Assembly: GCA_964468585.1 (NCBI GenBank)
Contig: CAYXTM010000001.1
Span: forward strand, 108,084 to 172,083
Direction of reading: 5' to 3'
Length of the DNA stretch: 64,000 nt
From: an uncultured Thermoplasmatales archaeon
GTDB lineage: Archaea; Thermoplasmatota; Thermoplasmata; Thermoplasmatales; GCA-001856825
Part shown: piece by piece, positions 1 to 64,000 of the stretch
How the letters are laid out: each line of letters begins with the position of its first letter
How positions within the stretch are numbered: position 1 is the stretch's first letter
Notes under the pieces: model-generated
What the model was told of the DNA's origin: nothing
Seen by the model: the letters and a program-made list of their open reading frames with translations, nothing else
Database searches by the model: none
Program-made: the position numbers and the translations under genes

Positions 1-673
1 TGGCTACTATTATGGCAATTACGATATAGACATATATCAGGTATGGGTTTCCAGACTGTATGTTTATTTCATATGCCCCGCTTATAACCTGAACCAATGT
101 GTTATTTATCTTTACTTCCACGTTGTATATCCCTGGAGAAAGGGTTCCTGATAACCACTGATATGTTATATTCTGTGTGCTGTTGGAAGAAATGTTAACT
201 ATGGATGAGCCCACATACTTGTTATTAACATAAAATGATACGTTCAGGTCCTTCATTTTGAAATGAGTTGGATTGTAAATCTTTGCGGTAAGTGTGGTAT
301 AGTTGAGTACCTGTACTACCCTTGTTATGTTATAATAAAACACTTGCCCGTTTAGTGTTGCAACCACCTGGAAGAAGAGGAACAAAGTTGTCTGTAGACT
401 GGGAGCTTTTACTGTAAAGTTTTCTGGTGCGAATGTACCATTTAGGTACTGTGGAGATATAGGCGATGCGCCTGTGAGATTGTATCCACTAAGCAAAAAA
501 GCGAGCTTATAATGAGTGAATATTTGTTCTACGTCAACGGTATAATTGAAGGTTGATCCAACTGCCACCTTTGCTGGCCCTGTTATAGTAACCGGACCTA
601 CAGTAGTAATAGAAGCTGAAGCCAATACAGGAAGTAAGATCAATGATATTATCAATATGGGAAATATTTTCAT
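1..673 (-). CDS. Partial CDS (3' end leaves the window): small secreted, membrane-anchored surface protein, uncharacterised
   Basis: Not in the ORF track. My own minus-strand translation from the ATG at 673-671 stays open to nt 1 (224 codons). It begins MKIFPILIISLILLPVLASASITTVGPV, a signal peptide. It has many N-x-S/T sequons, and the last residues LIYVYIVIAIIVA look like a C-terminal TM anchor. Its ATG overlaps the aglB TGA (ATGA at 670-673). Confidence 0.6.
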   Translation of the reverse strand, partial: MKIFPILIISLILLPVLASASITTVGPVTITGPAKVAVGSTFNYTVDVEQIFTHYKLAFLLSGYNLTGASPISPQYLNGTFAPENFTVKAPSLQTTLFLFFQVVATLNGQVFYYNITRVVQVLNYTTLTAKIYNPTHFKMKDLNVSFYVNNKYVGSSIVNISSNSTQNITYQWLSGTLSPGIYNVEVKINNTLVQVISGAYEINIQSGNPYLIYVYIVIAIIVA

Positions 674-3600
674 GTTCTATTCCTCCTTCTCACCATTATC
701 ATGACTGCAACTATAAGAACTAGAACAAACGCTATGGTTCCAGTTAAGTAGCTATATTGTATGACTGCGCTATAGTTCTGAATGCCATATCCCTGAGCAG
801 TAATTTCCTTAAAACTCAACCCCGGAACTGAGGGATAGAGGTAATATACACTTGTATTATTATTGAACTCAACTCCTATTATAATAGGTGTTTTAACATT
901 TTGCAGCAAATAGTTCAGGGAAAGACCTATACTTGTAACATTGGTCTGATCTGGAAGGATAGTGAAGTTGGAATATGTGCCGTTATTTACCAAGACTTTC
1001 ATTCCTTGGGACGTCAAAGTCTGAATGTTCAGTATTGTCACGTTCATTTTGATCTTGGAATTCCCGGTATTCTTAATTGTCATCTGGTAGAATATAGTGT
1101 TTCCAATTACAACTCCGCTTGTGTTTGAGATGGTTATATTCATTCTTTCAATCGATGGTACTGTCACATTTACTGTGATTTGATGATAATTCCCTAGATA
1201 TTGCAAATTCATTCCTATTTGATAAGTACCTGCAGGTTCGCCTTTCGGAACACCAATCGTAGCATTTATTACTCCAGTTCCATATGGCTTAAGCTCTAAG
1301 GTCTTTGTATACACGTTGAAGGTTGATGAGTTAGTTAACTGCAAGTTAATTGGAATATTTGAATTGCTGCTTATGATGATAGGGAAAGATATGTTCTGCC
1401 CAGGATAACCAGTCAATTGCCCGCCTTCTGGTATGATAGAAACGGAGATCTTCTTTACTATCACAAATTGAAGATATGAATATGTTGTGCCAGAAACATT
1501 CACCTGCTGATTCAGAATGAATTCGTTATATCTTCCGTAATAATTCATGTAATAATTTCCGTAAAAGATATAGGTTCCATTTGGAACGTAAAGGACACCG
1601 TTGGAAGGTATATAGAACTTATATTTTCCTCCCAGATATATTGGAGAATTGTAACTGGAATTATTAAGGAACGTGTTATAAACCAATGGATAGGCTTTCC
1701 TCAGCTGAATTGTAACATTTTCAAATGGGGTTGAAATGTTAACACTTCCTACGAATGAGTATCCTCCCTGGTATGCGTAAATACTGTAATTGCCATAGGA
1801 TAATCTGACACTGGTTCCGAAGGGTATAGTGATGTTGTTTGGCTGGATATTAATGTATCCTCCTTTCACTTGTTCGTTTCCAACAAGACCATTTATTGTT
1901 ACATTAGACATAAGGTGCTTTAGAGTGCCATTTAAGTAAATAGTGTTTTGCGAAAACATTGAGATAATTTCTGAGGCAAATATTTCATATGAAGCGTTTA
2001 TCTTTTGGGAGGCATAGACATAATATTCCCCAATGGGAAGATAAATACCGGCTGAACTTGATAATAGGTTAGAATTATTTTCCACAAAAGCCAAAGATGA
2101 GATGGAATTATGTATGGACAGGAAATATGCCTGATGCATGACAGGATACAAGGTCGTATTTCTTGTCAAGTTAATCGTGGTAATGTTGGCAGTGTTATAA
2201 TAATTCGTATAGACCGTATATGTCCCAGGTGTTAACGTAATATTAGATAATGAGCCAATTAATTTGCCCTGACTATAAATCTGAACATTGCCGTTGGTAT
2301 TGACATTAAGATTCGCATATACATTAACGGGAATTTCGAATATCTGGTAATTGTATCTTGGTAGCACGTCTATCTGTGTCACTGGTGATGTTGCTATGAT
2401 ACCTGGTCCATCTATCTTTAATGTGTAGTTACCTGGTAGAAGAGTTAGGTTTTCAGTATATTTCGTAAAATTCAAAACGTAATTTGCCGGACCATTTAGA
2501 TATATTGTGAAATTGTAGTTAAAGTCTGGAAGGAGTTTAATCTCAGATATTACGGGGGATGAATGCAATGTTATGTTGAGATTTGACTGCGAATATGAAA
2601 ATCCAATGGTCTTGTATATAATATTTGAAACAACGCTACCGTTCTCTAAATAAATTTCATAACTGGACCCCTTTTGCATAACCTCGTAAAATACTTCCTG
2701 TTGACCGGAATAAGCAGTAATAATTCCCGGCTGACTATTATAAATGTGTCCGGTTATGGTATACCCAGGTAGAGCGTAAATTGATTGGTTATAGTAGGGT
2801 GAGAACACTGATACCTGGCTTTCAGAAACGTAGGTACTACCGTTCCTAGTAAAATAGGCTGTAATATCATAAGAACCGTATGGTATAAAAGAGGTAAAGG
2901 TGCCATTGGGATTTGTCGTATACTCCAGTTGCAAGCCATTGCCCATTATCTGTACCGGTACACCTGATGCTGTCTTGTTCCCGATATATACTGTACCGGA
3001 AAATACAGCGCCACGGGACAATATGGGTGATAATTGTATGGAAGAATTCAGAGTAACCGTTGTCATATTCATATAATAATTTCCATTTCTTACCACAGTG
3101 GTTGTCACTAGATATATCGAAGGAGGTAGATATGCGGAAGCCGCATTTCCCTCGATACTAAGAACGCCAGAATATGAAGTATTCAGCATATCCTGGTAAG
3201 TAGCACTAATTAATTTGTATTGTTGGCCTAATGATATATTCAAGAAATAAAATCTCTCATATGTTATATTCAATGTGACATTTTTCTTATTTGAAATATT
3301 CACCATACCCGAATATCTGTATGGGCCATTGCTTGCGGATATGTTAAAAAGGCCGGTAGGCAAGAAAATCTTTGATGATGAATTGGTGGTATTCAACGTT
3401 GTGGTAAAATTCGTCCTTGAAATAGTAACTGAATTGATATTTTGATTCTGGAATTTATCGATGAAATTAAGTTTTACAGCAGCGAAAGGTACAGGAATAT
3501 CTTTAGATGTTGAATTTGAATTTATAGTCACATTGGCCACATTATTATACCAATAGCCGTCAACATATGCAGAAATCTCATATTGATATGGAGGCAAATC

Positions 3601-6600
3601 GGTAATTGAATATGATCCATTACCTGTTGTGTTCACATAAACCGAATAATTTTCAGTAGAATTATAAAATTTCAATTCTCCATTAACTGGAACATCAGTA
3701 TTTGGAATGAAGAAATTCGTGGCAGCTAGATTGAAAAACAATGTACCGGAAACAGTGTGAGAGTTGATCTGGAAATTTTTAGTTATAATCCAATCAGGCT
3801 GACCTCCGGATGAGTATGCTTCTCTGTTTGCCTGGGCCTGGGTTATCGTGATGTTATATGTTTGCAGTATGTTATTATCTTCCATAAAGAGAGCATTATA
3901 ACTACCTGTTGAAATTATAATGGTATCATTACCCGCTACAGCATACAGTTGATAATATCCTGAACTGTTTGTTACAACGGTCTCGTGAGGTATCCCGTAT
4001 TGATCATCAATTGTAACCCTAACTCCTGCAACTGGCATGCCAGATGAATCTGTCACTCTTCCCTGTATGATTGCGCCCGGGTAATATTCAACAAAGACTA
4101 CATCATTTGGCAAGACACTTGATGCTGGGGGATTCAAGTCAACGGTCCCTATATGGTTGACCAGATAATAATACCCTTGCTGGAGAGAAACAGGTTGCCA
4201 TGCATTTGAATGATTCTGGTAATCTGTATAAGGATTCCAGAATACTGTCTTATAAACTAATTCAAAGTTTGGCATTCCCCATGCCTGCATCGGATAATAA
4301 TACTTCAGACTGGAAGATATACCAGGTATCGCGTTACTTGCCCCAACAACTGATGGTGGATACCCAATAAATACCCTGTAGATGGTGCTGTTATAGAACA
4401 TCGGCTGATAATTTATATTATAGCTTGTGGCAGTATCCCCCGGAGGGAAATCCTGAAGTGGGTATGTGTTTCCGTTGATATCAGTTACGGTTATGTTATA
4501 AAAATCAATGGGCACAATTTCTCCTTGTACATCTATATACTGAAAATCTCCAAGGTATGCAGGAGCATAGAATATACCTGTATTTACTCCTGAAAATGGG
4601 AATAGTCTGTAGTCAACAGCCAAGTAGCTCATGTAAAAGCCACTTATATTCTCTAAAGCCTGATATGTGTCTATAAGGGTATTTAATGGGTATGTATTCG
4701 CTAAATAATGTTCAATGAGGATATACTTTGCATCGCCAGCTTGAATATCTTGGTAAGGACCGTAATAGGATTCGTTAGCATAAATCTGAGGTATATATGA
4801 AGGCCCATTCTTCTCATAATTTATTATCTTATTCATAGCTTCTGGACCCAGAAATTCCGTTATCACAGACTGAAGAGTTGAGTTATTCAACTGATTATTC
4901 TGATTGTAATAATCCAAAATCCTAGCTATCATAACCGCTATGATTTCAGATTCATTCTGGGCCATTAAAATTTGAGCTGATGGATAAATACCATCTTGGA
5001 AATTATCTGCCAATACTGGATGCTGGCCTTGTTCTAGAGTTTGAAAACCATAGTCCCACCAAGATATGAAAGCAGGCCTTTCATTTGGTGGATATTGAGC
5101 ATCTTGGTTCTTGAACCAATCTAGTGCCCTCACCCATGCCGAATTGGGCAAGTCGAGAGAAACCCCGAATGCACCCAAATAGTATGGGGGCGTATAATTA
5201 GCTGGCCTCAGGAATGAGGGTGTAGCATTATATATTTGCCTATCGTATTGTGTCTTATTATTATATGGAATGCCTGAATCTATGGCGTAGAATGTGGCCG
5301 GGACTATTAACAGGAAGATTACCATCAATATTACAGCAATTTGAGATATTCGCAATTCCCTCAGTGATGACCTTGACACCTCTCTTCCCTTTATCTTATC
5401 AATTGTCTCATGCCATCCTAATCTATTGAATGCTTCATATAATACAAAAGCAGTCAGAATACCTGTTGCAGATGCTCCGAAATAAAGGAATTTCGAAGCT
5501 ATCATTGAAATAAATATAATACCAGCGGAGTAGAATAAAATCAAGGTCATTTTAAAATCTGGCGATTTTATCCATTTGTAAATAAGGATACCAATACCGA
5601 CAAGGGACGCGAAGAACATGAATGGATCAAATTCCATTATATCTTCTCCAAGAGGGAGAGCCTGAGCCTCAGCAATAGTATTGTAAATTTTGTTCTTAAT
5701 GAAGTAGTGCTGACCTGAAATTATGTTCTGTAATAATGAATTGTCCTTGAAATATATAATTACAATAGCTATAAGGAGTAGTATGATATATGAACCAAGG
5801 GAAAGTACCCATGGTTTTCTATCCAATGTTATGAGGAAAATAGCAGATATTATTAACAACAACCAGATGATTGCAACAGGCACCCACCTGTCCAGGAAAC
5901 CAGTTTCATAATACCATGGAAGGCTCAATAAGAGTCCCTCAGAGTAGAAAATTGCAGAATATAAAATACCCATACTGCCTTTCCTTTTTATGGTGTTTAT
6001 TATCAACTGAATGACTCCTACTCCAGCGATGATAAGAATGATGGAGATTGTACCAACCCAAGTGAGCATAGAACCTGCAAGGCTAGCGCCACCCAAAAGG
6101 GAGTATAATAATGATATTTTATTTGTCTTAAATGAATTCCTAAATTTTGAGAGGATAGTATCTCCCTCACTTTCTTTATATGTATCCACTGCCTTAAGGT
6201 AGAAATAAATCATGGCAACAGCAAAGAGAGCAGTGAATATATCGAATAAACCTATAGACGCCACTGATTTCATCAGGGTTAGAGGGCTCAGGGCAGCTAA
6301 GATAGCCCCTATTAGTCCCACTTTTTTATTGAACACCTCTTTCCCCAGTAAGTAGGTTGGAAAAACAATGAATGCGCCCCCAATGGAAGTTTCCAGTAGA
6401 AACATGGTCATGGTGGATTTGTATATCCCTCCGAGGAAAGGTGAGAACCCATAACCTAGCAGTACTGCTAACCAATGGAAGAATGGAGGTCTAGGATTCT
6501 CCAAACCTATAGGATAGTTCAAAAGTGGATCAAATAATAGCTGGTGATGGGTCTCCAGAATATATTGAACAATCCTCATATTATAATATGCGTCTGACCC

Positions 6601-6774
6601 TCCAGAGACTGCGAAGTTCCCTCTAACCGCAACTCCCAATATGTAGAAGGAACTCAAAAACAGAGAGAGCACAAAGGAGAGTATTAGTGTTATGGAAATG
6701 TAGTTCCTCTGTAGCCTCTCTTTAAACTTGTCTATCCTCGTTGTATTACCTTCTGAACCAGCCATTAAATCCAC
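670..6774 (-). CDS. aglB: Archaeal oligosaccharyltransferase AglB (STT3 family) with a very long C-terminal extracellular extension and a terminal TM anchor
   Basis: 2034-aa ORF. The N-terminal ~500 aa are polytopic membrane. The WWDYG catalytic motif (ISWWDYGFQ) is at aa 572-576 (nt 5047-5061). From ~aa 895 there is a CarboxypepD_reg-like segment (GRVTDSSGMPVAGVRVTIDDQYG) followed by >1000 aa of beta-rich, N-x-S/T-dense sequence. It ends IAFVLVLIVAVMIMVRRRNRT (TM plus basic tail). Confidence 0.85.
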   Translation of the reverse strand: MDLMAGSEGNTTRIDKFKERLQRNYISITLILSFVLSLFLSSFYILGVAVRGNFAVSGGSDAYYNMRIVQYILETHHQLLFDPLLNYPIGLENPRPPFFHWLAVLLGYGFSPFLGGIYKSTMTMFLLETSIGGAFIVFPTYLLGKEVFNKKVGLIGAILAALSPLTLMKSVASIGLFDIFTALFAVAMIYFYLKAVDTYKESEGDTILSKFRNSFKTNKISLLYSLLGGASLAGSMLTWVGTISIILIIAGVGVIQLIINTIKRKGSMGILYSAIFYSEGLLLSLPWYYETGFLDRWVPVAIIWLLLIISAIFLITLDRKPWVLSLGSYIILLLIAIVIIYFKDNSLLQNIISGQHYFIKNKIYNTIAEAQALPLGEDIMEFDPFMFFASLVGIGILIYKWIKSPDFKMTLILFYSAGIIFISMIASKFLYFGASATGILTAFVLYEAFNRLGWHETIDKIKGREVSRSSLRELRISQIAVILMVIFLLIVPATFYAIDSGIPYNNKTQYDRQIYNATPSFLRPANYTPPYYLGAFGVSLDLPNSAWVRALDWFKNQDAQYPPNERPAFISWWDYGFQTLEQGQHPVLADNFQDGIYPSAQILMAQNESEIIAVMIARILDYYNQNNQLNNSTLQSVITEFLGPEAMNKIINYEKNGPSYIPQIYANESYYGPYQDIQAGDAKYILIEHYLANTYPLNTLIDTYQALENISGFYMSYLAVDYRLFPFSGVNTGIFYAPAYLGDFQYIDVQGEIVPIDFYNITVTDINGNTYPLQDFPPGDTATSYNINYQPMFYNSTIYRVFIGYPPSVVGASNAIPGISSSLKYYYPMQAWGMPNFELVYKTVFWNPYTDYQNHSNAWQPVSLQQGYYYLVNHIGTVDLNPPASSVLPNDVVFVEYYPGAIIQGRVTDSSGMPVAGVRVTIDDQYGIPHETVVTNSSGYYQLYAVAGNDTIIISTGSYNALFMEDNNILQTYNITITQAQANREAYSSGGQPDWIITKNFQINSHTVSGTLFFNLAATNFFIPNTDVPVNGELKFYNSTENYSVYVNTTGNGSYSITDLPPYQYEISAYVDGYWYNNVANVTINSNSTSKDIPVPFAAVKLNFIDKFQNQNINSVTISRTNFTTTLNTTNSSSKIFLPTGLFNISASNGPYRYSGMVNISNKKNVTLNITYERFYFLNISLGQQYKLISATYQDMLNTSYSGVLSIEGNAASAYLPPSIYLVTTTVVRNGNYYMNMTTVTLNSSIQLSPILSRGAVFSGTVYIGNKTASGVPVQIMGNGLQLEYTTNPNGTFTSFIPYGSYDITAYFTRNGSTYVSESQVSVFSPYYNQSIYALPGYTITGHIYNSQPGIITAYSGQQEVFYEVMQKGSSYEIYLENGSVVSNIIYKTIGFSYSQSNLNITLHSSPVISEIKLLPDFNYNFTIYLNGPANYVLNFTKYTENLTLLPGNYTLKIDGPGIIATSPVTQIDVLPRYNYQIFEIPVNVYANLNVNTNGNVQIYSQGKLIGSLSNITLTPGTYTVYTNYYNTANITTINLTRNTTLYPVMHQAYFLSIHNSISSLAFVENNSNLLSSSAGIYLPIGEYYVYASQKINASYEIFASEIISMFSQNTIYLNGTLKHLMSNVTINGLVGNEQVKGGYINIQPNNITIPFGTSVRLSYGNYSIYAYQGGYSFVGSVNISTPFENVTIQLRKAYPLVYNTFLNNSSYNSPIYLGGKYKFYIPSNGVLYVPNGTYIFYGNYYMNYYGRYNEFILNQQVNVSGTTYSYLQFVIVKKISVSIIPEGGQLTGYPGQNISFPIIISSNSNIPINLQLTNSSTFNVYTKTLELKPYGTGVINATIGVPKGEPAGTYQIGMNLQYLGNYHQITVNVTVPSIERMNITISNTSGVVIGNTIFYQMTIKNTGNSKIKMNVTILNIQTLTSQGMKVLVNNGTYSNFTILPDQTNVTSIGLSLNYLLQNVKTPIIIGVEFNNNTSVYYLYPSVPGLSFKEITAQGYGIQNYSAVIQYSYLTGTIAFVLVLIVAVMIMVRRRNRT

Positions 6775-6824
6775 CTAAATATCAAGGTGTAAGGAAATGA
6801 GAATTAAAATCTTTACTGAAGCCC

Positions 6825-8693
6825 TTAATATATCCAATATTTACTATAATTGTTAATTTGATTCAATTCTCTAATTATCTCACATTTACCTGGTAGGCAA
6901 ACTTCTATGTGTTCTATTTCCTGAGTTATAGGTATTAAATTAATTGGATAATCTAGCCTCATCATTAAACTTTTTAGAGTTGATGGGTTTCCCTTTACTG
7001 TTACAATCCTATCTGAAATCAGCTGGAATTCTATCATGCCTATGTGACTCAGTGGGTCTGTCTCAATATATTTTCTAAACTTATCTTGAACTCCTCTTGC
7101 CATCATTTGGTACTCATCAATTTCCATGAGGGAATGCATTCTTAGAAGGTTCCAGAACATAATAGAATTCCCAGAATAATAAGTGCTATCATTTTCTTCA
7201 ATTATTCGTGAGGGTAGAGTTTTTTCCCCTTTTTCACTTGTGAAATAGCCTCCGTTCTCATAATCATAGAAATTATCGTTTAGATACCTACTTATTTTCA
7301 AAATCATTGGAAAGTACGAATTATCCAAGGTGTTAAAATAATAGTTTATCAGCATATTTATTGTATATGCATAATCTTCCAGTACTCCAGAACCGTACCC
7401 TTTGTTTTTCCTATAATATCTATAAAGCCTTCCATTTCCTTCATGGAAAGTATCTAAAAATTTTTTGATTCTATTGGAACTGTCTCCCAGATTTTTGCTG
7501 ATATCAAAACTTATTGCCAGTGCATTCAGACCAGTCAAGAGTTTATCATCTCTTTCTATATTTTTGTTATTTTTTCTAAATTCCAATAATCTAGCGTTTA
7601 TTTCTTTAAATTCTTCTGAATTTAAATCGGCCCCTAATGGTGGTACCAACAAATAACCATCCTCTAATTCCACCTTGCTGTAATATTTTGCCAATTTGGG
7701 ATAAAAATTTTCCAAGGCTACCCCTAACTGCTCTTCCTTCCATAAATAATAACCACCCTCTTGTCCATTCCAGTCTGCGTCGAGAGCTGAATAATAAAAA
7801 CCATTGTCTGGGTCCTTTAGAGTAGAAGATAGGAACAAATCAATTTCCCTCATTATATTGCTATAAAAATTGTCCTTCTTTATTTTATAGAGCTTCTCGC
7901 TAATGAACTTTAGCATCAGCTGGTCATAAAGCATTTTTTCGAAATGAGGGATCAGCCATTTCCTATCTACAGTATATCGAAAAATTCCGTTTCCTATATG
8001 GTCATAAATTCCCCCATATCTTATGCTTCTCATGGTCTTCTCTGCCATAAAAAGGTAGTTCTCAAATAGCTGAGAATATGTGATAATAAAGCTAAGGAGG
8101 GTGAATGATGGAAATTTCGGTTCCTGCCCAAACCCTCCGAATTCCCTGTCATATATATTCAACAGTAATTCCATAGTATCAGAATGAATTGTCTCTGAAG
8201 GAGACCCCTTTGGCTGAATGTTAAGGTATGAAATTCCTTTCAAAGCTGACTCTATGACAGAACTTTTGTCTTTCTGCCATAGGTCATGAAGATATGATAG
8301 AACATTAATCATACCTGGCATCTCGTCTCTATTATACGGAGGAAGATATGACGATATGAAAATTGGCTCACCTGTTGGAATGGCCACTACATTTAGCGGC
8401 CATCCACCGCTTCCGTTCATAATTTGTGCTAGTCTCATGTATAATGAATCTACATCTGGTCTATGTTCTCTATCTACAATTATTGGAATATAATGATCAT
8501 TTAGAATTTTCTTGACTTCTTCATTTCTGAGAGTTTCTTCCTGAAATACGTGACACCAATGGCATGTTGAATATCCTATGGATATGAAAAGTAATTTTCC
8601 CGAGGATTTGGCCTTATTTAGTGGCTCTTCTCCCCATAGGTTCCAGTCTATTCCATCTTTCTCGTGCAATTCATAATATTTTGATATCTGCAT
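6825..8693 (-). CDS. Thioredoxin-domain protein, DUF255/YyaL family (thioredoxin fold plus alpha/alpha-barrel)
   Basis: The N-terminus LLFISIGYSTCHWCHVFQEE...VDREHRPDVDSLYM...GSGGWPLNV matches the DUF255 signature (SIGYSTCHWCHVM, VDREERPDID, GGWP). Length is 622 aa. Confidence 0.85.
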   Translation of the reverse strand: MQISKYYELHEKDGIDWNLWGEEPLNKAKSSGKLLFISIGYSTCHWCHVFQEETLRNEEVKKILNDHYIPIIVDREHRPDVDSLYMRLAQIMNGSGGWPLNVVAIPTGEPIFISSYLPPYNRDEMPGMINVLSYLHDLWQKDKSSVIESALKGISYLNIQPKGSPSETIHSDTMELLLNIYDREFGGFGQEPKFPSFTLLSFIITYSQLFENYLFMAEKTMRSIRYGGIYDHIGNGIFRYTVDRKWLIPHFEKMLYDQLMLKFISEKLYKIKKDNFYSNIMREIDLFLSSTLKDPDNGFYYSALDADWNGQEGGYYLWKEEQLGVALENFYPKLAKYYSKVELEDGYLLVPPLGADLNSEEFKEINARLLEFRKNNKNIERDDKLLTGLNALAISFDISKNLGDSSNRIKKFLDTFHEGNGRLYRYYRKNKGYGSGVLEDYAYTINMLINYYFNTLDNSYFPMILKISRYLNDNFYDYENGGYFTSEKGEKTLPSRIIEENDSTYYSGNSIMFWNLLRMHSLMEIDEYQMMARGVQDKFRKYIETDPLSHIGMIEFQLISDRIVTVKGNPSTLKSLMMRLDYPINLIPITQEIEHIEVCLPGKCEIIRELNQINNYSKYWIY

Positions 8694-8759
8694 CCTTACA
8701 GAGAAGGTGAATGAATAAATAAAGAATTAGTAGCTATAAGCTAAAAAGGTAATGAAATT

Positions 8760-10694
8760 TTATTTTTCGATCTTGGCTATCTCATCTTTAATTGCCGGAA
8801 CTGTGTATGCTCTCTGACCTCCAAATGGCTTAAACTCCTTTCCATTGCCTTTATAGAATTTACTGAAGAATTCCACGTAAATTAACCTTGCACCCTGTAT
8901 TCCTGGCTCGAAAACTGCTATGACAAGATTGAGAAGCTGACCGATTATAAGTATGACTATGCCAAATATTATCATTAATCCGTGACCAATGGTGCCCTGG
9001 AATATTTGATCAAATACTAATGCCAGTATAACAGATGATAGCAGGATACCCACAAGTCTAGTGTATGAGAGGATATGGCTAATGATGGTAGTAACTTCTA
9101 GAAGAGCCTGGAATTTTTCTGCATATATTACTACCCCCAGCCCTAATAGCAACATCACTAACGACAGGATCGATATAGAATTATGTAATGAGAATTCCTG
9201 CCTTAGTACCATGAGACCAAGGATAACAATTCCCATTGCCACTAGCAACCAGCCCAATTTTCCTATAGCTTCCCTAAGATGTCCGTTTCTGTAATTGACC
9301 ACGAAGCCAAAAATTAGCCCCAGATCTACCATTGCCACACCGGTGTATCCCGAAAAGAGCAGAAGTTTCCTAAGGCCGAATTGACTCAGGACATCAAAAT
9401 GTGGGTAATTCAATTGAAAACCGAAATAGTTATCAAAAATTATACCCAGTATTATCGATATAACTGCACCTGGGATCATGGCCTTACCAAGTATCCTCAA
9501 ACTCCTTCTACTCATCATACTGGAGATGAATCTGGATATGGCCTTCGGTATATGCGAAACCTTTGGAGGATGATCTACTCTATGTATAAGCCAGATAGAC
9601 ATTGCTAATATTATCACCCCATACCCAACATCTCCTATCATCAACCCAAAAAATATAGGAAAGACTATTGAAAAAATTAATGTCGGATCAATTTCTGTGG
9701 ACTGCGGGAGGGAGTAAAATCTTATGAAGAATTCAAAGAAACCAATCTTTTTAGGATTATTTAATAGAGTAGGAGGCGTTTCGTCTGTTTCCACTTCAAA
9801 GACTAATGAAGAGTTGTTTGTAATCTGGTTTACAACCGACCTCAAACCTCCAATTTTCTTTTTCGGTATCCATCCTTCCACAACTGCTATAGATTGCGTT
9901 CCTAATAATTTAGATGCTATTTCAAACTTTTTTAATTCAATTTCAAGCTGTTCCCTTAATGCAGCAACCAATGGATAATGATCTTGGGAAATTGCTTTTA
10001 TCCTTTCTTCAATTTCTTTTCTTTTTGATTTTATTTGCTCAATCTCATTCATTATACTTTTTCTGTTTTCCTCAACTGTACCATTAAGTCTCTTGATTTC
10101 GTATGTTTCAACTTTACTCTTTCTCAGTATTTCTCCCAAGGACGATTCGCTTTCTGAATCCACAACAACTATGGAGTATTCTGGTCCCTTCAATATTGTA
10201 GCCCCAATCTTTGAAAGTTCCTGAATAATATTTTGATCATTTTTGATGAGAATACTATATATATTGTTACCCCAAAGAAGTGAAATATCATCCTTATAAA
10301 ATGCCATTTTTTCCAGTATAATTAAAGTATCGCTTAAGGTTTTCAATTTGGCCCTTAAATCAACATCTTGCTGTGCCAAGTCATTGACTTCCTTTGAAAA
10401 ATCTAATTCCTCAGATTGTTTCAAAAGTTGTTCTAAGGAATTGAAATTAAATTTCTTGTTACTCGCAAATGGTACCAATAATGATTCAAGACCTTTGATT
10501 TTTCTATACCTTTCATTTAAAAGATTGTATACCTGGCTTGAATCTATGGAAGTCAATTCCGGAAAATTCAGGCTTATTGGTTCTATTTGCATAATTCCTA
10601 GGTCATGTAGGGCCGAGAGTAACTCTGAAACTTTTGATTTCGTTACGATCAGTCTAACCTTGCTCATTTTTACTGGAGTTAGGATTTTTCTCAC
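8760..10694 (-). CDS. atpI: A-type ATP synthase subunit I (membrane a-subunit homologue)
   Basis: 644 aa with a soluble coiled-coil N-terminal half and a polytopic C-terminal half. It is the last gene of the atp operon. The ATG at 10694 overlaps the atpH stop (ATGA). An alternative start is MSKVRLIV nine codons in. Confidence 0.9.
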   Translation of the reverse strand: MRKILTPVKMSKVRLIVTKSKVSELLSALHDLGIMQIEPISLNFPELTSIDSSQVYNLLNERYRKIKGLESLLVPFASNKKFNFNSLEQLLKQSEELDFSKEVNDLAQQDVDLRAKLKTLSDTLIILEKMAFYKDDISLLWGNNIYSILIKNDQNIIQELSKIGATILKGPEYSIVVVDSESESSLGEILRKSKVETYEIKRLNGTVEENRKSIMNEIEQIKSKRKEIEERIKAISQDHYPLVAALREQLEIELKKFEIASKLLGTQSIAVVEGWIPKKKIGGLRSVVNQITNNSSLVFEVETDETPPTLLNNPKKIGFFEFFIRFYSLPQSTEIDPTLIFSIVFPIFFGLMIGDVGYGVIILAMSIWLIHRVDHPPKVSHIPKAISRFISSMMSRRSLRILGKAMIPGAVISIILGIIFDNYFGFQLNYPHFDVLSQFGLRKLLLFSGYTGVAMVDLGLIFGFVVNYRNGHLREAIGKLGWLLVAMGIVILGLMVLRQEFSLHNSISILSLVMLLLGLGVVIYAEKFQALLEVTTIISHILSYTRLVGILLSSVILALVFDQIFQGTIGHGLMIIFGIVILIIGQLLNLVIAVFEPGIQGARLIYVEFFSKFYKGNGKEFKPFGGQRAYTVPAIKDEIAKIEK

Positions 10695-10999
10695 CCCAAA
10701 ACTATTTTCATTAAATCATCCACAAATTTGGAGTCAACCTCTCTTTTTAGTTTCGCCAGTTTTGCTGTGTTTTCATTCCTAATCTTCTTAATTTCCGATT
10801 CAATTTCTGCTTTCACGCTATTCATGTAATCTACATAGTATTTTTCCCCATCTTCCCTTGCCTTTCCGACTATTTGACTTGATTGCTTATTGGCCTCTTC
10901 AATTATCTGTCTGGCCTTTTCCTGAGCCTCCCTTAGCCTCTTATCTGCTTCCTTTTCCTTCTCTCTTATGCTCTTGAGTGTATCAATATCACTTGACAA
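10691..10999 (-). CDS. atpH: A-type ATP synthase subunit H (peripheral stalk, eukaryotic G-like)
   Basis: 102-aa, highly charged single long helix (EKEADKRLREAQEKARQIIEEANKQ). It lies between atpD and atpI. Confidence 0.7.
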   Translation of the reverse strand: MSSDIDTLKSIREKEKEADKRLREAQEKARQIIEEANKQSSQIVGKAREDGEKYYVDYMNSVKAEIESEIKKIRNENTAKLAKLKREVDSKFVDDLMKIVLG

Positions 11000-11088
11000 T
11001 CAACCACCCCCATATATAAATAAGCCCCGCAACAAAAGTGATAATATTTATCATCATCAGTATGTAATAGATGGTCAAAAATTTATTT

Positions 11089-11736
11089 TTATGATTCAAT
11101 TCCTTCCCCCCTTTCTTCGATCTTACCTTTGATTAATTTCAATGTTATGAACATCTCTCTGTCCATCTCGTCTAACCTCATCTTAATGTAATTTGAAGTT
11201 TCAACTAACCTTGGAATTAGGACGTTTTCAATTGAGTTAGTTCTCCTTTTAGTTCTATCAATTTCTAGAAGCAATTTTCTCATGGCTATTTCTTTTTCTG
11301 CTATCATTATCAATTCTTCCAATAATTTTTCAAATTGTCTTCTGGTCTCAAGTAGAGAAGAAGGGAGAGATACCATCTCATAAAATGAATTTATGAACCT
11401 TTCGCCATAATTCACAGAAACTTCAGGTATTCTAACACCCATAACATTTTTTATACCGATTCTCACATCGGTAGGTTTTTGCATAAGTACAAGACTTTCA
11501 ATCAATACGGAGCTAGACATAATTTCAGCTAATCTCTCACTTTCTATAGCCTTTAAAACATCATTATGTAGATCGAGCTTCAACCCCTTGATATCCCTTA
11601 CCAATTTGAAGAATTCCATTATCAGAGAGGATCTCTTTAGTTTAAGGAGTTCTAATCCTCTCCTGGCTAACCTTATTCTGGATTTAGTGCGCAAAAGCTC
11701 CATTCTGGTTGGCCTTATGTTGGAAACCTCCATCAA
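11089..11736 (-). CDS. atpD: A-type ATP synthase subunit D (central stalk)
   Basis: 215 aa. The start [34 protein letters not shown] is the typical V/A-ATPase D N-terminus. It has a 4-nt overlap with atpB. Confidence 0.9.
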
Positions 11737-13112
11737 TTCACCTTTTTGCCATACCTCTCTATGAATTCCTTCTTTACCCTCTTTAATTCTCTTTCAGGGA
11801 ACATGGAAAGCAATTCCCATCCTATCTCTAGCGTTCTCTCTATGGTTCTGTCTGCATTGTACCCCTGTGTAACGAATTTCTCTTCAAACCTATTCGCAAA
11901 ATCAAGATAGAGCCTATCATCCTTCCCAAGAGCTTCCTGACCTACTATTGCCGCTAAGCTCCTTAAATCCACACCTCTGCCATAGGATGAATAAAGTTGG
12001 TCAGCCACACCTCTATGATCTTCCCTCGTTCTTCCTTTTCCAATACCCTGATTCATCAATCTAGAAAGTGATGGAAGGACATTCACTGGTGGATAGATTC
12101 CTCTCCTGTGCAAATCCCTTGAAAGGACGATTTGACCTTCCGTTATATAGCCAGTCAGATCTGGAATTGGATGAGTCATATCATCAGACGGCATTGAGAG
12201 GATCGGCAATTGAGTAATTGATCCGTTTCTACCTCTTATTTTTCCTGCCCTCTCATATATTGTAGAAAGGTCTGTATACATATATCCCGGATAACCCCTT
12301 CTTCCAGGAACCTCTTCTCTTGCAGCAGAAATTTCCCTGAGTGCTTCACAGTAATTTGTCATGTCGCTGAGAATAACAAGAACATGCATGTTCTTTTCAT
12401 AAGCAAGGTATTCAGCAGTTGTAAGTGCTACCCTTGGCAATATTATTCTTTCCATGGATGGATCTGATGCAAGATTCAAGAAGAGAACAGACCTCATCAG
12501 TGCACCAGTATTCCTAAATTCTTCTATGAAGAAGTTTGCTTCCTCTGATGTTATTCCCATTGCGCCGAATACCACCGAGAATCCCTCACTGGATGATAGA
12601 ACTTTTGCCTGCCTTGCTATCTGAGCAGCGAGACGGTTATGCGGCAGACCCGAACCGGAGAATATTGGAAGTTTCTGTCCCCTTACCAGAGTGTTCATTC
12701 CATCAATCGTGGATATTCCAGTTTCGATAAATTCAGATGGTTCCTCTCTGGAATAGGGGTTGATAGCATCTCCCACAATCTCCCTTTTTTCGCCCGAGAC
12801 AAGTGGCCCAAGAGAATCCCTTGGCTCACCGATACCATTGAAAATTCTTCCCAGCATCTCATCCGATACTGGTACCCTTGCGGTTTCTCCAAGGAATTTT
12901 ACTGATGTATTTCCCACGTCCAGGCCTGTAGTTTGGCCAAAAACCTGCACTATGGCCATACCTTTCCTTGATTCCAATACTTGACCAGTCCTTCTTTCAC
13001 CGTTACCGAGTTTGATTTCAACAAGTTCGTTGTAGCCAACTGAGCTCACCCCCTCAACAAACAGGAGTGGTCCAGAAATTTTAGTCACACTCTTATAAAT
13101 TATCTCGCTCAT
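11733..13112 (-). CDS. atpB: A-type ATP synthase subunit B (non-catalytic)
   Basis: 459 aa with conserved blocks ([40 protein letters not shown]). Confidence 0.95.
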
Positions 13113-14869
13113 CTTGATTCAGCCCTCCCTTTAATTTCCTCGCTCATTTCTTTGATTAGGGCATTATAGTAATCTTCCGCCTGATCGTATTTAACCTCCT
13201 TAAATCTTGACAACTTTTCTCTGAATGGCAGAGATTGAAGGTCTGAAACAGTTACCCCCTTGCTCACTGCATATTTTTCCAGTTCATCCATTTTTATAAT
13301 GGCATCTAACATCAGGTACTGTTTCCTCAATGGGCAGTATGTATCTACCTCATCGAAGGCACTTTGCTGGAGGAAATCTTCCCTTATGGCTCTTGCAACA
13401 TCAAGAACCTCTTTTTCATTCTCAGGTAAGGCATCATATCCCACTAGTTGAGCGACCTCCTGCAGTTCACTTTCCTTCTGCAATATTTCCATGCTGCTAG
13501 CATAAACCTTGTACCATTCTTTCGATACCCTATCCTCGAACCATTTCCTTAATTCATTGGAGTATAATGAATAGCTAGTAAGCCAATTTATAGATGGAAA
13601 ATGCCTCCTCTGTGCCAGTGATGCATCAAGTCCCCAAAATACCCTCGTTACCCTTAATGTATTCTGCGAAACTGGCTCTGATATATCTCCTCCTGGCGGT
13701 GATACTGCACCAATAATTGTTACTGACCCCCTTCTTTCATCTGAAGCTTCTACTATTGCATTTCCAGCTCTTTCGTAGAATTCAGCCAGTCTCCTTCCCA
13801 AATATGCGGGGTAACCCTCTTCTCCTGGCATTTCCTCTAGTCTGCCTGATATTTCCCTCAATGCTTCTGCCCATCTTGACGTACTATCTGCCATTAAGGC
13901 AACATCATATCCCATATCTCTGAAATATTCAGCTATTGTTACCCCAGTATATATTGATGCCTCCCTGGCAGCTACAGGCATATTGGAAGTATTAGCAATC
14001 AGCACAGTCCTCTCCATCAATGGTTTTCCAGATTTGGGGTCTGTGAGTTCAGGGAAAGTGGTAAGAATTTCAGTCATCTCATTACCCCTTTCTCCACAAC
14101 CTACATAGACTACAACATCTGAGTCGGCCCATTTTGCAAGTTGGTGTTGAACCACTGTTTTACCAGATCCAAATGGTCCGGGTACAGCTACAGTTCCTCC
14201 TTTAGCCACTGGGAAAAATGTATCTATTACCCTTTGCCCTGTTACCAACGGTACATTGGGTGGAAGCTTGCCCTTGACAGGCCTAGGTTGCCTAACAGGC
14301 CAGTAGTGAGATAACTTGAGTTCAAAAAGACCTGATTTTGTGGAAAGGTAACCTATCGTTTCTAAAGGCTTGAATTTCCCCTCTTCAATACTTACAAGTT
14401 CCCCTTCCATACCGGGAGGCACAAGGACTCTGTTTTCTATTAATGAAGTTTCTTGGACTTTTCCTATTATATCTCCTCCTTTTAGGAATTGCCCTTTCTT
14501 AACAGTAGGGTTAAAATCCCACTTTTTATCGAGGTCCACTGGATCTGGATACAAACCCCTTCTTATGAAGTCTCCTCCTGAAGACCTGATGACATCTAAT
14601 GGTCTCTGAATTCCGTCATATATGGATTTCATTATGCCAGGACCAAGTAGTACAGACAGGGGCCTACCTGTTGTATCAACCTTTTCGTTAGGTCGGAGAC
14701 CGCTGGTGTCCTCATATACCTGAATTGTAGACTTATTCCCTTCAATTCTTATTATTTCTCCTACCAGTCCCAATTCTCCTACTCTAACAACGTCGTACAT
14801 TTTTGCTCCCTCAATGTCTTCTGCAGTAACTACGGGTCCTGCGATTTTTACTATCTTTCCCATTTTCAC
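13109..14869 (-). CDS. atpA: A-type ATP synthase catalytic subunit A (no intein)
   Basis: 586 aa with Walker A GPFGSGKT, plus [12 protein letters not shown] and [10 protein letters not shown] blocks. The contiguous length is that of an intein-free subunit. Confidence 0.95.
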
Positions 14870-15201
14870 ATACCTCCTATGTTTAATTTTAAACCCAAAA
14901 CTTTCCTAGCCAAATCCGCAATTGTCTCCTCTTCCTTCAATTGATTAACTGGAATGAATATAACCAATGGAGACACGCTGGTTTCCAATAAATTTAAAAA
15001 TTTTTTATCCAATTTATCTATATATGAATTTGAAGCCAAAATTAAGCCATATTCACCACTATCAAATATCTCCTTTAGCTTCTCCTGAAAATAGTCACCA
15101 TTAACTGGATAAATGTTCTCTATTCCAACCAATTTAAAACCAATAGCCAATTCCCTTTCTCCTATAAAGGCTATCTTACCAAATTTGTCCCTATTATCCA
15201 A
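14866..15201 (-). CDS. atpF: A-type ATP synthase subunit F
   Basis: 111 aa. Begins KIAFIGERELAIGFKLVGI, typical of subunit F. It lies between atpC and atpA. Confidence 0.8.
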   Translation of the reverse strand: MDNRDKFGKIAFIGERELAIGFKLVGIENIYPVNGDYFQEKLKEIFDSGEYGLILASNSYIDKLDKKFLNLLETSVSPLVIFIPVNQLKEEETIADLARKVLGLKLNIGGM

Positions 15202-15202
15202 T

Positions 15203-16282
15203 TTACATCACCCTGTTTATTAGCATTAGCCCTATTTGGTCATCGGGTATCTTATAATTCTTTGCGGAAGCAATCCTTCTAATATCCTTCCATTGTGCTT
15301 CGATTCTCATTAGGAAGCCCATTACATTGTTTAATGATAAAGAACTCATCTCAAATATTTCCAAAAATTCCCAATGGATGCTTCTTTCAATTTCTGCCTC
15401 TATTACAACCAGAGAGCTCGTCTTTTTATAATAATCAAGGCCACTGGAAATATTGAAACTTCCTTTTATCTTTGAAACCACTTCTTCAATAGTGCTGCTC
15501 TTTATTAGATCATCAATTAGTTGATCAGAAAGTAAGCCACCTTTTATTATGAAGTCCTTAACCTGATCCTGTTCCCCATACTCAATTCCCTTCATAACAG
15601 TCATTATATTTTTTGCGTCAATATTCTTTCTTATAAATCTGTATATTGGACCTTCAGATCCATTATAAAATCTAAATTTTTCTCTCATTAGGTCGTAATA
15701 ATATAAATCCAGGGACAATAATAAGGTACTCAAATTATTGTTTTTCCTGTAATCATCAATAAGTGACAATATTGTTTTACCGTAGCCAAATTTTAGAGTA
15801 TAATTCATTATTTCCTCTATGGATTCAAGCGAAAGAATGTTCTTATAGTCTTCATAGCTCATTAACCCAGCATAAATACCGACAGGCTCGTTTTTGGAGG
15901 TCACAATATAAATTTGAGTCTGATCTACCTTAATTCCAGATGCCTTTGCGGCAATTATGGTTTTGAGATTTAATAAGTCCCATTTGCTTAAGTAAGAGGC
16001 TATAAGGTCTTTACCATTATAAGGGGTGATATTTAGGGCAAATCTATTCAGTCTGGATAGGTAAGAATTATTTGAAATTTCTATCAAGTCCAGTCCACTA
16101 TACTGATTTGCATATTGTGCAATATCATCCTTGAAACCTCGATCTACTAGGATAGACAAGATATCGCTTACATTTTCAACTTTCATGAGGTTCTTGTAAT
16201 CCTGAAGATTTAAGAGGTTAAGATTTTCAACCTTCAATGTTCCAAAAGGAAGACCATATAGGGATCTCAAGGTATCACCCAA
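15203..16282 (-). CDS. atpC: A-type ATP synthase subunit C (eukaryotic d-like)
   Basis: 359-aa helical protein positioned between atpE and atpF. Size and operon position are the main evidence. Confidence 0.8.
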   Translation of the reverse strand: MGDTLRSLYGLPFGTLKVENLNLLNLQDYKNLMKVENVSDILSILVDRGFKDDIAQYANQYSGLDLIEISNNSYLSRLNRFALNITPYNGKDLIASYLSKWDLLNLKTIIAAKASGIKVDQTQIYIVTSKNEPVGIYAGLMSYEDYKNILSLESIEEIMNYTLKFGYGKTILSLIDDYRKNNNLSTLLLSLDLYYYDLMREKFRFYNGSEGPIYRFIRKNIDAKNIMTVMKGIEYGEQDQVKDFIIKGGLLSDQLIDDLIKSSTIEEVVSKIKGSFNISSGLDYYKKTSSLVVIEAEIERSIHWEFLEIFEMSSLSLNNVMGFLMRIEAQWKDIRRIASAKNYKIPDDQIGLMLINRVM

Positions 16283-16844
16283 TTATATAAGCCCTTATTT
16301 TCCTCCTCAATTCATCAGATTTATCCCTTATGATCTCTGAGAAAGTGTAGTCTATTTCCATCTTGCCGTCAGCACTTGTCATGATGATACCACCGATTGG
16401 ATCAACGTTTCTCTCAATGATATTCAGCGGAAAAGACAGCTCTTTTATTATTTTTACATCCTTAGGATTAGCTATGATTAATGATCCTGGCCCCAGAGTT
16501 TCCCAGCCCTCTTCGATCCTTTGCTTTAAGAAAGCTACATACTCACTAGAACCAACAAATTCCTTAAGTTTTTGATTTAGAGATTCTATTATTTTTTCCT
16601 GTAATTTGTTTATTTCCAATTCAATGATATTTCTATTTTCCAAAATTGCTGCAGAGATTAGTTGTTTCCTGAGTGATTCTCCATCTTCTTTGGCCTTTTT
16701 CCTGTATTCTTCATATATCTCCTTCGCATTTTTTTCAGCTTGTTTTAGGATCTCTTGGGCTTGCAATTTTGCATTGTTTATAATTTCTTCTTCTCGTTTC
16801 GAAGTTTCTTCGTCGATCTTCTTCAAAATATCTTCGAGCGCCAT
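16275..16844 (-). CDS. atpE: A-type ATP synthase subunit E (peripheral stalk)
   Basis: 189 aa with a charged N-terminal helix (ILKKIDEETSKREEEIINNAKLQAQEILKQAEK) and a globular C-terminus. It follows atpK. Confidence 0.8.
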   Translation of the reverse strand: MALEDILKKIDEETSKREEEIINNAKLQAQEILKQAEKNAKEIYEEYRKKAKEDGESLRKQLISAAILENRNIIELEINKLQEKIIESLNQKLKEFVGSSEYVAFLKQRIEEGWETLGPGSLIIANPKDVKIIKELSFPLNIIERNVDPIGGIIMTSADGKMEIDYTFSEIIRDKSDELRRKIRAYIIG

Positions 16845-16848
16845 AAGC

Positions 16849-17085
16849 TCACAATATGTGCAATAATAGGATCAGTCCGAGCACAAATCCGATTATCCAT
16901 AACGTTTCAGGTATAACAAAGAAGAACAGTACCTGGCCGAACTTTTCAGGCTTCTCCGCAATTACTCCCATACCTGAAGCTCCGATACCACTCTGCGCTA
17001 CACCTGTCCCAATTAAGCCACCCGCCATGGCAATTGAAGCGGCAATGGCATACAATGCATCAACAGTTGTTACCATGAGTATCAA
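16849..17085 (-). CDS. atpK: A-type ATP synthase proteolipid subunit K (c-subunit)
   Basis: Two-helix hairpin with a G/A-rich helix 1 (GLIGTGVAQSGIGASGMG) and the ion-binding Glu in FFVIPETLWI. The track start at 17085 is a TTG. The ATG at 17076 (MVTTVDALY, 75 aa) is the more likely start. Confidence 0.9.
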   Translation of the reverse strand: MILMVTTVDALYAIAASIAMAGGLIGTGVAQSGIGASGMGVIAEKPEKFGQVLFFFVIPETLWIIGFVLGLILLLHIL

Positions 17086-17101
17086 AGGTGTATAAGTACT
17101 G

Positions 17102-17109
17102 ATTTAAAA
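17102..17109 (-). promoter_or_regulatory. Candidate TATA box (TTTTAAAT on the minus strand) for the atp operon, implying a near-leaderless atpK mRNA
   Basis: TTTTAAAT lies 25 nt upstream of the atpK ATG at 17076, with its centre about -29. This fits archaeal TATA-to-TSS spacing only if the 5' UTR is about 0-5 nt. Confidence 0.35.
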
Positions 17110-17190
17110 GTATTTCCCGAGATTGAAAATTTCAATTAGCCTAATTAAAGCTAATTAACTCATGGAGTCAAAAACTATACTGGATAAAAT

Positions 17191-17200
17191 TAATAAATTA
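17191..17200 (+). promoter_or_regulatory. Candidate TATA box (AAAATTAATAAATTA region) for tRNA-Gly
   Basis: The AT-rich TATA-like element is centred about 30 nt upstream of the mature tRNA 5' end at 17225. Confidence 0.3.
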
Positions 17201-17224
17201 GAGTCCTATTCATTGGTACCATAT

Positions 17225-17295
17225 GCGAGTGTAGTGTAGCGGCAGCACAGAAGCTTCCCAAGCTTCTAACCCGGGTTCAAATCCCGGCACTCGCA
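17225..17295 (+). tRNA. tRNA-Gly (anticodon CCC)
   Basis: Hand-folded cloverleaf. Acceptor stem GCGAGTG/CACTCGC, D stem GTGT/GCAC, anticodon stem GAAGC/GCTTC with loop TTCCCAA, T arm CCGGG-TTCAAAT-CCCGG, discriminator A. No encoded CCA. Confidence 0.9.
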
Positions 17296-17413
17296 TGTTT
17301 ACTTATTGGACCTGCTGTGGCGCTTTATGGTATTTCAAATGAGTATAGATAAATATAATTTTTTATCATACTAAAAAATTCATGCTGCTTCTTGAGTTAT
17401 TTCATGGAATTCA

Positions 17414-18469
17414 TTATATTCTATCTGAAATTTTGGAATAATAGGTTCTAGCAATATCATAAAAATTCCAAAGATTTACAACCATGTTCCTATGTTGGAT
17501 CCTTACCGGTTCTTCGAAATAACTTTTCAAACCCTTTAAAAAAGGCCTCTCATTGTATGATGGTATTACAAAGTTATTTATCATTACACCTTTTCCATTT
17601 GAATATCCCCAGTAATGAAGATGATAATTCACCGATGTTGCTATATGATTTCTAAATGATGTGTACCAACCTTCTGTCAGTTCAACCTCAGCTAGAATTG
17701 TACACATATCCTCTGTAACGGGGGAGACCTTGCCATTACCTTTAATGGCACAATCATTAGATTTCTTTGGAAACTTGGCAATTAATTTAGTCAAATTAAC
17801 ATTAGGGCTTTTGAGTCTCACGTACATTTCATTTTGAAATATTCCCATGTTTTCGCTTTCGAGTTCCTCGTTCGTCATCATCCATTCAGTCGTTATTAAA
17901 ATTGAATTTGAGTAGTTAAATTTCGCAAAATCATGAAATCTAAGAAAAGGCGAGATTTCGCTGTCAGTTTCCTTCCTTAAATATAAAACATCTACATCAA
18001 AATTTGTATCTGATATGTAGTCTGAAAGTAAGGCGGAAACTTCATCGGATGATATTTCAGGGTATTCTATCCCTATAAGGGTGTCTTCATGTCCTAGTAG
18101 TACAACTCCAAATATTGTAACCCCCTTTATTTTTTCCATCGCTGTAAGAAAATTCGAAGTCAGTGAAAATACTGTCCGCTTAATGACCTTATCGGCTATT
18201 TCTATTTTCACTTTTTCCCCAATTTTTTCAAATTCTGACTTTTGGAAATCCCTTATTTGTTGAACCTCATATTGAGGTAACAACTTCAACTTATCTATCA
18301 AAATAAACCAGTCACTGCCGTCTTTTATTAGTGCAGCTTCAAAGTGATCCGAATTACCATAATCAAATAATAAACGGTCATATTTCTCAGGAAAAGAGTT
18401 TTTAACATGCACCCTCAAAATTAGAAGATACCCAATTGGAGGTTCCATCCTTATACCATGTACCTCCAT
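17414..18469 (-). CDS. Hypothetical protein (351 aa), no recognisable domain
   Basis: Long clean ORF with coding-like composition, flanked by AT-rich spacers. I recognise no motif. Confidence 0.55.
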   Translation of the reverse strand: MEVHGIRMEPPIGYLLILRVHVKNSFPEKYDRLLFDYGNSDHFEAALIKDGSDWFILIDKLKLLPQYEVQQIRDFQKSEFEKIGEKVKIEIADKVIKRTVFSLTSNFLTAMEKIKGVTIFGVVLLGHEDTLIGIEYPEISSDEVSALLSDYISDTNFDVDVLYLRKETDSEISPFLRFHDFAKFNYSNSILITTEWMMTNEELESENMGIFQNEMYVRLKSPNVNLTKLIAKFPKKSNDCAIKGNGKVSPVTEDMCTILAEVELTEGWYTSFRNHIATSVNYHLHYWGYSNGKGVMINNFVIPSYNERPFLKGLKSYFEEPVRIQHRNMVVNLWNFYDIARTYYSKISDRI

Positions 18470-18644
18470 AGTTTCATATTATCATTTCCTTATTTAACTT
18501 CTTTCTCATTATTTTCTTCACTTTTTTTAAAATAATTGTTGTTATTTCTTAAAGCCAGGTAATACATTTAAAAAAATACATGACCTATGAAAAATTATTT
18601 GATTGAGACTTCGAAAAATGGCATAGATGATAAGTCAACCCAAT

Positions 18645-19040
18645 TCATGTGCTTAAAGTATCAGATATTATGGATTCGAAAATGTTGTCCAGCAATATTC
18701 CCAGATCAAATTCTTCCCATTTCTTCAATATTTCTGTAGGTCTATAATATTCCAAAAAAACCTTTCCTCGGTCCTCGAATACATATATTCGCATGGGAGG
18801 GTCTATACCTGATGCCATATTTCTTGAGAATAAAGAATTAGCAAAATCTGGCCTGAATATTTCAAAAATATAGCTTCCTGGAATGCTAAATCCTGCCTTC
18901 CTCAAATTTTCCTGAGCATTTATCCTAGACACTATAACCATATTATGCCTTAAAATTGAATTCTCTAAACTTTGCAAAGTAGATTGAAAATCCTTCTTTG
19001 ATTCCACAATAATTGGTCTCATTTCAACCGTTATATTCAA
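18645..19040 (-). CDS. DUF302 domain protein
   Basis: 131 aa. The pattern VESKKDFQSTLQSLENSI...GFSIPGSYIFEIFRPDFANSL...PPMRIYVFEDRGKVFLEYYRP matches the DUF302/TT1751-like alpha-beta fold signature. Confidence 0.7.
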   Translation of the reverse strand: MNITVEMRPIIVESKKDFQSTLQSLENSILRHNMVIVSRINAQENLRKAGFSIPGSYIFEIFRPDFANSLFSRNMASGIDPPMRIYVFEDRGKVFLEYYRPTEILKKWEEFDLGILLDNIFESIISDTLST

Positions 19041-19122
19041 CTTGAATATATGTATTTATTAAATTAAACCTGTCATATATTAGTTGTGTATAATAAAAAA
19101 GATTTAAATTTTAGTTTACTAA

Positions 19123-19827
19123 ATGATATTTATGTCAATTAATTTAAGCAACGCAGAGAACTTTTACAAGGAATTATATAATTACGTGAAAAAACACCCT
19201 GCGACGGATAATGATTTCATTAATAGGTTCTCAAGGGGGGATATCACTAAGGACGAATTCGAGAATTTTGCTATCGAATTTTACCATTTTACTCGTGAAT
19301 GGCCTTCAATATTAGCATTACTTCTGGTCAATGAACCAAACGAATCTGATGCATATAACCTTACGAAGATTCTAGTTTCCGAATTGGGCGATGATGATCC
19401 AAATAAGAGGCATGAGCTATTGTATAGAAAGTTCCTTAGATCGATTAATATTCAACCGTCCGACCTTATATTCAAGCAAAAGTTGCCATCGACTCAAGAA
19501 TGGCTCGATTCCATGCGCAGATTATTTTCCTCAGAACATTTCACAGCTCTGGGAGCAGAATTTGGTCTTGAAAATATGGCAATCCCAATGTGGGATAAGC
19601 TGCTTCCAGGACTAGAAATTATAAGGAAAAATTGGAAAGGGTACGAGAAAATGGATATAGAGTATTTTACTTTCCATAGAGAACTTGAAATCCATCATGA
19701 AGAAGCTATGGAGGATGTCTTGGGGGAACATAAATATGATGAAAAAGCTAGGATAAATTTTTTTGCCGGAGCCAAAGAAATCCTCGACTATGAAGAAAGA
19801 TTCTGGCTTGGCCTTGCCATAAGGTGA
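19123..19827 (+). CDS. Heme-oxygenase-like fold protein (iron-containing redox enzyme / PqqC-CADD-TenA-like family)
   Basis: 234-aa all-helical protein. HPATDNDFINRFSRGDITKDEFENFAIEFYHF resembles the family N-terminus. Candidate metal ligands are SELGDDDPNKRHELLYRKF and FHRELEIHHEE (H-x3-E-x2-H). An AGGTGAT SD-like sequence precedes hppD 5 nt downstream. Confidence 0.5.
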   Translation: MIFMSINLSNAENFYKELYNYVKKHPATDNDFINRFSRGDITKDEFENFAIEFYHFTREWPSILALLLVNEPNESDAYNLTKILVSELGDDDPNKRHELLYRKFLRSINIQPSDLIFKQKLPSTQEWLDSMRRLFSSEHFTALGAEFGLENMAIPMWDKLLPGLEIIRKNWKGYEKMDIEYFTFHRELEIHHEEAMEDVLGEHKYDEKARINFFAGAKEILDYEERFWLGLAIR

Positions 19828-19831
19828 TAAG

Positions 19832-20917
19832 ATGCCAAAGGGGATTTTCGATAACATAGATTTTATTGAATTTTATGTTGGATCAGCATACCAGTGGGCC
19901 TATTTTCACGAAAAGGCCATGGGATTTAGTATAAAGGGTTATGCTGGGCCTGAAACTGGCATCAGGGATAGAGTTTCTTATTATCTTGCCCAGGGAAACG
20001 TGAACATAATCTTCACATCAAGCCTAACGCCATCTTCCGAAGTGGCTGAACACACATACATACATGGTGATGGTGTTTATGATGTGGCCCTGAAAACAAG
20101 CAATTTTGAAGATGCTGTGAATGATATTAAATCAAGGAAAGTAACTTCCATAAAGGATATAGAGACCTTAAAAACTGATAATGGAGTAATAAGAAGAGGA
20201 ATTGTTAGAACTTATGGGGTAACAAGGCATTCTATAAATGATTACAGTGAGTATGTGGGGAATTTGCCACCTCACTTTGAATTTTTAGAAGATGCTAGAG
20301 AATCCAAGAATCTGGTCAAATCCGTAGATCATGTTGTGGGAAATGTGGAAATGAATATGATGGATCCATGGGTAGATTTTTACATAAGAGGGATGGGTTT
20401 CAGGCAATTGATATCTTTTGATGATAGAGATATTTCTACGGAATACTCGGCCCTTAGATCCAAAGTCGTGAAATACATGGACAAAGACATAACATTTCCG
20501 ATAAACGAACCGGCACTCGGCAAGAAAAAGTCACAAATTCAAGAATATTTGGATTATTATAAGACACCGGGGGTACAACATATAGCATTGAGAACGGATA
20601 ATATAGTTGACACTGTTTCAAAAATGAAAGAAAATGGAGTGAAATTTCTAGAGACCCCGGATTCTTACTATGATGATCTTGAGGAGAGGGTAGGCAGGGT
20701 TGATGAAGATATTGAAAAATTAAGGAAACTTAACATACTCGTGGACAGGGATGACAAGGGTTATCTTCTCCAGATATTTACTAAACCCATAGGAGATAGA
20801 CCAACATTTTTCTATGAAATAATTCAAAGAAAAGGCGCTGAATCATTCGGAAAAGGCAACTTCAAGGCCTTATTCGAAGCTATTGAAAGAGAGCAGGCAA
20901 AGAGAGGAAATCTCTGA
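19832..20917 (+). CDS. hppD: 4-hydroxyphenylpyruvate dioxygenase
   Basis: 361 aa with two VOC/glyoxalase-like halves. The C-terminal signature is LLQIFTKPIGDRPTFFYEIIQRKGAESFGKGNFKALFEAIEREQAKRGNL. Confidence 0.9.
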   Translation: MPKGIFDNIDFIEFYVGSAYQWAYFHEKAMGFSIKGYAGPETGIRDRVSYYLAQGNVNIIFTSSLTPSSEVAEHTYIHGDGVYDVALKTSNFEDAVNDIKSRKVTSIKDIETLKTDNGVIRRGIVRTYGVTRHSINDYSEYVGNLPPHFEFLEDARESKNLVKSVDHVVGNVEMNMMDPWVDFYIRGMGFRQLISFDDRDISTEYSALRSKVVKYMDKDITFPINEPALGKKKSQIQEYLDYYKTPGVQHIALRTDNIVDTVSKMKENGVKFLETPDSYYDDLEERVGRVDEDIEKLRKLNILVDRDDKGYLLQIFTKPIGDRPTFFYEIIQRKGAESFGKGNFKALFEAIEREQAKRGNL

Positions 20918-21753
20918 TGCTCATGGGAATTGGAATCATTGACGGGAAGAGACGCTTCGTGAGAAATAATGGTTTTTGGGAGTACACCGAAGAACCGCTG
21001 AATAATGGTCTTCTTTTGACCCACAACAGATCAAAATTTTTTAGACTTGAAAAGCCACCAAAATTTGATGTGCCTGTTCCTGAAATACGTGTTGTAAGAG
21101 ATTTCTATGCGTTTGAATCCCACGCGAGAAATGCCAGAAAAAGACGAGGGCTTGATATGGAACCTGAATGGTATAATATACCAGCCTTCTATTATCAGAA
21201 TCCCACGACCCTTGTACCAACTGATTCCGATATAAGTATTCCCGATTTCACCAATGAATTGGACTTTGAAGCCGAGATAGCCTTTGTTATTGGTAAAGAA
21301 GGAATAAGCATAAAGAAGGAAAATGCTCTTGATCACATACTCGGATTTATGCTTGCCAATGATTGGTCAGCAAGGGATATCCAGAGACAGGAGATGAAAA
21401 TAGGTTTGGGTCCGGCCAAATCTAAAGATTTTGGAACGACTATTGGTCCATACATAAGCACAAAAGAAGGATTGCTTGATTACATGGATGATGATCGCAT
21501 AAAATTTGATATTGATATTTACCTTAATGGCTTAAAAATAAGGAGCCTTAATACAGAGGATATGTATTGGAGCCTCGGAGATATGATATCATTTGCATCA
21601 AGATCCACTAAATTGAATATCGGTGATGTTTTCATGACTGGAACGCTTGCTGGAGGCTCACGGGTTGAGTTGGGTGAAGAGTTCCTTAAGCCGAGGGACG
21701 TAGTTAGATTCACATCAAAGCAATTGGGAACCATTGAAAATAGGGTGATCTGA
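20917..21753 (+). CDS. fahA: Fumarylacetoacetate hydrolase (short FAH-family form)
   Basis: ANDWSARDIQRQEMKIGLGPAKSKDFGTTIGP closely parallels the NDWSARDIQxWE...LGPFxGKxFxTTxSP block of true fumarylacetoacetases. TGATG overlaps occur on both sides. Confidence 0.8.
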   Translation: MLMGIGIIDGKRRFVRNNGFWEYTEEPLNNGLLLTHNRSKFFRLEKPPKFDVPVPEIRVVRDFYAFESHARNARKRRGLDMEPEWYNIPAFYYQNPTTLVPTDSDISIPDFTNELDFEAEIAFVIGKEGISIKKENALDHILGFMLANDWSARDIQRQEMKIGLGPAKSKDFGTTIGPYISTKEGLLDYMDDDRIKFDIDIYLNGLKIRSLNTEDMYWSLGDMISFASRSTKLNIGDVFMTGTLAGGSRVELGEEFLKPRDVVRFTSKQLGTIENRVI

Positions 21754-22886
21754 TGCCACATTATGTCAAGATTGGGAAATTACCAAGACATAGGCACACC
21801 TATGAGGATAGAATTTATTATGAAGAGGTAATAGGTGCCGAGAGCTTTGAAGGGCCGTATTCCATCGTTTATCATAGGAATCCGCCAACTTCAATACAGA
21901 AATTTCAAACCTTTAAAAAGAAGACTGAATTCGAAGAAGGTTTCATTGATGAACACTGCCACATTATAACTGATTCCGTAAAGAAATCTAATGACTTTTT
22001 TTCAGGGAGGTCATATCTATTCGGAAATGATTTTATCTCAGTAGGAGTATCAAAGTTTTCAGGAAAACCTGCCACCATGGAAAAAATGGCGCTTATGGAC
22101 TTGATCATTTTCGTTCATGAAGGTGATGGCCTGTTAGAAACAATCTTAGGTGAAATAAATTATGATAAATATGATTACATTGTAATCCCAAAGGGTATCC
22201 CGTTTCGATTTATCTCTAAAAAGAAGAACACTTTTTTCTTCATGGAATCTTTAGAAAATGTTAAACTCCCTCAAAGGTATTTGAACAGTCAAGGTCAATT
22301 GAAACTTCAGTCTCCTCTTAGTGATAGAAACATCAGAGTTCCAGACCTTAGTTATGAAAAAGATAATATTTTAGATATTGAGGTAGATGATGGACCTAAG
22401 ATAACAAAAGTGACCCTTGATCATGATCCAAGGGATGTGATTGGATGGGATGGCACACTTTATCCTTTTGCTATCAATGCCATGGATCAAATGCCATGGG
22501 TTGGTAAGATTCATCTTCCCCCTCCAGTGCATCAGACATTCGAGGGAAAACATTACATGGTTGCTACTTTCCTTCCACGTCCCTTTGACTTTCATGAAAG
22601 GTCCATACCTATTTCATTTTACCATTCAAATACAGATGTGGACGAAGTCCTTTTCTATTCATCTGGAAATTTTATGAGTAGAAAAGGTATAAGGAAGGGC
22701 TCCATAACGATACATGTTAGAAATTTTTCACATGGACCGCATCCAGGTAAGTATGAGGACTCAATAGGTAAAAAGGGAACTGACGAAATTGCAGTTATGA
22801 TCGAAACTTATGACAGGATAAGGCTATATAAAGGTGCAAAAAATTTCCTGGATGAAAATTATAAGCTTTCGTGGAGCGAGAAATGA
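21753..22886 (+). CDS. hmgA: Homogentisate 1,2-dioxygenase (short prokaryotic form)
   Basis: 377-aa cupin-type protein. FYHSNTDVDEVLFYSSGNFMSRKG...ITIHVRNFSHGPHPG...EIAVMIETY matches the HGD C-terminal core. It sits between fahA and an Fe-ADH gene. Confidence 0.8.
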   Translation: MPHYVKIGKLPRHRHTYEDRIYYEEVIGAESFEGPYSIVYHRNPPTSIQKFQTFKKKTEFEEGFIDEHCHIITDSVKKSNDFFSGRSYLFGNDFISVGVSKFSGKPATMEKMALMDLIIFVHEGDGLLETILGEINYDKYDYIVIPKGIPFRFISKKKNTFFFMESLENVKLPQRYLNSQGQLKLQSPLSDRNIRVPDLSYEKDNILDIEVDDGPKITKVTLDHDPRDVIGWDGTLYPFAINAMDQMPWVGKIHLPPPVHQTFEGKHYMVATFLPRPFDFHERSIPISFYHSNTDVDEVLFYSSGNFMSRKGIRKGSITIHVRNFSHGPHPGKYEDSIGKKGTDEIAVMIETYDRIRLYKGAKNFLDENYKLSWSEK

Positions 22887-23896
22887 TGGAATTTAATTAT
22901 CTCCCTATTAAAAAGGTATTCTACGGTTTCAATGCCAATAAAGAAATTTTCAAGGTTGTTAATGAAGGAGATTTTATTTACATATTAACAGGGAAGAACA
23001 CTTCAAAAACCTCTGAATTCATTGATATTATTTCAAGCTTAGAAAACAAAAGGGTGAATTATGAGATTTTGCCATATGTTTCACAGCATTCTCCAATTGA
23101 TGAGGTAAATGAGGCTGATGCTGCAATTCATAAGGATGATGGAAAATTTGTATTGTTAGCGTATGGAGGAGGGGCAGTAATCGATGCCTCTAAAATTCTC
23201 AAAGGAAGAAAACATCCGATATCATTATTGGCTATTCCAACCACACTCAGTGCCTCTGAATTTTCACATATTGCCGGGTATACAGAAAATCATGAAAAGA
23301 AAGGTATAAGGGATAAGAGTCTAACCCCAGATTATATAATCCTCGACCCTAAAAATACTATTTCAACACCAATTGATATATATTTCTCTTCTGGTATAAG
23401 AGCGATTGACCACGCCATTGAATCAGCTCTGGATTTGAACGTGTACGACCCAAGATTATATTTCTCGGTCAGCTCCTATACTATACTTAGAAATAATCTC
23501 ACCGATGACTCTCCATATGGGAGACTAATGTCTCAGATTGGTGCGTGGATGTCTTATATGAATGTATACGATGCGCCCATGGGTGTAAGCCACAATATTG
23601 GGAAAATCATTGGGGCAAGCTTCAATATTCCCCATGGTATAACTTCATGCTTGACTTTGCCTCACATAATTTCATATTATAGGGAATCAGGAAAACTGAA
23701 TTCATTTCTGAAAATCCTCTACGGCACTGAAGATTATGATAGGCTAAGGATGGAGATCGAATCTATTTTAAAAAACACAGGTCTTAACAAGAGCATGCGG
23801 CACTTTGGAATTAACGAAAAAGTGCTTGAAGAAATTTACAAAAAATTGAAAATAAATGATGAAAATCTATTACCATATTTAATGGAGATGTTATGA
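22883..23896 (+). CDS. Iron-containing alcohol dehydrogenase family protein (maleylacetate-reductase-like)
   Basis: Contains GGGAVIDASKIL (the GGGSxxDxxK motif), plus IRAIDHAIES and HNIGKIIGASFNIPHG metal-site blocks. The track start at 22871 is a GTG. The ATG at 22883 forms an ATGA overlap with the hmgA stop. Confidence 0.75.
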   Translation: MMEFNYLPIKKVFYGFNANKEIFKVVNEGDFIYILTGKNTSKTSEFIDIISSLENKRVNYEILPYVSQHSPIDEVNEADAAIHKDDGKFVLLAYGGGAVIDASKILKGRKHPISLLAIPTTLSASEFSHIAGYTENHEKKGIRDKSLTPDYIILDPKNTISTPIDIYFSSGIRAIDHAIESALDLNVYDPRLYFSVSSYTILRNNLTDDSPYGRLMSQIGAWMSYMNVYDAPMGVSHNIGKIIGASFNIPHGITSCLTLPHIISYYRESGKLNSFLKILYGTEDYDRLRMEIESILKNTGLNKSMRHFGINEKVLEEIYKKLKINDENLLPYLMEML

Positions 23897-24507
23897 AGTT
23901 CAAAATAGAGGATGAATTTATCAGAAATCTAGGGAATATCGATTTGGATAAAATTGAAACTGAATTCTTGACTTTTATGAGACCCATTATGGAAGGAACC
24001 AAAGATATGAATCTATGGCAGATCTCTGATTGCGAATCATTCGCAATCTATATGGCTATCAGATCTCTAAGACCAAAAAAAGTGGTCGAAACTGGGATAG
24101 GTTCAGGAAAATCTTCACTTTCAATTCTCTCGGCTCTGGATGAAGGGGAACTCATTAGTATTGATCCTCTTATTGCTTATGGAGACCCGCCAAGGAGCGA
24201 CTTCGGATTTCTTGTTCCAGAAGAGTTAAAAAGAAAATGGAGAATAATCAAGGGAACTTCAAGGGAGATATTACCGGTAATACTCGAATCTATAAAATTT
24301 ATAGATGTTTTTATACATGACTCAGAACATTCTTACGGCAATGTCAAATTCGAACTAATAGAAGCCTACAACCATATTGTCAAGGGATTGATATTAGTGG
24401 ACAATTATGATTGGACAACGGCTCCCTTAGATTTCGGAAAGGAATTCAAACTACAGCTTGTAAAGGTCTGCGCTGATATGTGTGCTTTTTTTATAAATAA
24501 GCATTAG
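23893..24507 (+). CDS. Class I SAM-dependent methyltransferase (Methyltransf_24-like)
   Basis: 204 aa with motif I VVETGIGSGKSSLSIL and an acidic loop LISID. ATGA overlap with the upstream Fe-ADH gene. Confidence 0.65.
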   Translation: MKFKIEDEFIRNLGNIDLDKIETEFLTFMRPIMEGTKDMNLWQISDCESFAIYMAIRSLRPKKVVETGIGSGKSSLSILSALDEGELISIDPLIAYGDPPRSDFGFLVPEELKRKWRIIKGTSREILPVILESIKFIDVFIHDSEHSYGNVKFELIEAYNHIVKGLILVDNYDWTTAPLDFGKEFKLQLVKVCADMCAFFINKH

Positions 24508-25076
24508 TGAGTATTTTTAATCCATATTGATTCAAATTAATTTGACTGTAAATCACTCAGTTCCTTTCGCAAATTAAAGTCTTAGCTACGTTCAAATTTA
24601 AGTTTCAATTTCACATTTTGATTTCATAATAAAAGAGATTTTCGTTAAGCCCAGTATCTATGGCATTCTAAGTTTTCAAGCTGTAATTTTCTACCTCATC
24701 TATTATTTCCATCAGACCCTATCATAAATTAAACTTCAACTGTGTTATCAAAATTGTCTCTTTCCTATTTTCCGTTGCACTATTCAATCCTTTATATTTA
24801 TAACTTCCATCTTCTTTGAAGGCATATGTCTAACATTGCCATTCTCTTACATCTCATTATGCACCCCCGAGTCTTTTGCCTGGAATTATATTGTAGGAAT
24901 TCGTGAATTTTACCTTCGTATTAGGAAATTTTAGGGTTATTTCTGGCAATTAATTTTTATAAATATTAACATCTAGAAGCCTAAAGGAATATTTGCGAAA
25001 GTGAAATCCTCAGCTTAGAACGGAACTGCTCCATGAGAAATAAAGGAATATGGAAAAATTAGGCCTTAGAGTGACT

Positions 25077-25820
25077 CTAGGCAGAATCTAGACCAAAATA
25101 TTTTCTCAAATATTCTTTACTAAATTTTGCATCAAGCACGGCTGCAGCATCGTAATCGTTATTGAAATATAACCATATTTCTTTAATTTTTGATTCATCT
25201 CTGGGAATTGCTTGGAAAATATTTCGTAATGTGTCCCCATATTCCCCCCTATACCTACCCTTGGCTCCATGAAACCTCCCATATATAGTTGATTCATGAG
25301 GTAAGAAAATTTTAGAATAATTTCCATAATCTGAATATGCGATGTTATATTTTTCATTCAGTTTCTCTAGAATCTTCGATTCATACCAAGTCTTATTTCT
25401 GAATTCAATGGCTGTTTTAAATTCTGTCTCTGTAGAAAGAAGGTCTTCCATGTTTTTCTCGTTGTATCTGAAGCTTGGGGGAAATTGCATGAGGAAGAAC
25501 CCTATGAATTGCCTCACCCCCTTGAATCTTGATTGAAATTCCTGAAATAATTGAGTTTTGAACTCCCCAAAATGTGTGATAGTTCTATTTACTTTCACAG
25601 AGAATTTGAAATTTTCATTGACAGATTTTACCCAATTCTTGATGCTATTTTCTTTTGGAATATGATAAAAGGTGCTATTAATTTCAACAGTGTTGAAAAA
25701 TGTAGAGTAGTAATTTAAATAGTTTTTTGTTGGCATATCCATAGGGTAAAATTTACCTCGCCAATGCATATAGTAATAACCACTTGTGCCAACACGAATA
25801 TTCATGCAATGAATAATCAA
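25077..25820 (-). CDS. DUF72 (UPF0759) family protein
   Basis: GTSGYYYMHWRGKFYP...YLNYYSTFFNTVEINSTFYHIP is the DUF72 N-terminal signature. Confidence 0.85.
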   Translation of the reverse strand: MIIHCMNIRVGTSGYYYMHWRGKFYPMDMPTKNYLNYYSTFFNTVEINSTFYHIPKENSIKNWVKSVNENFKFSVKVNRTITHFGEFKTQLFQEFQSRFKGVRQFIGFFLMQFPPSFRYNEKNMEDLLSTETEFKTAIEFRNKTWYESKILEKLNEKYNIAYSDYGNYSKIFLPHESTIYGRFHGAKGRYRGEYGDTLRNIFQAIPRDESKIKEIWLYFNNDYDAAAVLDAKFSKEYLRKYFGLDSA

Positions 25821-26195
25821 CTTTTCAAATTAAAGTTTTGAGACTTGATCTTGATTTCTATTTATTTAGATATTGAAAATCAAGCATTATTGGACTTTTA
25901 AAAATTAAACTTTAATTTTTTTTAGCTGCCTTTTTCGCCTTTTGTACTTATTAACAGTTTCCACTTTCTCTTAAATTTACGAGTGTGAATTATTATATTT
26001 TCTATCTTTAGTCCTGCCATTCATGTGCTTATTAATCACCTCAGGTATTCCCTAACTTGGAGCCTAAGCCACAATTTCAATAATTGTAGTGACCAAAGAA
26101 TCTATCAGTTTAACTCTTTAATGGTTGATTATCAGAAATTTGCTTATTCTATCTCAAACATTAAATATTTGTTTGATATATTTTGGTGATCCTCT

Positions 26196-26450
26196 ATGGA
26201 AACTGATGTGACAAACCTTATTGGCCTTGAAATTTATACGGATAAAGGATATAAACTTGGTACAGTAGATGATGTAATGCTTGACACAGAATCCCAGTCA
26301 ATTTACGGATTATATGTGGAAAGGACAAATGAAGGATTGGTTGAAGATGGAGTTGCAGTTTTAGTCCCTTACAGGTGGGTAAGGGCAGTGGGAGACGTTA
26401 TTCTTCTTAAGAGATTCCCACCATTTGTTTCAGTTTCAACTACAGAATAA
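26196..26450 (+). CDS. PRC-barrel domain protein
   Basis: 84 aa. LIGLEIYTDKGYKLGTVDDVMLDTESQSIYGLYV is a typical PRC-barrel pattern. Confidence 0.7.
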   Translation: METDVTNLIGLEIYTDKGYKLGTVDDVMLDTESQSIYGLYVERTNEGLVEDGVAVLVPYRWVRAVGDVILLKRFPPFVSVSTTE

Positions 26451-26452
26451 AT

Positions 26453-28108
26453 TCACGGATGGGTAAAGTAACCCATCTCATTATTTATAAGGTTGCAATA
26501 TCCATATCTCTCCAATTGATTGACTTTTCCAAGATATTTTAGAGCATGCTCCTCCAAGATTCCTACATCAACTGTACCATCCGGTTTCATGATTTTGTAG
26601 TTTATAAATCCTGATTGAAGCCAGTGTATTATGGGAATTCCTTCCTTAATTTTGCCAAGGTCATTATCCACATATGATAATTTATCGTCATTTATTATGA
26701 AGTTCCCAAGGTCCTTTAATCTGACTTCTTTTCCTTTGAACTTATCATAGTCCTCCTTTGATATGTAAACATCACCTGAATTAACATCATATTCCCTGTA
26801 CTCTGTATCTTTGCTTTTTGGAAAAACTGGCATCCTTGCCTTGAGTTGCCCCGGCACATCCATGGAGAGCTTCAGAGGGTCCTTCACAAAGAAATGCCTA
26901 GGGGAATATGGATCAATTATATGCTTATTAAATGCATATAAATTCTCCCATGAAAACGTTATATCAACATCCCCTATTCCGGTTTCTATCCAGTATCTTC
27001 TGATTGCGCCCGGATTTATTCCCCTTTTCCTCATGGCCAACAAAGTTCCCAATCTAGGATCATCCCATCCGTAGAATTCCCCATTTGCAATTCCTTTTTT
27101 AATTAATGAGGTCTTGAGTATTGAATTTTCAATGGAAACTTTGCCATAGTGTAAATAAAATGGAATTTTCCACTTCATGTAATTGAATATATATCTCTGT
27201 TTTTCAGTGTTAGCTAGATGATCCTTTCCTCTTATAATGTGGGTTAATCCAAGATCATGATCATCTATTGCCACAGAAAAATTCATCATAGGATATACAC
27301 GGTATTTTTTTCCAGTTCTTGGATGGGGGACATCTATTATTCTGAACGCTATGAAATCTCTGATAGCAGGATTGGGATGGGTTAAGTCTGTTTTCACAAC
27401 TGCAAAAGCTTCCCCTTTCTTGTAGCTTCCATCCAACATCTTTTCCCATCTTTTCAGATTCTTTTCATAAGGTTCGTTCCTCTCATCGATAGGAACGGAC
27501 TGCTGTCTTTTTGCTTTGAATAATTCTGTAGGACTAGCTGCAACATAGGCTTTTTCCATCTCAAGCAATTTTTGGAATGACTCATAATATAATTCAAATC
27601 TGTCAGATTGCAGGACTAAACTGTGATATTCTACCTCCAACCACTTCAGATCATCCTCTATCATTCTGTATGCATCAGGAAGGATATTGGCAGGATTTGT
27701 ATCCTCAATCCTGAGAATCAGTTTGCCCTTGTATCTCTTCACATATTCGTCATTCAATATTGCCATTCTAGCATGGCCTATATGTAGAGGTCCAGATGGC
27801 GATGGTGCCATTCTCATAACTACATTACCCATTTCAGTATCTGGTAAATCTGGGAGTGTTTTCTCTTCTTCCACTTTTTTCTTTTCAAGCCATTGAGGGA
27901 AAATTTTCTCAACTATGCTCCTTTGTTCATCTGGTGTTAATTTGTTGACTTCTTCCACTGCATTCCCTATAATTGGAATATATTCCTTTAGCCTTGCCTT
28001 TTCTTCAGGAAATAAGGCAATGAACCTTGAGATAACCGATTTCTGGTCTGCCTTTCCGCCATGTTCATATGCGTTATATGCCGCTATCGCCTTTATCTCG
28101 TCCTTCAT
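26453..28108 (-). CDS. gltX: Glutamyl-tRNA synthetase (archaeal type)
   Basis: HIGH motif in MRMAPSPSGPLHIGHARMAILN, plus LRIEDTNP. The N-terminal ~90-aa region is archaeal-type. 551 aa. Confidence 0.95.
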   Translation of the reverse strand: MKDEIKAIAAYNAYEHGGKADQKSVISRFIALFPEEKARLKEYIPIIGNAVEEVNKLTPDEQRSIVEKIFPQWLEKKKVEEEKTLPDLPDTEMGNVVMRMAPSPSGPLHIGHARMAILNDEYVKRYKGKLILRIEDTNPANILPDAYRMIEDDLKWLEVEYHSLVLQSDRFELYYESFQKLLEMEKAYVAASPTELFKAKRQQSVPIDERNEPYEKNLKRWEKMLDGSYKKGEAFAVVKTDLTHPNPAIRDFIAFRIIDVPHPRTGKKYRVYPMMNFSVAIDDHDLGLTHIIRGKDHLANTEKQRYIFNYMKWKIPFYLHYGKVSIENSILKTSLIKKGIANGEFYGWDDPRLGTLLAMRKRGINPGAIRRYWIETGIGDVDITFSWENLYAFNKHIIDPYSPRHFFVKDPLKLSMDVPGQLKARMPVFPKSKDTEYREYDVNSGDVYISKEDYDKFKGKEVRLKDLGNFIINDDKLSYVDNDLGKIKEGIPIIHWLQSGFINYKIMKPDGTVDVGILEEHALKYLGKVNQLERYGYCNLINNEMGYFTHP

Positions 28109-29048
28109 ACAATCTCACCTCTATTATTTCTTTCAATTTATCAAGACCTTCACCCGTTAGAGCTGATATTTTTATTCTATCATTATCTCTCTTAAGTCTA
28201 TCTGATTTGTTTTCTACTTCAATTATGTCTCTTGAAATACTTTTGATTTCTTGGAGCAATTTTTCTTGACTCTCAATTGAATAGCCACACTCCTCGGTGG
28301 GATCCAATAGAAAGACAACAAGGTCTGCTACATTCTTAATGGAAACCAGCGCTTTCTCCTCGATCTTATTTCTAACCTTTCTATTTAGAATTCCTGGAAC
28401 ATCTAGAACTTGTACCTTCCCCTTTGAAGTTTCCATTATTCCCACACTTACTTCTTTTGTTGTAAATGGGTAGTCACCTATTTCCGGCTTCAATCTTGTA
28501 AGTTTTGATACTAACATTGACTTGCCTACATTAGGGAAACCGGAGATTGCAACTACTGGATTCTCCTGGTTGATGTAAGGTATCTCCTTTATAAGTTCCC
28601 TATCAGTCCTAAGAATGGAAAGTGCATGGTCGAGATCTTCTATAAATGATGAGACTCTTCCATAATAGGCCTTTCTTAATTTATCCACGCCTTCGACATC
28701 AGGGATGTTTTTTAATTTTCTTATGGTATCGGTTGTCAGTTCACTTACCTTTCTCATTGTCCACCTTAGCCTATTTAATGCTTTTTCGTATTCCCGGAAA
28801 TCCATTAAGAGGAACATTAGATTCTTCTCAAATTCACTGAGGTCATCTAATTTTGGATAGTTTTTTAAAATTCTGTTCAAGGAGTTTCGAATAACAGCCT
28901 CCATCACTTGGATTTTCATTGTGGATTTTAGCTTGTCCTTGTCAATGTAACTCTTTTTATAGAAATCCTGAACCTTATTGGCCTCCCTAAATGCTTTCTC
29001 GATTATATCTTTTGATGAGGGTACGCTTGGCAACCTAGATGGAATCAT
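28074..29048 (-). CDS. NOG1-family GTP-binding protein
   Basis: G1 motif ISGFPNVGKSMLV, G3 motif LDVPGIL, G4 motif ENKSD. An N-terminal helical NOG1-like region is present. ATGA overlap with pheT, and a 35-nt overlap with the gltX start. Confidence 0.8.
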   Translation of the reverse strand: MIPSRLPSVPSSKDIIEKAFREANKVQDFYKKSYIDKDKLKSTMKIQVMEAVIRNSLNRILKNYPKLDDLSEFEKNLMFLLMDFREYEKALNRLRWTMRKVSELTTDTIRKLKNIPDVEGVDKLRKAYYGRVSSFIEDLDHALSILRTDRELIKEIPYINQENPVVAISGFPNVGKSMLVSKLTRLKPEIGDYPFTTKEVSVGIMETSKGKVQVLDVPGILNRKVRNKIEEKALVSIKNVADLVVFLLDPTEECGYSIESQEKLLQEIKSISRDIIEVENKSDRLKRDNDRIKISALTGEGLDKLKEIIEVRLYEGRDKGDSGI

Positions 29049-30616
29049 AATATTGCTCCTGTTATATCCAATTCTCCAACTGCAACGGGCATTCTCAAAC
29101 CAATCTGTTTAAGTATTTTTGGATTTACTTCCCCTATGAAACCTACTATCCTTCCTCCGACTTTTATTGATGCACCTCTTCCTTCTACTAACAATTGATG
29201 GGAGAATTTCTCCCAATCATACTCAAGCTTAAGGTCCTCCATAAGACCTATGAAAACACCCTTAATTTCTGAGAATCCAGCTGACTTGTGACATGTTGCA
29301 ATTCCCACACTGGATAACTGTTTATCATTCCTCACAACTGTCCCAATTTCAAATATTCTTTGAGGATAAGGGTTGCGATGATTGTTCAGGAGACTTTGTA
29401 TCAACGATATGGATATCCTGGGCCTTAAAACATCCTGTTCCATGGTCACGGGGTTAAGAATTTTAATATATTCCTGAGAAAATCCGAATATTGAGTTGTA
29501 AGAACCATTAACCATTGCAAAGTTGACTGTTTCAGTGAACCCATATCCAACCAATAGGTGTCTTATTATTCTCTCAATTTCTCTTAAATTATGTGGACTT
29601 CCCACTGTATGAAAATCTTCCATGGATTCTTCAATATTATCATAACCTATTCCCTTCAGTACATCTTCTATAAAATCAACATCATTCAGTATGTCTATTC
29701 TATATTCAGGAGATATAGCCAAATCATCATTAACCTCATACCCCATTTTTACCAATGCACCCTTTATCTCGTCTAAGTTAAATTCCATCCCTGAGATCTC
29801 CTTAACTTTCTTCTGGTTGATCTTCCATTTGCTTTTCTGAAATTTAGGGTATTTCTCCATTCCAACTTTAACCTTTACAATCTCCCCTTCTGGATATGAT
29901 AGGGCAGTTACCAAAAGGTTCAGTGCTCTCTGTATGGTCAATGGATCAGTACCGGTGACATCAATAAAGAAATTCTTGGTATCTTTTGTAAGGGCAGTTA
30001 TATCGGAGTTGAGAATCGGTGGAAGCGATATTATGTTCCCCTCATTGTCCAAAATTGCCGGTATCCTTTCTTTTATCAAACCTCCGAATTCTTTGGCCTT
30101 TTCATGAGTCTGCAGAAAATCAAAGAGAGATATAGTAGCTTCCTCTCCCAGTGGAATAAATTTATAGTCCCTATCAACTGAAGTATATCTTAGGGGGAAT
30201 TTTACTTTGTCTAGATCATGAATCCCTATTGCCGCTATCCTTCTGTTTCGACCTATGGTTGCATGTAACTTTTCCTGATAATCGATTAGTTTTTCTATGT
30301 TTTTACCTGCAATAGAATTTGTGACTATGGCAGAGACTATATATGGCCTGTAATCAGGTCCCTCATTTTCTACCAAAAACTCACTTTCCCTAATTTTAAC
30401 GTTTTTATAGGATTCCAAGCCTTTATATATCCTGACAGCCCTTGATAACCCCCAAAGGGAATAAAGATCTGGTCTATCCGGATTGAATTCAACTATAAAC
30501 TCGCCATTTTCTATTCTAGATTCGCCCCCTAATTTCCAGGGTATATCTATGAAATCCGAAGTTTTTAAACCTACAAGTTCCTCTACCTCTGAGGGAGTGA
30601 ATCTTACCAGTACCAT
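29045..30616 (-). CDS. pheT: Phenylalanyl-tRNA synthetase beta subunit (archaeal form)
   Basis: 523 aa. It has B3_4-like (IAAIGIHDLDKV) and B5 regions and a C-terminal class-II-like core (FEIGTV). Size is typical of archaeal PheT. Confidence 0.85.
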   Translation of the reverse strand: MVLVRFTPSEVEELVGLKTSDFIDIPWKLGGESRIENGEFIVEFNPDRPDLYSLWGLSRAVRIYKGLESYKNVKIRESEFLVENEGPDYRPYIVSAIVTNSIAGKNIEKLIDYQEKLHATIGRNRRIAAIGIHDLDKVKFPLRYTSVDRDYKFIPLGEEATISLFDFLQTHEKAKEFGGLIKERIPAILDNEGNIISLPPILNSDITALTKDTKNFFIDVTGTDPLTIQRALNLLVTALSYPEGEIVKVKVGMEKYPKFQKSKWKINQKKVKEISGMEFNLDEIKGALVKMGYEVNDDLAISPEYRIDILNDVDFIEDVLKGIGYDNIEESMEDFHTVGSPHNLREIERIIRHLLVGYGFTETVNFAMVNGSYNSIFGFSQEYIKILNPVTMEQDVLRPRISISLIQSLLNNHRNPYPQRIFEIGTVVRNDKQLSSVGIATCHKSAGFSEIKGVFIGLMEDLKLEYDWEKFSHQLLVEGRGASIKVGGRIVGFIGEVNPKILKQIGLRMPVAVGELDITGAIL

Positions 30617-30773
30617 TGAGGGACAATGGTAAACTTATATTTTATATTTCATGATGAACTCCTAATTTTATTGATCCAATTTTAAACATAAGTATAATAG
30701 ACAAAGTTTTTATCAAATTTATTATTCACCCAAAGCGAGATGATAGATATTGAGTAAGGAAAAAGCAGCTAGG

Positions 30774-31400
30774 ATGGCAGCGAAAAAAGTTAAAGACAAA
30801 TGGAAGAGTAAAGTTTGGTATACGATCCTGGCAACTGAATCCTTCGGGAAAAAAGAAATAGGGTCAACCCCAGCGGCTGAACCAGATGAACTTATAAACA
30901 GAATTTCGGAGGCATATTTATCTAACATTACTGGGGACTTTAAACTTTCTCATGTAAAACTTTTCTTTAGAATAACTCGAGTTGAAGGAGATAAGGCTTA
31001 CACAGAGTTTGAAGGGCACGAAATAAATCAAGATTATATTAGAAGACTTGTAAGGAGGAGAAAGACCAGGATTGATTCAGTAGTTGATGTTGTCACCTCA
31101 GATGGCATTAAATTAAGGTTAAAGCCCCTCATAATTCTCGACAGGAAGGTCATAAACAATATAGAGACAAATATAAGAAATTCAATAAATGAATTTCTAA
31201 GGGAAAAGGCATCATCGCTTCCACTTGACCAGCTAGTTGTATATATGCTATCACCCCAGTACGCAAATGATGCTTTTGAGAAAATCAAAAATATTTATCC
31301 TACAAGAAAGATAGAACTGAGAAAATCAGAAGTATTGAGAGGAACAGGAGAAGCAAAGGAAAAGGAAGAAGAAAATCAGGCAGTTGAATCAGAAGCGTAA
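30774..31400 (+). CDS. rps3ae: 30S ribosomal protein S3Ae (eS1)
   Basis: MAAKKVKDKWKSKVWYTILA is the canonical S3Ae N-terminus. The track start at 30750 is a TTG eight codons upstream, so I prefer the ATG at 30774. Confidence 0.9.
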   Translation: MAAKKVKDKWKSKVWYTILATESFGKKEIGSTPAAEPDELINRISEAYLSNITGDFKLSHVKLFFRITRVEGDKAYTEFEGHEINQDYIRRLVRRRKTRIDSVVDVVTSDGIKLRLKPLIILDRKVINNIETNIRNSINEFLREKASSLPLDQLVVYMLSPQYANDAFEKIKNIYPTRKIELRKSEVLRGTGEAKEKEEENQAVESEA

Positions 31401-31402
31401 TT

Positions 31403-31504
31403 GCCGGGGTGGCTTAGTCGGTAGAGCGTCGGACTCATAGGGATTTTCTATATTAGAAAGACTGAGAAATCCGAAGGCCGCGGGTTCGATTCCCGTCCCC
31501 GGCA
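31403..31504 (+). tRNA. tRNA-Met (anticodon CAT) with a ~29-nt intron after position 37 (tRNA-Ile2 not excluded)
   Basis: Acceptor stem GCCGGGG/CCCCGGC plus discriminator A. D stem GCTT/GAGC. Anticodon stem TCGGA...TCCGA with CAT at 31436-31438. T arm GCGGG-TTCGATT-CCCGT. The intervening sequence 31440-31468 carries TGAG, which can pair with loop CTCA to form a 4-bp helix flanked by 3-nt bulges (BHB-like). Confidence 0.85.
31440..31468 (+). other. Archaeal tRNA intron (bulge-helix-bulge type) in tRNA-Met
   Basis: 29 nt interrupt the anticodon loop at the canonical 37/38 site. An internal hairpin TTTCT-ATATT-AGAAA is present. The exact splice points are +/-1 nt by eye. Confidence 0.7.
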
Positions 31505-31577
31505 TCCTTTTAAAACTCTACAACTCTCAAACATTATCCTAATTTCAAATATTAAAAAAGATAAAAGAATTAAATTT

Positions 31578-32966
31578 TCATGCAATTTGGGAATAACCAG
31601 AATTTTCTCCGTTATAATATGTCAAAGACCAGGTAGATGGTGCATCCAGTACAAATGGTAACATATAGCTTGAATTAAGAGGTACGAGACTATCCCATGA
31701 ATTTCCATAGGTCATGTTGTATAATGAACCATTAAAATGATAACTCATTATGCTTGACTCGGCTACCGATTGAAATTCAAGTTGTGTGTATGTGGCGTAA
31801 AATTCTGTGCCATTATATGGTATTGTTGCATTCCAGTACCTATCTGATCCAGTTACGCTATAATCGATTATCTGGAAGAATATATACTTGTACTGAGGAA
31901 AATATTCTATTGTCAGTCCCAAGTTTGTGCCACTAGGTGTATAGAAACCGCTTTGAACTGCTGGGTTTGATGAATTTAAAAAGTAATGTGCAACACAGTT
32001 AGTGCCTGATACATACCATGGGGCTATTGTCCCATTAGGGTCCAAGTCTACTCCAAGCTGGAAAAAGCCCTTGCACGAAGACCTTGTGGCTCCATAATAA
32101 TTCATTGCATTTATCTGAAAACTTAAAATTCCATTTTGTAAAGATGTCCAGTTATCAATGATCATATTAGCATGTAAAATCGTGAAGGCTGGTAGCAATG
32201 TCACTAATAACCCCGAACCTTGCCCATATCCTTCCATGTTATTGTATCCGGGTAAATAGATTGGAATCTCATAACTTGTAAAGTATATGTCTGTGAAGTA
32301 TACTTTTCCGGCAATTGAAGAAATTTGAATTCCAGAATATGATGGTCCCAATGGTGCACTTACTGTTGCGAATGTGGAGTTCGTTTCGTCCACGAATACC
32401 TGGAACGTCCAAGAATATTTGTTATTCTTACTTGAATTGTATAGATTTCCAGACAGGTATACCCATCCGTCATTATATGAGTTAGGTTGTGGAACTGTTC
32501 CAGCAACCTTTGTGTTGGAGGCTCTTGAACTCACGACAATATTATAACCTGAGACAACAACTGATACAATAGATTGGTTATCGGAATTGACTATGGCGAA
32601 ATAGCCTGTCCCATCAGCAGCATTAACAGCTAACTGAAATGATACAAATTGATCCCCAGGTGTAACATTTGAGTTAGTTTCTAAGGTTTGACCTCCAAAA
32701 AGTTGCAGTGAAGGTTCGCCAAAATAATTTGGTGAATTGACAATCAGAGGCTTTCCTTGGCCTGAAATCTCATTCCATCCATAATCCGCGTAATTATTAC
32801 CTGAAGTAAAAAGCGAAACAAAGGCAAAAGACCCCGCAGTTCCAACAGCTGGTGCCTTAATCAATTCATTACTGTTTCCTGAAGCTTGGGTCCCACTCAC
32901 CAAGAAGATAGGCGATGCAATTATAGATGCAACGATTACTAAACCGAAAAATTTAGAATTCTGCAT
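31578..32966 (-). CDS. Secreted protein (462 aa), uncharacterised, sequon-rich
   Basis: N-terminal signal/anchor FFGLVIVASIIASPIFLVSGTQASG. Composition is beta-rich, N/S/T/Y/G-rich and Lys/Arg-poor. No C-terminal TM. Confidence 0.65.
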   Translation of the reverse strand: MQNSKFFGLVIVASIIASPIFLVSGTQASGNSNELIKAPAVGTAGSFAFVSLFTSGNNYADYGWNEISGQGKPLIVNSPNYFGEPSLQLFGGQTLETNSNVTPGDQFVSFQLAVNAADGTGYFAIVNSDNQSIVSVVVSGYNIVVSSRASNTKVAGTVPQPNSYNDGWVYLSGNLYNSSKNNKYSWTFQVFVDETNSTFATVSAPLGPSYSGIQISSIAGKVYFTDIYFTSYEIPIYLPGYNNMEGYGQGSGLLVTLLPAFTILHANMIIDNWTSLQNGILSFQINAMNYYGATRSSCKGFFQLGVDLDPNGTIAPWYVSGTNCVAHYFLNSSNPAVQSGFYTPSGTNLGLTIEYFPQYKYIFFQIIDYSVTGSDRYWNATIPYNGTEFYATYTQLEFQSVAESSIMSYHFNGSLYNMTYGNSWDSLVPLNSSYMLPFVLDAPSTWSLTYYNGENSGYSQIA

Positions 32967-33241
32967 GATTTTTTAAGATATTTGAGTATTAAAGTATTAT
33001 TATATTTGAAAATTAAAATTTTTTTGGTTAATGAATTTGAAAATTCTAAATGACTGGACTTATTAAATTTCTGAGATTAAAATTATAAAAAATGTCTGTA
33101 TACATAATCTGCCTGTGCTCAGAAAATTTCCATTGAAAATTATCTGTTTACCTTACCTCAAAAAATTTCTTTGCACCAAGTAATTTGTGAATAATTTGAT
33201 AACTTACAAAAAAGTTTTATTCTCACTAGATTTAATTATAT

Positions 33242-33895
33242 ATGGACCAAGAAAGCAATTTTAGAATACCTTTAATAGGCGAGGATTTTCCAACTTTAAA
33301 GGTTGAAACTACACATGGCTTCAAGGAGCTACCAAAGGACTATTCTGGGAAATGGTTTATGCTTTTCTCTCATCCTGGTGATTTCACCCCAGTGTGCACT
33401 ACAGAATTCTATTCGTTTGCCAGAAACTATCAAAAATTCAAGGAATTAAACACAGAGCTCATAGGGCTTTCAGTGGATAGCGTTATAAGCCACATTGAAT
33501 GGGTTAAATGGATAAAGGATCACTTAAACATTGACATACCATTCCCTATAATAGCGGATCCAATTGGAAATGTCTCAAGAAGACTAGGAATGCTCCAGCC
33601 TCAGTCACCAACAGCCACAGTGAGGGCAGTTTTCATAGTAGACCCAAACAGTATTGTCAGACTGATACTTTACTATCCCATGGAAGCAGGGAGAAATGTT
33701 AATGAACTGTTGAGAGTTATAAAGGCGCTTCAGGCAGCTGACAAAAACAAAGCAGCCATTCCAGCCAACTGGCCAGACAATGAACTGATCGGTTCCAAGA
33801 TAATCAATCCACCACCTAGGACAGTTGAAGGAGCCAATGAAGTACTGAAAAAATACAAGGGTTACGATTGGTGGCTGACCTATAGGGAGGAATAG
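33242..33895 (+). CDS. Peroxiredoxin (Prx6/1-Cys-like archaeal type)
   Basis: [14 protein letters not shown] is the peroxidatic Cys motif. 217 aa. Confidence 0.9.
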
Positions 33896-33956
33896 ATAAA
33901 AAATAATTCAACTTTTCATTTATTTCTTAGGGAATTAATTGGATTCTCCTTTTTTC

Positions 33957-34841
33957 TCATGATTTTATATTAGAAGATACTTCCCTTATTGCTTCTTCCA
34001 CCTTGGAACTCCTTTCTATGAAAAATATTTCATTTCCTTGTGTTATTTCTCTATTGAATTCTGGTAGCAAATCTCTATTTAGCTCTACATTATATTCAGA
34101 ATCTGAAACCATTTTGATTCCGTATTTTTCTATAATGGTTCCATTTCTTATTATTCCAGTTATTTTTAACATTACAGTTTTATCGTCATTAATTATATCT
34201 TTATTCACTTCACCGTTATTCAATATTATTATCCTGTCAGAGAGGTACATTGCTTCTTCTATAATGTGAGTTGTGAAAATTATTATCTTATCTCTCTTTG
34301 CATTCAAATCTTTCAGCACCTGTCTAATCTCTAATGTACCCATTGGATCGATCCCGAATGTAGGTTCGTCCAGAATAAGAATTGAAGGGTCTCCTATCAT
34401 GGCACTGGCCAAACCCAACCTCTGCTTCATTCCTCTCGAATATTTTCCAACCTTCTTATCCAGAAAGGGTAATGAACCGGTAAGCTCAGCAACGCGTTTA
34501 ATTTCCCCTATCAAACTATTACCTTGGTATCCTTTTAATTTACCAGAAAATTCAAGTATTTCTCTGCCGCTTAAATAAGGATAGAATTCAGGTTGTTCAA
34601 CCAGTACACCCATTTCCATCAATATCTCCTTTCTAGAGTCCCTAAAATTCTTATCATTTATCCTTACTTCTCCATGTCTTGGGTGAGCCAATCCAGTCAA
34701 TACTTTTAATAGAGTAGTTTTCCCTGCTCCATTTGGTCCTAAAATCGTAGTTATACCTTCCTTGTCAATTTTTAAAGTTAAAGGTCCTAGGGCTCTGAAA
34801 TCCCCATAATATTTTTCTACTCCTTCCAACTCAATCTTCAT
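33957..34841 (-). CDS. ABC transporter ATP-binding protein
   Basis: Walker A GPNGAGKTT, signature YSRGMKQRL, Walker B ILILDEPT, and H-loop TTHI. Confidence 0.9.
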   Translation of the reverse strand: MKIELEGVEKYYGDFRALGPLTLKIDKEGITTILGPNGAGKTTLLKVLTGLAHPRHGEVRINDKNFRDSRKEILMEMGVLVEQPEFYPYLSGREILEFSGKLKGYQGNSLIGEIKRVAELTGSLPFLDKKVGKYSRGMKQRLGLASAMIGDPSILILDEPTFGIDPMGTLEIRQVLKDLNAKRDKIIIFTTHIIEEAMYLSDRIIILNNGEVNKDIINDDKTVMLKITGIIRNGTIIEKYGIKMVSDSEYNVELNRDLLPEFNREITQGNEIFFIERSSKVEEAIREVSSNIKS

Positions 34842-34842
34842 A

Positions 34843-35679
34843 TCATTTTACCTCTTTTCTTTCCACTATGAACAAAGTGCCCAAAAGAAAGACAACAGCA
34901 TAGACTATGAAAACTGAGAGCGACAAAAATATGTCATTTAGACCCGCTGGATTTAAATTGAAACTTGTAGTGAAAACTGTGGGATTGATGTTTATATAAA
35001 CCCTCTCAATAATTGTAGCAGCATTATTTAGAAGGAAGAATGCGTTGTATGAGTATAGAAGATATAATACAAGATTAACTGCGTAAAATATTATGAAATA
35101 AATTACAAAACTTGTTATATATGCATACAGATTCTTATTAAATATTGAGCTGAGTAAAAATGTGAATGAAGTCAGAGCAAATATCAACATTATTAATAAC
35201 CCGACGGATGTAAGGAATTGATTATATTCAAGAAATCCGTACACTAAAATTACACTAACTGCCTGTGTAAGTATGTAAACCATCATTGAAATTATGGTTA
35301 CCGTCACCGCGGCAAGATATTTGGCAATAACAAGAACAAATCTATCAACTGGTTGTGAAAAAACAAAGTATCCAGTCTTCATTTCCATTTCAGAGCTAAT
35401 GGCCGGAGAGGAGAAAAATACCGATGAGAATACAGGAAGGCTTGACATCACATATGCCCACAAATAAAGTATCAGTAGCTCGCTGTTTACTTTGGAAAGT
35501 GAAACTAGCCTGCTTGGAAGCAAATTTGAAATTCTATTAGAATATCTGAATGTAAGATAGGCCATAATCAAAGATGCCAGAACCACTATTATCAGAATTA
35601 AATAGAAACTTCTGGATCGATAATAGTTCCTCAAATAATGTGAATAAATTGTAAAAAAATTACTAGACATTAAATTCAC
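34843..35679 (-). CDS. ABC-2-type transporter permease
   Basis: 278 aa with about six hydrophobic helices. Its stop lies 1 nt upstream of the ATPase gene start. Confidence 0.7.
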   Translation of the reverse strand: MNLMSSNFFTIYSHYLRNYYRSRSFYLILIIVVLASLIMAYLTFRYSNRISNLLPSRLVSLSKVNSELLILYLWAYVMSSLPVFSSVFFSSPAISSEMEMKTGYFVFSQPVDRFVLVIAKYLAAVTVTIISMMVYILTQAVSVILVYGFLEYNQFLTSVGLLIMLIFALTSFTFLLSSIFNKNLYAYITSFVIYFIIFYAVNLVLYLLYSYNAFFLLNNAATIIERVYININPTVFTTSFNLNPAGLNDIFLSLSVFIVYAVVFLLGTLFIVERKEVK

Positions 35680-35684
35680 CTAAT

Positions 35685-36461
35685 TTAGCTGCTTCTTGTG
35701 CTTACAATAAATTCAATTGTTTTAGAATTTACTTTGATGATTTTAAGGCCGTTTTCATGCAGGTAGCCTGAATAATTGTAAAGGTTTGAAATGAAAGTGG
35801 AATTTCCGGAGATATAGATGTATACAGATGATGAAGATACATTGCCCCAGGCCGTGATGTTATATTCATTGAAGTAAAAATCTATCATCCCATTTCCCGA
35901 TAGATAACTCTTAATATGGGAAAAATTGCTTCCTTGGTTATTAGCTGCAATGGAATAGTTTAATTCATCTAGGCTTCCCAGGAATATATAATTTGAATAA
36001 GGCTGGAACAGATACAGTGAGAAATTAAAGATACTTGGAAAATATGAATTGAGATTCCCTGAAAAATTAAAATTGAAACTGGTTGGGAAACTAATGTTGG
36101 ATGTTCTATTTGTGATAAAATTGTAAATGGTATCATAGGCACTTATTTTATAAACTTGGAATCCTCCTATAGTTCCATATTTAACTATGGGAATGGTTGT
36201 GTTGTTGAACGTTAAGTTTGAGTTTCCCACTCCGAAACCCTTAGAAATAGGAATTAAAAGGCCTATACCAGACTTGCCACCGAAGGCATAATAAGTGCTG
36301 TTATTGTAATTAATCTTCAATACCATGGTTGAATTTGAAGGTATAAAATTCAGGGGATTTTCTTGAGATGAAACATATGCGTTGTATGCTAATATTGATA
36401 CGGGTACAATTATAACAATCGCAATTCCCACTGCTATTGCTAACTTAAGCTTGGCGTTCAT
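35685..36461 (-). CDS. N-terminally anchored extracellular protein (258 aa), uncharacterised
   Basis: Single N-terminal TM (LKLAIAVGIAIVIIVPVSILAY) followed by an N/S/T/F/Y-rich sequon-dense domain. It lies 5 nt upstream of the permease gene. Confidence 0.6.
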   Translation of the reverse strand: MNAKLKLAIAVGIAIVIIVPVSILAYNAYVSSQENPLNFIPSNSTMVLKINYNNSTYYAFGGKSGIGLLIPISKGFGVGNSNLTFNNTTIPIVKYGTIGGFQVYKISAYDTIYNFITNRTSNISFPTSFNFNFSGNLNSYFPSIFNFSLYLFQPYSNYIFLGSLDELNYSIAANNQGSNFSHIKSYLSGNGMIDFYFNEYNITAWGNVSSSSVYIYISGNSTFISNLYNYSGYLHENGLKIIKVNSKTIEFIVSTRSS

Positions 36462-36508
36462 GCTCTCATGGTTATATATAAAATAAGGATAAAAGATTTA
36501 TGTATTCT

Positions 36509-37861
36509 TCAAGAACTGAAATTCAATATGTGTTTATTTGATTCTGCAAAATATGATAAGCTACTGAAAAAGTTAGCAAGAAGCTCATCTGGGTGCTGTC
36601 CTTCCATTTCCGAAATCTGCTTCAATATGTTCAATATTTTTCCGTTTGGATTATATGCATATGACTCTGCAAGCCCGTTTGTTAACCAATCTTCTAGGAC
36701 CTCATGCTTTTCTTCTCCTAGGTTATTCACAGCTTCTAAAATCTGAGGTATTAAATTATCTGCCTCATCGCGTTTAACCTCATTCAATTTGGTATAAAGA
36801 TCAATCATGGACCATATCCTAATGATCTCAGAGGCTTTGGAGATCGATTCATGTATTGTATCAATAATCTCTCTAGAGTCATCGTGTTTTATTATGTGTG
36901 ATAAACCACTTGAAATAATATAGGAAGCAGCATCAACATCCTCCTTTCTGTTGATTTTTGAAATATTTCTCATTCTCTCATTTATCTTTTTAAGCACAGG
37001 TTTAAAATCGTCTCCCATGATTGCCTTTAGTCTTGCCATGAGAACATCCCTATAGAGTTTTGAGGTCTGCGACGATCTTGTTGGCAATGATTCAGCAAGC
37101 TTTTCTTGGTAATTGTTCATTTTGTCTTTTAACTCTTCACTGTTTGTATGTGTAAATTGTTCATAATAAGAAAGGGTCAGTCCATAGTATATGCCGAGTT
37201 TATCCTCTTCCTTAGAAATGTTCTGCAGATTCTCCTCAACGAATTTCACGATTTCTGAATTCAATGTTGGTGTGTCCTCCTTTCTCAGGATCAATTTCGA
37301 AAGAGTAGTAGACCAGAATTTGTCTTTTTGATCTTTGCTTTTAATTAACTGCCCCATTTCATTTAAATTCTGGAGTAAATATAAGTTCCCGTCCCTCAGA
37401 TGTATGTTATCAACGAAATTGGCTGATAATCCCTCTATGAGAGCGGAAAGATCAACATCGCTATCCTTTATCATCCTAAGTATCTCCATAATATTATCCA
37501 AAGCCTGTGGTTTCCTGTTGGCCAGTGACTCTAGGATTGATACACCCTTATAGATCGAAAAGATATCGTCTTCTGGAAGAAGTAGATTCTCATTTAGTTG
37601 AGATTCTATCTGATCTATTAGACTATTGAATATGTCTGTCTGTCCTGTATAAATATTAAATTTCGTATATAACATATAATCTTCAAAATTTACTCCTTCA
37701 TCTCCGGCATCGCTGAATGCCTTACTCACCTGCTTGAAAATTTCCAGGTCTTCTCTGTCCATATTCCCGGTAAGAACTCTATAAATCAAGTAGTTCAATT
37801 GGCTTTCTGTGCTATATTCTCCAGCGCTTTTTAGCATTTCTTTTAAATTCGGATTATCCAT
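36509..37861 (-). CDS. Hypothetical cytoplasmic all-helical protein (450 aa)
   Basis: Long ORF of acidic, helical composition with no TM and no motif I recognise. It lies 47 nt upstream of the ABC-associated genes. Confidence 0.55.
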   Translation of the reverse strand: MDNPNLKEMLKSAGEYSTESQLNYLIYRVLTGNMDREDLEIFKQVSKAFSDAGDEGVNFEDYMLYTKFNIYTGQTDIFNSLIDQIESQLNENLLLPEDDIFSIYKGVSILESLANRKPQALDNIMEILRMIKDSDVDLSALIEGLSANFVDNIHLRDGNLYLLQNLNEMGQLIKSKDQKDKFWSTTLSKLILRKEDTPTLNSEIVKFVEENLQNISKEEDKLGIYYGLTLSYYEQFTHTNSEELKDKMNNYQEKLAESLPTRSSQTSKLYRDVLMARLKAIMGDDFKPVLKKINERMRNISKINRKEDVDAASYIISSGLSHIIKHDDSREIIDTIHESISKASEIIRIWSMIDLYTKLNEVKRDEADNLIPQILEAVNNLGEEKHEVLEDWLTNGLAESYAYNPNGKILNILKQISEMEGQHPDELLANFFSSLSYFAESNKHILNFSS

Positions 37862-38148
37862 TAAATGGTAACGTATTTACGGATTTAATTTTAACCATGT
37901 TCTTATAAATCAACTTAGGAAAACTCATGCAGGATTGAATTGCATTTATTCTGAATATAGATTATAAGAAAGTTAGGTTAAAATTTAGTACACCTAAAAT
38001 AAGCAAAATGTCGTTTTTCTAAAAAGTGTTTGTAAAATACGAAAAAATCAAGTTTTCATCCTTTATAAAAATTCAAAATATTTAAGAGGGCTAAGAACAA
38101 AATGAATTTAGGTACGGCAAAATCTTAAAATGCTATTAAAAATTTACC

Positions 38149-39000
38149 GTGATGTTACCTGAATATGCAAAAGTGAAATTGCCCACTGAGGAGGTCTTTT
38201 TTTCCACAGAGGGGAAAATAAAAACACTAAAACTTCACACTGTCTGTGAGGAGGCCAGATGTCCTAACAGGACTGAATGCTGGTCAGATGGAACTGCCAC
38301 TTTCATGATAATGGGAAAAAACTGCTCCAGGAATTGCAGATTCTGCTCAGTTACTCATGGTCATATGGAGCCTTTGGACCCTCTCGAACCAATGATGGTA
38401 GCCGAGGCTGTAAAAGAGATGGGTCTTACTTTTGCAGTTATAACTTCAGTAGATAGGGATGACCTTCCAGACGGTGGTGCTAGTCACTTTGCCAGGGTCA
38501 TAAGGGAAGTTAAAAAGCTCGGCATAAAGGTCGAAGTTCTGATCCCGGATTTCAGAGGAAATGAAGACCAACTTAAAACTATTATGGATTCAAAACCAGA
38601 TATTATAGCACATAATGTTGAGACTGTCAGAAGACTGAGCCCCACTGTTAGGGACGGTCGCGCTGGTTACGATCAGTCCCTAAGGGTCCTTGAATTTATA
38701 GCCAAAGGCAACTTCATCACGAAATCTTCCATAATGGTGGGATTGGGTGAGACAAAGGATGAGATAATTACAACGCTAAAGGACCTAAAGGCTGTTGGAG
38801 TGAAAATAGTAACGATTGGGCAGTATTTGAGACCTACAAAGATGCAATTACCCGTCCAGAAGTATTACACAACAGCCGAATTTCAGGAATTGAAAGAAGA
38901 AGCATATGAAATAGGTTTTGATTATGTAGCTTCTGGGCCTCTTGTAAGGACGTCTTATAAGGCTGCAGAGGCATGGGAATCACTGATGGTGGGAAAATGA
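38149..39000 (+). CDS. lipA: Lipoyl synthase
   Basis: Auxiliary cluster motif [12 protein letters not shown] and radical-SAM motif [10 protein letters not shown]. 283 aa. The track start is GTG 38149, with an ATG at 38152. Confidence 0.95.
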
Positions 39001-40004
39001 AAATTTTAAACAAGTTTGATGAAGAGGAATTGTTGAATGCGTATAGGATTGCCTTATACTCGAGAACTCTAGATAACAGGATATTGATGGCTCAGAGGCA
39101 AGGAATCATTGGATTTCATACTCCTAGTTCAGGGCATGAAATACCACAGGTCGCGATTGGCATGCTCTTAGAAAAGGAAGATATCATAATAAATTATTAC
39201 AGGGACCTGACATTGCTTGTATACAGAGGAGTTCCAATTGAAAAGATATTTGACCATATGCTAGCAAATTCTGAAGATTCTGCCAGTGGTAGGAACATGC
39301 CGGATCATTACAACTTCAGAGAATATGGATTTTACTCAGTACAGAGCCCAGTGGCCATGCATCTTCCATTTGCGGTTGGTGCAGCCTATGCCAAAGTCAT
39401 GAAAGGTGAAAAAGGTATAGTTCTTGCAAATACTGGTGATGGAGGTACTTCTACTGGGGATTTTCATGCTGCTCTTAATTTTGCATCTGTTTTCAATCTG
39501 CCAGTTATGTTTGTCATAGAGAACAACAGATTTGCCATTTCACTTCCAGTGGAAGAGCAAACTAAGGCCCCTATAGAAAAGAAGGCTGAAGCTTATGGGA
39601 TGCCTGGAATTTCATTTGACGGAAATGATATTTTTGCTGCCTTGGAGGGGTTCATGAAGGCGTTTGACTACGTGAGAACGAACAAAAAACCAATACTGGT
39701 CGAGGCGAGAATTTACAGAATGGGCCCACATTCAACATCTGATGATCCAAGAAAGTACAGGAAAGATGAGATAGTGGAGGGGTCTAAAGATGACCCAATA
39801 ATCAGGTTTGAAGATAAACTAAAATCGCTCGGGATTTTGAGCGATTCTATGGTAGCTGAGTTAAAGAAATGGGCAGTTGAAGATATTGAGAAGAAGCTGG
39901 AACAGAGAATGAAGATACCACCTCCAGCGCCAGAAAAAATCTTTGATGATGTATATGAGAAAAGGACCTGGATACTGGAAGAAGAAAGGAGGGAACTTGA
40001 ATGA
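38973..40004 (+). CDS. 2-oxoacid dehydrogenase E1 component, alpha subunit (TPP-binding)
   Basis: TPP motif [31 protein letters not shown]. An in-frame ATG at 38997 (MKILNKF) forms an ATGA overlap with the lipA stop and may be the true start. Confidence 0.9.
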
Positions 40005-40966
40005 GAGAACTAAATATGGTTCAGGCCTTGAATGAGGCCCTAAACATGATTTTATCTAAGGACCCCTTATCTGTTATTATTGGAGAAGACGTTGGGAGAG
40101 ATGGTGGAGTTTTCAGGGTTACTGACGGATTACTTCAGAAATTCGGAAACAAAAGGATAATAGATACCCCCTTGAATGAGCTTGGCATAGTTGGTACAGC
40201 CATTGGAATGGCTTCTTATGGGCTGAGACCAATCGCTGAAATACAGTTTCAGGATTTTATATTTCCTGCTTTTGATCAGATAATAAATCAAATGGCTAAA
40301 ATTAGGTACCGCTCCGGGGGAAAATTCACTGCACCAGTTATAATAAGGACACCATACGGTGGAGGAATAAGGGGAGGCCTATATCATTCCCAGAGTGGTG
40401 AGTCTTATTTTGTGCATACTGCCGGCTTGGTGGTTGTTACACCCTCAAACCCCTACGATGCCAAGGGGTTACTTTTATCTGCCCACGAGGCACCCGATCC
40501 TGTTATTTTTCTTGAACCGAAGAGATTGTATAGGTCTGTCAAAAACGATGTGCCCGAGGAAGAATACCATGTGGAGATTGGAAAAGCTAAATTACTTAGA
40601 GAGGGAAATTCCATAAGTATCATAACCTACGGATCAATGTTACCGACGGTTCTTAACACAGTTGAAAAAAACAATGTGGATGCAGACGTATTGGATCTGA
40701 TAACCCTATCCCCTCTCGATATTGACTCCGTATTGAAATCGGTAAAAAAGACTGGAAGAGCTATAATAGTTCATGAGGCTCCTAGAACACTTGGGGTTGG
40801 TGCTGAGATTTCTGCTCTCATATCAGAAAGGGCGATTGAATATCTTTACTCCCCTATTTACAGGGTTACTGGATTCGATACCCCATTCCCTTATGCCAAT
40901 GAGGAGCATTATTTGCCCAATGAGGCTAGAATAATGAGGTATATTGAGAGGGCTTTGAAATTTTGA
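40001..40966 (+). CDS. 2-oxoacid dehydrogenase E1 component, beta subunit
   Basis: 321 aa. IIGEDVGRDGGVFRVT...RIIDTPLNELGIVG is the typical E1-beta N-terminus. 4-nt overlap with E1-alpha. Confidence 0.9.
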   Translation: MRELNMVQALNEALNMILSKDPLSVIIGEDVGRDGGVFRVTDGLLQKFGNKRIIDTPLNELGIVGTAIGMASYGLRPIAEIQFQDFIFPAFDQIINQMAKIRYRSGGKFTAPVIIRTPYGGGIRGGLYHSQSGESYFVHTAGLVVVTPSNPYDAKGLLLSAHEAPDPVIFLEPKRLYRSVKNDVPEEEYHVEIGKAKLLREGNSISIITYGSMLPTVLNTVEKNNVDADVLDLITLSPLDIDSVLKSVKKTGRAIIVHEAPRTLGVGAEISALISERAIEYLYSPIYRVTGFDTPFPYANEEHYLPNEARIMRYIERALKF

Positions 40967-40975
40967 GGTGATAAA

Positions 40976-42163
40976 ATGGTAACGTTTAAACTACCAGATA
41001 TAGGAGAGGGAATACAGGAAGGGGAAATAGTAAAATGGTACGTAAAAGAGGGGGATAATGTAAAAAAGAACGATATAATAGTGGAGGTTATGACTGACAA
41101 GGTAACTGTTCAAATTCCATCACCATTCGAGGGGAGGGTTGGTAAGATATATTATAAAACTGGTGAACTTGCGAAGGTAGGAAGTCCTCTTGTTGATATC
41201 ATAAGCTCTGAAGAGAAGGTTGCAGAAATACCTAGACCCTCTGAAGAAAAGAAGGAAAAAGCTCCTTCGATTCCTTCCCAAACAACGGTCGAAAGAGAAG
41301 CTGTTGAATACCCTAGCAGAGTGCTTGCGTCTCCGGCCATAAGGAAGAGGGCTAGGGAATTAGGAATCGATTTATCAAAAATTAGCGGCACCGGACTAGG
41401 AGGAAGGATAACTACAGAAGATTTCTTATCCTATGTTGAATCGATCAAAAATAAGCCTCCTACAGCTACTGAGGTAGAGACCTCAAAGTTAACACCTCAG
41501 TCTTCTGGTACTTCACAACACCTTGAACTTCATGGTTTGAGAAGGATAATTTCCGAAAAAATGGTCAAATCGAAATATACAATTCCACATTATGCAGTTG
41601 CAGAGGATGTGGATGTGACCGAACTTGTTTCCCTAAGGGAAAATTTAAAGAGATCCGATATCAATGTGTCCTTTACTCCGTTTTTTGTTATCGCAGCCAC
41701 AAAGGCACTAAAGGAGTTTCCCTATTTAAACGCAAGATGCCTCGAAGATGGCTCATATGAATTATTGAATTATTACAATATTGGTATTGCCATTGACACC
41801 CCTGATGGATTGACTGTTGCGGTTGTTAAGAATGCAGATAGCAAAAAATTGACTCAGATTGCAGCAGAAATTGTGGACTTGGCAGAGAGGGCAAGATCAA
41901 ATAAGCTGAAACTTGATGAGGTTAAGGATTCAACATTCACTGTAACAAACGTAGGCTCCATTGGAGGAATATTCTCCACACCGATAATTAACTACCCAGA
42001 AGTTGCCATATTGGGGGTACATAGAGTTAGGGAAGAGAACGGCAGAAAAAAGATGTTTATAACCCTTTCAGCGGATCACAGGCTCATAGATGGTGCCATG
42101 GCTGCTAGGTTCATTGTTAGAATAAAGAATTATTTGGAGAATCCAATTACCATGCTGGTGTGA
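40976..42163 (+). CDS. Dihydrolipoamide acyltransferase (E2) with a single lipoyl domain
   Basis: Lipoyl-lysine context VEVMTDKVTVQIPSP. A peripheral subunit-binding domain (ASPAIRKRARELGIDLSKISGTG). Catalytic DHRLIDG. A GAGGTGAT SD sequence lies upstream. Confidence 0.9.
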   Translation: MVTFKLPDIGEGIQEGEIVKWYVKEGDNVKKNDIIVEVMTDKVTVQIPSPFEGRVGKIYYKTGELAKVGSPLVDIISSEEKVAEIPRPSEEKKEKAPSIPSQTTVEREAVEYPSRVLASPAIRKRARELGIDLSKISGTGLGGRITTEDFLSYVESIKNKPPTATEVETSKLTPQSSGTSQHLELHGLRRIISEKMVKSKYTIPHYAVAEDVDVTELVSLRENLKRSDINVSFTPFFVIAATKALKEFPYLNARCLEDGSYELLNYYNIGIAIDTPDGLTVAVVKNADSKKLTQIAAEIVDLAERARSNKLKLDEVKDSTFTVTNVGSIGGIFSTPIINYPEVAILGVHRVREENGRKKMFITLSADHRLIDGAMAARFIVRIKNYLENPITMLV

Positions 42164-42166
42164 TCT

Positions 42167-43486
42167 ATGGAATATGATGCAATTGTCATCGGTGGCGGGC
42201 CAGGCGGATACGCGACCACAATAAGATTGGGGCAGAGGGGCAAAAAAGTACTAATGATAGAGGAAAATAAGATAGGAGGAGAGTGCCTAAATTACGGATG
42301 TATTCCATCGAAGGCATTCATTGAACTTGCAGATTCACTCGATTATTTGAAAGGGCTGCCTGGGGTTGAATTGAAATTCTCAATCGATATGAAAAAATGG
42401 CTGCAGTGGAAGTGGGACATGATCAACAGACTGACCTCCGGTGTTGAAAAACTTTGTAAATCCTATGGAGCAGATATTATAATGGGCCATGGTACGATAA
42501 TAAATGAACATTCGGTTCAGGTGAATGGACAGACCTATGAGGGTAGAAATCTCGTGATAGCAACCGGTTCTTCACCCATCGTTATCAAAGGAGCCGAAAC
42601 AGCCTTTTATAATAGAGATATTCTCGACATAGACCATGTGCCTGAAAGTTTACTGGTTGTAGGTGGAGGATATATTGGCGTGGAATTAGGAACAGCTTTC
42701 TCGAAACTTGGATCAAAGGTTACTATTGTGGAGATGATGCAAAACATTCTTCCAGGCACTGATGTAGAATTATCGAGATATGTTGAAAGAAAATTGAAAC
42801 AACTAGGAGTTGAGATTATAACTGGAGTATCTCTGGAGAAACTCGAGAAGGGAAAAAACTATAGAGCTAAACTCTCAAATGGCAGAGAAATAGAATCAGA
42901 AATAGCCTTGGTAACTGTGGGAAGGAAGCCAAATACAATTGGATTTGGCCTTGAGAATCTGAAACTTGAGATGGATGGCAAATTCATTAAAACTGACAAG
43001 AGAAAAAGAACTAGCCTTAAGAACGTTTATGCCGTGGGGGATGTAAGTGGACAACCCATGTTAGCGCACAAGGCCTTCTATGAGGCAGGGATTGTTGCTG
43101 ACAATATATCCGGAATTGATTCCATCGTTGACTATAGAGCAATGCCCTTTGTGATTTACTCTGACCCAGAGATATCTATTACAGGCGAGAAAACAGAAAA
43201 TTTTGCAAACTTCCCATTGGGTGCCAATGGCAGGGCCCTTGGTCTGAATGCAAATCAGGGAGTTTACAGGATATATGTGGATAAAAATGGTGTCGTAAAA
43301 GGAGCCGCATTTGCAGCACCTAGATCGTCTGAGTTAATTTCAGAAATTTCACTTGCAGTTGAAGCAGGACTTTCTGCTGAAGATATAGGTTTAACGATCC
43401 ACCCACATCCAACTCTTTCAGAAGGAGTCCAAGAATCGGCGGAGGCAGTAAATGGAAGATCTCTCCACTTTAAATCTAGTCGCTAA
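42167..43486 (+). CDS. lpdA: Dihydrolipoamide dehydrogenase (E3)
   Basis: FAD motif VIGGGPGGY, redox disulfide GGECLNYGCIPSK, NAD motif VVGGGYIGVE, and C-terminal HPHPTLSE. Confidence 0.9.
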   Translation: MEYDAIVIGGGPGGYATTIRLGQRGKKVLMIEENKIGGECLNYGCIPSKAFIELADSLDYLKGLPGVELKFSIDMKKWLQWKWDMINRLTSGVEKLCKSYGADIIMGHGTIINEHSVQVNGQTYEGRNLVIATGSSPIVIKGAETAFYNRDILDIDHVPESLLVVGGGYIGVELGTAFSKLGSKVTIVEMMQNILPGTDVELSRYVERKLKQLGVEIITGVSLEKLEKGKNYRAKLSNGREIESEIALVTVGRKPNTIGFGLENLKLEMDGKFIKTDKRKRTSLKNVYAVGDVSGQPMLAHKAFYEAGIVADNISGIDSIVDYRAMPFVIYSDPEISITGEKTENFANFPLGANGRALGLNANQGVYRIYVDKNGVVKGAAFAAPRSSELISEISLAVEAGLSAEDIGLTIHPHPTLSEGVQESAEAVNGRSLHFKSSR

Positions 43487-44090
43487 TTTTGGGAAAACAT
43501 CTTATCTGGAATCCATGGCTATAATGGATGGATCAGTGGAGGCTGTTCGAAAAAATAGGGTTAAAAATATTTTACTTTTTTTTAAATATGATCCAGTATT
43601 TACTGTAGGAAGAGGAAAAAAGGAAGAGAACTATAAGGGAGTTGAAATAATAGAAACAGACAGGGGAGGGGATGTCACTTATCATGGACCCGGACAAATT
43701 ATTGGATACCCCATAATTGACCTAAGGAATTCTCTAAATGTAAGAGGATTTGTCAAAAATGTTGAAAGTATTATAATAGATTCTCTGAATAAGTTTGGTT
43801 ATAAAGGTCATGTTGGTGATGAACCTGGGATATGGGTAGACGGTAAGAAAGTTGCATCACTGGGTATGGCCATTAGAAATGGCATATCAGCTCACGGTTT
43901 TTCAATTAATACAAGTTCAGAAGTCTTCCAAGGATTCAAAAAAATCAGAGCGTGCGGATTAGATCCTGATGTCATTGGATTTATTGAAATTGATGAAAAC
44001 ACTTTGATCGATGAAATCGTTAAAAATTTTTCAAAATTTTACGGAGAATTTCAGTGGATATCTGCTCAGTCCTTGCTAAATGTATTATGA
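43452..44090 (+). CDS. lipB: Octanoyl/lipoyl transferase
   Basis: RGGDVTYHGPGQIIGYPI is the LipB signature. 212 aa. 35-nt overlap with the E3 gene. Confidence 0.85.
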   Translation: MEDLSTLNLVANFGKTSYLESMAIMDGSVEAVRKNRVKNILLFFKYDPVFTVGRGKKEENYKGVEIIETDRGGDVTYHGPGQIIGYPIIDLRNSLNVRGFVKNVESIIIDSLNKFGYKGHVGDEPGIWVDGKKVASLGMAIRNGISAHGFSINTSSEVFQGFKKIRACGLDPDVIGFIEIDENTLIDEIVKNFSKFYGEFQWISAQSLLNVL

Positions 44091-44131
44091 CTCAATAAAT
44101 TGTATAATATACCATTTTGTAATTACCAAAT

Positions 44132-46807
44132 ATGCAGATAAGCAGTGATTCAATTCTCAGGGATGGAAGTATCGTCAGAATAGAACCGTACGACGAATCC
44201 ATGAACAAAGAATTGATGAAGTTTGTAAATCAACTTTCAGATTTTTCCATTATAGGCAGATTCTTGCAACCAATTTCAAGAGAAGAGGCGTACAACCTTC
44301 TCACCAGCCCAGGAGGGATAAAGGTTGTGGCTCTTAGAGATAATAATATCATTGGTCATGGAATGCTGGAAATGAGAGGCGATAGGAGTGCAGAATTGGC
44401 GGTTGTAGTTTTGGATAGTTTCCAAAACCTAGGTCTGGGCACTTCGATATTGGGACTACTTCTTGAGTATGCTTTCAAAAATGGAATTACCCATGTAAAG
44501 TCATTCGTTGCTCCTGAAAATTACAAGATGATCACAGTTCTTAAGAATTTGGGATTCCCCATTGACACACATGTAAAAGAGGGGTTAATCGAAGTTGAGT
44601 TCCCCCCTTCCAAGCTTCCAGAAGCTATAGAGAAATTTGAACTTAGAGAAAGTGTGGGAGCAACGAATGCGGTAAAGATTTTCCTTGAACCAAAATCGAT
44701 TGCCTTGATTGGTGCTTCCGGCGATAGATCCACGATAGGTGGTCAGCTTCTATTTAATATCATAGAGAGTAATTACCAGGGACCAATTTTCCCAATCAAT
44801 CCAAATAGAGAATTCGTACAGGGGATGAAGACCTACAAATCTATACTGGATGTCCCTTATGATGTGGAAATGGCCATTATTGCTGTGCCTGCTCAATATG
44901 TGAATGATGTCGCTAAACAATGCGGACAAAAAGGTGTAAAAGGTCTAGTCATAATTTCTTCAGGCTTTGCAGAGGTTGGAGGTGAGGGTGTTACAAGACA
45001 GAAGGAGTTAATGGAAATATGCAACAGATATGGAATGAGGTTGATTGGACCTAATTGTATGGGAGTTATCAATACAGATCCGAAGGTTAGCCTGAACGGT
45101 CAGTTCTCACCATTTAAGTCCATAAGAGGAAGGATTGGGTTCTTATCACAATCGGGGGCTCTTGGCATTGCTGTCATAGACTTGACCACTAAACTTGGTC
45201 TCGGTATGTCCTCCTTTGTATCGGTGGGAAACAAAGCTGATATTTCAGCCAATGACCTAATACAGTACTGGGAACAGGATCCGAATACTGATGTTATCCT
45301 TCTTTATTTGGAGTCTTTTGGTAATCCCGTAAAATTTGGAAAAATAGCGAGACGCGTCACTAAAACCAAACCCATTATAGCAGTGAAATCTGGTAGGTAT
45401 AGCGCGGGATTTAGGGCTACCCAGTCACATACTGGTGCTCTTCTTTCCGCTTCTGATGTTACAGTTGACGCTCTTTTCAAGAAGAGTGGTGTCATCAGAG
45501 CCGAAACTTTAGATGAGATGTTCGATGCAGCTACTATACTTTCTTCTCAACCTGTACCTAAGGGTGATAGGGTTGCCATTGTAACCAATGCTGGTGGTGC
45601 CGGAATACTTGCGGCAGATGCATGCGAAGCATATGGTTTAAAAGTCCCTGAAGTACCCAAGGAAACTCAGGAAAAACTTAGAGAGATTCTTCCCCCAATT
45701 GCAGGGCTTAGAAATCCAATAGATATGACGGCCCAAGGCGGACCAGAAATGTACGAAAAAGTTCTGGACGTTATTGGTCAGGATGACTCTTTTGATTCAA
45801 TACTGGTGATTTTTATTCCTCCAGTTCAAATGGATCAGAGTCTGGTCAGTACCAGAATACTGAATTCTGTTAGGAAGATGAACAATAAAAAGACCGTGGT
45901 TAGCGTATTCATGGCATATAGAGGTATACCTGATGTTCTTGTTTCAGGGAACATAAAACTGCCATCATTCCCATTCCCGGAAGACGCCGCAAAGGCACTG
46001 GCAAAGGCCACTGAATACGGAAAGTGGAAGAATATGCCTGAGGAAAAAATACAGGAAATTAAGATTATAGAACCTGAATTGGTTAAGGCCACAATATCCA
46101 AGGCCCTCAGGGCAGGTAAGGAATGGCTTAGCTACGAAGAAGCAAGGATAGTACTAAATTCATATGGAATCCCAGTTATTAAGAGTTTTACTGCCATTAG
46201 CCCGGATGAGGTAGCCAATAAAATTGCTCAGATTAACAATCGTGTAGTCATTAAGGGATATTCATCAAAGGTTGTACATAAATCAGATGTTGGGGCCGTA
46301 AAGTTGAACGTCGAGCCATCTGCAGCTAAAGAGGCTGCTCAAGAAATAAAAAATAACCTGGAATCCAAGGGTTATCCATTGGATTATTTCGTAGTTCAGG
46401 AAATGGTACCTGAGGGTATTGAAATGATTGTTGGAATAACCCAGGATCCGAGTTTCGGCCCAATTGTGGTCACTGGACTGGGTGGAAAACTGGTGGAACT
46501 GTTGAAGGATATCAGCATTAGGCCTGCGCCTGTAACTTTCAATGAAGCTCTCGAAATGATAAGTGAACTCAAAACCCACCAAATACTTGATGGTTACAGG
46601 GGTGGAATAATAGCCGATAAAGAATCGCTTGCAGAAATAATAATGAAGGTTTCAAAACTGGCCAATGATATACCTGAAATCAAAGAGCTTGACCTTAACC
46701 CCATCATGGTTATGGAAAAAGGAAAAGGCGCTACCGTGGTGGACTTCAGAATAAGAATAGGAGTTATTGAGAAGGAAATCCCCTTTATTGCCAAAACTCC
46801 CGGATGA
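44132..46807 (+). CDS. GNAT acetyltransferase fused to a complete ADP-forming acyl-CoA synthetase (ACD alpha+beta)-like module
   Basis: aa 1-~165 are GNAT (motif A FQNLGLGTSIL). Next comes a CoA-binding domain (SIALIGASGDRSTIGG), then a SucD-like segment with ATQSHTGALLSAS (phosphohistidine motif retained), then an ATP-grasp region (VVIKGYSSKVVHKSDVGAVKLNV). 891 aa. Confidence 0.85.
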   Translation: MQISSDSILRDGSIVRIEPYDESMNKELMKFVNQLSDFSIIGRFLQPISREEAYNLLTSPGGIKVVALRDNNIIGHGMLEMRGDRSAELAVVVLDSFQNLGLGTSILGLLLEYAFKNGITHVKSFVAPENYKMITVLKNLGFPIDTHVKEGLIEVEFPPSKLPEAIEKFELRESVGATNAVKIFLEPKSIALIGASGDRSTIGGQLLFNIIESNYQGPIFPINPNREFVQGMKTYKSILDVPYDVEMAIIAVPAQYVNDVAKQCGQKGVKGLVIISSGFAEVGGEGVTRQKELMEICNRYGMRLIGPNCMGVINTDPKVSLNGQFSPFKSIRGRIGFLSQSGALGIAVIDLTTKLGLGMSSFVSVGNKADISANDLIQYWEQDPNTDVILLYLESFGNPVKFGKIARRVTKTKPIIAVKSGRYSAGFRATQSHTGALLSASDVTVDALFKKSGVIRAETLDEMFDAATILSSQPVPKGDRVAIVTNAGGAGILAADACEAYGLKVPEVPKETQEKLREILPPIAGLRNPIDMTAQGGPEMYEKVLDVIGQDDSFDSILVIFIPPVQMDQSLVSTRILNSVRKMNNKKTVVSVFMAYRGIPDVLVSGNIKLPSFPFPEDAAKALAKATEYGKWKNMPEEKIQEIKIIEPELVKATISKALRAGKEWLSYEEARIVLNSYGIPVIKSFTAISPDEVANKIAQINNRVVIKGYSSKVVHKSDVGAVKLNVEPSAAKEAAQEIKNNLESKGYPLDYFVVQEMVPEGIEMIVGITQDPSFGPIVVTGLGGKLVELLKDISIRPAPVTFNEALEMISELKTHQILDGYRGGIIADKESLAEIIMKVSKLANDIPEIKELDLNPIMVMEKGKGATVVDFRIRIGVIEKEIPFIAKTPG

Positions 46808-46851
46808 CTTAATAAAATGTTAAATAATATTTTCTCATACCACATGGAACG

Positions 46852-47241
46852 GTGATAGACTCAATGGTTAACATGAGAGCAGTGATATCCACAAAAGACG
46901 GGAAAAGCAGGCAGATTGAAATTCCTGAGGATAAACAACCTGCATTATTTGGAAAGAAGATAGGGGATATCATAGATGGCGAGTTCCTAGGATTTAGTGG
47001 AGTAAAGCTAAAGATAACTGGCGGAAGCGATGAGGACGGATTCCCAATGAGGGCTGACTTCCCTGGAATGAGAAGGGAAAGAATCCTATTAACAGGGGGG
47101 GTAGGTTTCCATCCAAAGAGGGATGGATTGAGAAAAAAGAAGAGTATAAGGGGAAATACAGTATCTGGAGATATCTCACAAATTAATTTTGCAGTTATTG
47201 AGGGCGAAATTAAGGAAGAATCAAAAGGAGAAAGTAAATGA
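46852..47241 (+). CDS. rps6e: 30S ribosomal protein S6e
   Basis: GGSDEDGFPMRADFPGMRRERILLTGGVGFHPKRDGLRKKKSIRG is the S6e core. The track start is a GTG, and in-frame ATGs follow shortly after. Confidence 0.9.
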   Translation: MIDSMVNMRAVISTKDGKSRQIEIPEDKQPALFGKKIGDIIDGEFLGFSGVKLKITGGSDEDGFPMRADFPGMRRERILLTGGVGFHPKRDGLRKKKSIRGNTVSGDISQINFAVIEGEIKEESKGESK

Positions 47242-48464
47242 AGTTTCCCAGACCACCTGAAGTTAATATTGGAATGGTGGGCCATGTAGATCATGGCAAA
47301 TCTACTCTTACTAAGCTTATTACTGGTGTTAAAACTGATTATTTTTCTGAAGAAATAAAGAGAGGGATTTCAATAAAACTTGGATATGCAGATGCAGCCA
47401 TTTATAAATGTGGAGATCCCTCAAAAGGACCTGAATATGCAACCAATCCAAAGGATTGTGCAGGTGGTGCTGAATTTCAGCGAGTTGTCAGTTTTGTGGA
47501 TTCACCTGGGCATGAGACTCTGATGGCTACCATGCTTTCCGGGGCTGCCATAATGGATGGAGCAATAATGGTCATAGCCGCAAATGAGAAATGCCCACAA
47601 CCTCAGACAAGGGAACACCTTATGGCCCTTAACATACTCGGTAAAGATAAAATTATCATTGTTCAGAATAAGATTGATCTGGTCTCTGAAGAGAGGGCTC
47701 TCGAATCTTTTAGGGAGATTAAACAGTTCGTAAAGGGAACTGTTGCAGAAAATTCACCAATAATACCCATGAGTGCCATAGATAATTCCAACCTTGATGC
47801 ATTGCTTGGTGCCATACAGAGATATATCCCAACAAGGGAGTATGATAAAAATGCTAACCCCATGATGTACGTTGCCAGGAGCTTTGATATTAACAAACCG
47901 GGAACACCGCCAGAGGAATTGAAAGGGGGAGTGGTTGGGGGTTCTATCATACAGGGTGTTTTCAGAGTAGGAGATGAGATAGAAATTTCTCCTGGAATAA
48001 TGCAGAACAAGGGAAATAAGAAAGTCTATAACCCTATTTACAGTAAAATTGCTTCTATTATATCAGGGAATATGAATCTTGAAGAAAAAGGCCCAGGCGG
48101 CTTAGTAGGCATAGGAACTTATCTTGATCCATATCTCACAAAAGGGGATAATCTTGTAGGTCAGATTGTCGGAAAGAAGGGGACACTTCCCAAACCAATA
48201 AATTCCATAAAATTAAAAGTTAAGATACTAGATAAAGTCGTCGGAAGCCAGAATGAAATGAAGGTTGAAAGAATAGCAAAACAGGAAACATTACTTCTTA
48301 ACGTAGGAACAGCTGTCACGGTGGGGGTAGTTACTCAGGTGAAGGGGGATTCAACTGAACTTGAATTGAAATATCCTGTAATCGCATTACAGGGACAGAA
48401 TGTAGCCATAAGCAGAAGGATACAGAACAGATGGAGATTAATTGGAAGTGGGACTGTTCTTTAA
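47238..48464 (+). CDS. eif2g: Translation initiation factor aIF2 gamma subunit
   Basis: G1 motif GHVDHGKSTL, DSPGHE and NKIDL motifs. 408 aa. ATGA overlap with rps6e, a gene pair conserved in archaea. Confidence 0.95.
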   Translation: MKFPRPPEVNIGMVGHVDHGKSTLTKLITGVKTDYFSEEIKRGISIKLGYADAAIYKCGDPSKGPEYATNPKDCAGGAEFQRVVSFVDSPGHETLMATMLSGAAIMDGAIMVIAANEKCPQPQTREHLMALNILGKDKIIIVQNKIDLVSEERALESFREIKQFVKGTVAENSPIIPMSAIDNSNLDALLGAIQRYIPTREYDKNANPMMYVARSFDINKPGTPPEELKGGVVGGSIIQGVFRVGDEIEISPGIMQNKGNKKVYNPIYSKIASIISGNMNLEEKGPGGLVGIGTYLDPYLTKGDNLVGQIVGKKGTLPKPINSIKLKVKILDKVVGSQNEMKVERIAKQETLLLNVGTAVTVGVVTQVKGDSTELELKYPVIALQGQNVAISRRIQNRWRLIGSGTVL

Positions 48465-49061
48465 ATTGCAGTTGGTTAAAGGGCAGGATTCGCATTTAGG
48501 TTTTTTCATGCAATAAACTTTGGAATGTTCCACAATCAAGGCATGAAATTCCTTAAGTTCCATTTTATCTAATTCTTTTATTAAAAAGGATCGCAATTTC
48601 TCATAGTCCTTATGCGTGAAGTTTACCCCTGTATAGCGTGAAAAAAATCTGATTGTATATAAATCAATGGGAATAGTATGCGAATTAAAACCGTATAACA
48701 TTATGGAATCAGCGGTTTCGGGACCCACCCCTGGAACGTCCAATAATTCCTCTCTAGAACAGGACGTATAGGTCTCTATCTTCTCATAAAATGAGAATAA
48801 CCCTTTCAGGTATCTGGCTTTCCTTTTTGCATAAGGAACAGACCTTATTATGGATGATAGTTCATCTTCACTTAATTTAAGAATATCATCATCACTCAAC
48901 TTTTCCAGCTTTTTCATGGAATTCTCGACAGACGACCATTTTGCATTTTGTGTTAGGACTGCTCCAATCATGACCCTAAGTGGCGAATTGGCTGGCCACC
49001 AGTATTGATATCCGTAGGTCTCTATAAGGCTTTTAAATATCGACCGTATACCCAAATGCAT
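48438..49061 (-). CDS. HhH-GPD DNA glycosylase superfamily protein (endonuclease III-related)
   Basis: MIGAVLTQNAKW, helix-hairpin-helix LLDVPGVGPETADSIMLYGF, and a C-terminal Cys cluster CMKKPKCESCPLTNC (C-x5-C-x2-C-x4-C, FeS-loop-like). Confidence 0.75.
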   Translation of the reverse strand: MHLGIRSIFKSLIETYGYQYWWPANSPLRVMIGAVLTQNAKWSSVENSMKKLEKLSDDDILKLSEDELSSIIRSVPYAKRKARYLKGLFSFYEKIETYTSCSREELLDVPGVGPETADSIMLYGFNSHTIPIDLYTIRFFSRYTGVNFTHKDYEKLRSFLIKELDKMELKEFHALIVEHSKVYCMKKPKCESCPLTNCNLKNSPTSN

Positions 49062-49062
49062 T

Positions 49063-50136
49063 TCAATTTGGTGCCTTATCTGGAATATTCATCTTTTCCT
49101 TTAACGCTTTCTTACCGTTTCTGATCTCCTCTATAAGCTTTGGAACTATATCATAAAGGTCTCCAATTATGGCAATATCTGCATACTTTATAATAGGAGC
49201 ATTTGGATCCTTGTTGATTGCAATTATGAATTCAGAACCCTTCATACCTGCGATGTGCTGAATGGCGCCTGATATTCCTACTGCTATGTACAATTTTGGA
49301 TTCACTGTCTTCCCAGTTTGACCAACTTGCCTATCCCTTGTGATCCAGCCTGCATCAACCGCCGGTCTTGAAGCTGCAACGATACCGCCCAACTCTTTGG
49401 CAAGATCCTCCAGGAGAGAGAAGCCTTCCTTTTTGCCCAAACCGAGACCACCGGCTACAATTACATCTGCAGTTGTTATGTCGATTTCTTCCTTCCTAAC
49501 AATTGTCAGCAATTTTGTTATGATATCTTCTTCTTTGATATTGCTTTCAATTACCTCCAACTCACCTGTTCTACCCTTTATTGGATCAATGGGTTTGAAG
49601 ATACCTGGTCTGGCACTGGCCATCTGAGGCTTGTGCTTTGCACACAATATGCTAGCCAATATGGCTCCACCGAAAGCTGGTCTCCTAGCTTCAAGTAACT
49701 TCTTCGCTGGATCCACGTCCAATTCAGTACAGTCAGCCGTTATGCCGGTTGTGACCTTGACGGCTATTCTTGAGGCTAGATCCCTTCCGTTGTGTGTGGC
49801 ACCAAGGATGAAATAGTTCGGTTTTCTCTCTTTTATCAACTGACCAATTATTGTTGAGTAAGGTATGGTTCTATAATGCCTAAGAGTAGGGCCTTTTACA
49901 AATATGACCTTATCAACTCCATATTCGAAAGCAGTCTTGGCCATTTCATAACCCGATTCATCAGCCAATAATACTCCCACAAGCTTTTCACCTGATTTGT
50001 CGGCAAGCTTCCTTCCAATTCCGGCCATTTCAAGAGCTACCCTCGATAGCTTTCCATCATTTTGCTCCAGGAACACCCAGAAATCCTTATAATTCTCTGG
50101 GTCTTTTGGAGGATCTGAGCATCTTTCATTGAGCAT
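49063..50136 (-). CDS. etfA: Electron transfer flavoprotein alpha subunit (EtfA/FixB)
   Basis: C-terminal FAD-binding block LYIAVGISGAIQHIAGM. 357 aa. Confidence 0.9.
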   Translation of the reverse strand: MLNERCSDPPKDPENYKDFWVFLEQNDGKLSRVALEMAGIGRKLADKSGEKLVGVLLADESGYEMAKTAFEYGVDKVIFVKGPTLRHYRTIPYSTIIGQLIKERKPNYFILGATHNGRDLASRIAVKVTTGITADCTELDVDPAKKLLEARRPAFGGAILASILCAKHKPQMASARPGIFKPIDPIKGRTGELEVIESNIKEEDIITKLLTIVRKEEIDITTADVIVAGGLGLGKKEGFSLLEDLAKELGGIVAASRPAVDAGWITRDRQVGQTGKTVNPKLYIAVGISGAIQHIAGMKGSEFIIAINKDPNAPIIKYADIAIIGDLYDIVPKLIEEIRNGKKALKEKMNIPDKAPN

Positions 50137-50923
50137 TTAGCAACCCCCTTTGGCTAAGAACTTCAATTACTTTCGGAATTTCCTCTACTCCTATCTTAAC
50201 CGTATTTTTTGCCTTATCAACCATAGTTTTCATATCCTTAACCACCGTGGGTGAACCCTTTAGTCCTATGCATTCTGGTCTCATCTTTAGTTCTTTGTTT
50301 GTAACTGTGATAACTCCTTTTTTGTAAGCCTCTATCTTCTTCTTCAAGGTTGGCCTTCTTGGATTATTAGCGTTCAAAACCACTGTCACCACTGCTGGTT
50401 TTCCAATCTTTAATGTTTCCACAGCACCCTCAATTTCCCTTTCCACTATGAAATATGGATCCTGATAGTCAATGCTGTGAATATATGTTGCTTGTTCTAT
50501 TCCTAGAAATTCCGCTATGCCTGGTCCCACATGGCCTGTGGAAGAATCTGTAGTCTCTTCCCCACAGAAGATAATATCAAAACCCCCTAGATATTCCGCG
50601 GTTGTTGCCAATGTGAATGAGGTTGGCCATGTATCAGCTCCAGCAAAAACTCTGTCTGTAACCAAAACAGCCTTATCCGCACCCCTTGAGGTACACTCCA
50701 ATAGTGCAGAATCAGCCATTGGAGGACCCATAGTCATGACAGTAATTTCACCACCATACTTGTCCTTCAACTGTAGGGCTGCCTCCAGAGCATTCATGTC
50801 GGGAGGGTTCACAACATTTCTTGCCTGTGATCTGTTCAAAGTTTTTGTAACCGGATCTATTGTTATATCTTGGCTGTCCGGAACCTGTTTAATCATTACT
50901 GCCATTTTCAGCATGATTCTCAC
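50126..50923 (-). CDS. etfB: Electron transfer flavoprotein beta subunit (EtfB/FixA)
   Basis: MIKQVPDSQDITIDPVTKTL...NPPDMNALEAAL is the typical EtfB N-terminus. 265 aa. It overlaps both fixX and etfA. Confidence 0.85.
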   Translation of the reverse strand: MRIMLKMAVMIKQVPDSQDITIDPVTKTLNRSQARNVVNPPDMNALEAALQLKDKYGGEITVMTMGPPMADSALLECTSRGADKAVLVTDRVFAGADTWPTSFTLATTAEYLGGFDIIFCGEETTDSSTGHVGPGIAEFLGIEQATYIHSIDYQDPYFIVEREIEGAVETLKIGKPAVVTVVLNANNPRRPTLKKKIEAYKKGVITVTNKELKMRPECIGLKGSPTVVKDMKTMVDKAKNTVKIGVEEIPKVIEVLSQRGLLNAQ

Positions 50924-51195
50924 CCGAACTTGTATATTACACCCTTTCCTGCTTTGGGATAATGCCAGGTCACTGAACCCTGGTCACAAGCTATGGAACA
51001 TGTTCCACACTCTACGCAATCCTCATAATTGAAAATTAGCTTGCCGTTCTGAAGAGTATAGCATTGAGCAGGACATGCCATCACACAAAAATGGTGTGGG
51101 CATTTTTCACATATTTTTTCATCTACGGTGATATGAGCATATTCTTTGTCTACATCATATTTCACCGTTCCTAGCCTTTCTTTAATATCCATCAT
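50920..51195 (-). CDS. fixX: Ferredoxin-like protein FixX
   Basis: 91 aa with CEKCPHHFCVMACP and CVECGTCSIAC cysteine patterns. It sits between fixC and etfB. Confidence 0.85.
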   Translation of the reverse strand: MMDIKERLGTVKYDVDKEYAHITVDEKICEKCPHHFCVMACPAQCYTLQNGKLIFNYEDCVECGTCSIACDQGSVTWHYPKAGKGVIYKFG

Positions 51196-51197
51196 TT

Positions 51198-52499
51198 TTA
51201 CATCCTCCTATATATATAATAAAATTCCCTCAAGGTCTTGATCTTACCCATATTCAAATTAGATGCACAGCTACTGAGCACATCCCTAATCTTCTTCTTC
51301 GGTTGCCCTCTCTCCCATAGGGTTTCAAGCATTATGGATTCGAGTAATTTCGGATAAGTGTTATACATTGAAGGATTATTTGTGACCTTTCTTATGTCCT
51401 TAAAGGTCTTAAGATCTTTTAAGACATATGTGTTGTTTAATTTTTCTTCATATGCTGCCAGGGACTGTTCAGTGAAATTATTCCTCATTTTAGCCTCTAC
51501 CGCTGTTTCCGCAGCCTTTATACCAGATAGTATAGCATAATTCATACCCTGTAGGACAAGACCGTTGCTGAAGGCGAATCCGGCCGCATCTCCTAGAATC
51601 ATGTAACCATTTCCATACAATTTTGGTATCATGTCTAGACCGCCTTCTGGTATAAGATGTGCTCCATATTCCGCCACCGTTCCCCCCTCTATTAACGGTT
51701 TGATGGCTGGATGTTCCTTAAACATCTCAATTAAATCATAACTGTGTGTAACTCCATTCGCCCTTAGGTTTTCCATGGGAGCCACAATACCCAGGGAAAG
51801 CGTATCCTTATTTGTATATAGGAATCCGCCTACATTTAAATCTCCCAGGAATCCCAGGATGTATTCTGAGGCCACACCGGAATTATTGGTTAAATTAAAT
51901 CTATCTTCTATTTTTTGAGGGCTCAACTTAATTATCTCCTTAACACCCAAGGAAACATCCTGATCCCTCAGAGGTCTCTTCAAACCTGCTTCCATGGCTA
52001 ATCTAGCATTAACACCCTCAGCTAAGAGTACCACGTCTGCCGTTATGGTATCCCCTGACTCAACAATTCCAATTACCTTCCTGTCCTTAATTGCAAGAGA
52101 TTCAACTGTAATTCCGGGGATAACCATTGCTCCGGCTTCCTTAGCTTTCTTGGCAAGCCATGGATCGAACTTTGATCTTAATATTGTATAACCAACTTTA
52201 TTTTCCTCAAAAAACTGTGTCTTAAAATCTATCGTTAATGCAGATTTCTCTGTCAAGAATCCTAATTTCTTATTATTGATGAATCTTTCGAGTGGAGCCT
52301 CTGATTGCCATTTCGGAAGAATCTGTGCTAAATCATTCCCCCATAATACCCCTCCAGAGAGATTCTTAGCGCCCGGAGGATCCGCCCTATCCACAAGCAG
52401 AACATTCATTCCTTTGTTAGCCATGTAAATTGCTGCAGAAGATCCAGCATTTCCTGCTCCAACCACAATTGCATCAAAATCTGACATCTGCTCAGTCAT
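51198..52499 (-). CDS. fixC: FAD-dependent ETF:quinone-type oxidoreductase FixC
   Basis: FAD motif DAIVVGAGNAGSSAA. 433 aa. Adjacent to fixX and etfBA. Confidence 0.85.
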   Translation of the reverse strand: MTEQMSDFDAIVVGAGNAGSSAAIYMANKGMNVLLVDRADPPGAKNLSGGVLWGNDLAQILPKWQSEAPLERFINNKKLGFLTEKSALTIDFKTQFFEENKVGYTILRSKFDPWLAKKAKEAGAMVIPGITVESLAIKDRKVIGIVESGDTITADVVLLAEGVNARLAMEAGLKRPLRDQDVSLGVKEIIKLSPQKIEDRFNLTNNSGVASEYILGFLGDLNVGGFLYTNKDTLSLGIVAPMENLRANGVTHSYDLIEMFKEHPAIKPLIEGGTVAEYGAHLIPEGGLDMIPKLYGNGYMILGDAAGFAFSNGLVLQGMNYAILSGIKAAETAVEAKMRNNFTEQSLAAYEEKLNNTYVLKDLKTFKDIRKVTNNPSMYNTYPKLLESIMLETLWERGQPKKKIRDVLSSCASNLNMGKIKTLREFYYIYRRM

Positions 52500-52587
52500 T
52501 ACAAATGCATATTTATCCCTTATTTGATTTTAATAGATACTTATTAAATTTAATTTGATTAATGAATTTAATCTGCTGATCCAATTA

Positions 52588-52905
52588 TTATATACTATCG
52601 AGCCATTTCCCATACTCCTCCGAAACCGCTATTTCATTTACTGTGATCTCGGGGAGTTCATACCTATGATTCTTGAACCTTTCAAGAACCTCGTTCAGAT
52701 TTTCCTTCCTGAACTTTAAAATCAGCAATATTTCATGGTCATTTTCAACTGACCCCTTCCACCAGTACATACTCTTAATATTAATCATCTGTGCGCAGCC
52801 TATAAGTCTATCTCTTAAGAGCATATCGACAAAATCCCTGGCGTCACTCTCGTCCGAAAATGTTGTCTCTAACCTCATATATCTTTCTTTTTTAAGATCT
52901 ACCAT
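52588..52905 (-). CDS. cutA: Divalent-cation tolerance protein CutA
   Basis: 105 aa. LIGCAQMINIKSMYWWKGSVENDHEILLILK matches the CutA1 core. Confidence 0.8.
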   Translation of the reverse strand: MVDLKKERYMRLETTFSDESDARDFVDMLLRDRLIGCAQMINIKSMYWWKGSVENDHEILLILKFRKENLNEVLERFKNHRYELPEITVNEIAVSEEYGKWLDSI

Positions 52906-52970
52906 GATTAAAAATCATATCCAGCCTAATTATGATTCCTATTGATTCTCAATGATAAATGTCTAAAAAA

Positions 52971-52979
52971 TTTATTATA
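52971..52979 (+). promoter_or_regulatory. Candidate BRE/TATA (AAAAAATTTATTATA) for tRNA-Thr
   Basis: A purine run followed by TTTATTATA, centred about 35 nt upstream of the mature tRNA 5' end. This fits a short 5' leader. Confidence 0.3.
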
Positions 52980-53009
52980 CGGTTTGGACATACCCAATGG
53001 ACTGGCGCT

Positions 53010-53084
53010 GCCACCGTAGCTCAGCCTGGTACGAGCGCGTGCTTGGTAAGCACGAGGTCGCGGGTCCAAATCCCGTCGGTGGCT
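53010..53084 (+). tRNA. tRNA-Thr (anticodon GGT) with an unusual TCCAAAT T-loop
   Basis: Acceptor stem GCCACCG/CGGTGGC plus discriminator T. D stem GCTC/GAGC. Anticodon stem CGTGC/GCACG with loop TTGGTAA. T arm GCGGG-TCCAAAT-CCCGT. A T5 run immediately follows. Confidence 0.85.
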
Positions 53085-53088
53085 TTTT
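53084..53088 (+). terminator. Oligo-T tract directly after tRNA-Thr (archaeal intrinsic termination signal)
   Basis: GGCTTTTTAC: five consecutive T starting at the discriminator base. Confidence 0.4.
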
Positions 53089-53202
53089 ACTCCAATTTTC
53101 AGTTTCTTCTGGATGGCCCCTGTGTTATTTTTTTATGATATGACATTTTCATTACATGTTTACGACAACAATTAAGTTAATATAAATAACCTTACTGACC
53201 TT

Positions 53203-53547
53203 ATGGCAAACGAAGGGACTCAGGTGATTTTAATGGTTATTGATGGAAATAGGAAAGGCATTCACTGCAGGGAAGACATATTAGGACCTATTCCAAAAAT
53301 AGATCCAGAAAAATGTGAGGCAAAGGGGGAATGTGTGAAAGCATGTCCTTACAGCGTCTTCGAAATTAGACCCCGGACTAAAGAAGAAATAGAGAATTTG
53401 AGCTTCTTTGGGAAAATCAAGGCTAGAGCTCATGGAAATCTCATAGCAGGAACTCCGAACATAAACAGCTGCCACTCATGCAGTGACTGCGTGACGGCAT
53501 GCCCTGAAAAAGCCATAAAGCTTGTTCCTAGGGGAGCCCATGCCTAA
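53203..53547 (+). CDS. Ferredoxin-domain protein (two Cys-cluster motifs)
   Basis: CEAKGECVKACP (C-x5-C-x3-CP, non-canonical) and CHSCSDCVTACP (canonical CxxCxxCxxxCP), separated by a ~45-aa insert. 114 aa. Confidence 0.75.
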   Translation: MANEGTQVILMVIDGNRKGIHCREDILGPIPKIDPEKCEAKGECVKACPYSVFEIRPRTKEEIENLSFFGKIKARAHGNLIAGTPNINSCHSCSDCVTACPEKAIKLVPRGAHA

Positions 53548-53659
53548 TCATCACAAAGCCATATACTTAAAAATACGATTTCAATTGCACTAATCTTCAT
53601 ACCTAAATTACCTCTCTAACATTTTATTATTTATGAATTGGGATAATCTTATTTTATAA

Positions 53660-54811
53660 ATGTTAGCCAAAATAAGATTAAATAATTATTTATCTTCCTA
53701 TGTTGTGCTTTACCTAATCAGATATTCAGAGATAGGAACAAAAGGGGATAACAGATCATTCTTTGAAAATCTACTGGCTAGAAATCTCAAGGCTAAATTT
53801 AATGAAAAGGGGATAGATGCAACTGTTAGTTTGGAAGAGGCGCGCCTCACAGTTGAATCTGAAGTTGATGTTTCTAATATACTATCAAAAACATTCGGAA
53901 TATCCAGCTTTTCACCTGCTACTAGACTGAAATCTGATCCAGATGAGATAATATCATTTTTCAAAAAATTGAAGGTAAGCAAAAAATTCAGGGTCACTGT
54001 CAATAGGAGAGATAAAAATTTCCCCTTTCAGAGCTCATATTTTGCATCGATGCTCGGGGAAATAATTCTTAATGAGAATAAAGAAGCCTCTGTGTCCTTA
54101 GAGAATTATGACATAAATTTTGGGGTTGACATTGGGAAAAAGTGGACATATTTCTACGATTCCGTCATAGATGGACCTGGGGGTTTACCTGTCAGATCCC
54201 AAGGAAGAGGTGTAGTTCTAATCTCAGGGGGAATCGATTCACCAGTTGCAGCATATTTAATGATGAAAAGGGGAATGGAAATAAGTTTGATCCATTATTT
54301 CCAGAGTTCAAGACTGCTAGAGAAGGTTTTCAGGAATAAGGAACTTCTTGAGGAATACAGCCCATATCCAATAGATATCAAAATTGTGGATCACAGAAAA
54401 ATGCTAGGTCCGACCATATTGAAATTGAGAAAGGAAGGTAAGGAGAGTTGGACATGCATATTTTGCAAGAATTATATGTATAAAGAAGCGGAAAAATTTG
54501 CAAAAGAAATAGGAGCTAAGGCTATCGTAACTGGGGAAGATTTGGGACAGGTTGCCAGCCAGACTCTTGATAATCTAAATACCATTGAAAGCGATTTTCA
54601 TTTCCCAATTTTCAGACCTCTTATAGGGTTTGATAAAGAAGAAATTGAGAGAATATCTGAAAAGATTAGGGCATTCGATATATTTTTATCGGTCCCGTCC
54701 TCTTGCGATTGCAGGTTTTTACCATCGAGGCCGAAAACCCGTAGTGATGCATCTGAATTCCTGAAGTTAAAATACAAAATATCAGGTGAAGCAGATGCTA
54801 ACATCCATTAG
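53660..54811 (+). CDS. thiI: tRNA 4-thiouridine synthase ThiI (THUMP + PP-loop, no rhodanese domain)
   Basis: IRYSEIGTKGDNRSFFE is the ThiI N-terminus, and the PP-loop is VLISGGIDSPVAAYLM. The start is uncertain (ATG 53660 or GTG 53705), because TATA-like sequence overlaps the first ATG. Confidence 0.85.
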   Translation: MLAKIRLNNYLSSYVVLYLIRYSEIGTKGDNRSFFENLLARNLKAKFNEKGIDATVSLEEARLTVESEVDVSNILSKTFGISSFSPATRLKSDPDEIISFFKKLKVSKKFRVTVNRRDKNFPFQSSYFASMLGEIILNENKEASVSLENYDINFGVDIGKKWTYFYDSVIDGPGGLPVRSQGRGVVLISGGIDSPVAAYLMMKRGMEISLIHYFQSSRLLEKVFRNKELLEEYSPYPIDIKIVDHRKMLGPTILKLRKEGKESWTCIFCKNYMYKEAEKFAKEIGAKAIVTGEDLGQVASQTLDNLNTIESDFHFPIFRPLIGFDKEEIERISEKIRAFDIFLSVPSSCDCRFLPSRPKTRSDASEFLKLKYKISGEADANIH

Positions 54812-55712
54812 AGTATATTTTCTCGGGACTGGTGGATCCTGGCCAACTCCCATTAGAGGAACAGCTGCAGTAGCAGTGAGATTGGATGATGAGGCCATTT
54901 TGTTCGATTGCGGTGAGTATACCCAAGTCAGGCTGATGAAGAGTTCACTTTCTCTGATGAAGATAAGTAAGATATTCATAACGCATTTTCATGGCGACCA
55001 CTTTTTGGGCCTTCCGGGATTAATTCAAACCATGAGTTTATTTGGTAGAAAGGAACCTCTTGAAATATATGGACCAAGAGGTGCTGTAGAAATCATATCT
55101 AGTCTACTTTCAATAGGATATTTTGACTTGCCTTTCGAAATAAAAGTTGGTGAACTCTGGGAGGAAGGGGAGCTTGATTTTGGCGAATATAAAATAATGT
55201 ATATGAAATCTAATCACACTGTTCCCTCAATATCATATTCGGTTGTTGAAAAGGATACTATCAAATTCGACGAAGAAAAGATAGAGAAGGTAAAAATTCC
55301 TAGAAAATTACTCGAGAAAATTAGAAAAAATGGCTATGTTGAGTATGAAGGTCGGATAATAAAGGCAGAGGATGTGTCTTCCTCTATAAGAAAAGGCAGA
55401 AAAATATCTTATTCTGGGGATACCAGGAAGGACCTGAGATTGACAAAATTATTCGAAAATTCAACCTTACTTATTCATGAAGCAACTGGCGATATGACAT
55501 TGGTCGATAAGGTGAGAACTTACGGTCACTCCACCGGGCAAGATGCAGCGGAAATTGCTGAACTGTCAAAGTCAAGGAGATTGGTCCTAATCCATTTTAG
55601 TCCGAGGTACGACGATATTTCTCCTATCGTAGAGGAGGCTAGGAAGATTTTTAAAAACACTGAGGCATCTAATGACCTGCTTGAATTGGAAGTGAAACTA
55701 TCAGATGTTTGA
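54786..55712 (+). CDS. rnz: Ribonuclease Z (tRNA 3' endonuclease)
   Basis: VYFLGTGGSWP and the metallo-beta-lactamase motif THFHGDHFLGLPGL. 308 aa. An alternative start is ATG 54795. Confidence 0.9.
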   Translation: MKQMLTSIRVYFLGTGGSWPTPIRGTAAVAVRLDDEAILFDCGEYTQVRLMKSSLSLMKISKIFITHFHGDHFLGLPGLIQTMSLFGRKEPLEIYGPRGAVEIISSLLSIGYFDLPFEIKVGELWEEGELDFGEYKIMYMKSNHTVPSISYSVVEKDTIKFDEEKIEKVKIPRKLLEKIRKNGYVEYEGRIIKAEDVSSSIRKGRKISYSGDTRKDLRLTKLFENSTLLIHEATGDMTLVDKVRTYGHSTGQDAAEIAELSKSRRLVLIHFSPRYDDISPIVEEARKIFKNTEASNDLLELEVKLSDV

Positions 55713-56598
55713 ACTTGATATATACGATGCATTTTATAAACTCTTGGAACAAGTTCCAGAAGGTCGCGTTACGACCTATGGAGATATGGCCGTTGCACTG
55801 GGGGATATAATAGCATCTCGTGCGGTTGGAGAGATGCTATCTCAAAACAGGGATCCTGCGCGTTATCCTTGCCATCGTGTAGTTAAATCTGATGGTTCGC
55901 TTGGCGGATTCACGCATCCACTTGGATTAGACGAAAAAGTAAGAAGATTAAAAAGAGAGGGCATAGAAATAGAAAACGGAAAAATAAGGGATTTCCAAAA
56001 GATAAGGTTTAATGATTTCATAACAGACTTCCCACTCAAGAAATTCAGAAACTGGGCCAATTCCCTTACAATTCAGGATTCCTCTGATATTCCAACTTGT
56101 ATTAGGGCCATGGATGTGACTTACATTGGGGACATGGGGATCGGAGTAGGAGTCACATTTGGTGAAGAAATACTCTATGATTTATTCATTAGCAAAGTAA
56201 AGTCACCTTACATTCCAAATTACCTCTATCTTAGGGAGGGTAGAATATATGAATCACTTGTCAGAAAGGATTGCGTAAATGTGATTGATGGAAATGGGAT
56301 GCTTCATAGGGATTTCAGAGGTGTGGCAACCATTGTAGGAATTAATAAGGGTCTAACCACGATTGGTATTGCAAAGTCTCTCCTTGAGGGAGATGTGAAG
56401 GATAAGAGGATATTCATCCATGGTATTGAGGTAGGGATTATTGAAGGCAAATATGCAATATCTCCAGGAAATAAGATATCTCTGGATAAAGCATATTCTA
56501 TCCTTACAACCGACAAATTTTTTCCCCAGACTAAGTATCCAGATGCTATAGGCAGGAGACTGAAAAATGAAATATTGTCTGCTAGAAATAGCATATGA
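55705..56598 (+). CDS. nfi: Fusion protein: O6-alkylguanine-DNA alkyltransferase C-terminal domain + endonuclease V
   Basis: The N-terminal ~85 aa carry the MGMT DNA-binding/active-site domain (VPEGRVTTYGDMA...YPCHRVV, PCHRV Cys intact). The C-terminal ~200 aa are EndoV (AMDVTY, DGNGMLHRDFRGVATIVGI). From memory, the same fusion was characterised biochemically in Ferroplasma acidarmanus. Confidence 0.85.
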   Translation: MFELDIYDAFYKLLEQVPEGRVTTYGDMAVALGDIIASRAVGEMLSQNRDPARYPCHRVVKSDGSLGGFTHPLGLDEKVRRLKREGIEIENGKIRDFQKIRFNDFITDFPLKKFRNWANSLTIQDSSDIPTCIRAMDVTYIGDMGIGVGVTFGEEILYDLFISKVKSPYIPNYLYLREGRIYESLVRKDCVNVIDGNGMLHRDFRGVATIVGINKGLTTIGIAKSLLEGDVKDKRIFIHGIEVGIIEGKYAISPGNKISLDKAYSILTTDKFFPQTKYPDAIGRRLKNEILSARNSI

Positions 56599-57322
56599 TA
56601 ATACATTTCATGGCTTTCAAGTACAACCTGGACTTAGAACAGTTCAGGGGGAAATCCTGAAAAAAGTTAAGCCTATAGGGGTAGATAAAATATATGGATC
56701 TTCTAGAACTGATTCTGGAGTTAGGGCAAGTTCTAATATTCTGGAAATAAAATATGATGATTGCCTAAAATTATGTAAGATTATAGATTCAATACCCGGT
56801 ATATTTGTGATATCATATGCCAATAGCGAAAATTTTGTCAGATTAAGAGGCAGAACGAAGAAATATTATCTTTATCTGCACGACAAACGCCTGAACCATG
56901 ATAAATTGGCGGGAGCGATAAATGAATTCATGAACTCAGATATTTCAAAGTTCTCGAGGAATCCCGAAAAGAAGGTAATATTAGATTCATTAACCTTTAA
57001 AATATTTGATAATTACACTGCTCTAGTTTTTGTAGGAAGGTCATTTTCTTGGAACTTTGTCAGGATTTCTGCAGAAAACATAATAAGAAGGAGCGAGAAT
57101 ATAATAGATGATGATGAATGGCAGGGATTATTGAGAGGAAATACTAAATTCAGGTACAAAGGAAAGGCGAATAATTTGATTCTTTTCAAAACCGAATTGG
57201 ATTTCAAAATGAACCCTTATAACTCTCCTAAATTGATGCGGATATCTTTTGAACAGAAAGTAATACTTTATTGGTTATTCGGGCTTGGAATAAAAATTTC
57301 GATTTCTGATCCATTAGGATAA
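56567..57322 (+). CDS. truA: tRNA pseudouridine synthase A
   Basis: MKYCLLEIAYDNTFHGFQVQP plus the catalytic-Asp block GSSRTDSGVRA. 251 aa. 32-nt overlap with the upstream gene. Confidence 0.85.
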   Translation: MKYCLLEIAYDNTFHGFQVQPGLRTVQGEILKKVKPIGVDKIYGSSRTDSGVRASSNILEIKYDDCLKLCKIIDSIPGIFVISYANSENFVRLRGRTKKYYLYLHDKRLNHDKLAGAINEFMNSDISKFSRNPEKKVILDSLTFKIFDNYTALVFVGRSFSWNFVRISAENIIRRSENIIDDDEWQGLLRGNTKFRYKGKANNLILFKTELDFKMNPYNSPKLMRISFEQKVILYWLFGLGIKISISDPLG

Positions 57323-57409
57323 GGTAGAATTGAGGCTTTCTCGGATAATTCTCACTCTTTTCCGTGATTTGTGTTGGAAACTTTATAGTTCATAACAATT
57401 GGATAAATG

Positions 57410-58150
57410 TCAAATTTTACCTTCTTTCTTTAATCTTTGCATAATTATCCAATATCTTGTGGACAGATAGTTGACAATCTTCATTATCTGTGTTAAATTT
57501 TCTTCAGAATTTGAACGGAGCTCAACCATGTTTGGAAAATTATTCAATTGAGGGATTACCCTGAATAATATTATGGTTGATTTATTATTCACATCTGATT
57601 TTCGTTCACTTCTTAAGACTGAATTAATTGGAAAATTAAACTTGAATTTTTGCATATCGAAATGTAATTTTTTATTGGTGATTAACAATACTCCATATCC
57701 ATTTTTGTTAATGTTATTAAATATCATCAATAAATCGCCATGAATTGATACTGGGACTTCGTCATTTCCGATATTGAAGTGTTTCAAAACATCATCATTG
57801 ATTGAGAGTGGAGAAGAAGAAACAGGAAAGAGTTTCTCGATTTCTTCAGAGCCAATTGATGGTTCGCCTAGTGCAACTAATGATCCGCAATTACTGCATA
57901 AAACTATGTTTCCTGTAGGGGTACCCGTCAATGGGGTATTACAAACTGGGCAGTTTGTATTTGAAAAATTATTTGAGTATGAAGTACCATAATTAGTGCT
58001 TGTCTCCGTTGAAAATGATAAATTCTTATTACTAAAACTATCATTTGTATAGGTATATTGATATGATGAATTATCTAAAGGTGACCCACATCTGCTACAA
58101 AACCTTGCGAAATTTTCATTTTCATGGTTACATTTAGGACAGATCTTCAT
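57410..58150 (-). CDS. Double zinc-ribbon protein with a C-terminal PH/GRAM-like domain (tentative)
   Basis: MKICPKCNHENENFARFCSRCGSPL (C-x2-C-x10-C-x2-C). An S/T/N/Y low-complexity linker. A second ribbon CPVCN...CSNCGS. The C-terminal ~130 aa include GYGVLLITNKKLHF, resembling bacterial PH/GRAM folds. Confidence 0.6.
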   Translation of the reverse strand: MKICPKCNHENENFARFCSRCGSPLDNSSYQYTYTNDSFSNKNLSFSTETSTNYGTSYSNNFSNTNCPVCNTPLTGTPTGNIVLCSNCGSLVALGEPSIGSEEIEKLFPVSSSPLSINDDVLKHFNIGNDEVPVSIHGDLLMIFNNINKNGYGVLLITNKKLHFDMQKFKFNFPINSVLRSERKSDVNNKSTIILFRVIPQLNNFPNMVELRSNSEENLTQIMKIVNYLSTRYWIIMQRLKKEGKI

Positions 58151-58380
58151 ATTGTATTTAATGCACTTTCTATTATTAAATTATATTCATGATGTAAAAG
58201 GTCTTCCCTTTCCTTGTTAATTCACATCATATAGCATTAGTTAAATAAAATTTATACCCGATTAGAACGATCAAATTGAAAATAAAAAAATAAGCATATG
58301 TCCCGAACACTACCATAAATAAAATGGAAAATAAAAAGGCGATTATAGTTAATTTCTTTCAGAAATAAATGAATTAAACG

Positions 58381-59244
58381 TTATTTATCTTCCTTTTTAT
58401 TTTCAATATTCCCTTCCTTTATAATCTCACTTAAATTCATTTGACCCATTGGGAGAACATACATATTGAAATATGGCTTTCCAAGGAACATATTAGTGGC
58501 AGCAGGGTCCGATTTTAGAGACATTATTTCCGAAAGTCTTGCCCTTATCGCCATATTAATATCTAGTCCCATGCTGGTGAACTGTACTATCCTCTTCATT
58601 GTTTCGTCCTCTGGTTCAATTCTGACTATTCTGCTGATTATGAGGTTTATCCCTAATTCACCCAACGTCTGTCTAAGAGATGCTGCGACAGCGTCGCTTA
58701 ATTTGTGTAAATTCGCATACAGGTCTTTGATTGAAATCAGATTAAGTACTTGTGATACAGATTGGTCTATTATGGGAGAAACATATTCTGATAGATTTCC
58801 TACAGTATAAACTAGACCGGCCAATTGTACATTTTGTAAAAGCTTAACAGGATCAGATACCTGGAAATAATAGGCCACCTCGTAAATTAAAGGTATAAGT
58901 TCAGAAGTTTGTGATACACCTCGAGTCCTCGCCTCAAATCTTGCCATAGAAAAGAATATAGCCTCAACTGTCCAAGGAACATTTCCGCCATATCCGAGCC
59001 TTGCGAACACATTCGCAATTGGACTGTTTGGAGTGTTCAGGTCGTATGGACCTGGTTCATATACTTGCTGTACCTGACCCTGAATCCTAACTATTGCCTT
59101 TTGATTCGATTCTACTATCAATCTTGACCTAGTCCTTATATCTACGTTATGATCTCTCCAAATAATTACACCTGGTCCCAACGCATCTTGTCCGTTTTCC
59201 ATTAAGGTTCTTACTACGGTCCTAAAAACTACGCCAGAACTCAT
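58381..59244 (-). CDS. SPFH-superfamily protein of the Band_7_1 / YdjI (COG4260-like) type, without TM or zinc ribbon
   Basis: SRLIVESNQKAIVRIQGQVQQVYEPGPYDLNTPNSPI...LGYGGNVPWTVEAIFFS follows the Band_7_1 N-terminal pattern as I remember it. No hydrophobic helix. 287 aa. Confidence 0.6.
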   Translation of the reverse strand: MSSGVVFRTVVRTLMENGQDALGPGVIIWRDHNVDIRTRSRLIVESNQKAIVRIQGQVQQVYEPGPYDLNTPNSPIANVFARLGYGGNVPWTVEAIFFSMARFEARTRGVSQTSELIPLIYEVAYYFQVSDPVKLLQNVQLAGLVYTVGNLSEYVSPIIDQSVSQVLNLISIKDLYANLHKLSDAVAASLRQTLGELGINLIISRIVRIEPEDETMKRIVQFTSMGLDINMAIRARLSEIMSLKSDPAATNMFLGKPYFNMYVLPMGQMNLSEIIKEGNIENKKEDK

Positions 59245-59248
59245 ATTA

Positions 59249-59749
59249 TTATCTTACCTCCGGTGGCAGAAATAGATTCATTCGCTTATTGAACATATCC
59301 CGTAGATATCGCAGGTTTTTCAGAATATCTTTTAGATTTTCAGTATACTGCTCTGCTAAGTTCTTTGATTCGCTAATAATTTCAAAATCATATTGCAATA
59401 TTTGGTTCAATATATTTACATCCATTTTATATCTATCATGAAAATTAAACGTGCCTGTAGGGGCTCCAGTTAACTCCTGCACGAATGTCCTTCCTTCCAT
59501 AAAAATTTCTTCAAAGGTAGAGATCGTCTCGTCAAAAGGATTTTGCTTCGAAATTTCCTCTTCTCGAATTTTCAGCTTATCCATTAGCTTTTCTATATTT
59601 AATCTAATGGCTTGTCTAACTATGGCATCATCTTGTTTTATTATATCGCGTTCTTTGTACCCCTTGAAACCTGGCAGCAATAGAAGAAGCTTTTCATAGG
59701 GTGTCATTTTTGAATCTATGATTCCTGCCATACTTAATACTAACTTCAT
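59249..59749 (-). CDS. Hypothetical all-helical protein (166 aa), operon partner of the SPFH gene
   Basis: Its stop lies 4 nt upstream of the SPFH start. The sequence is charged and helix-prone (DIIKQDDAIVRQAIRLNIEKLMDKLKIREEEISKQ). No TM and no recognisable family. The start is ambiguous (M1, M7 or M15). Confidence 0.5.
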   Translation of the reverse strand: MKLVLSMAGIIDSKMTPYEKLLLLLPGFKGYKERDIIKQDDAIVRQAIRLNIEKLMDKLKIREEEISKQNPFDETISTFEEIFMEGRTFVQELTGAPTGTFNFHDRYKMDVNILNQILQYDFEIISESKNLAEQYTENLKDILKNLRYLRDMFNKRMNLFLPPEVR

Positions 59750-59940
59750 TTATTATAAAAATATTTCTTTTTAAACCTATGAGTACCATGATGTAATGAA
59801 TAAAAAATCAAAATGCTATGGCACAATTGAATGCCATTTTGGATAATATAGCCCACTATCATAGGAGTCGCTAATGTAAATTTAGCTCTTTTATGAGAGA
59901 TTCAACAAATCTTTTATATTTGACTTCCTTGGTATTACGT

Positions 59941-60474
59941 ATGAAGTATTGTCCGAAATGTGGCACGCCAAATCCGGATGATGCAGCTTTTTGCGCTTCA
60001 TGTGGTTCACCTCTACCTTTGACTTCTACCGCACAAAAACCAAGCAATAGTACGACTGGGGGAAGTATGCAACAACCACCTCAGCAATCACAATTTGGAA
60101 ATTATAATCCCTCATCATCTGATCTGATAGTTGTAAGTACACCTTATATTCCCGGCTATAAAATCACAAGGGTAATTGGATTCACTTGGGGATTGATTGT
60201 TCGGTCTAGAGGACTTGGTGGTAACGTGGTAGCATCCCTTAGAACCATCGCTGGAGGGGAAATAAAAGAATATACGCAGATGTTGGATCAAAGTAGATAC
60301 GAGGCGTTGGAAAGATTAAAACAACATGCAAAGACATTAGGAGCAAATGCTATAATTGAAGTGCGATTTGATTCGTCCGAAATAGGACAGGTGATGTCTG
60401 AAATCCTTGCCTATGGAACAGCTGTCCTTGTGGAAAAGTCAGATGAACCTGCTCAATCCGTTTCTCTGATTTAA
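59941..60474 (+). CDS. Zinc-ribbon + YbjQ (UPF0145/DUF74) domain protein
   Basis: MKYCPKCGTPNPDDAAFCASCGSPL, then a P/Q/S linker, then the YbjQ core (IPGYKITRVIGFTWGLIVRSRGLGGNV...GANAIIEVRFDSSEI...AYGTAVLVEK). The track ORF starts at 59893. The ATG at 59941, placing the ribbon at the N-terminus, is more plausible. Confidence 0.75.
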   Translation: MKYCPKCGTPNPDDAAFCASCGSPLPLTSTAQKPSNSTTGGSMQQPPQQSQFGNYNPSSSDLIVVSTPYIPGYKITRVIGFTWGLIVRSRGLGGNVVASLRTIAGGEIKEYTQMLDQSRYEALERLKQHAKTLGANAIIEVRFDSSEIGQVMSEILAYGTAVLVEKSDEPAQSVSLI

Positions 60475-61142
60475 TTTTAAATTCTTTTACATTTTTTCTA
60501 TAAAATTATAATAAACTATATGATTAATTCAGTTAAATATTGCATTTCAATATGAATAGAAATGTTATTTTTAGGACAATGGCTCGGATATCGGAACTAT
60601 CCGATAAATAGCAAGATGCTTCCATTTGAAATCATTCTTTCATCATGAACTCCTCCATCCTCTATTATACATTATTCTCAGAATTTTCCAGATTATACTT
60701 CCTAAAAAATTGGGATGTTTGGTTCTCCTTAATTATTTCTACAATCCAATAAGATTGAAATCGCAATTGACTGTTATAATTCTCTCTTACTATTTTTTAT
60801 AACTTGGTATGCTATCAATTACTCAGTAAGGAAAATTTGAATATTTTCTCCATATGGACTTTCATTCATATAATAAGTATTGGAAAGGAATTCAATTCAT
60901 TCATTAGATATTTTATGTCTATAATTTTTTAAAGTTTGTGCATAATTTTAGATCTCAATCTAGAAATTTATTATTGTTTTAAAACTTAAATTTTTATTTT
61001 GTAAGAATTTTTCACGGCTATAAAAAAATTGATGAAATTGTCTCAATATTTTTAAATAATTATTGTATCATTTTCAATTATAGAATTATCTTCTAGAAAT
61101 CTATTTATATGACATAATTAATAATTATATTGGTAGATTGAA

Positions 61143-62705
61143 ATGGGCGAACATCGCAATCACCGAATGCTTGCCATAAGTGTTCTTGTCTGGATCCTAA
61201 TTCTTGGCATTTCCATTCAGGGTTTACATGCATCGGGTATCTCCTCTTCCATAAACCAATTTAGTCCAGTAACTCCAGAAGTTCTAAATGCTTCTATAGA
61301 AAATCAATCGTCAACGGTTCAATTCAATAGTGGTGGGAGTCTCTACTTCTATACTGCAGTGGATGGAGGGGGAGTTTCTTTGACGAACCCAAGTTTCAAT
61401 GTCCAATCAATCGTTGTAGACGGCAACGGATTTGTTTCTGCAGAAGCAGGCTATTCCACATTAAATAAGGGCAGCGTTAATACCAATGGGGCGGCATATT
61501 ATGCCATAAGTGGTGTTGAGATCGGAAGCACCGCTGGAATAAACACATCCCTGATCCAAGAAACAAATATAGCTTCTAGTTCTAACGGTTCATATGGTGC
61601 TAATTATGCTAACTTGACCTTCCAGGTTGTAGCCTCTAACTCTCTTGTGGTGGTGACTGCGGCTGGATCATCGAACGCTAACCCACACTTCACCTCCAGC
61701 TTTAGCTTAAATGTTCTAGATATGCTGAGCTCAACTGTATCAATCATTCAAGGTTATTCTGTTGTTAATGCAGGATCATATAATGTTTCGGTATCAATGA
61801 CTAATGTTGGTACGAATCCTGATGGAAGTTCTGTCCTTCTACAGGTATATGTCATCCCTCCTGCAAATTTTGCGCCTGCCCAAAAATATCCTGTTTATTT
61901 TAAAGAGAGTGGTCTTCCCTCTGGTACAACATGGCATGTAACATTGGGTAATAAAACTGAATCATCAAGCAACAATACAATAGAATTTAATGTTTATAAT
62001 GGCACATACCACTACTATATTCATCCCGTTAATAACTTATATCCATCACCTGAGTCCGGAAACGTAACTATAAATGGTGGTGTCGCTACAGTAGGAGTTG
62101 CCTTTTATCCTCCCATGGAATATTCAATATCGTTCGTCCCTAATTCCAATATTCAAAATGTGGAATGGTGGGTAACATTCAATGGCACAACAAAATATTC
62201 CAATGGCTCAGCTGAGATAGTATTTTCAGCGGTAAATGGAACCTACACCTATTCTATTGGAGTAGAGAACGGATATAATGTAACTCCCTCATCCGGCCTG
62301 ATCGTTGTAAACGGAAGTTCTGTCATAACCTCTGTTTATATAATTCCAAAACTTTTCACTGTCATAGTAACCGAATCAGGTCTTCCCCCTGGAACAACTT
62401 GGTCAATTACGGTTAATGGAAACCAGTATTCCTCACAGAACAATACAATCATATTACATCTTGCTGACGGCACATATACGATAACCATAAACCCTGTGCA
62501 AGGTTATAGCCCGTCTCCATCGAAACTTAAGGTATCTGTAAATAACGAGAATTCTCAAGTGAAATTTGATTACCTTTATCAGTCACCAGCATCCCTTTCA
62601 ATGATATATTCGCCTTCCATTCTACTTGCTGTTTCTTTGATTGTGTTCCTCATCTGTGCAGCTTTCGTAATGGCCTTAATAAGAGGTGGTAGAAATGAAT
62701 TATAA
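61143..62705 (+). CDS. Surface protein: signal/anchor, ~215-aa N-terminal domain, three GLPxGTTW-type beta-sandwich repeats, C-terminal TM anchor
   Basis: LAISVLVWILILGISIQGLHASG acts as the signal. The repeats are listed separately. The C-terminus is ILLAVSLIVFLICAAFVMALIRGGRNEL. Sequon-rich. Confidence 0.7.
   Translation: MGEHRNHRMLAISVLVWILILGISIQGLHASGISSSINQFSPVTPEVLNASIENQSSTVQFNSGGSLYFYTAVDGGGVSLTNPSFNVQSIVVDGNGFVSAEAGYSTLNKGSVNTNGAAYYAISGVEIGSTAGINTSLIQETNIASSSNGSYGANYANLTFQVVASNSLVVVTAAGSSNANPHFTSSFSLNVLDMLSSTVSIIQGYSVVNAGSYNVSVSMTNVGTNPDGSSVLLQVYVIPPANFAPAQKYPVYFKESGLPSGTTWHVTLGNKTESSSNNTIEFNVYNGTYHYYIHPVNNLYPSPESGNVTINGGVATVGVAFYPPMEYSISFVPNSNIQNVEWWVTFNGTTKYSNGSAEIVFSAVNGTYTYSIGVENGYNVTPSSGLIVVNGSSVITSVYIIPKLFTVIVTESGLPPGTTWSITVNGNQYSSQNNTIILHLADGTYTITINPVQGYSPSPSKLKVSVNNENSQVKFDYLYQSPASLSMIYSPSILLAVSLIVFLICAAFVMALIRGGRNEL
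61887..62573 (+). repeat. Three tandem ~73-78-aa protein-domain repeats within the surface protein (61887-62120, 62121-62354, 62355-62573)
   Basis: The units align by eye. Unit 1: YPVYFKESGLPSGTTWHVTLGNK...NGTYHYYIHPV..YPSP. Unit 2: YSISFVPNS..NVEWWVTFNGT...NGTYTYSIGVENGYNVTP. Unit 3: FTVIVTESGLPPGTTWSITVNGN...DGTYTITINPVQGYSPSP. Confidence 0.75.
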
Positions 62706-63573
62706 TTATCCTCAGTACTCTCAACCAAGTACAAAGAAAGGGAGTAGAATCAAAATAGGACTACTTATAGTTGCAATTGGCCTACTTGGTGGTGCCATTC
62801 CAACATTAGGCGCAGTCCTCTCATTTTTGGTGTTGATTGGTGCAATAATTGTGTTTTTGGGGGCAAGGGATTTATCTAATACATATAGGAAATTTACAAC
62901 TATTTCCCTTATTTTAATTTTTATAATGATTGTAGTTGAGCTATATGCATCAATAAAAATGATAACGACTATGTCATCGCTTGCAAATATGGGAACGATC
63001 CCATATTCATATATCATAAAAATAATTGATCCATTCATCTTTTACATTTCAATAGCTTATATTCTGTTAGGTGCTTCACTACTTCTCATATCCTATCCCA
63101 TATATTTTAAGAATACCAGGTTCATACCTTGGGCTATATACGCCCTTTCATTCATTATTTTCCTAGCGGAAGCATATTCTCAGATGGTTGCACTCAATAA
63201 GATGTATTATCAGAATCTCACAATCTATAATGTTGGAGTCTTTACCAATGCATCTTATGGATTGGATGATGGTGCAGGAATCTTCATGTTTCTATGGGCA
63301 ATTGCTATATTCATTGCTTATTTTTATTCTAGGAGAAGATTCCCAAAAATAATACCTCAATTTGGTCCGTCTCAGCCTATGCCAGACCAATATTATGCTC
63401 AGAATCAGCCCTTCGAATCTCGCGTTCCTCAAAACGCTCCTCAAAATATTGACCAAAACACAACAGGTCAAGCAAATCTTGGTCTGCAAAATGGTAAATA
63501 TTGCCCCACATGTGGCACACTAAATGCACCTGAATCTAAGTTCTGCGTCAGGTGTGGATCCAGGCTTCAATGA
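62695..63573 (+). CDS. Polytopic membrane protein with a Q/P/N-rich tail and a C-terminal zinc ribbon
   Basis: About six hydrophobic helices, then PQFGPSQPMPDQYYAQNQPFESRVPQNAPQNIDQ, ending KYCPTCGTLNAPESKFCVRCGSRLQ. The track start is GTG 62686. The ATG at 62695 is preceded by GAGGTGGT (SD-like) and overlaps the upstream gene by 11 nt. Confidence 0.7.
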   Translation: MNYNYPQYSQPSTKKGSRIKIGLLIVAIGLLGGAIPTLGAVLSFLVLIGAIIVFLGARDLSNTYRKFTTISLILIFIMIVVELYASIKMITTMSSLANMGTIPYSYIIKIIDPFIFYISIAYILLGASLLLISYPIYFKNTRFIPWAIYALSFIIFLAEAYSQMVALNKMYYQNLTIYNVGVFTNASYGLDDGAGIFMFLWAIAIFIAYFYSRRRFPKIIPQFGPSQPMPDQYYAQNQPFESRVPQNAPQNIDQNTTGQANLGLQNGKYCPTCGTLNAPESKFCVRCGSRLQ

Positions 63574-63718
63574 CCATTATACTTTAATTTGATTATTTAT
63601 AATAAATTTATTATTATCAATATTTTTAGATTCTTCGCCATAAATCTCCATCAAGAAATCGTAGGATGACTGAAAAAAGATTTAACAAAATACTATAACT
63701 TCTGGATAAGTGCAGGAG

Positions 63719-63790
63719 AGGGTAGGTGGGGATTCGAACCCCAATAAACGGGATCTGCAGTCCCGCGCATCGCCGCTCTGCCACCTACCC
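63719..63790 (-). tRNA. tRNA-Cys (anticodon GCA)
   Basis: The reverse complement folds as follows. Acceptor stem GGGTAGG/CCTACCC with discriminator T (U73, a Cys identity element). A 3-bp D stem GCA/TGC with a G13:A22 mismatch. Anticodon stem CGGGA/TCCCG with loop CTGCAGA. T arm TGGGG-TTCGAAT-CCCCA. Confidence 0.85.
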
Positions 63791-64000
63791 AGTGGTTCCG
63801 TTATTTGGTTCCTTTACATAATATTTTACTATCTCTTTTGCCTTCTCTTCATCATCCCTTACATAATCCATCAACCTCTTCATGAAAGTAAGATTGTGAA
63901 CTGTAAGGAGGTACTGGAATTGTGAGTCTTCATTCTTAAGCAGTTCCCTTAGCGCGCTTTTATGATAGTATTGACAGGTTTCACATTCACAACCTTTTTC
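63785..64000 (-). CDS. tgt: Partial CDS (5' end outside the window): tRNA-guanine transglycosylase family (archaeosine TGT catalytic domain C-terminus)
   Basis: Not in the ORF track. My minus-strand translation from nt 64000 reads EKGCECETCQYYHKSALRELLKNEDSQFQYLLTVHNLTFMKRLMDYVRDDEEKAKEIVKYYVKEPNNGTTG*. This carries the TGT zinc motif CxCxxC...H followed by HNL. The stop TAG is at 63787-63785. Confidence 0.7.
   Translation of the reverse strand, partial: EKGCECETCQYYHKSALRELLKNEDSQFQYLLTVHNLTFMKRLMDYVRDDEEKAKEIVKYYVKEPNNGTTG

Follow-up and report, generated by a model that had tools for sequence, protein, structure and literature searches.

In the genome of an uncultured acid-loving archaeon, six genes form a compact block within the 64-kb stretch of DNA analyzed here (the window). 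The gene of a 246-aa soluble protein (57410..58150, minus strand; identified from the ORF and its sequence) is located next to that of a 287-aa cytosolic SPFH protein of the COG4260 type (58381..59244, minus strand; Pfam Band_7 and Band_7_1), which is preceded by the gene of its 160-aa partner (59249..59731, minus strand, as called; the full ORF, 59249-59749, encodes 166 aa). The end of the partner gene lies 4 nt from the start codon of SPFH. Divergent from it lies the gene of a 177-aa ribbon-linker-YbjQ fusion (59941..60474, plus strand; called from MKYCPKCG, with the ORF open from 59893), followed by the gene of a 520-aa predicted surface glycoprotein (61143..62705, plus strand; assigned from sequence, TM segments, and sequons). 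The 3′ end of the latter overlaps the 5′ end of the gene of a 295-aa membrane protein with six TM segments and a ribbon, hereafter 6TM-ribbon (62686..63573, plus strand; Pfam and hydropathy). The ORFs were recovered where the initial annotation of this DNA had placed them, and a tRNA-Cys, the only Rfam match in the spacer scan, lies directly after the block.

Three of the encoded proteins carry a zinc ribbon of the Pfam family Zn_Ribbon_1 (PF13240), a very common and promiscuous module. It is N-terminal in the 246-aa protein (nt 58088-58141, by Pfam and motif scan; 31.6 bits), occupies nt 59950-60003 in the YbjQ fusion (38.3 bits), and is C-terminal in the 6TM-ribbon protein (nt 63502-63555; 28.0 bits), against a Pfam gathering cut-off of 25 bits; the x10 spacing between the CxxC pairs is exact in all three. 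The ribbon sequences quoted in the initial annotation match the ORFs exactly, and its description of ribbons joined to different modules through low-complexity linkers is correct, the ribbons belonging to one Pfam family, PF13240. Their flanks, described as near-identical, are not: identity among the three window ribbons is 12-14/24 positions, and unrelated soil PF13240 ribbons are identical to them at 7-12/24. No DNA-level repeat among the ribbons was found in the block, which indicates no recent duplication or gene conversion, and the repeat search combined with the position comparison revealed no concerted evolution.

To assess ribbon density, a six-frame motif scan restricted to ORFs of at least 60 aa was employed; genuine CxxC...CxxC motifs number four in the entire window, all within the block. 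In ~194 kb of non-redundant related Thermoplasmata DNA, comprising the rest of the window, the flanks of sister-genus loci (type A, described below), sister-clade loci, and YbjQ loci, no PF13240-type ribbon was detected. Using the 95% upper bound on this background rate, the probability of at least three ribbons in 6.2 kb is ~1.3e-4. The ribbon genes are clustered beyond chance around the SPFH pair, and among the loci sampled they are confined to such blocks, three per block. All ribbons of the block are predicted to be cytoplasmic.

The 246-aa protein is composed of a ribbon, an S/T/N/Y-rich linker, a second ribbon, and a 150-aa C-terminal domain of unassigned fold, and has no TM segment. The second four-cysteine ribbon (CPVC-x14-CSNC; nt 57887-57952, aa 67-90) is the fourth motif of the scan and had been overlooked in the initial annotation; Pfam DZR also matches the protein, in two stretches. 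The C-terminus had been termed PH/GRAM-like, a label that found no backing, as there was no Pfam match at E<=10 and no homolog in 1.84e9 proteins. A single-sequence AF2 model was unusable (pLDDT 34), and its beta-beta-beta...beta-beta-long-helix pattern is compatible with a PH-like fold but is not evidence for one. Searches of 5.8e9 proteins and 1.84e9 representatives returned the protein itself alone; it is a genome-specific ORFan, which as such cannot belong to a conserved system.

The YbjQ fusion contains a full-length YbjQ_1 domain (PF01906; 126.9 bits, profile positions 2-103 of 103 in Pfam) and lacks TM segments. Its closest relatives (n=10; 77-90% identity, 127-128 aa) are ribbon-less and located away from any SPFH gene. 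Judging from these sequences, the ribbon is a recent addition, and among the close relatives only this one lies beside the pair. The fusion’s ribbon is most like those of the type-A ribbon-4TM genes (15/24 positions, 33 bits), whose place upstream of the partner gene is the same. Of 80 metagenome loci, 7 encode independently formed ribbon-YbjQ fusions, in unrelated soil organisms, and the searched literature contained nothing informative on them. Two of the three ribbon proteins in the window, the 246-aa protein and the YbjQ fusion, are unique to this genome.

The SPFH protein matches Band_7 with 68.1 bits and Band_7_1 with 64.5 bits (Pfam; cut-off 24), and a Kyte-Doolittle scan revealed no hydrophobic segment, TM segment, or membrane hairpin, indicating a soluble protein. 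All 63 homologs found are of about 165-336 aa, consist of the Band_7 and Band_7_1 domains only, and are ribbon-less; several carry the COG4260-style JGI names ‘Putative virion core protein’ or ‘membrane protease subunit’. A Cys ribbon motif was found neither in the window copy nor in any homologous ORF scanned. The initial annotation had rightly pointed out that this SPFH copy lacks a ribbon, but the absence characterizes the archaeal subfamily throughout (63 homologs) and is not a local peculiarity.

After a conserved N-terminal LPGF(K/R)GYK..D.I(R/K)QDD motif, the partner protein continues as a four-helix bundle. AF2 modeling with a 41-sequence MSA (pLDDT 82.4, pTM 0.79) placed the helices at residues 31-63, 69-89, 105-127, and 133-152, and hydropathy gave no TM segments. 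The NCBIfam model NF047596 (LIMLP_15305_fam) is matched by 32 of the 41 family members, and no Pfam model, PspA_IM30 and Snf7 included, matches the partner. An identity as PspA, Vipp1, or ESCRT-III was rejected, since neither sequence nor fold searches of the PDB yielded a significant match and Pfam yielded none; the best PDB sequence match is a BAR domain, at a non-significant E=0.09, and this assignment was rejected as well. A Foldseek search against the PDB returned generic helical bundles (best E 0.35). On LIMLP_15305 function and archaeal Band_7_1 operons, the searched literature was uninformative.

The 520-aa protein is predicted to begin with a signal/TM segment and to close with a TM anchor at the C-terminus; its 464-aa ectodomain contains internal repeats (repeat D1) and 16 N-x-S/T sequons, and no Pfam match lies above the cut-off. 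By hydropathy, the 6TM-ribbon protein has about six TM segments, a K/R-rich N-terminus, and a K/R-rich tail, and its Q/N/P-rich, predicted cytoplasmic tail ends in the PF13240 ribbon. Glycoprotein orthologs adjoin the SPFH pair at loci L013-L015 and L114-L117, and 6TM-ribbon orthologs of the same architecture (48% identical) lie beside the pair in type-A genomes, type A denoting the sister-genus loci L013 and L114-L117. The association of ribbons with SPFH that had been noticed in the window recurs in this genus, the type-A pair being flanked by three ribbon genes; type-A blocks contain two divergently arranged ribbon-4TM paralogs with 17/24 ribbon positions in common. Only the partner, SPFH, 6TM-ribbon, and glycoprotein genes recur when the 64-kb window is compared with the 20-kb type-A loci. 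Their order differs between the two, and this four-gene core lies within 2 kb in two unrelated, otherwise non-syntenic contexts, with 46-48% identity for three of the four core proteins and 81% for SPFH. L013 and L114-L117 are mutually syntenic and therefore count as one, so that only two independent contexts support the linkage.

To extend the comparison across archaea, SPFH homologs were inspected for neighboring genes, and the partner was found adjacent or near in about 16 loci from five lineages, the pair being present in Thermoplasmata, Marsarchaeota, Thermoproteales, and Sulfolobales. A third gene, encoding a 4-TM protein, is present in Sulfolobus, Sulfodiicoccus, Caldivirga, Thermocladium, Vulcanisaeta, and locus L020, and missing from all Thermoplasmata loci examined. 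Ribbon neighbors were never seen with the crenarchaeal pair, which comes with the 4-TM protein; they are absent in sister Thermoplasmata, Marsarchaeota, Thermoproteales, and Sulfolobales and, among the loci examined, are limited to one narrow Thermoplasmata sublineage. More than 15 other genomes carry the pair without ribbons, and a ribbon-SPFH co-occurrence across archaea did not emerge, as most pair-bearing genomes have no ribbon neighbor. The SPFH pair is 75-81% identical between lineages with and without ribbon neighbors. In sister Thermoplasmata, the pair comes with neither the 4-TM gene nor ribbon neighbors, which implies that a ribbon-bearing anchor is not generally required or is encoded elsewhere. 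When the crenarchaeal 4-TM protein was compared by hhalign with the TM domains of the ribbon-4TM and 6TM-ribbon proteins, no homology was found, and only the ribbons aligned mutually; joint horizontal transfer of the pair with its ThiI/EndoV neighbors in Vulcanisaeta was discarded at an identity of only ~34%.

The block had also been described as set apart by long AT-rich spacers. Its 668-bp spacer is indeed the longest in the window, but such gaps are not unique to the block (632, 569, and 569 bp elsewhere), and AT-rich spacers are general across the window. Scans of the spacers for bacterial-type promoters and terminators remained at shuffle level, these bacterial models being irrelevant for archaea. 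None of the six proteins matched a PADLOC anti-phage model at E<=0.01, and a defence-system reading was rejected.

Considering these patterns, we tentatively hypothesize, at somewhat below an even chance, that a conserved archaeal SPFH module was elaborated in this lineage to give the block, i.e., a ribbon-assisted membrane scaffold with local ribbon-X genes. The core of this module would be a co-transcribed pair, the ~160-aa four-helix-bundle protein and the soluble Band_7_1-type SPFH, completed in crenarchaea by the small 4-TM protein, presumably a membrane anchor. In the Thermoplasmata sublineage, where the 4-TM gene is absent, the pair instead co-travels with the glycoprotein/6TM-ribbon operon and sits with changing ‘ribbon - disordered linker - X’ genes, X being a 4-TM domain in the sister genus and here YbjQ, or a second ribbon plus an orphan domain. 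SPFH and its partner may assemble a sub-membrane scaffold, for which the ribbon-tailed membrane protein, together with the extracellular protein paired with it, could act as tether or regulator. A parallel is B. subtilis, in which cytosolic SPFH YdjI is recruited by the membrane proteins YdjH and YdjG, the latter bearing ribbons. As all block ribbons are predicted to be cytoplasmic, the ribbon-linker proteins could reach the same sub-membrane site. The variable ribbon-X genes are probably of local origin, a resident ribbon-linker gene having been duplicated and its modules swapped. A working connection between the ribbon proteins and the SPFH pair is plausible.

Alternatively, the ribbon-linker genes could be fast-evolving, lineage-specific paralogs that shuffle modules, with the SPFH pair situated in the same variable region and no functional tie between them. 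We regard this as only slightly less likely. It would accommodate the divergently arranged type-A ribbon-4TM paralogs, the genome-unique character of two of the three window ribbon proteins, the many genomes with the pair and no ribbons, and the promiscuity of PF13240, e.g., its separate fusion to YbjQ in soil organisms; the locus has moreover been rearranged between lineages, with a tRNA at its border here and an IS110 transposase in L013. The four-gene core, however, stayed within 2 kb in both contexts although three of its four proteins are only 46-48% identical (SPFH, 81%), and at such divergence synteny seldom persists by chance; no sampled flank contains ribbons, and YbjQ gained its ribbon and its place beside the pair in the same lineage. 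A mobile or integrated island beside a tRNA, carrying surface and membrane genes clustered by co-transfer and not by joint function, is a highly improbable account of the block: the search revealed neither an integrase nor att-like direct repeats nor terminal inverted repeats, PADLOC matches were lacking, and the IS element at the block border in L013 is missing from the syntenic L114-L117 loci. The tRNA-Cys directly after the block and the dissimilar flanks between lineages would suit an island, as would a GC content down to 0.25-0.33 in parts of the block, but these low-GC stretches are intergenic, and spacers throughout the window are AT-rich.

Closer to the initial annotation is the proposal that, by binding either the SPFH scaffold or its partner, the shared ribbon serves as a docking handle that recruits interchangeable effectors (YbjQ, the orphan domain, membrane domains). 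We consider this unlikely, although every accessory gene in both block types carries the same ribbon family, always cytoplasmic and on a flexible linker, the block ribbons resemble one another (10-15/24 positions) more than unrelated ribbons (7-12/24), the YbjQ ribbon was gained only at this locus, and bacterial COG4260 SPFH proteins bear such a ribbon in cis (PMC11237479). The contacts mapped in B. subtilis are YdjH-YdjI, YdjH-PspA, and YdjG-YdjH, not ribbon-SPFH; the high conservation of the pair (75-81% identity) between lineages with ribbon neighbors and those lacking them argues against a co-evolved ribbon-binding surface, and concerted evolution of the ribbons is absent. A bolder version, in which the PF13240 ribbon on its disordered tether would, in this Thermoplasmata lineage, have become a portable address tag delivering arbitrary modules to the sub-membrane SPFH/four-helix-bundle scaffold, with new clients created in situ whenever an incoming gene is fused to a ribbon-linker cassette already present, strikes us as rather improbable.

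PF13240 ‘ribbon-linker-X’ proteins are among the commonest uncharacterized prokaryotic architectures, and we know of no general role for the ribbon. A locus where ribbon gain coincides with a move beside an SPFH scaffold offers a concrete hypothesis for such a role; if true, the address tag would give this very common orphan ribbon its first assigned role and would constitute a recruitment system that is natural and evolvable. The analysis also exposes a conserved archaeal operon of helical partner, Band_7_1 SPFH, and 4-TM protein, of which no description was found in the searched literature. Since it is present in the genetically tractable Sulfolobus acidocaldarius, the function of an archaeal cytosolic SPFH protein is directly testable.

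Among known systems, the B. subtilis pspA-ydjGHI (samGHI) operon encodes PspA, YdjG (two ribbons, NTF2-like, TM), YdjH (TPM), and YdjI (a Band_7_1 SPFH). The ribbon of YdjI is C-terminal, and YdjG combines two ribbons with an uncharacterized domain (PMC11237479); to reach the membrane, cytosolic YdjI depends on YdjG and YdjH, both membrane proteins (PMC8581546). In both systems, the gene of a soluble COG4260/Band_7_1 SPFH is accompanied by those of a small cytosolic helical protein and of ribbon-bearing membrane protein(s), with cytoplasmic ribbons; the 6TM-ribbon and 246-aa proteins differ from YdjG in architecture. The 246-aa protein resembles the cytoplasmic part of YdjG in its two ribbons followed by an uncharacterized domain, but lacks a TM segment and a detectable NTF2-like domain. 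Unlike ydjGHI, the block has no PspA/ESCRT-III homolog, its partner being an unrelated four-helix bundle of the LIMLP_15305 family, and none of its six proteins matches TPM_phosphatase; its SPFH has no ribbon of its own, and its ribbon-bearing membrane protein has six TM segments and a C-terminal ribbon and is paired with a large glycoprotein. Archaeal ESCRT-like loci also include an SPFH protein with coiled-coil and ribbon domains (PMC10936438). Archaeal and bacterial stomatin-NfeD operons (e.g., Pyrococcus PH1511/PH1510) likewise couple an SPFH gene to a dedicated partner gene, and some SPFH homologs of the same subfamily, those of Marsarchaeota (L005-L007) only, are followed by an NfeD gene; the window block, in contrast, has no NfeD match, its SPFH lacks the N-terminal membrane hairpin of stomatins, and its partner is helical, not an OB-fold or protease. 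The crenarchaeal partner-SPFH-4TM operon (e.g., Sulfolobus acidocaldarius, L112 6001-7838) shares the gene order and has orthologous partner (~30-35% identity) and SPFH (~47-60%) genes, but the block lacks its third gene (138-148 aa, 4-TM) and the crenarchaeal side lacks ribbon genes. With generic PF13240 ribbon-linker-TM/other proteins (TcaA, or an N-terminal ribbon on PspC), the block proteins share family, ribbon position, linker style, and promiscuity; unlike these, several of them are concentrated around a single conserved SPFH pair.

Two operon-like pairs can be recognized among the six genes of the block (window 57410-63573), since the partner gene (59249-59749, minus strand; a 166-aa ORF called as 160 aa from 59731) stops 4 nt short of the start of the gene for the 287-aa SPFH protein (58381-59244, minus strand), and the genes for the 520-aa protein (61143-62705, plus strand) and the 295-aa protein (62686-63573, plus strand) overlap. 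The remaining genes encode a 246-aa protein (57410-58150, minus strand) and a ribbon-YbjQ protein (59893-60474, plus strand; called as 177 aa from MKYCPKCG). In Pfam searches, the SPFH protein matched Band_7 (68.1 bits) and Band_7_1 (64.5 bits), and the YbjQ protein matched YbjQ_1 (126.9 bits). Zn_Ribbon_1 (PF13240) scored above cut-off in the 246-aa, YbjQ and 295-aa proteins, confirming the three ribbons of the initial annotation; a second 4-Cys ribbon in the 246-aa protein (CPVC-x14-CSNC, aa 67-90) had been missing from its list. No hydrophobic segments were found in the SPFH, partner, 246-aa and YbjQ proteins. The 520-aa protein, a predicted surface glycoprotein, opens with a signal/TM segment and closes with a C-terminal anchor; the 464-aa ectodomain between them carries 16 N-glycosylation sequons. 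It also contains internal repeats detectable at the DNA level (61962-62476; 47 nt, 70% identity, 468 nt apart), which recur in the protein as the motif (E/Q)SGLPxGTxWxV...NGTY and are not covered by any Pfam family. The 295-aa protein (6TM-ribbon) is polytopic, with approximately six TM segments by inspection, and because its N-terminus and tail are K/R-rich, its C-terminal ribbon is predicted to be cytoplasmic.

The clustering of ribbons within the block is statistically real. A six-frame scan of ORFs of at least 60 aa in the other 58 kb of the window detected no further CxxC...CxxC motifs, and approximately 194 kb of non-redundant related Thermoplasmata DNA contained no PF13240-type ribbons, its 4-Cys motifs being confined to ribosomal proteins, NMD3, DnaJ and TnpB. 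With the background rate set at its 95% upper bound, three ribbons in 6.2 kb correspond to P ~1.3e-4. Ribbon identity amounted to 12-14 of 24 positions within the window, 10-15 of 24 between the window and the sister-genus blocks, and 7-12 of 24 against unrelated soil ribbons; judged by these values, the block ribbons are ordinary members of their family. No DNA-level repeat connecting the window ribbons was found, and their appearance is that of old, lineage-specific paralogues rather than recent copies.

Two of the ribbon proteins are, as far as homology searches indicate, inventions of this genome. The 246-aa protein matched solely itself among 5.8e9 proteins, and its C-terminal 152 residues had no match among 1.84e9 representatives at full HMMER sensitivity. 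The PH/GRAM-like label previously attached to it is still a guess, as no homologue was found, the Pfam search of the C-terminal domain was empty at E<=10, and the single-sequence AF2 model was unusable (pLDDT 34). For the ribbon-YbjQ architecture, the ten nearest YbjQ relatives are 77-90% identical over the domain, 127-128 aa long, and start just before it; none carries a ribbon, which implies that this lineage gained ribbon and linker ahead of the ancestral start codon. The loci of these relatives contain neither an SPFH nor a partner gene and show no synteny to the window, where the YbjQ gene with its ribbon lies 200 bp from the partner gene. The YbjQ ribbon is closest (15 of 24 positions, 33 bits) to those of ribbon-4TM genes that occupy the equivalent position upstream of the partner in sister-genus loci, a pattern consistent with in-situ module replacement. 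Independent ribbon-YbjQ fusions occur in soil organisms (7 of 80 loci), which underlines the promiscuity of the ribbon module.

Together with its archaeal homologues, the SPFH protein forms a tight subfamily (47-85% identity) spanning Thermoplasmata, Marsarchaeota, Sulfodiicoccus, Vulcanisaeta, Caldivirga and Thermocladium, and none of its members carries a ribbon. The partner is conserved alongside it in Thermoplasmata, Marsarchaeota G1, a 'Methanobacteriota' MAG, Thermoproteales and Sulfolobales. No Pfam family covers the partner; NCBIfam NF047596 (LIMLP_15305 family, Leptospira), however, hits 32 of 41 members (best E 6.9e-15), thus implying bacterial relatives. An AF2 model built on the 41-sequence alignment shows a confident four-helix bundle (pLDDT 82, pTM 0.79), preceded by an invariant LPGF.GYK..D.I.QDD segment, with no significant sequence or fold match in the PDB, PspA and ESCRT-III included. 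In Crenarchaeota and at comparison locus L020, a third gene beside the pair encodes a 4-TM protein of 138-148 aa without a Pfam family; it is missing at all Thermoplasmata loci examined. This partner-SPFH-4TM operon, with partners of 158-175 aa, is found in Sulfolobus acidocaldarius (L112, 6001-7838), Sulfodiicoccus acidiphilus (L113, 6001-7831) and L020 (5119-6925), as well as at loci L024, L025 and L026; no published account of it was found in the searched literature. Among its hosts, S. acidocaldarius is a genetically tractable model. At the Marsarchaeota G2 loci (L005-L007, 8001-10367), a long NfeD gene follows an SPFH gene of the same subfamily, and the search upstream revealed no partner gene; the subfamily is therefore accompanied by different accessory genes depending on the phylum.

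The initial annotation had proposed that a shared ribbon serves as a common docking handle for an SPFH scaffold. The clustering beyond chance stands, but across the loci compared this SPFH system does not generally come with ribbons, and two of the ribbon proteins are genome-specific. Ribbon neighbours were absent from sister Thermoplasmata, in which the L3 ribosomal operon and NMD3 flank the pair, from Marsarchaeota, where NfeD or a peptidase is encoded downstream of SPFH, and from the Thermoproteales and Sulfolobales loci. They are restricted to the window genome and one sister genus, whose loci (type A: L013, L014, L015, L114-L117) are mutually syntenic over 20 kb and therefore count as one observation. 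The interpretation put forward in the initial annotation is supported only in part, and the common-handle reading is unlikely.

Type-A loci have the order <-ribbon-4TM, ribbon-4TM->, partner->, SPFH->, <-6TM-ribbon, <-glycoprotein, and share only four genes with the 64-kb window: partner (46%), SPFH (81%), 6TM-ribbon (48%) and glycoprotein (46%), in a different order and orientation. Given such divergence, the retention of these four genes within 2 kb in two contexts that are otherwise unrelated is moderate evidence that the SPFH pair is linked with the glycoprotein/6TM-ribbon operon. On the comparative evidence, the preferred reading is that the pair is associated, in a lineage-specific manner, with a ribbon-tailed membrane protein and a surface glycoprotein, around which variable ribbon-linker genes would have been generated locally. 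A broader functional linkage can be advanced only tentatively. The alternative, in which the ribbon genes are bystanders produced by paralogue expansion, is only slightly less likely.

Regarding the surroundings, no other gap in the window is as long as the one of 668 bp, but lengths of 632, 569 and 569 bp are reached elsewhere, making the long AT-rich spacers, earlier taken to set the block apart, weak evidence; no Rfam elements were detected in them. A tRNA-Cys gene (63718-63790, minus strand) directly adjoins the block, and an IS110-family transposase adjoins the equivalent block in L008/L013 (L008, 11743-12672); a search for att-like repeats and for an integrase inside the window was negative. 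Genes for ThiI and an EndoV-like protein, located 1-4 kb away from the block here (53660-56598), directly adjoin the partner gene in three Vulcanisaeta genomes (L022, 5854-8635; L030, 5877-8647; L031, 4515-7279). Their identities are only ~34%, and recent joint transfer was therefore rejected. The window gene at 55705-56598 (plus strand, 297 aa) joins a methylated-DNA methyltransferase DNA-binding domain (PF01035) to endonuclease V (PF04493), and a very large ORF of 2034 aa lies at 670-6774 (minus strand).

The block matches no known defence system, and its identity as a stomatin-NfeD operon was rejected on Pfam content. In Bacillus subtilis, membrane targeting of the cytosolic Band_7_1 SPFH protein YdjI, which recruits PspA, requires the membrane proteins YdjG and YdjH (PMC8581546; bioRxiv 10.64898/2026.02.06.704340); YdjG combines two ribbons, an uncharacterised domain and a TM segment, and YdjI carries a C-terminal ribbon (PMC11237479). 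One component of archaeal ESCRT-like 'Meth_adaptin' loci is an SPFH protein that has both coiled-coil and ribbon domains (PMC10936438). Unlike YdjGHI, the block lacks PspA, a TPM protein and a ribbon on its SPFH protein, and its membrane components differ; membership in that system was rejected on these grounds. The block nevertheless resembles both pspA-ydjGHI and the Meth_adaptin loci in its logic, in that a soluble SPFH protein is combined with a small helical partner and one or more ribbon-bearing membrane proteins, and B. subtilis pspA-ydjGHI is the nearest studied system.

Follow-up and report, generated by a model that had tools for sequence, protein, structure and literature searches.

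A conserved gene pair couples a soluble SPFH protein with a probable helical-bundle partner in a Thermoplasmatales archaeon

[quoted passage not shown] The locus described here lies in a 64,000-nucleotide stretch of DNA from an uncultured Thermoplasmatales archaeon, the whole of which we call the window, and places a gene for a 287-aa SPFH protein directly behind a gene for a 166-aa charged, all-helical protein. The original prediction cited the Bacillus operon, accurately according to the same two sources, and proposed that the archaeal pair serves in membrane stress or remodelling, with the helical protein as a possible divergent PspA/ESCRT-III-like hairpin. What is the helical protein, does it belong with the SPFH protein, and what might the two do together?

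Both open reading frames lie as originally described (Table 1). The helical gene ends in a TAA at 59251-59249 and the SPFH gene begins with an ATG at 59244, which leaves a gap of 4 nt, and a Shine-Dalgarno-like GGAGGT within the 3' end of the helical gene sits 11 nt before that ATG. The short gap and the GGAGGT ahead of the second gene bear out a two-gene operon, and the position of the GGAGGT suggests that the two genes are translated in a coupled manner. The 166-aa frame is counted from the first ATG. The second ATG, 59731, is where homologues and the public gene call (P0001, 160 aa) begin, and a TATA-like box precedes it by about 25 nt, so that the protein is probably 160 aa long and made from a leaderless transcript. 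The TATA-like box would then be the candidate archaeal promoter of the operon, and the T-rich runs past the SPFH stop codon a candidate archaeal terminator at its end, within the 230 nt that separate the SPFH gene from the next one.

Table 1. Features of the gene pair and its surroundings in the window
Feature	Coordinates	Strand	Basis
246-aa two-zinc-ribbon protein, no TM segment	57410..58150	-	Pfam DZR, Zn_Ribbon_1
T-rich runs past the SPFH stop codon (candidate terminator)	58316..58338	-	sequence reading
Soluble SPFH protein, 287 aa	58381..59244	-	ORF, Pfam, AF2 model, Foldseek
Helical partner gene	59249..59749	-	ORF, 166 aa; ATG 59731 would give 160 aa
GGAGGT, Shine-Dalgarno-like, within the 3' end of the helical gene	59256..59261	-	sequence reading
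TATA-like box TTTTATAATAA, ~25 nt upstream of ATG 59731 (candidate promoter)	59750..59760	-	sequence reading
Zinc ribbon-YbjQ fusion	59893-60474	+	Pfam scan
520-aa secreted sequon-rich protein, C-terminal anchor	61143..62705	+	ORF and sequence
295-aa multi-TM protein, C-terminal zinc ribbon	62686..63573	+	Pfam Zn_Ribbon_1, residues 272-294

The 287-aa protein belongs to the SPFH/Band 7 superfamily, has the SPFH fold and carries no membrane anchor of its own. It had been assigned to Band_7_1 on the motifs IVESNQKAIVRIQG, YEPGPYDLNTPNSPI and GYGGNVPWTVEAIFFS, all of which are present in its translation, and it passes the Pfam profile as well: it scores 64.5 bits on Band_7_1 (PF13421, cut-off 24), which is above the cut-off but not above its 68.1 bits on Band_7 (PF01145, cut-off 23.6). 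By comparison, the SPFH proteins that accompany this partner family in bacteria are clearly of the Band_7_1 kind, with 206 bits on Band_7_1 versus 47 on Band_7. In the AF2 model (pLDDT 76.4), the SPFH core spans approximately residues 26 to 211, and Foldseek matches the model with a probability of 1.0 to prohibitin, stomatin, HflK/C, flotillin, erlin and QmcA, with E values down to 4e-11 and the QmcA-YbbJ entry 8z5g among the matches. Past the core, the model holds three short helices (214-224, 229-243 and 247-254) and a disordered tail (258-287), and no long C-terminal coiled coil that could build a cage wall or lid. The protein was also correctly read as having neither a TM helix nor a ribbon. 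It contains no TM helix or hairpin anchor, since no stretch is hydrophobic enough (maximum 19-residue Kyte-Doolittle mean of 1.1), and no zinc ribbon or finger, since it has 0 Cys; Pfam likewise matches no ribbon in it. Orthologues that are 54 to 85% identical occur in Thermoplasmata, Marsarchaeota, Sulfodiicoccus, Vulcanisaeta and Caldivirga. JGI has automatically annotated orthologues of this protein as "membrane protease subunit."

The helical protein is predicted to be all-helical, as originally described. Its AF2 model is a confident bundle (pLDDT 86.9, pTM 0.81) whose main helices span residues 34-69, 75-95, 111-133 and 139-160; residues 17-24 form a short helix and residues 102-105 a single helical turn. 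No Pfam family matches it, and a word-seeded homology search, which relies on shared 5-residue words, returned only the protein itself. Its apparent status as an orphan was overturned by a full HMMER scan, which recovers 70 representative clusters of relatives at E<1e-3. A profile search extends the family to more than 1000 proteins, and a search of species-representative genomes confirmed at least 483 stretches. The family is represented in Chloroflexota, Bathyarchaeia, Thermoproteota, Thermoplasmata and Leptospira. The conserved motifs of the family are PGFxGYK(x)K[DE]..[RK]..D...R and A.xG[YT]xG/N.F.D..K, together with D121 and R156. Members are recognized by PG[FY]xGY..[RK]..D...R, the G99 loop, D121, R156 and a length of about 150 to 190 aa. 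The window protein has all of these features, carrying P26, G27, G30, Y31, K38, D41, R45, G99, D121 and R156.

We found one curated family to which the helical proteins are related. NCBIfam NF047596, the "LIMLP_15305 family protein," is a Leptospira hypothetical protein with no recorded function, and 59 of 65 relatives of the helical protein match it at E<=0.01, the best at 7e-19. The window protein itself matches over residues 38-138 with an E value of 0.003 and 17.5 bits, against a curated cut-off of 210 bits. On these profile matches, the helical protein is homologous to NF047596 at the superfamily level and lies outside that equivalog. The sole paper that we found to name the LIMLP_15305 locus tag gives it as a gene flanking a small RNA. 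The description of the protein as one of unknown family stands insofar as no Pfam family includes it, but it belongs to a large uncharacterized family related to NF047596. PDB sequence searches with the single protein or the family profile returned only coiled-coil and designed-bundle noise, and in Foldseek comparisons of the model with the PDB and with viral structures, no match fell below E = 0.2. As the model resembles no known fold, it cannot be given a function by transfer.

The pairing of the two genes is strongly conserved. In a search of genome loci with a motif-selected alignment (A2) of the helical family, an SPFH ORF lies immediately downstream on the same strand in 76 of 80 loci from Chloroflexota and Bathyarchaeia, and the four loci without an SPFH neighbor are at or near a contig edge. 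The pair is also present in Anaerolineae, where two genes are inserted, in Desulfurococcaceae and Thermofilaceae (L097), on one more JGI metagenome contig (L098), and in Sulfodiicoccus, Caldivirga and Vulcanisaeta. Within the window's own SPFH clade, the partner is present at 25 of 36 metagenome loci, and the Thermoplasmata-type metagenome loci carry the pair in every case (8/8). Gaps or overlaps between the two genes are at most 15 nt in seven loci, including the window. Pairwise distances of the SPFH and helical families correlate strongly (r = 0.915, Mantel p = 0.001, n = 107 pairs), and on these distances the two families are shown to co-diverge. With the SPFH protein matching Band_7_1, the helical protein falling in no unrelated well-known family and the adjacency conserved, none of the three outcomes that would have refuted the original prediction came about. 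Two observations count against the module: in a Marsarchaeota-type subclade of the same SPFH protein, the 5 kb around the gene contain no partner and an NfeD gene comes next instead, and at Vulcanisaeta-type loci, several genes separate the partner from the SPFH gene or the two are encoded on opposite strands.

Additional genes join the pair in a lineage-dependent manner. A four-TM protein of 141 to 148 aa accompanies it in Thermoproteota, and no homologue of this protein was found in the window. In other lineages, zinc-ribbon membrane proteins join the pair, or the SPFH protein itself bears a ribbon or SHOCT tail. The flanks of high-GC Chloroflexota loci, where ORF clustering is noisy, yield only DUF2207 and a TM-winged-helix-ribbon protein as credible extra neighbors. 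Our literature searches on LIMLP_15305, COG4260, Band_7_1 and SPFH with zinc-ribbon neighborhoods found no description of the gene pair. A defense-system or phage origin was rejected: PADLOC and PHROGs searches with both window proteins gave no matches, and a 14.9-bit match of one relative to PDC-S06 was treated as noise.

Because the two genes adjoin in hundreds of bacterial and archaeal genomes, we consider the helical protein to be very probably an undescribed, obligate partner of the SPFH scaffold. Our main reading, to which we assign a probability of roughly 60%, is that the pair forms a conserved module in which a soluble Band_7_1-type SPFH scaffold acts at the membrane and a helical bundle of about 160 aa, its dedicated partner, serves it as adaptor or regulator. 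The two proteins would be made together by coupled translation and then bind each other, and the SPFH subunit, by analogy with other SPFH proteins, would oligomerize at the cytoplasmic face of the membrane. The partner would tie the scaffold to a membrane receptor or lipid, or regulate its assembly, acting through its one strongly conserved region. This region takes in the PGFxGYK segment ahead of helix 1, R38/D41/R45 where that helix begins, the GYxGFFD-type loop that joins helices 2 and 3, D121 and R156. Judged by the helix order of the model, rather than its coordinates, all of these residues would lie toward the same end of the bundle. If B. subtilis YdjI/SamI is a guide, the output of the module would most likely be membrane organization or a membrane-stress response.

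Nearby zinc-ribbon proteins are candidates for the anchoring role in the window, where the expected ribbon-bearing neighbors were indeed found by Pfam, three in number (Table 1). The 295-aa protein can be proposed with modest confidence as a membrane receptor for the pair: orthologues 48% identical to it adjoin the pair in L094, L099 and L100, on the opposite side, and it is absent from other Thermoplasmata loci. The 520-aa gene shares 20 nt with the 295-aa gene, and its product travels with the 295-aa protein, having orthologues in the same three loci; it is probably a surface protein outside the SPFH module. The 246-aa protein, with ribbons at residues 4-25 and 67-90 and an unassigned C-terminal domain of about 150 aa, is a possible accessory protein of the pair. 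The pair is flanked by ribbon proteins in L097 and L098 too, but the 246-aa protein resembles these in the ribbon only (E values of 0.001 to 0.05), and no orthologue of it lies beside the pair in related Thermoplasmata loci.

How does such a module compare with known SPFH systems? NfeD sits in the membrane, carries an OB-fold domain and is at times fused to a protease. As in stomatin-NfeD, QmcA-YbbJ and flotillin-NfeD (YuaG-YuaF), the SPFH gene in the window is probably translationally coupled to a small dedicated partner, the partner arrangement is conserved in both bacteria and archaea, and the SPFH protein has the same fold. However, the window partner is soluble and all-helical, and the TM or hairpin anchors and long coiled coils of stomatin, QmcA and flotillin are both missing from the window SPFH protein. 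YdjI/SamI offers a further likeness: the window protein is soluble and anchor-less, passes PF13421 and shares an operon with a nonenzymatic partner, and zinc-ribbon neighbors recur in both settings, as YdjG in Bacillus and as ribbon proteins at the pair loci (PMC8581546; PMC11237479). The label "YdjI-type" holds to that extent and fails in others: the window protein has a disordered tail but no C-terminal zinc finger, no pspA was detected by single-sequence phmmer in the window or loci L001 to L093, neither a YdjH (TPM) nor a clear YdjG orthologue is found among the window neighbors examined, and the adjoining partner belongs to an unrelated helical-bundle family. In addition, the window protein shares only about 21 to 26% identity with typical Band_7_1 proteins, and its Band_7 score is just as high.

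A bolder form of the module reading, which we regard as possible if doubtful, posits an SPFH machine common to bacteria and archaea that works without PspA and has the helical protein as its missing second subunit. With the Band_7_1 protein, which has neither anchor nor coiled coil, it would build a membrane-associated cage or patch, supplying in trans either the wall or lid helices that are part of other SPFH proteins in cis or the membrane-remodeling activity for which Firmicutes have PspA.

The helical protein could instead be a sensor of a small ligand or lipid headgroup that switches SPFH assembly, and hence a regulatory subunit and not a structural adaptor. We consider this unlikely, although the invariant or nearly invariant polar residues Y31, R38, D41, R45, D121 and R156 cluster with the Gly-rich loops in one region of the bundle, a pattern that fits a binding site more than a purely structural protein. 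The same residues could equally form an SPFH-binding surface or internal salt bridges, and Pfam, the PDB profile search and Foldseek connect the protein to no known sensor bundle.

The idea that the helical protein is a divergent PspA/ESCRT-III-like hairpin found no support. Like PspA, Vipp1 and ESCRT-III, it is small, charged, all-helical, cytoplasmic and encoded with a Band_7_1 SPFH protein, but no similarity to them was detected in sequence, profile or fold. The window protein matches none of PspA_IM30 (PF04012), Snf7, LemA and TelA in Pfam, and none of these is among the top families listed for 65 family members. In hhalign, the family profile aligns with E. coli PspA, a comparison sequence verified in Pfam by 166.5 bits on PF04012, at a probability of 0.4%. 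No PspA, Vipp1 or ESCRT-III structure is among the 50 Foldseek matches listed for the model, none of which is significant, and the model does not show the long alpha1-alpha2/3 hairpin. A relationship to PspA was rejected on the Pfam, hhalign and Foldseek results. A quite unlikely alternative is that the protein corresponds to PspA/ESCRT-III in function, or very remotely in structure; the SPFH protein would then recruit it to the membrane, where it would polymerize and repair or remodel the bilayer. The context offers a parallel in B. subtilis, where the Band_7_1 protein YdjI recruits PspA (PMC8581546). Single-sequence phmmer with E. coli PspA, a search of limited reach, finds nothing pspA-like among the ORFs of the window or of loci L001-L093, all carriers of the helical gene, a result that would fit a replacement. 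The model, with a long helix followed by shorter ones, superficially resembles ESCRT-III, and a short N-terminal helix precedes the conserved motif, with an amphipathic moment of 0.31 to 0.69 across the family and of only 0.31 in the window protein.

Regulation of a membrane protease by the pair, with the helical protein as adaptor or substrate mimic, is very unlikely. HflK/C acts on FtsH and stomatin works with NfeD, and this general precedent, the JGI label on the SPFH orthologues and the NfeD protein that comes next after the partner-less Marsarchaeota orthologue would speak for such a role. Among about 120 loci examined, however, no protease gene is conserved beside the pair, an M48 peptidase occurs at one locus only and on the opposite strand, and the window SPFH protein has neither the TM anchor nor the long coiled coil that cage-forming protease regulators possess. 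Finally, the notion that the adjacency is meaningless and the 166-aa ORF unrelated or spurious, which drew on the self-match in the word-seeded search, is refuted by the 70 HMMER clusters that a search dependent on shared words missed, and by adjacency across two domains of life in 76 of 80 genome loci and in the metagenome loci.

SPFH-plus-partner operons are already a known theme, and in that sense the pair is a useful lead and no surprise. Its helical family has no Pfam entry and no recorded function and yet is almost invariably found beside Band_7_1 genes, making it a testable candidate for the assembly, regulation or docking of soluble SPFH scaffolds. The cultivated carriers Caldivirga maquilingensis, Vulcanisaeta distributa, Sulfodiicoccus acidiphilus and Leptospira offer organisms in which to study it. 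The pair also shows the Bacillus PspA-YdjGHI system to be just one solution among several, and the helical protein, should it prove to be the missing second subunit, would define a new class of SPFH assembly.

The central result of our analysis is that the helical protein (the partner) and the SPFH protein are encoded by genes conserved as neighbors, in keeping with their original reading as a pair. A genome scan for the partner family, using a motif-selected alignment and one genome per species, confirmed at least 483 stretches; the 80 loci retained come mostly from Chloroflexota, with several from Bathyarchaeia. In 76 of these 80 loci, the partner gene is directly followed by a same-strand SPFH open reading frame, which refutes chance adjacency of the two genes; the remaining four are cut off by a contig end at or close to the partner gene. 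The window-type SPFH clade comprises 36 loci in our metagenome scan, and the partner is present in 25, including all eight of the Thermoplasmata type. The partner is missing from short contigs and from a Marsarchaeota-type subclade, in which no partner gene occurs within 5 kb of the SPFH gene and an NfeD gene comes next (429 to 449 aa at 5001-7367 in three such loci, L004-L006). NfeD is the classical stomatin partner, and its occurrence in place of the helical protein may reflect partner swapping.

Individual look-ups found the pair in Desulfurococcaceae, where the SPFH protein has a SHOCT tail; in Thermofilaceae and a JGI metagenome contig (L098), where it has zinc-ribbon tails; and in Anaerolineae, where an SRPBCC gene and a 395-aa gene separate the two. 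In this one Anaerolineae lineage (L011 and L013, 5513-7151), the SRPBCC protein is of the Polyketide_cyc2 type, and the 395-aa protein has a weak PsbP-like C terminus; the lipid-binding SRPBCC fold may hint at a lipid connection. Gene order is partner-SPFH in the Thermoplasmata relatives, partner-SPFH-four-TM protein in Sulfodiicoccus, and SPFH-four-TM protein-partner in Caldivirga, while in Vulcanisaeta the three genes fall within 2 kb and are split between the two strands. Pairwise distances of the SPFH and partner proteins correlate across 107 loci (r = 0.915, Mantel p = 0.001), which fits co-inheritance. The linkage is thus very tight across two domains of life, and the two proteins co-diverge.

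Within the acidophile clade, identity to the window proteins is 54 to 78% for SPFH and 32 to 46% for the partner, the former being much more constrained. The SPFH range spans Thermoplasmata, Sulfolobales, Thermoproteales, and Marsarchaeota (orthologs P0012-P0058), an unusually high cross-phylum identity suggestive of lateral transfer among hot, acidic habitats, of very strong constraint on this subunit, or of both. Genes for ThiI and endonuclease V, found downstream of the pair in the window, also lie directly beside the partner/SPFH cluster of Vulcanisaeta, a member of another phylum (L010, 1872-4124); the parallel may stem from conserved synteny, from joint transfer of a larger block, or from chance.

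The partner stop codon (TAA, 59251-59249) and the SPFH start codon (ATG, 59244-59242) are separated by 4 nt. Together with the T-runs, the 230-nt gap between the SPFH gene and the next gene makes the unit look like a co-transcribed two-gene operon. The second in-frame ATG of the partner gene is the start in homologs and in the public 160-aa gene call (P0001), and with the TATA-like box ahead of it, a 160-aa partner translated from a leaderless mRNA appears more likely. Promoter, ribosome-binding site, and terminator are putative, their functions being assigned from sequence alone.

Features of the pair and its surroundings in the window
Feature	Position	Strand	Remarks
ThiI	53660-54811		downstream of pair
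MGMT-DNA-binding/endonuclease V fusion	55705-56598		downstream of pair
251-aa ORF	56567-57322	+	between endonuclease V fusion and ribbon protein; no Pfam match at E<=1e-5
246-aa two-ribbon protein	57410-58150	-	downstream of pair
T-runs	~58338-58316	-	past SPFH stop codon; candidate terminator, read from sequence
SPFH ORF, 287 aa	58381-59244	-	second of two genes; read from sequence
GGAGGT	59261-59256	-	11 nt ahead of SPFH ATG; putative ribosome-binding site, read from sequence
Partner ORF, 166 aa	59249-59749	-	first of two genes; read from sequence
TATA-like TTTTATAATAA box	59760-59750	-	~25 nt ahead of in-frame ATG 59731; candidate promoter
Zinc ribbon-YbjQ_1 (UPF0145) fusion	59893-60474	+	divergent from pair; N-terminal ribbon, Q/S/P-rich linker; YbjQ_1 126.9 bits
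520-aa protein and 295-aa multi-TM ribbon protein	61143-63573	+	ORFs overlap by 20 nt

The SPFH protein exceeds the cut-offs (near 24 bits) of both Pfam SPFH models, Band_7 (68.1 bits) and Band_7_1 (64.5 bits), the latter in line with the Band_7_1 pattern first noted. The description of it as having neither a TM helix nor a ribbon was also correct, as hydropathy and residue counts reveal no hydrophobic segment and no cysteine. Its AlphaFold model (alignment of 41 orthologs, pLDDT 76.4) predicts an SPFH core at about residues 26 to 211, three short helices at 214 to 254, and a disordered tail at 258 to 287, and Foldseek matches it to prohibitin, stomatin, HflK/C, flotillin, erlin, and QmcA, all with probability 1.00. 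Unlike cage-forming SPFH proteins, it has no long coiled coil. Orthologs with 54 to 85% identity occur in Thermoplasmata MAGs, Marsarchaeota, Sulfodiicoccus, Vulcanisaeta, Caldivirga, and Thermocladium; typical bacterial Band_7_1 proteins share only 21 to 26% identity with it.

The partner matches no Pfam family, and sequence searches found no relative in the PDB. A word-seeded search returned only the partner itself. Scanning 1.84 billion cluster representatives in full with HMMER overturned that picture, yielding 70 clusters at E < 1e-3, all 145 to 221 aa long. A profile of these clusters matched more than 1,000 proteins, with no Pfam domain among the 120 matches listed; named sources include Desulfurococcaceae, Zestosphaera, Thermofilaceae, Fervidicoccaceae, Nitrososphaerota, Brockarchaeota, and Anaerolineae. 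NCBIfam NF047596 ("LIMLP_15305 family protein") is matched by 59 of 65 family members (best E = 7e-19). With 17.5 bits, far short of the 210-bit cut-off, the window partner falls outside this Leptospira equivalog and is a superfamily relative only. The sole paper found naming the LIMLP_15305 locus tag mentions it as a gene flanking a small RNA. The family has no Pfam entry and no described function, and the literature we searched, though not exhaustively, holds no description of its linkage to Band_7_1.

Residues Y31, D41, and D121 are invariant in the family alignment, and P26, G27, G30, R/K38, R45, G99, L114, and R156 nearly so, defining the motifs PG[FY]xGYKxK[ED]..R..D...R and A.xGYxGFFD..K. 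The AlphaFold model is confident (pLDDT 86.9, pTM 0.81) and all-helical. Its long helices (34-69, 75-95, 111-133, and 139-160) are accompanied by a short one at 17-24 and a single helical turn at 102-105; from helix order, the conserved segments probably gather toward one end of the bundle. A Thermoplasmata metagenome contig (L095, 827-1301) has the partner gene, just upstream of the SPFH gene, split into 125-aa and 30-aa ORFs, by either a frameshift or an assembly error.

We favor, at a probability of roughly 0.6, a general arrangement in which the two proteins would form a stoichiometric complex: the SPFH subunit would oligomerize on the cytoplasmic side of the membrane, the partner would dock on or regulate this scaffold via its single conserved Gly/aromatic/basic-acidic region, and lineage-specific TM or ribbon proteins would provide attachment. 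That the partner is instead a ligand-sensing regulator seems unlikely. A PspA-like effector, raised originally as a divergent PspA/ESCRT-III-like hairpin, is quite improbable. PspA_IM30 and Snf7, like the LemA and TelA also considered, are absent from the top Pfam families listed for the 65 members scanned, and hhalign of the family profile with E. coli PspA (sequence confirmed at 166.5 bits on PF04012) gives 0.4% probability. Foldseek against the PDB returned nothing below E = 0.2, with TM-scores of at most 0.36; the listed matches are talin rod domains, V-ATPase c subunits, and designed bundles, and entries for PspA, Vipp1, and ESCRT-III are absent from the list. None of these searches supports such kinship, and a viral structure library yielded nothing. 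A protease-regulatory pair is very unlikely, and we found no defense-system or phage signal for the pair's proteins.

The proposed SPFH-partner complex would draw its attachment from genes that vary around a constant core of the two. Thermoproteota add a four-TM protein of 141 to 148 aa; Thermofilaceae (L097), Desulfurococcaceae (L096), and the L098 locus add small 3- to 4-TM proteins and N-terminal zinc-ribbon proteins with or without C-terminal TM helices; Chloroflexota add DUF2207 and TM-winged-helix-ribbon proteins; and the SPFH protein itself varies in that it can carry a ribbon or SHOCT tail. These additions recall B. subtilis, in which soluble YdjI ends in a zinc finger and relies on both YdjG and YdjH, YdjG combining two ribbons with a TM segment (PMC8581546; PMC11237479; bioRxiv 10.64898/2026.02.06.704340). 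In the Chloroflexota loci (L014-L093), the TM-winged-helix (PCI-like)-zinc-ribbon protein (~179 aa, 41 loci) and the DUF2207 membrane protein (34 loci) are encoded on the same strand as the partner gene, upstream of it by about 0.6 kb and 2.6 kb, respectively, and may serve the bacterial version as membrane receptors.

The original prediction also saw a parts list in the ribbon-bearing neighbors within the window. This remains a reasonable lead with no specific anchor established, because the 246-aa protein resembles ribbon proteins of other loci only inside the ribbon, linkage of the 295-aa gene is patchy, and the window holds no homolog of the four-TM protein. The 246-aa protein is not conserved beside the pair in related loci; after its ribbons comes a ~150-aa domain (GYGVLLITNKKLHF...) with no Pfam match that looks PH/GRAM-like by eye. 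The 295-aa and 520-aa genes are conserved together beside the pair in three related loci (L094, L099, and L100), on the opposite side from that in the window, and are absent from other Thermoplasmata loci. With its signal-like N terminus, abundant N-x-S/T sequons, and TM anchor at the C terminus, the 520-aa protein is a putative surface glycoprotein, which would put the premise of a wall-less cell in question. Proteins that join an N-terminal ribbon through a low-complexity linker to differing C-terminal modules recur in the window region and L094.

Operons that combine an SPFH gene with a partner are already familiar (stomatin-NfeD, flotillin-NfeD, and YdjI-PspA), and the pair will not surprise specialists. 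Its role is a proposal, and a function in membrane organization or stress would follow only by likeness to YdjI/SamI. The pair nonetheless offers a solid and testable lead to the workings of SPFH proteins that lack an anchor.
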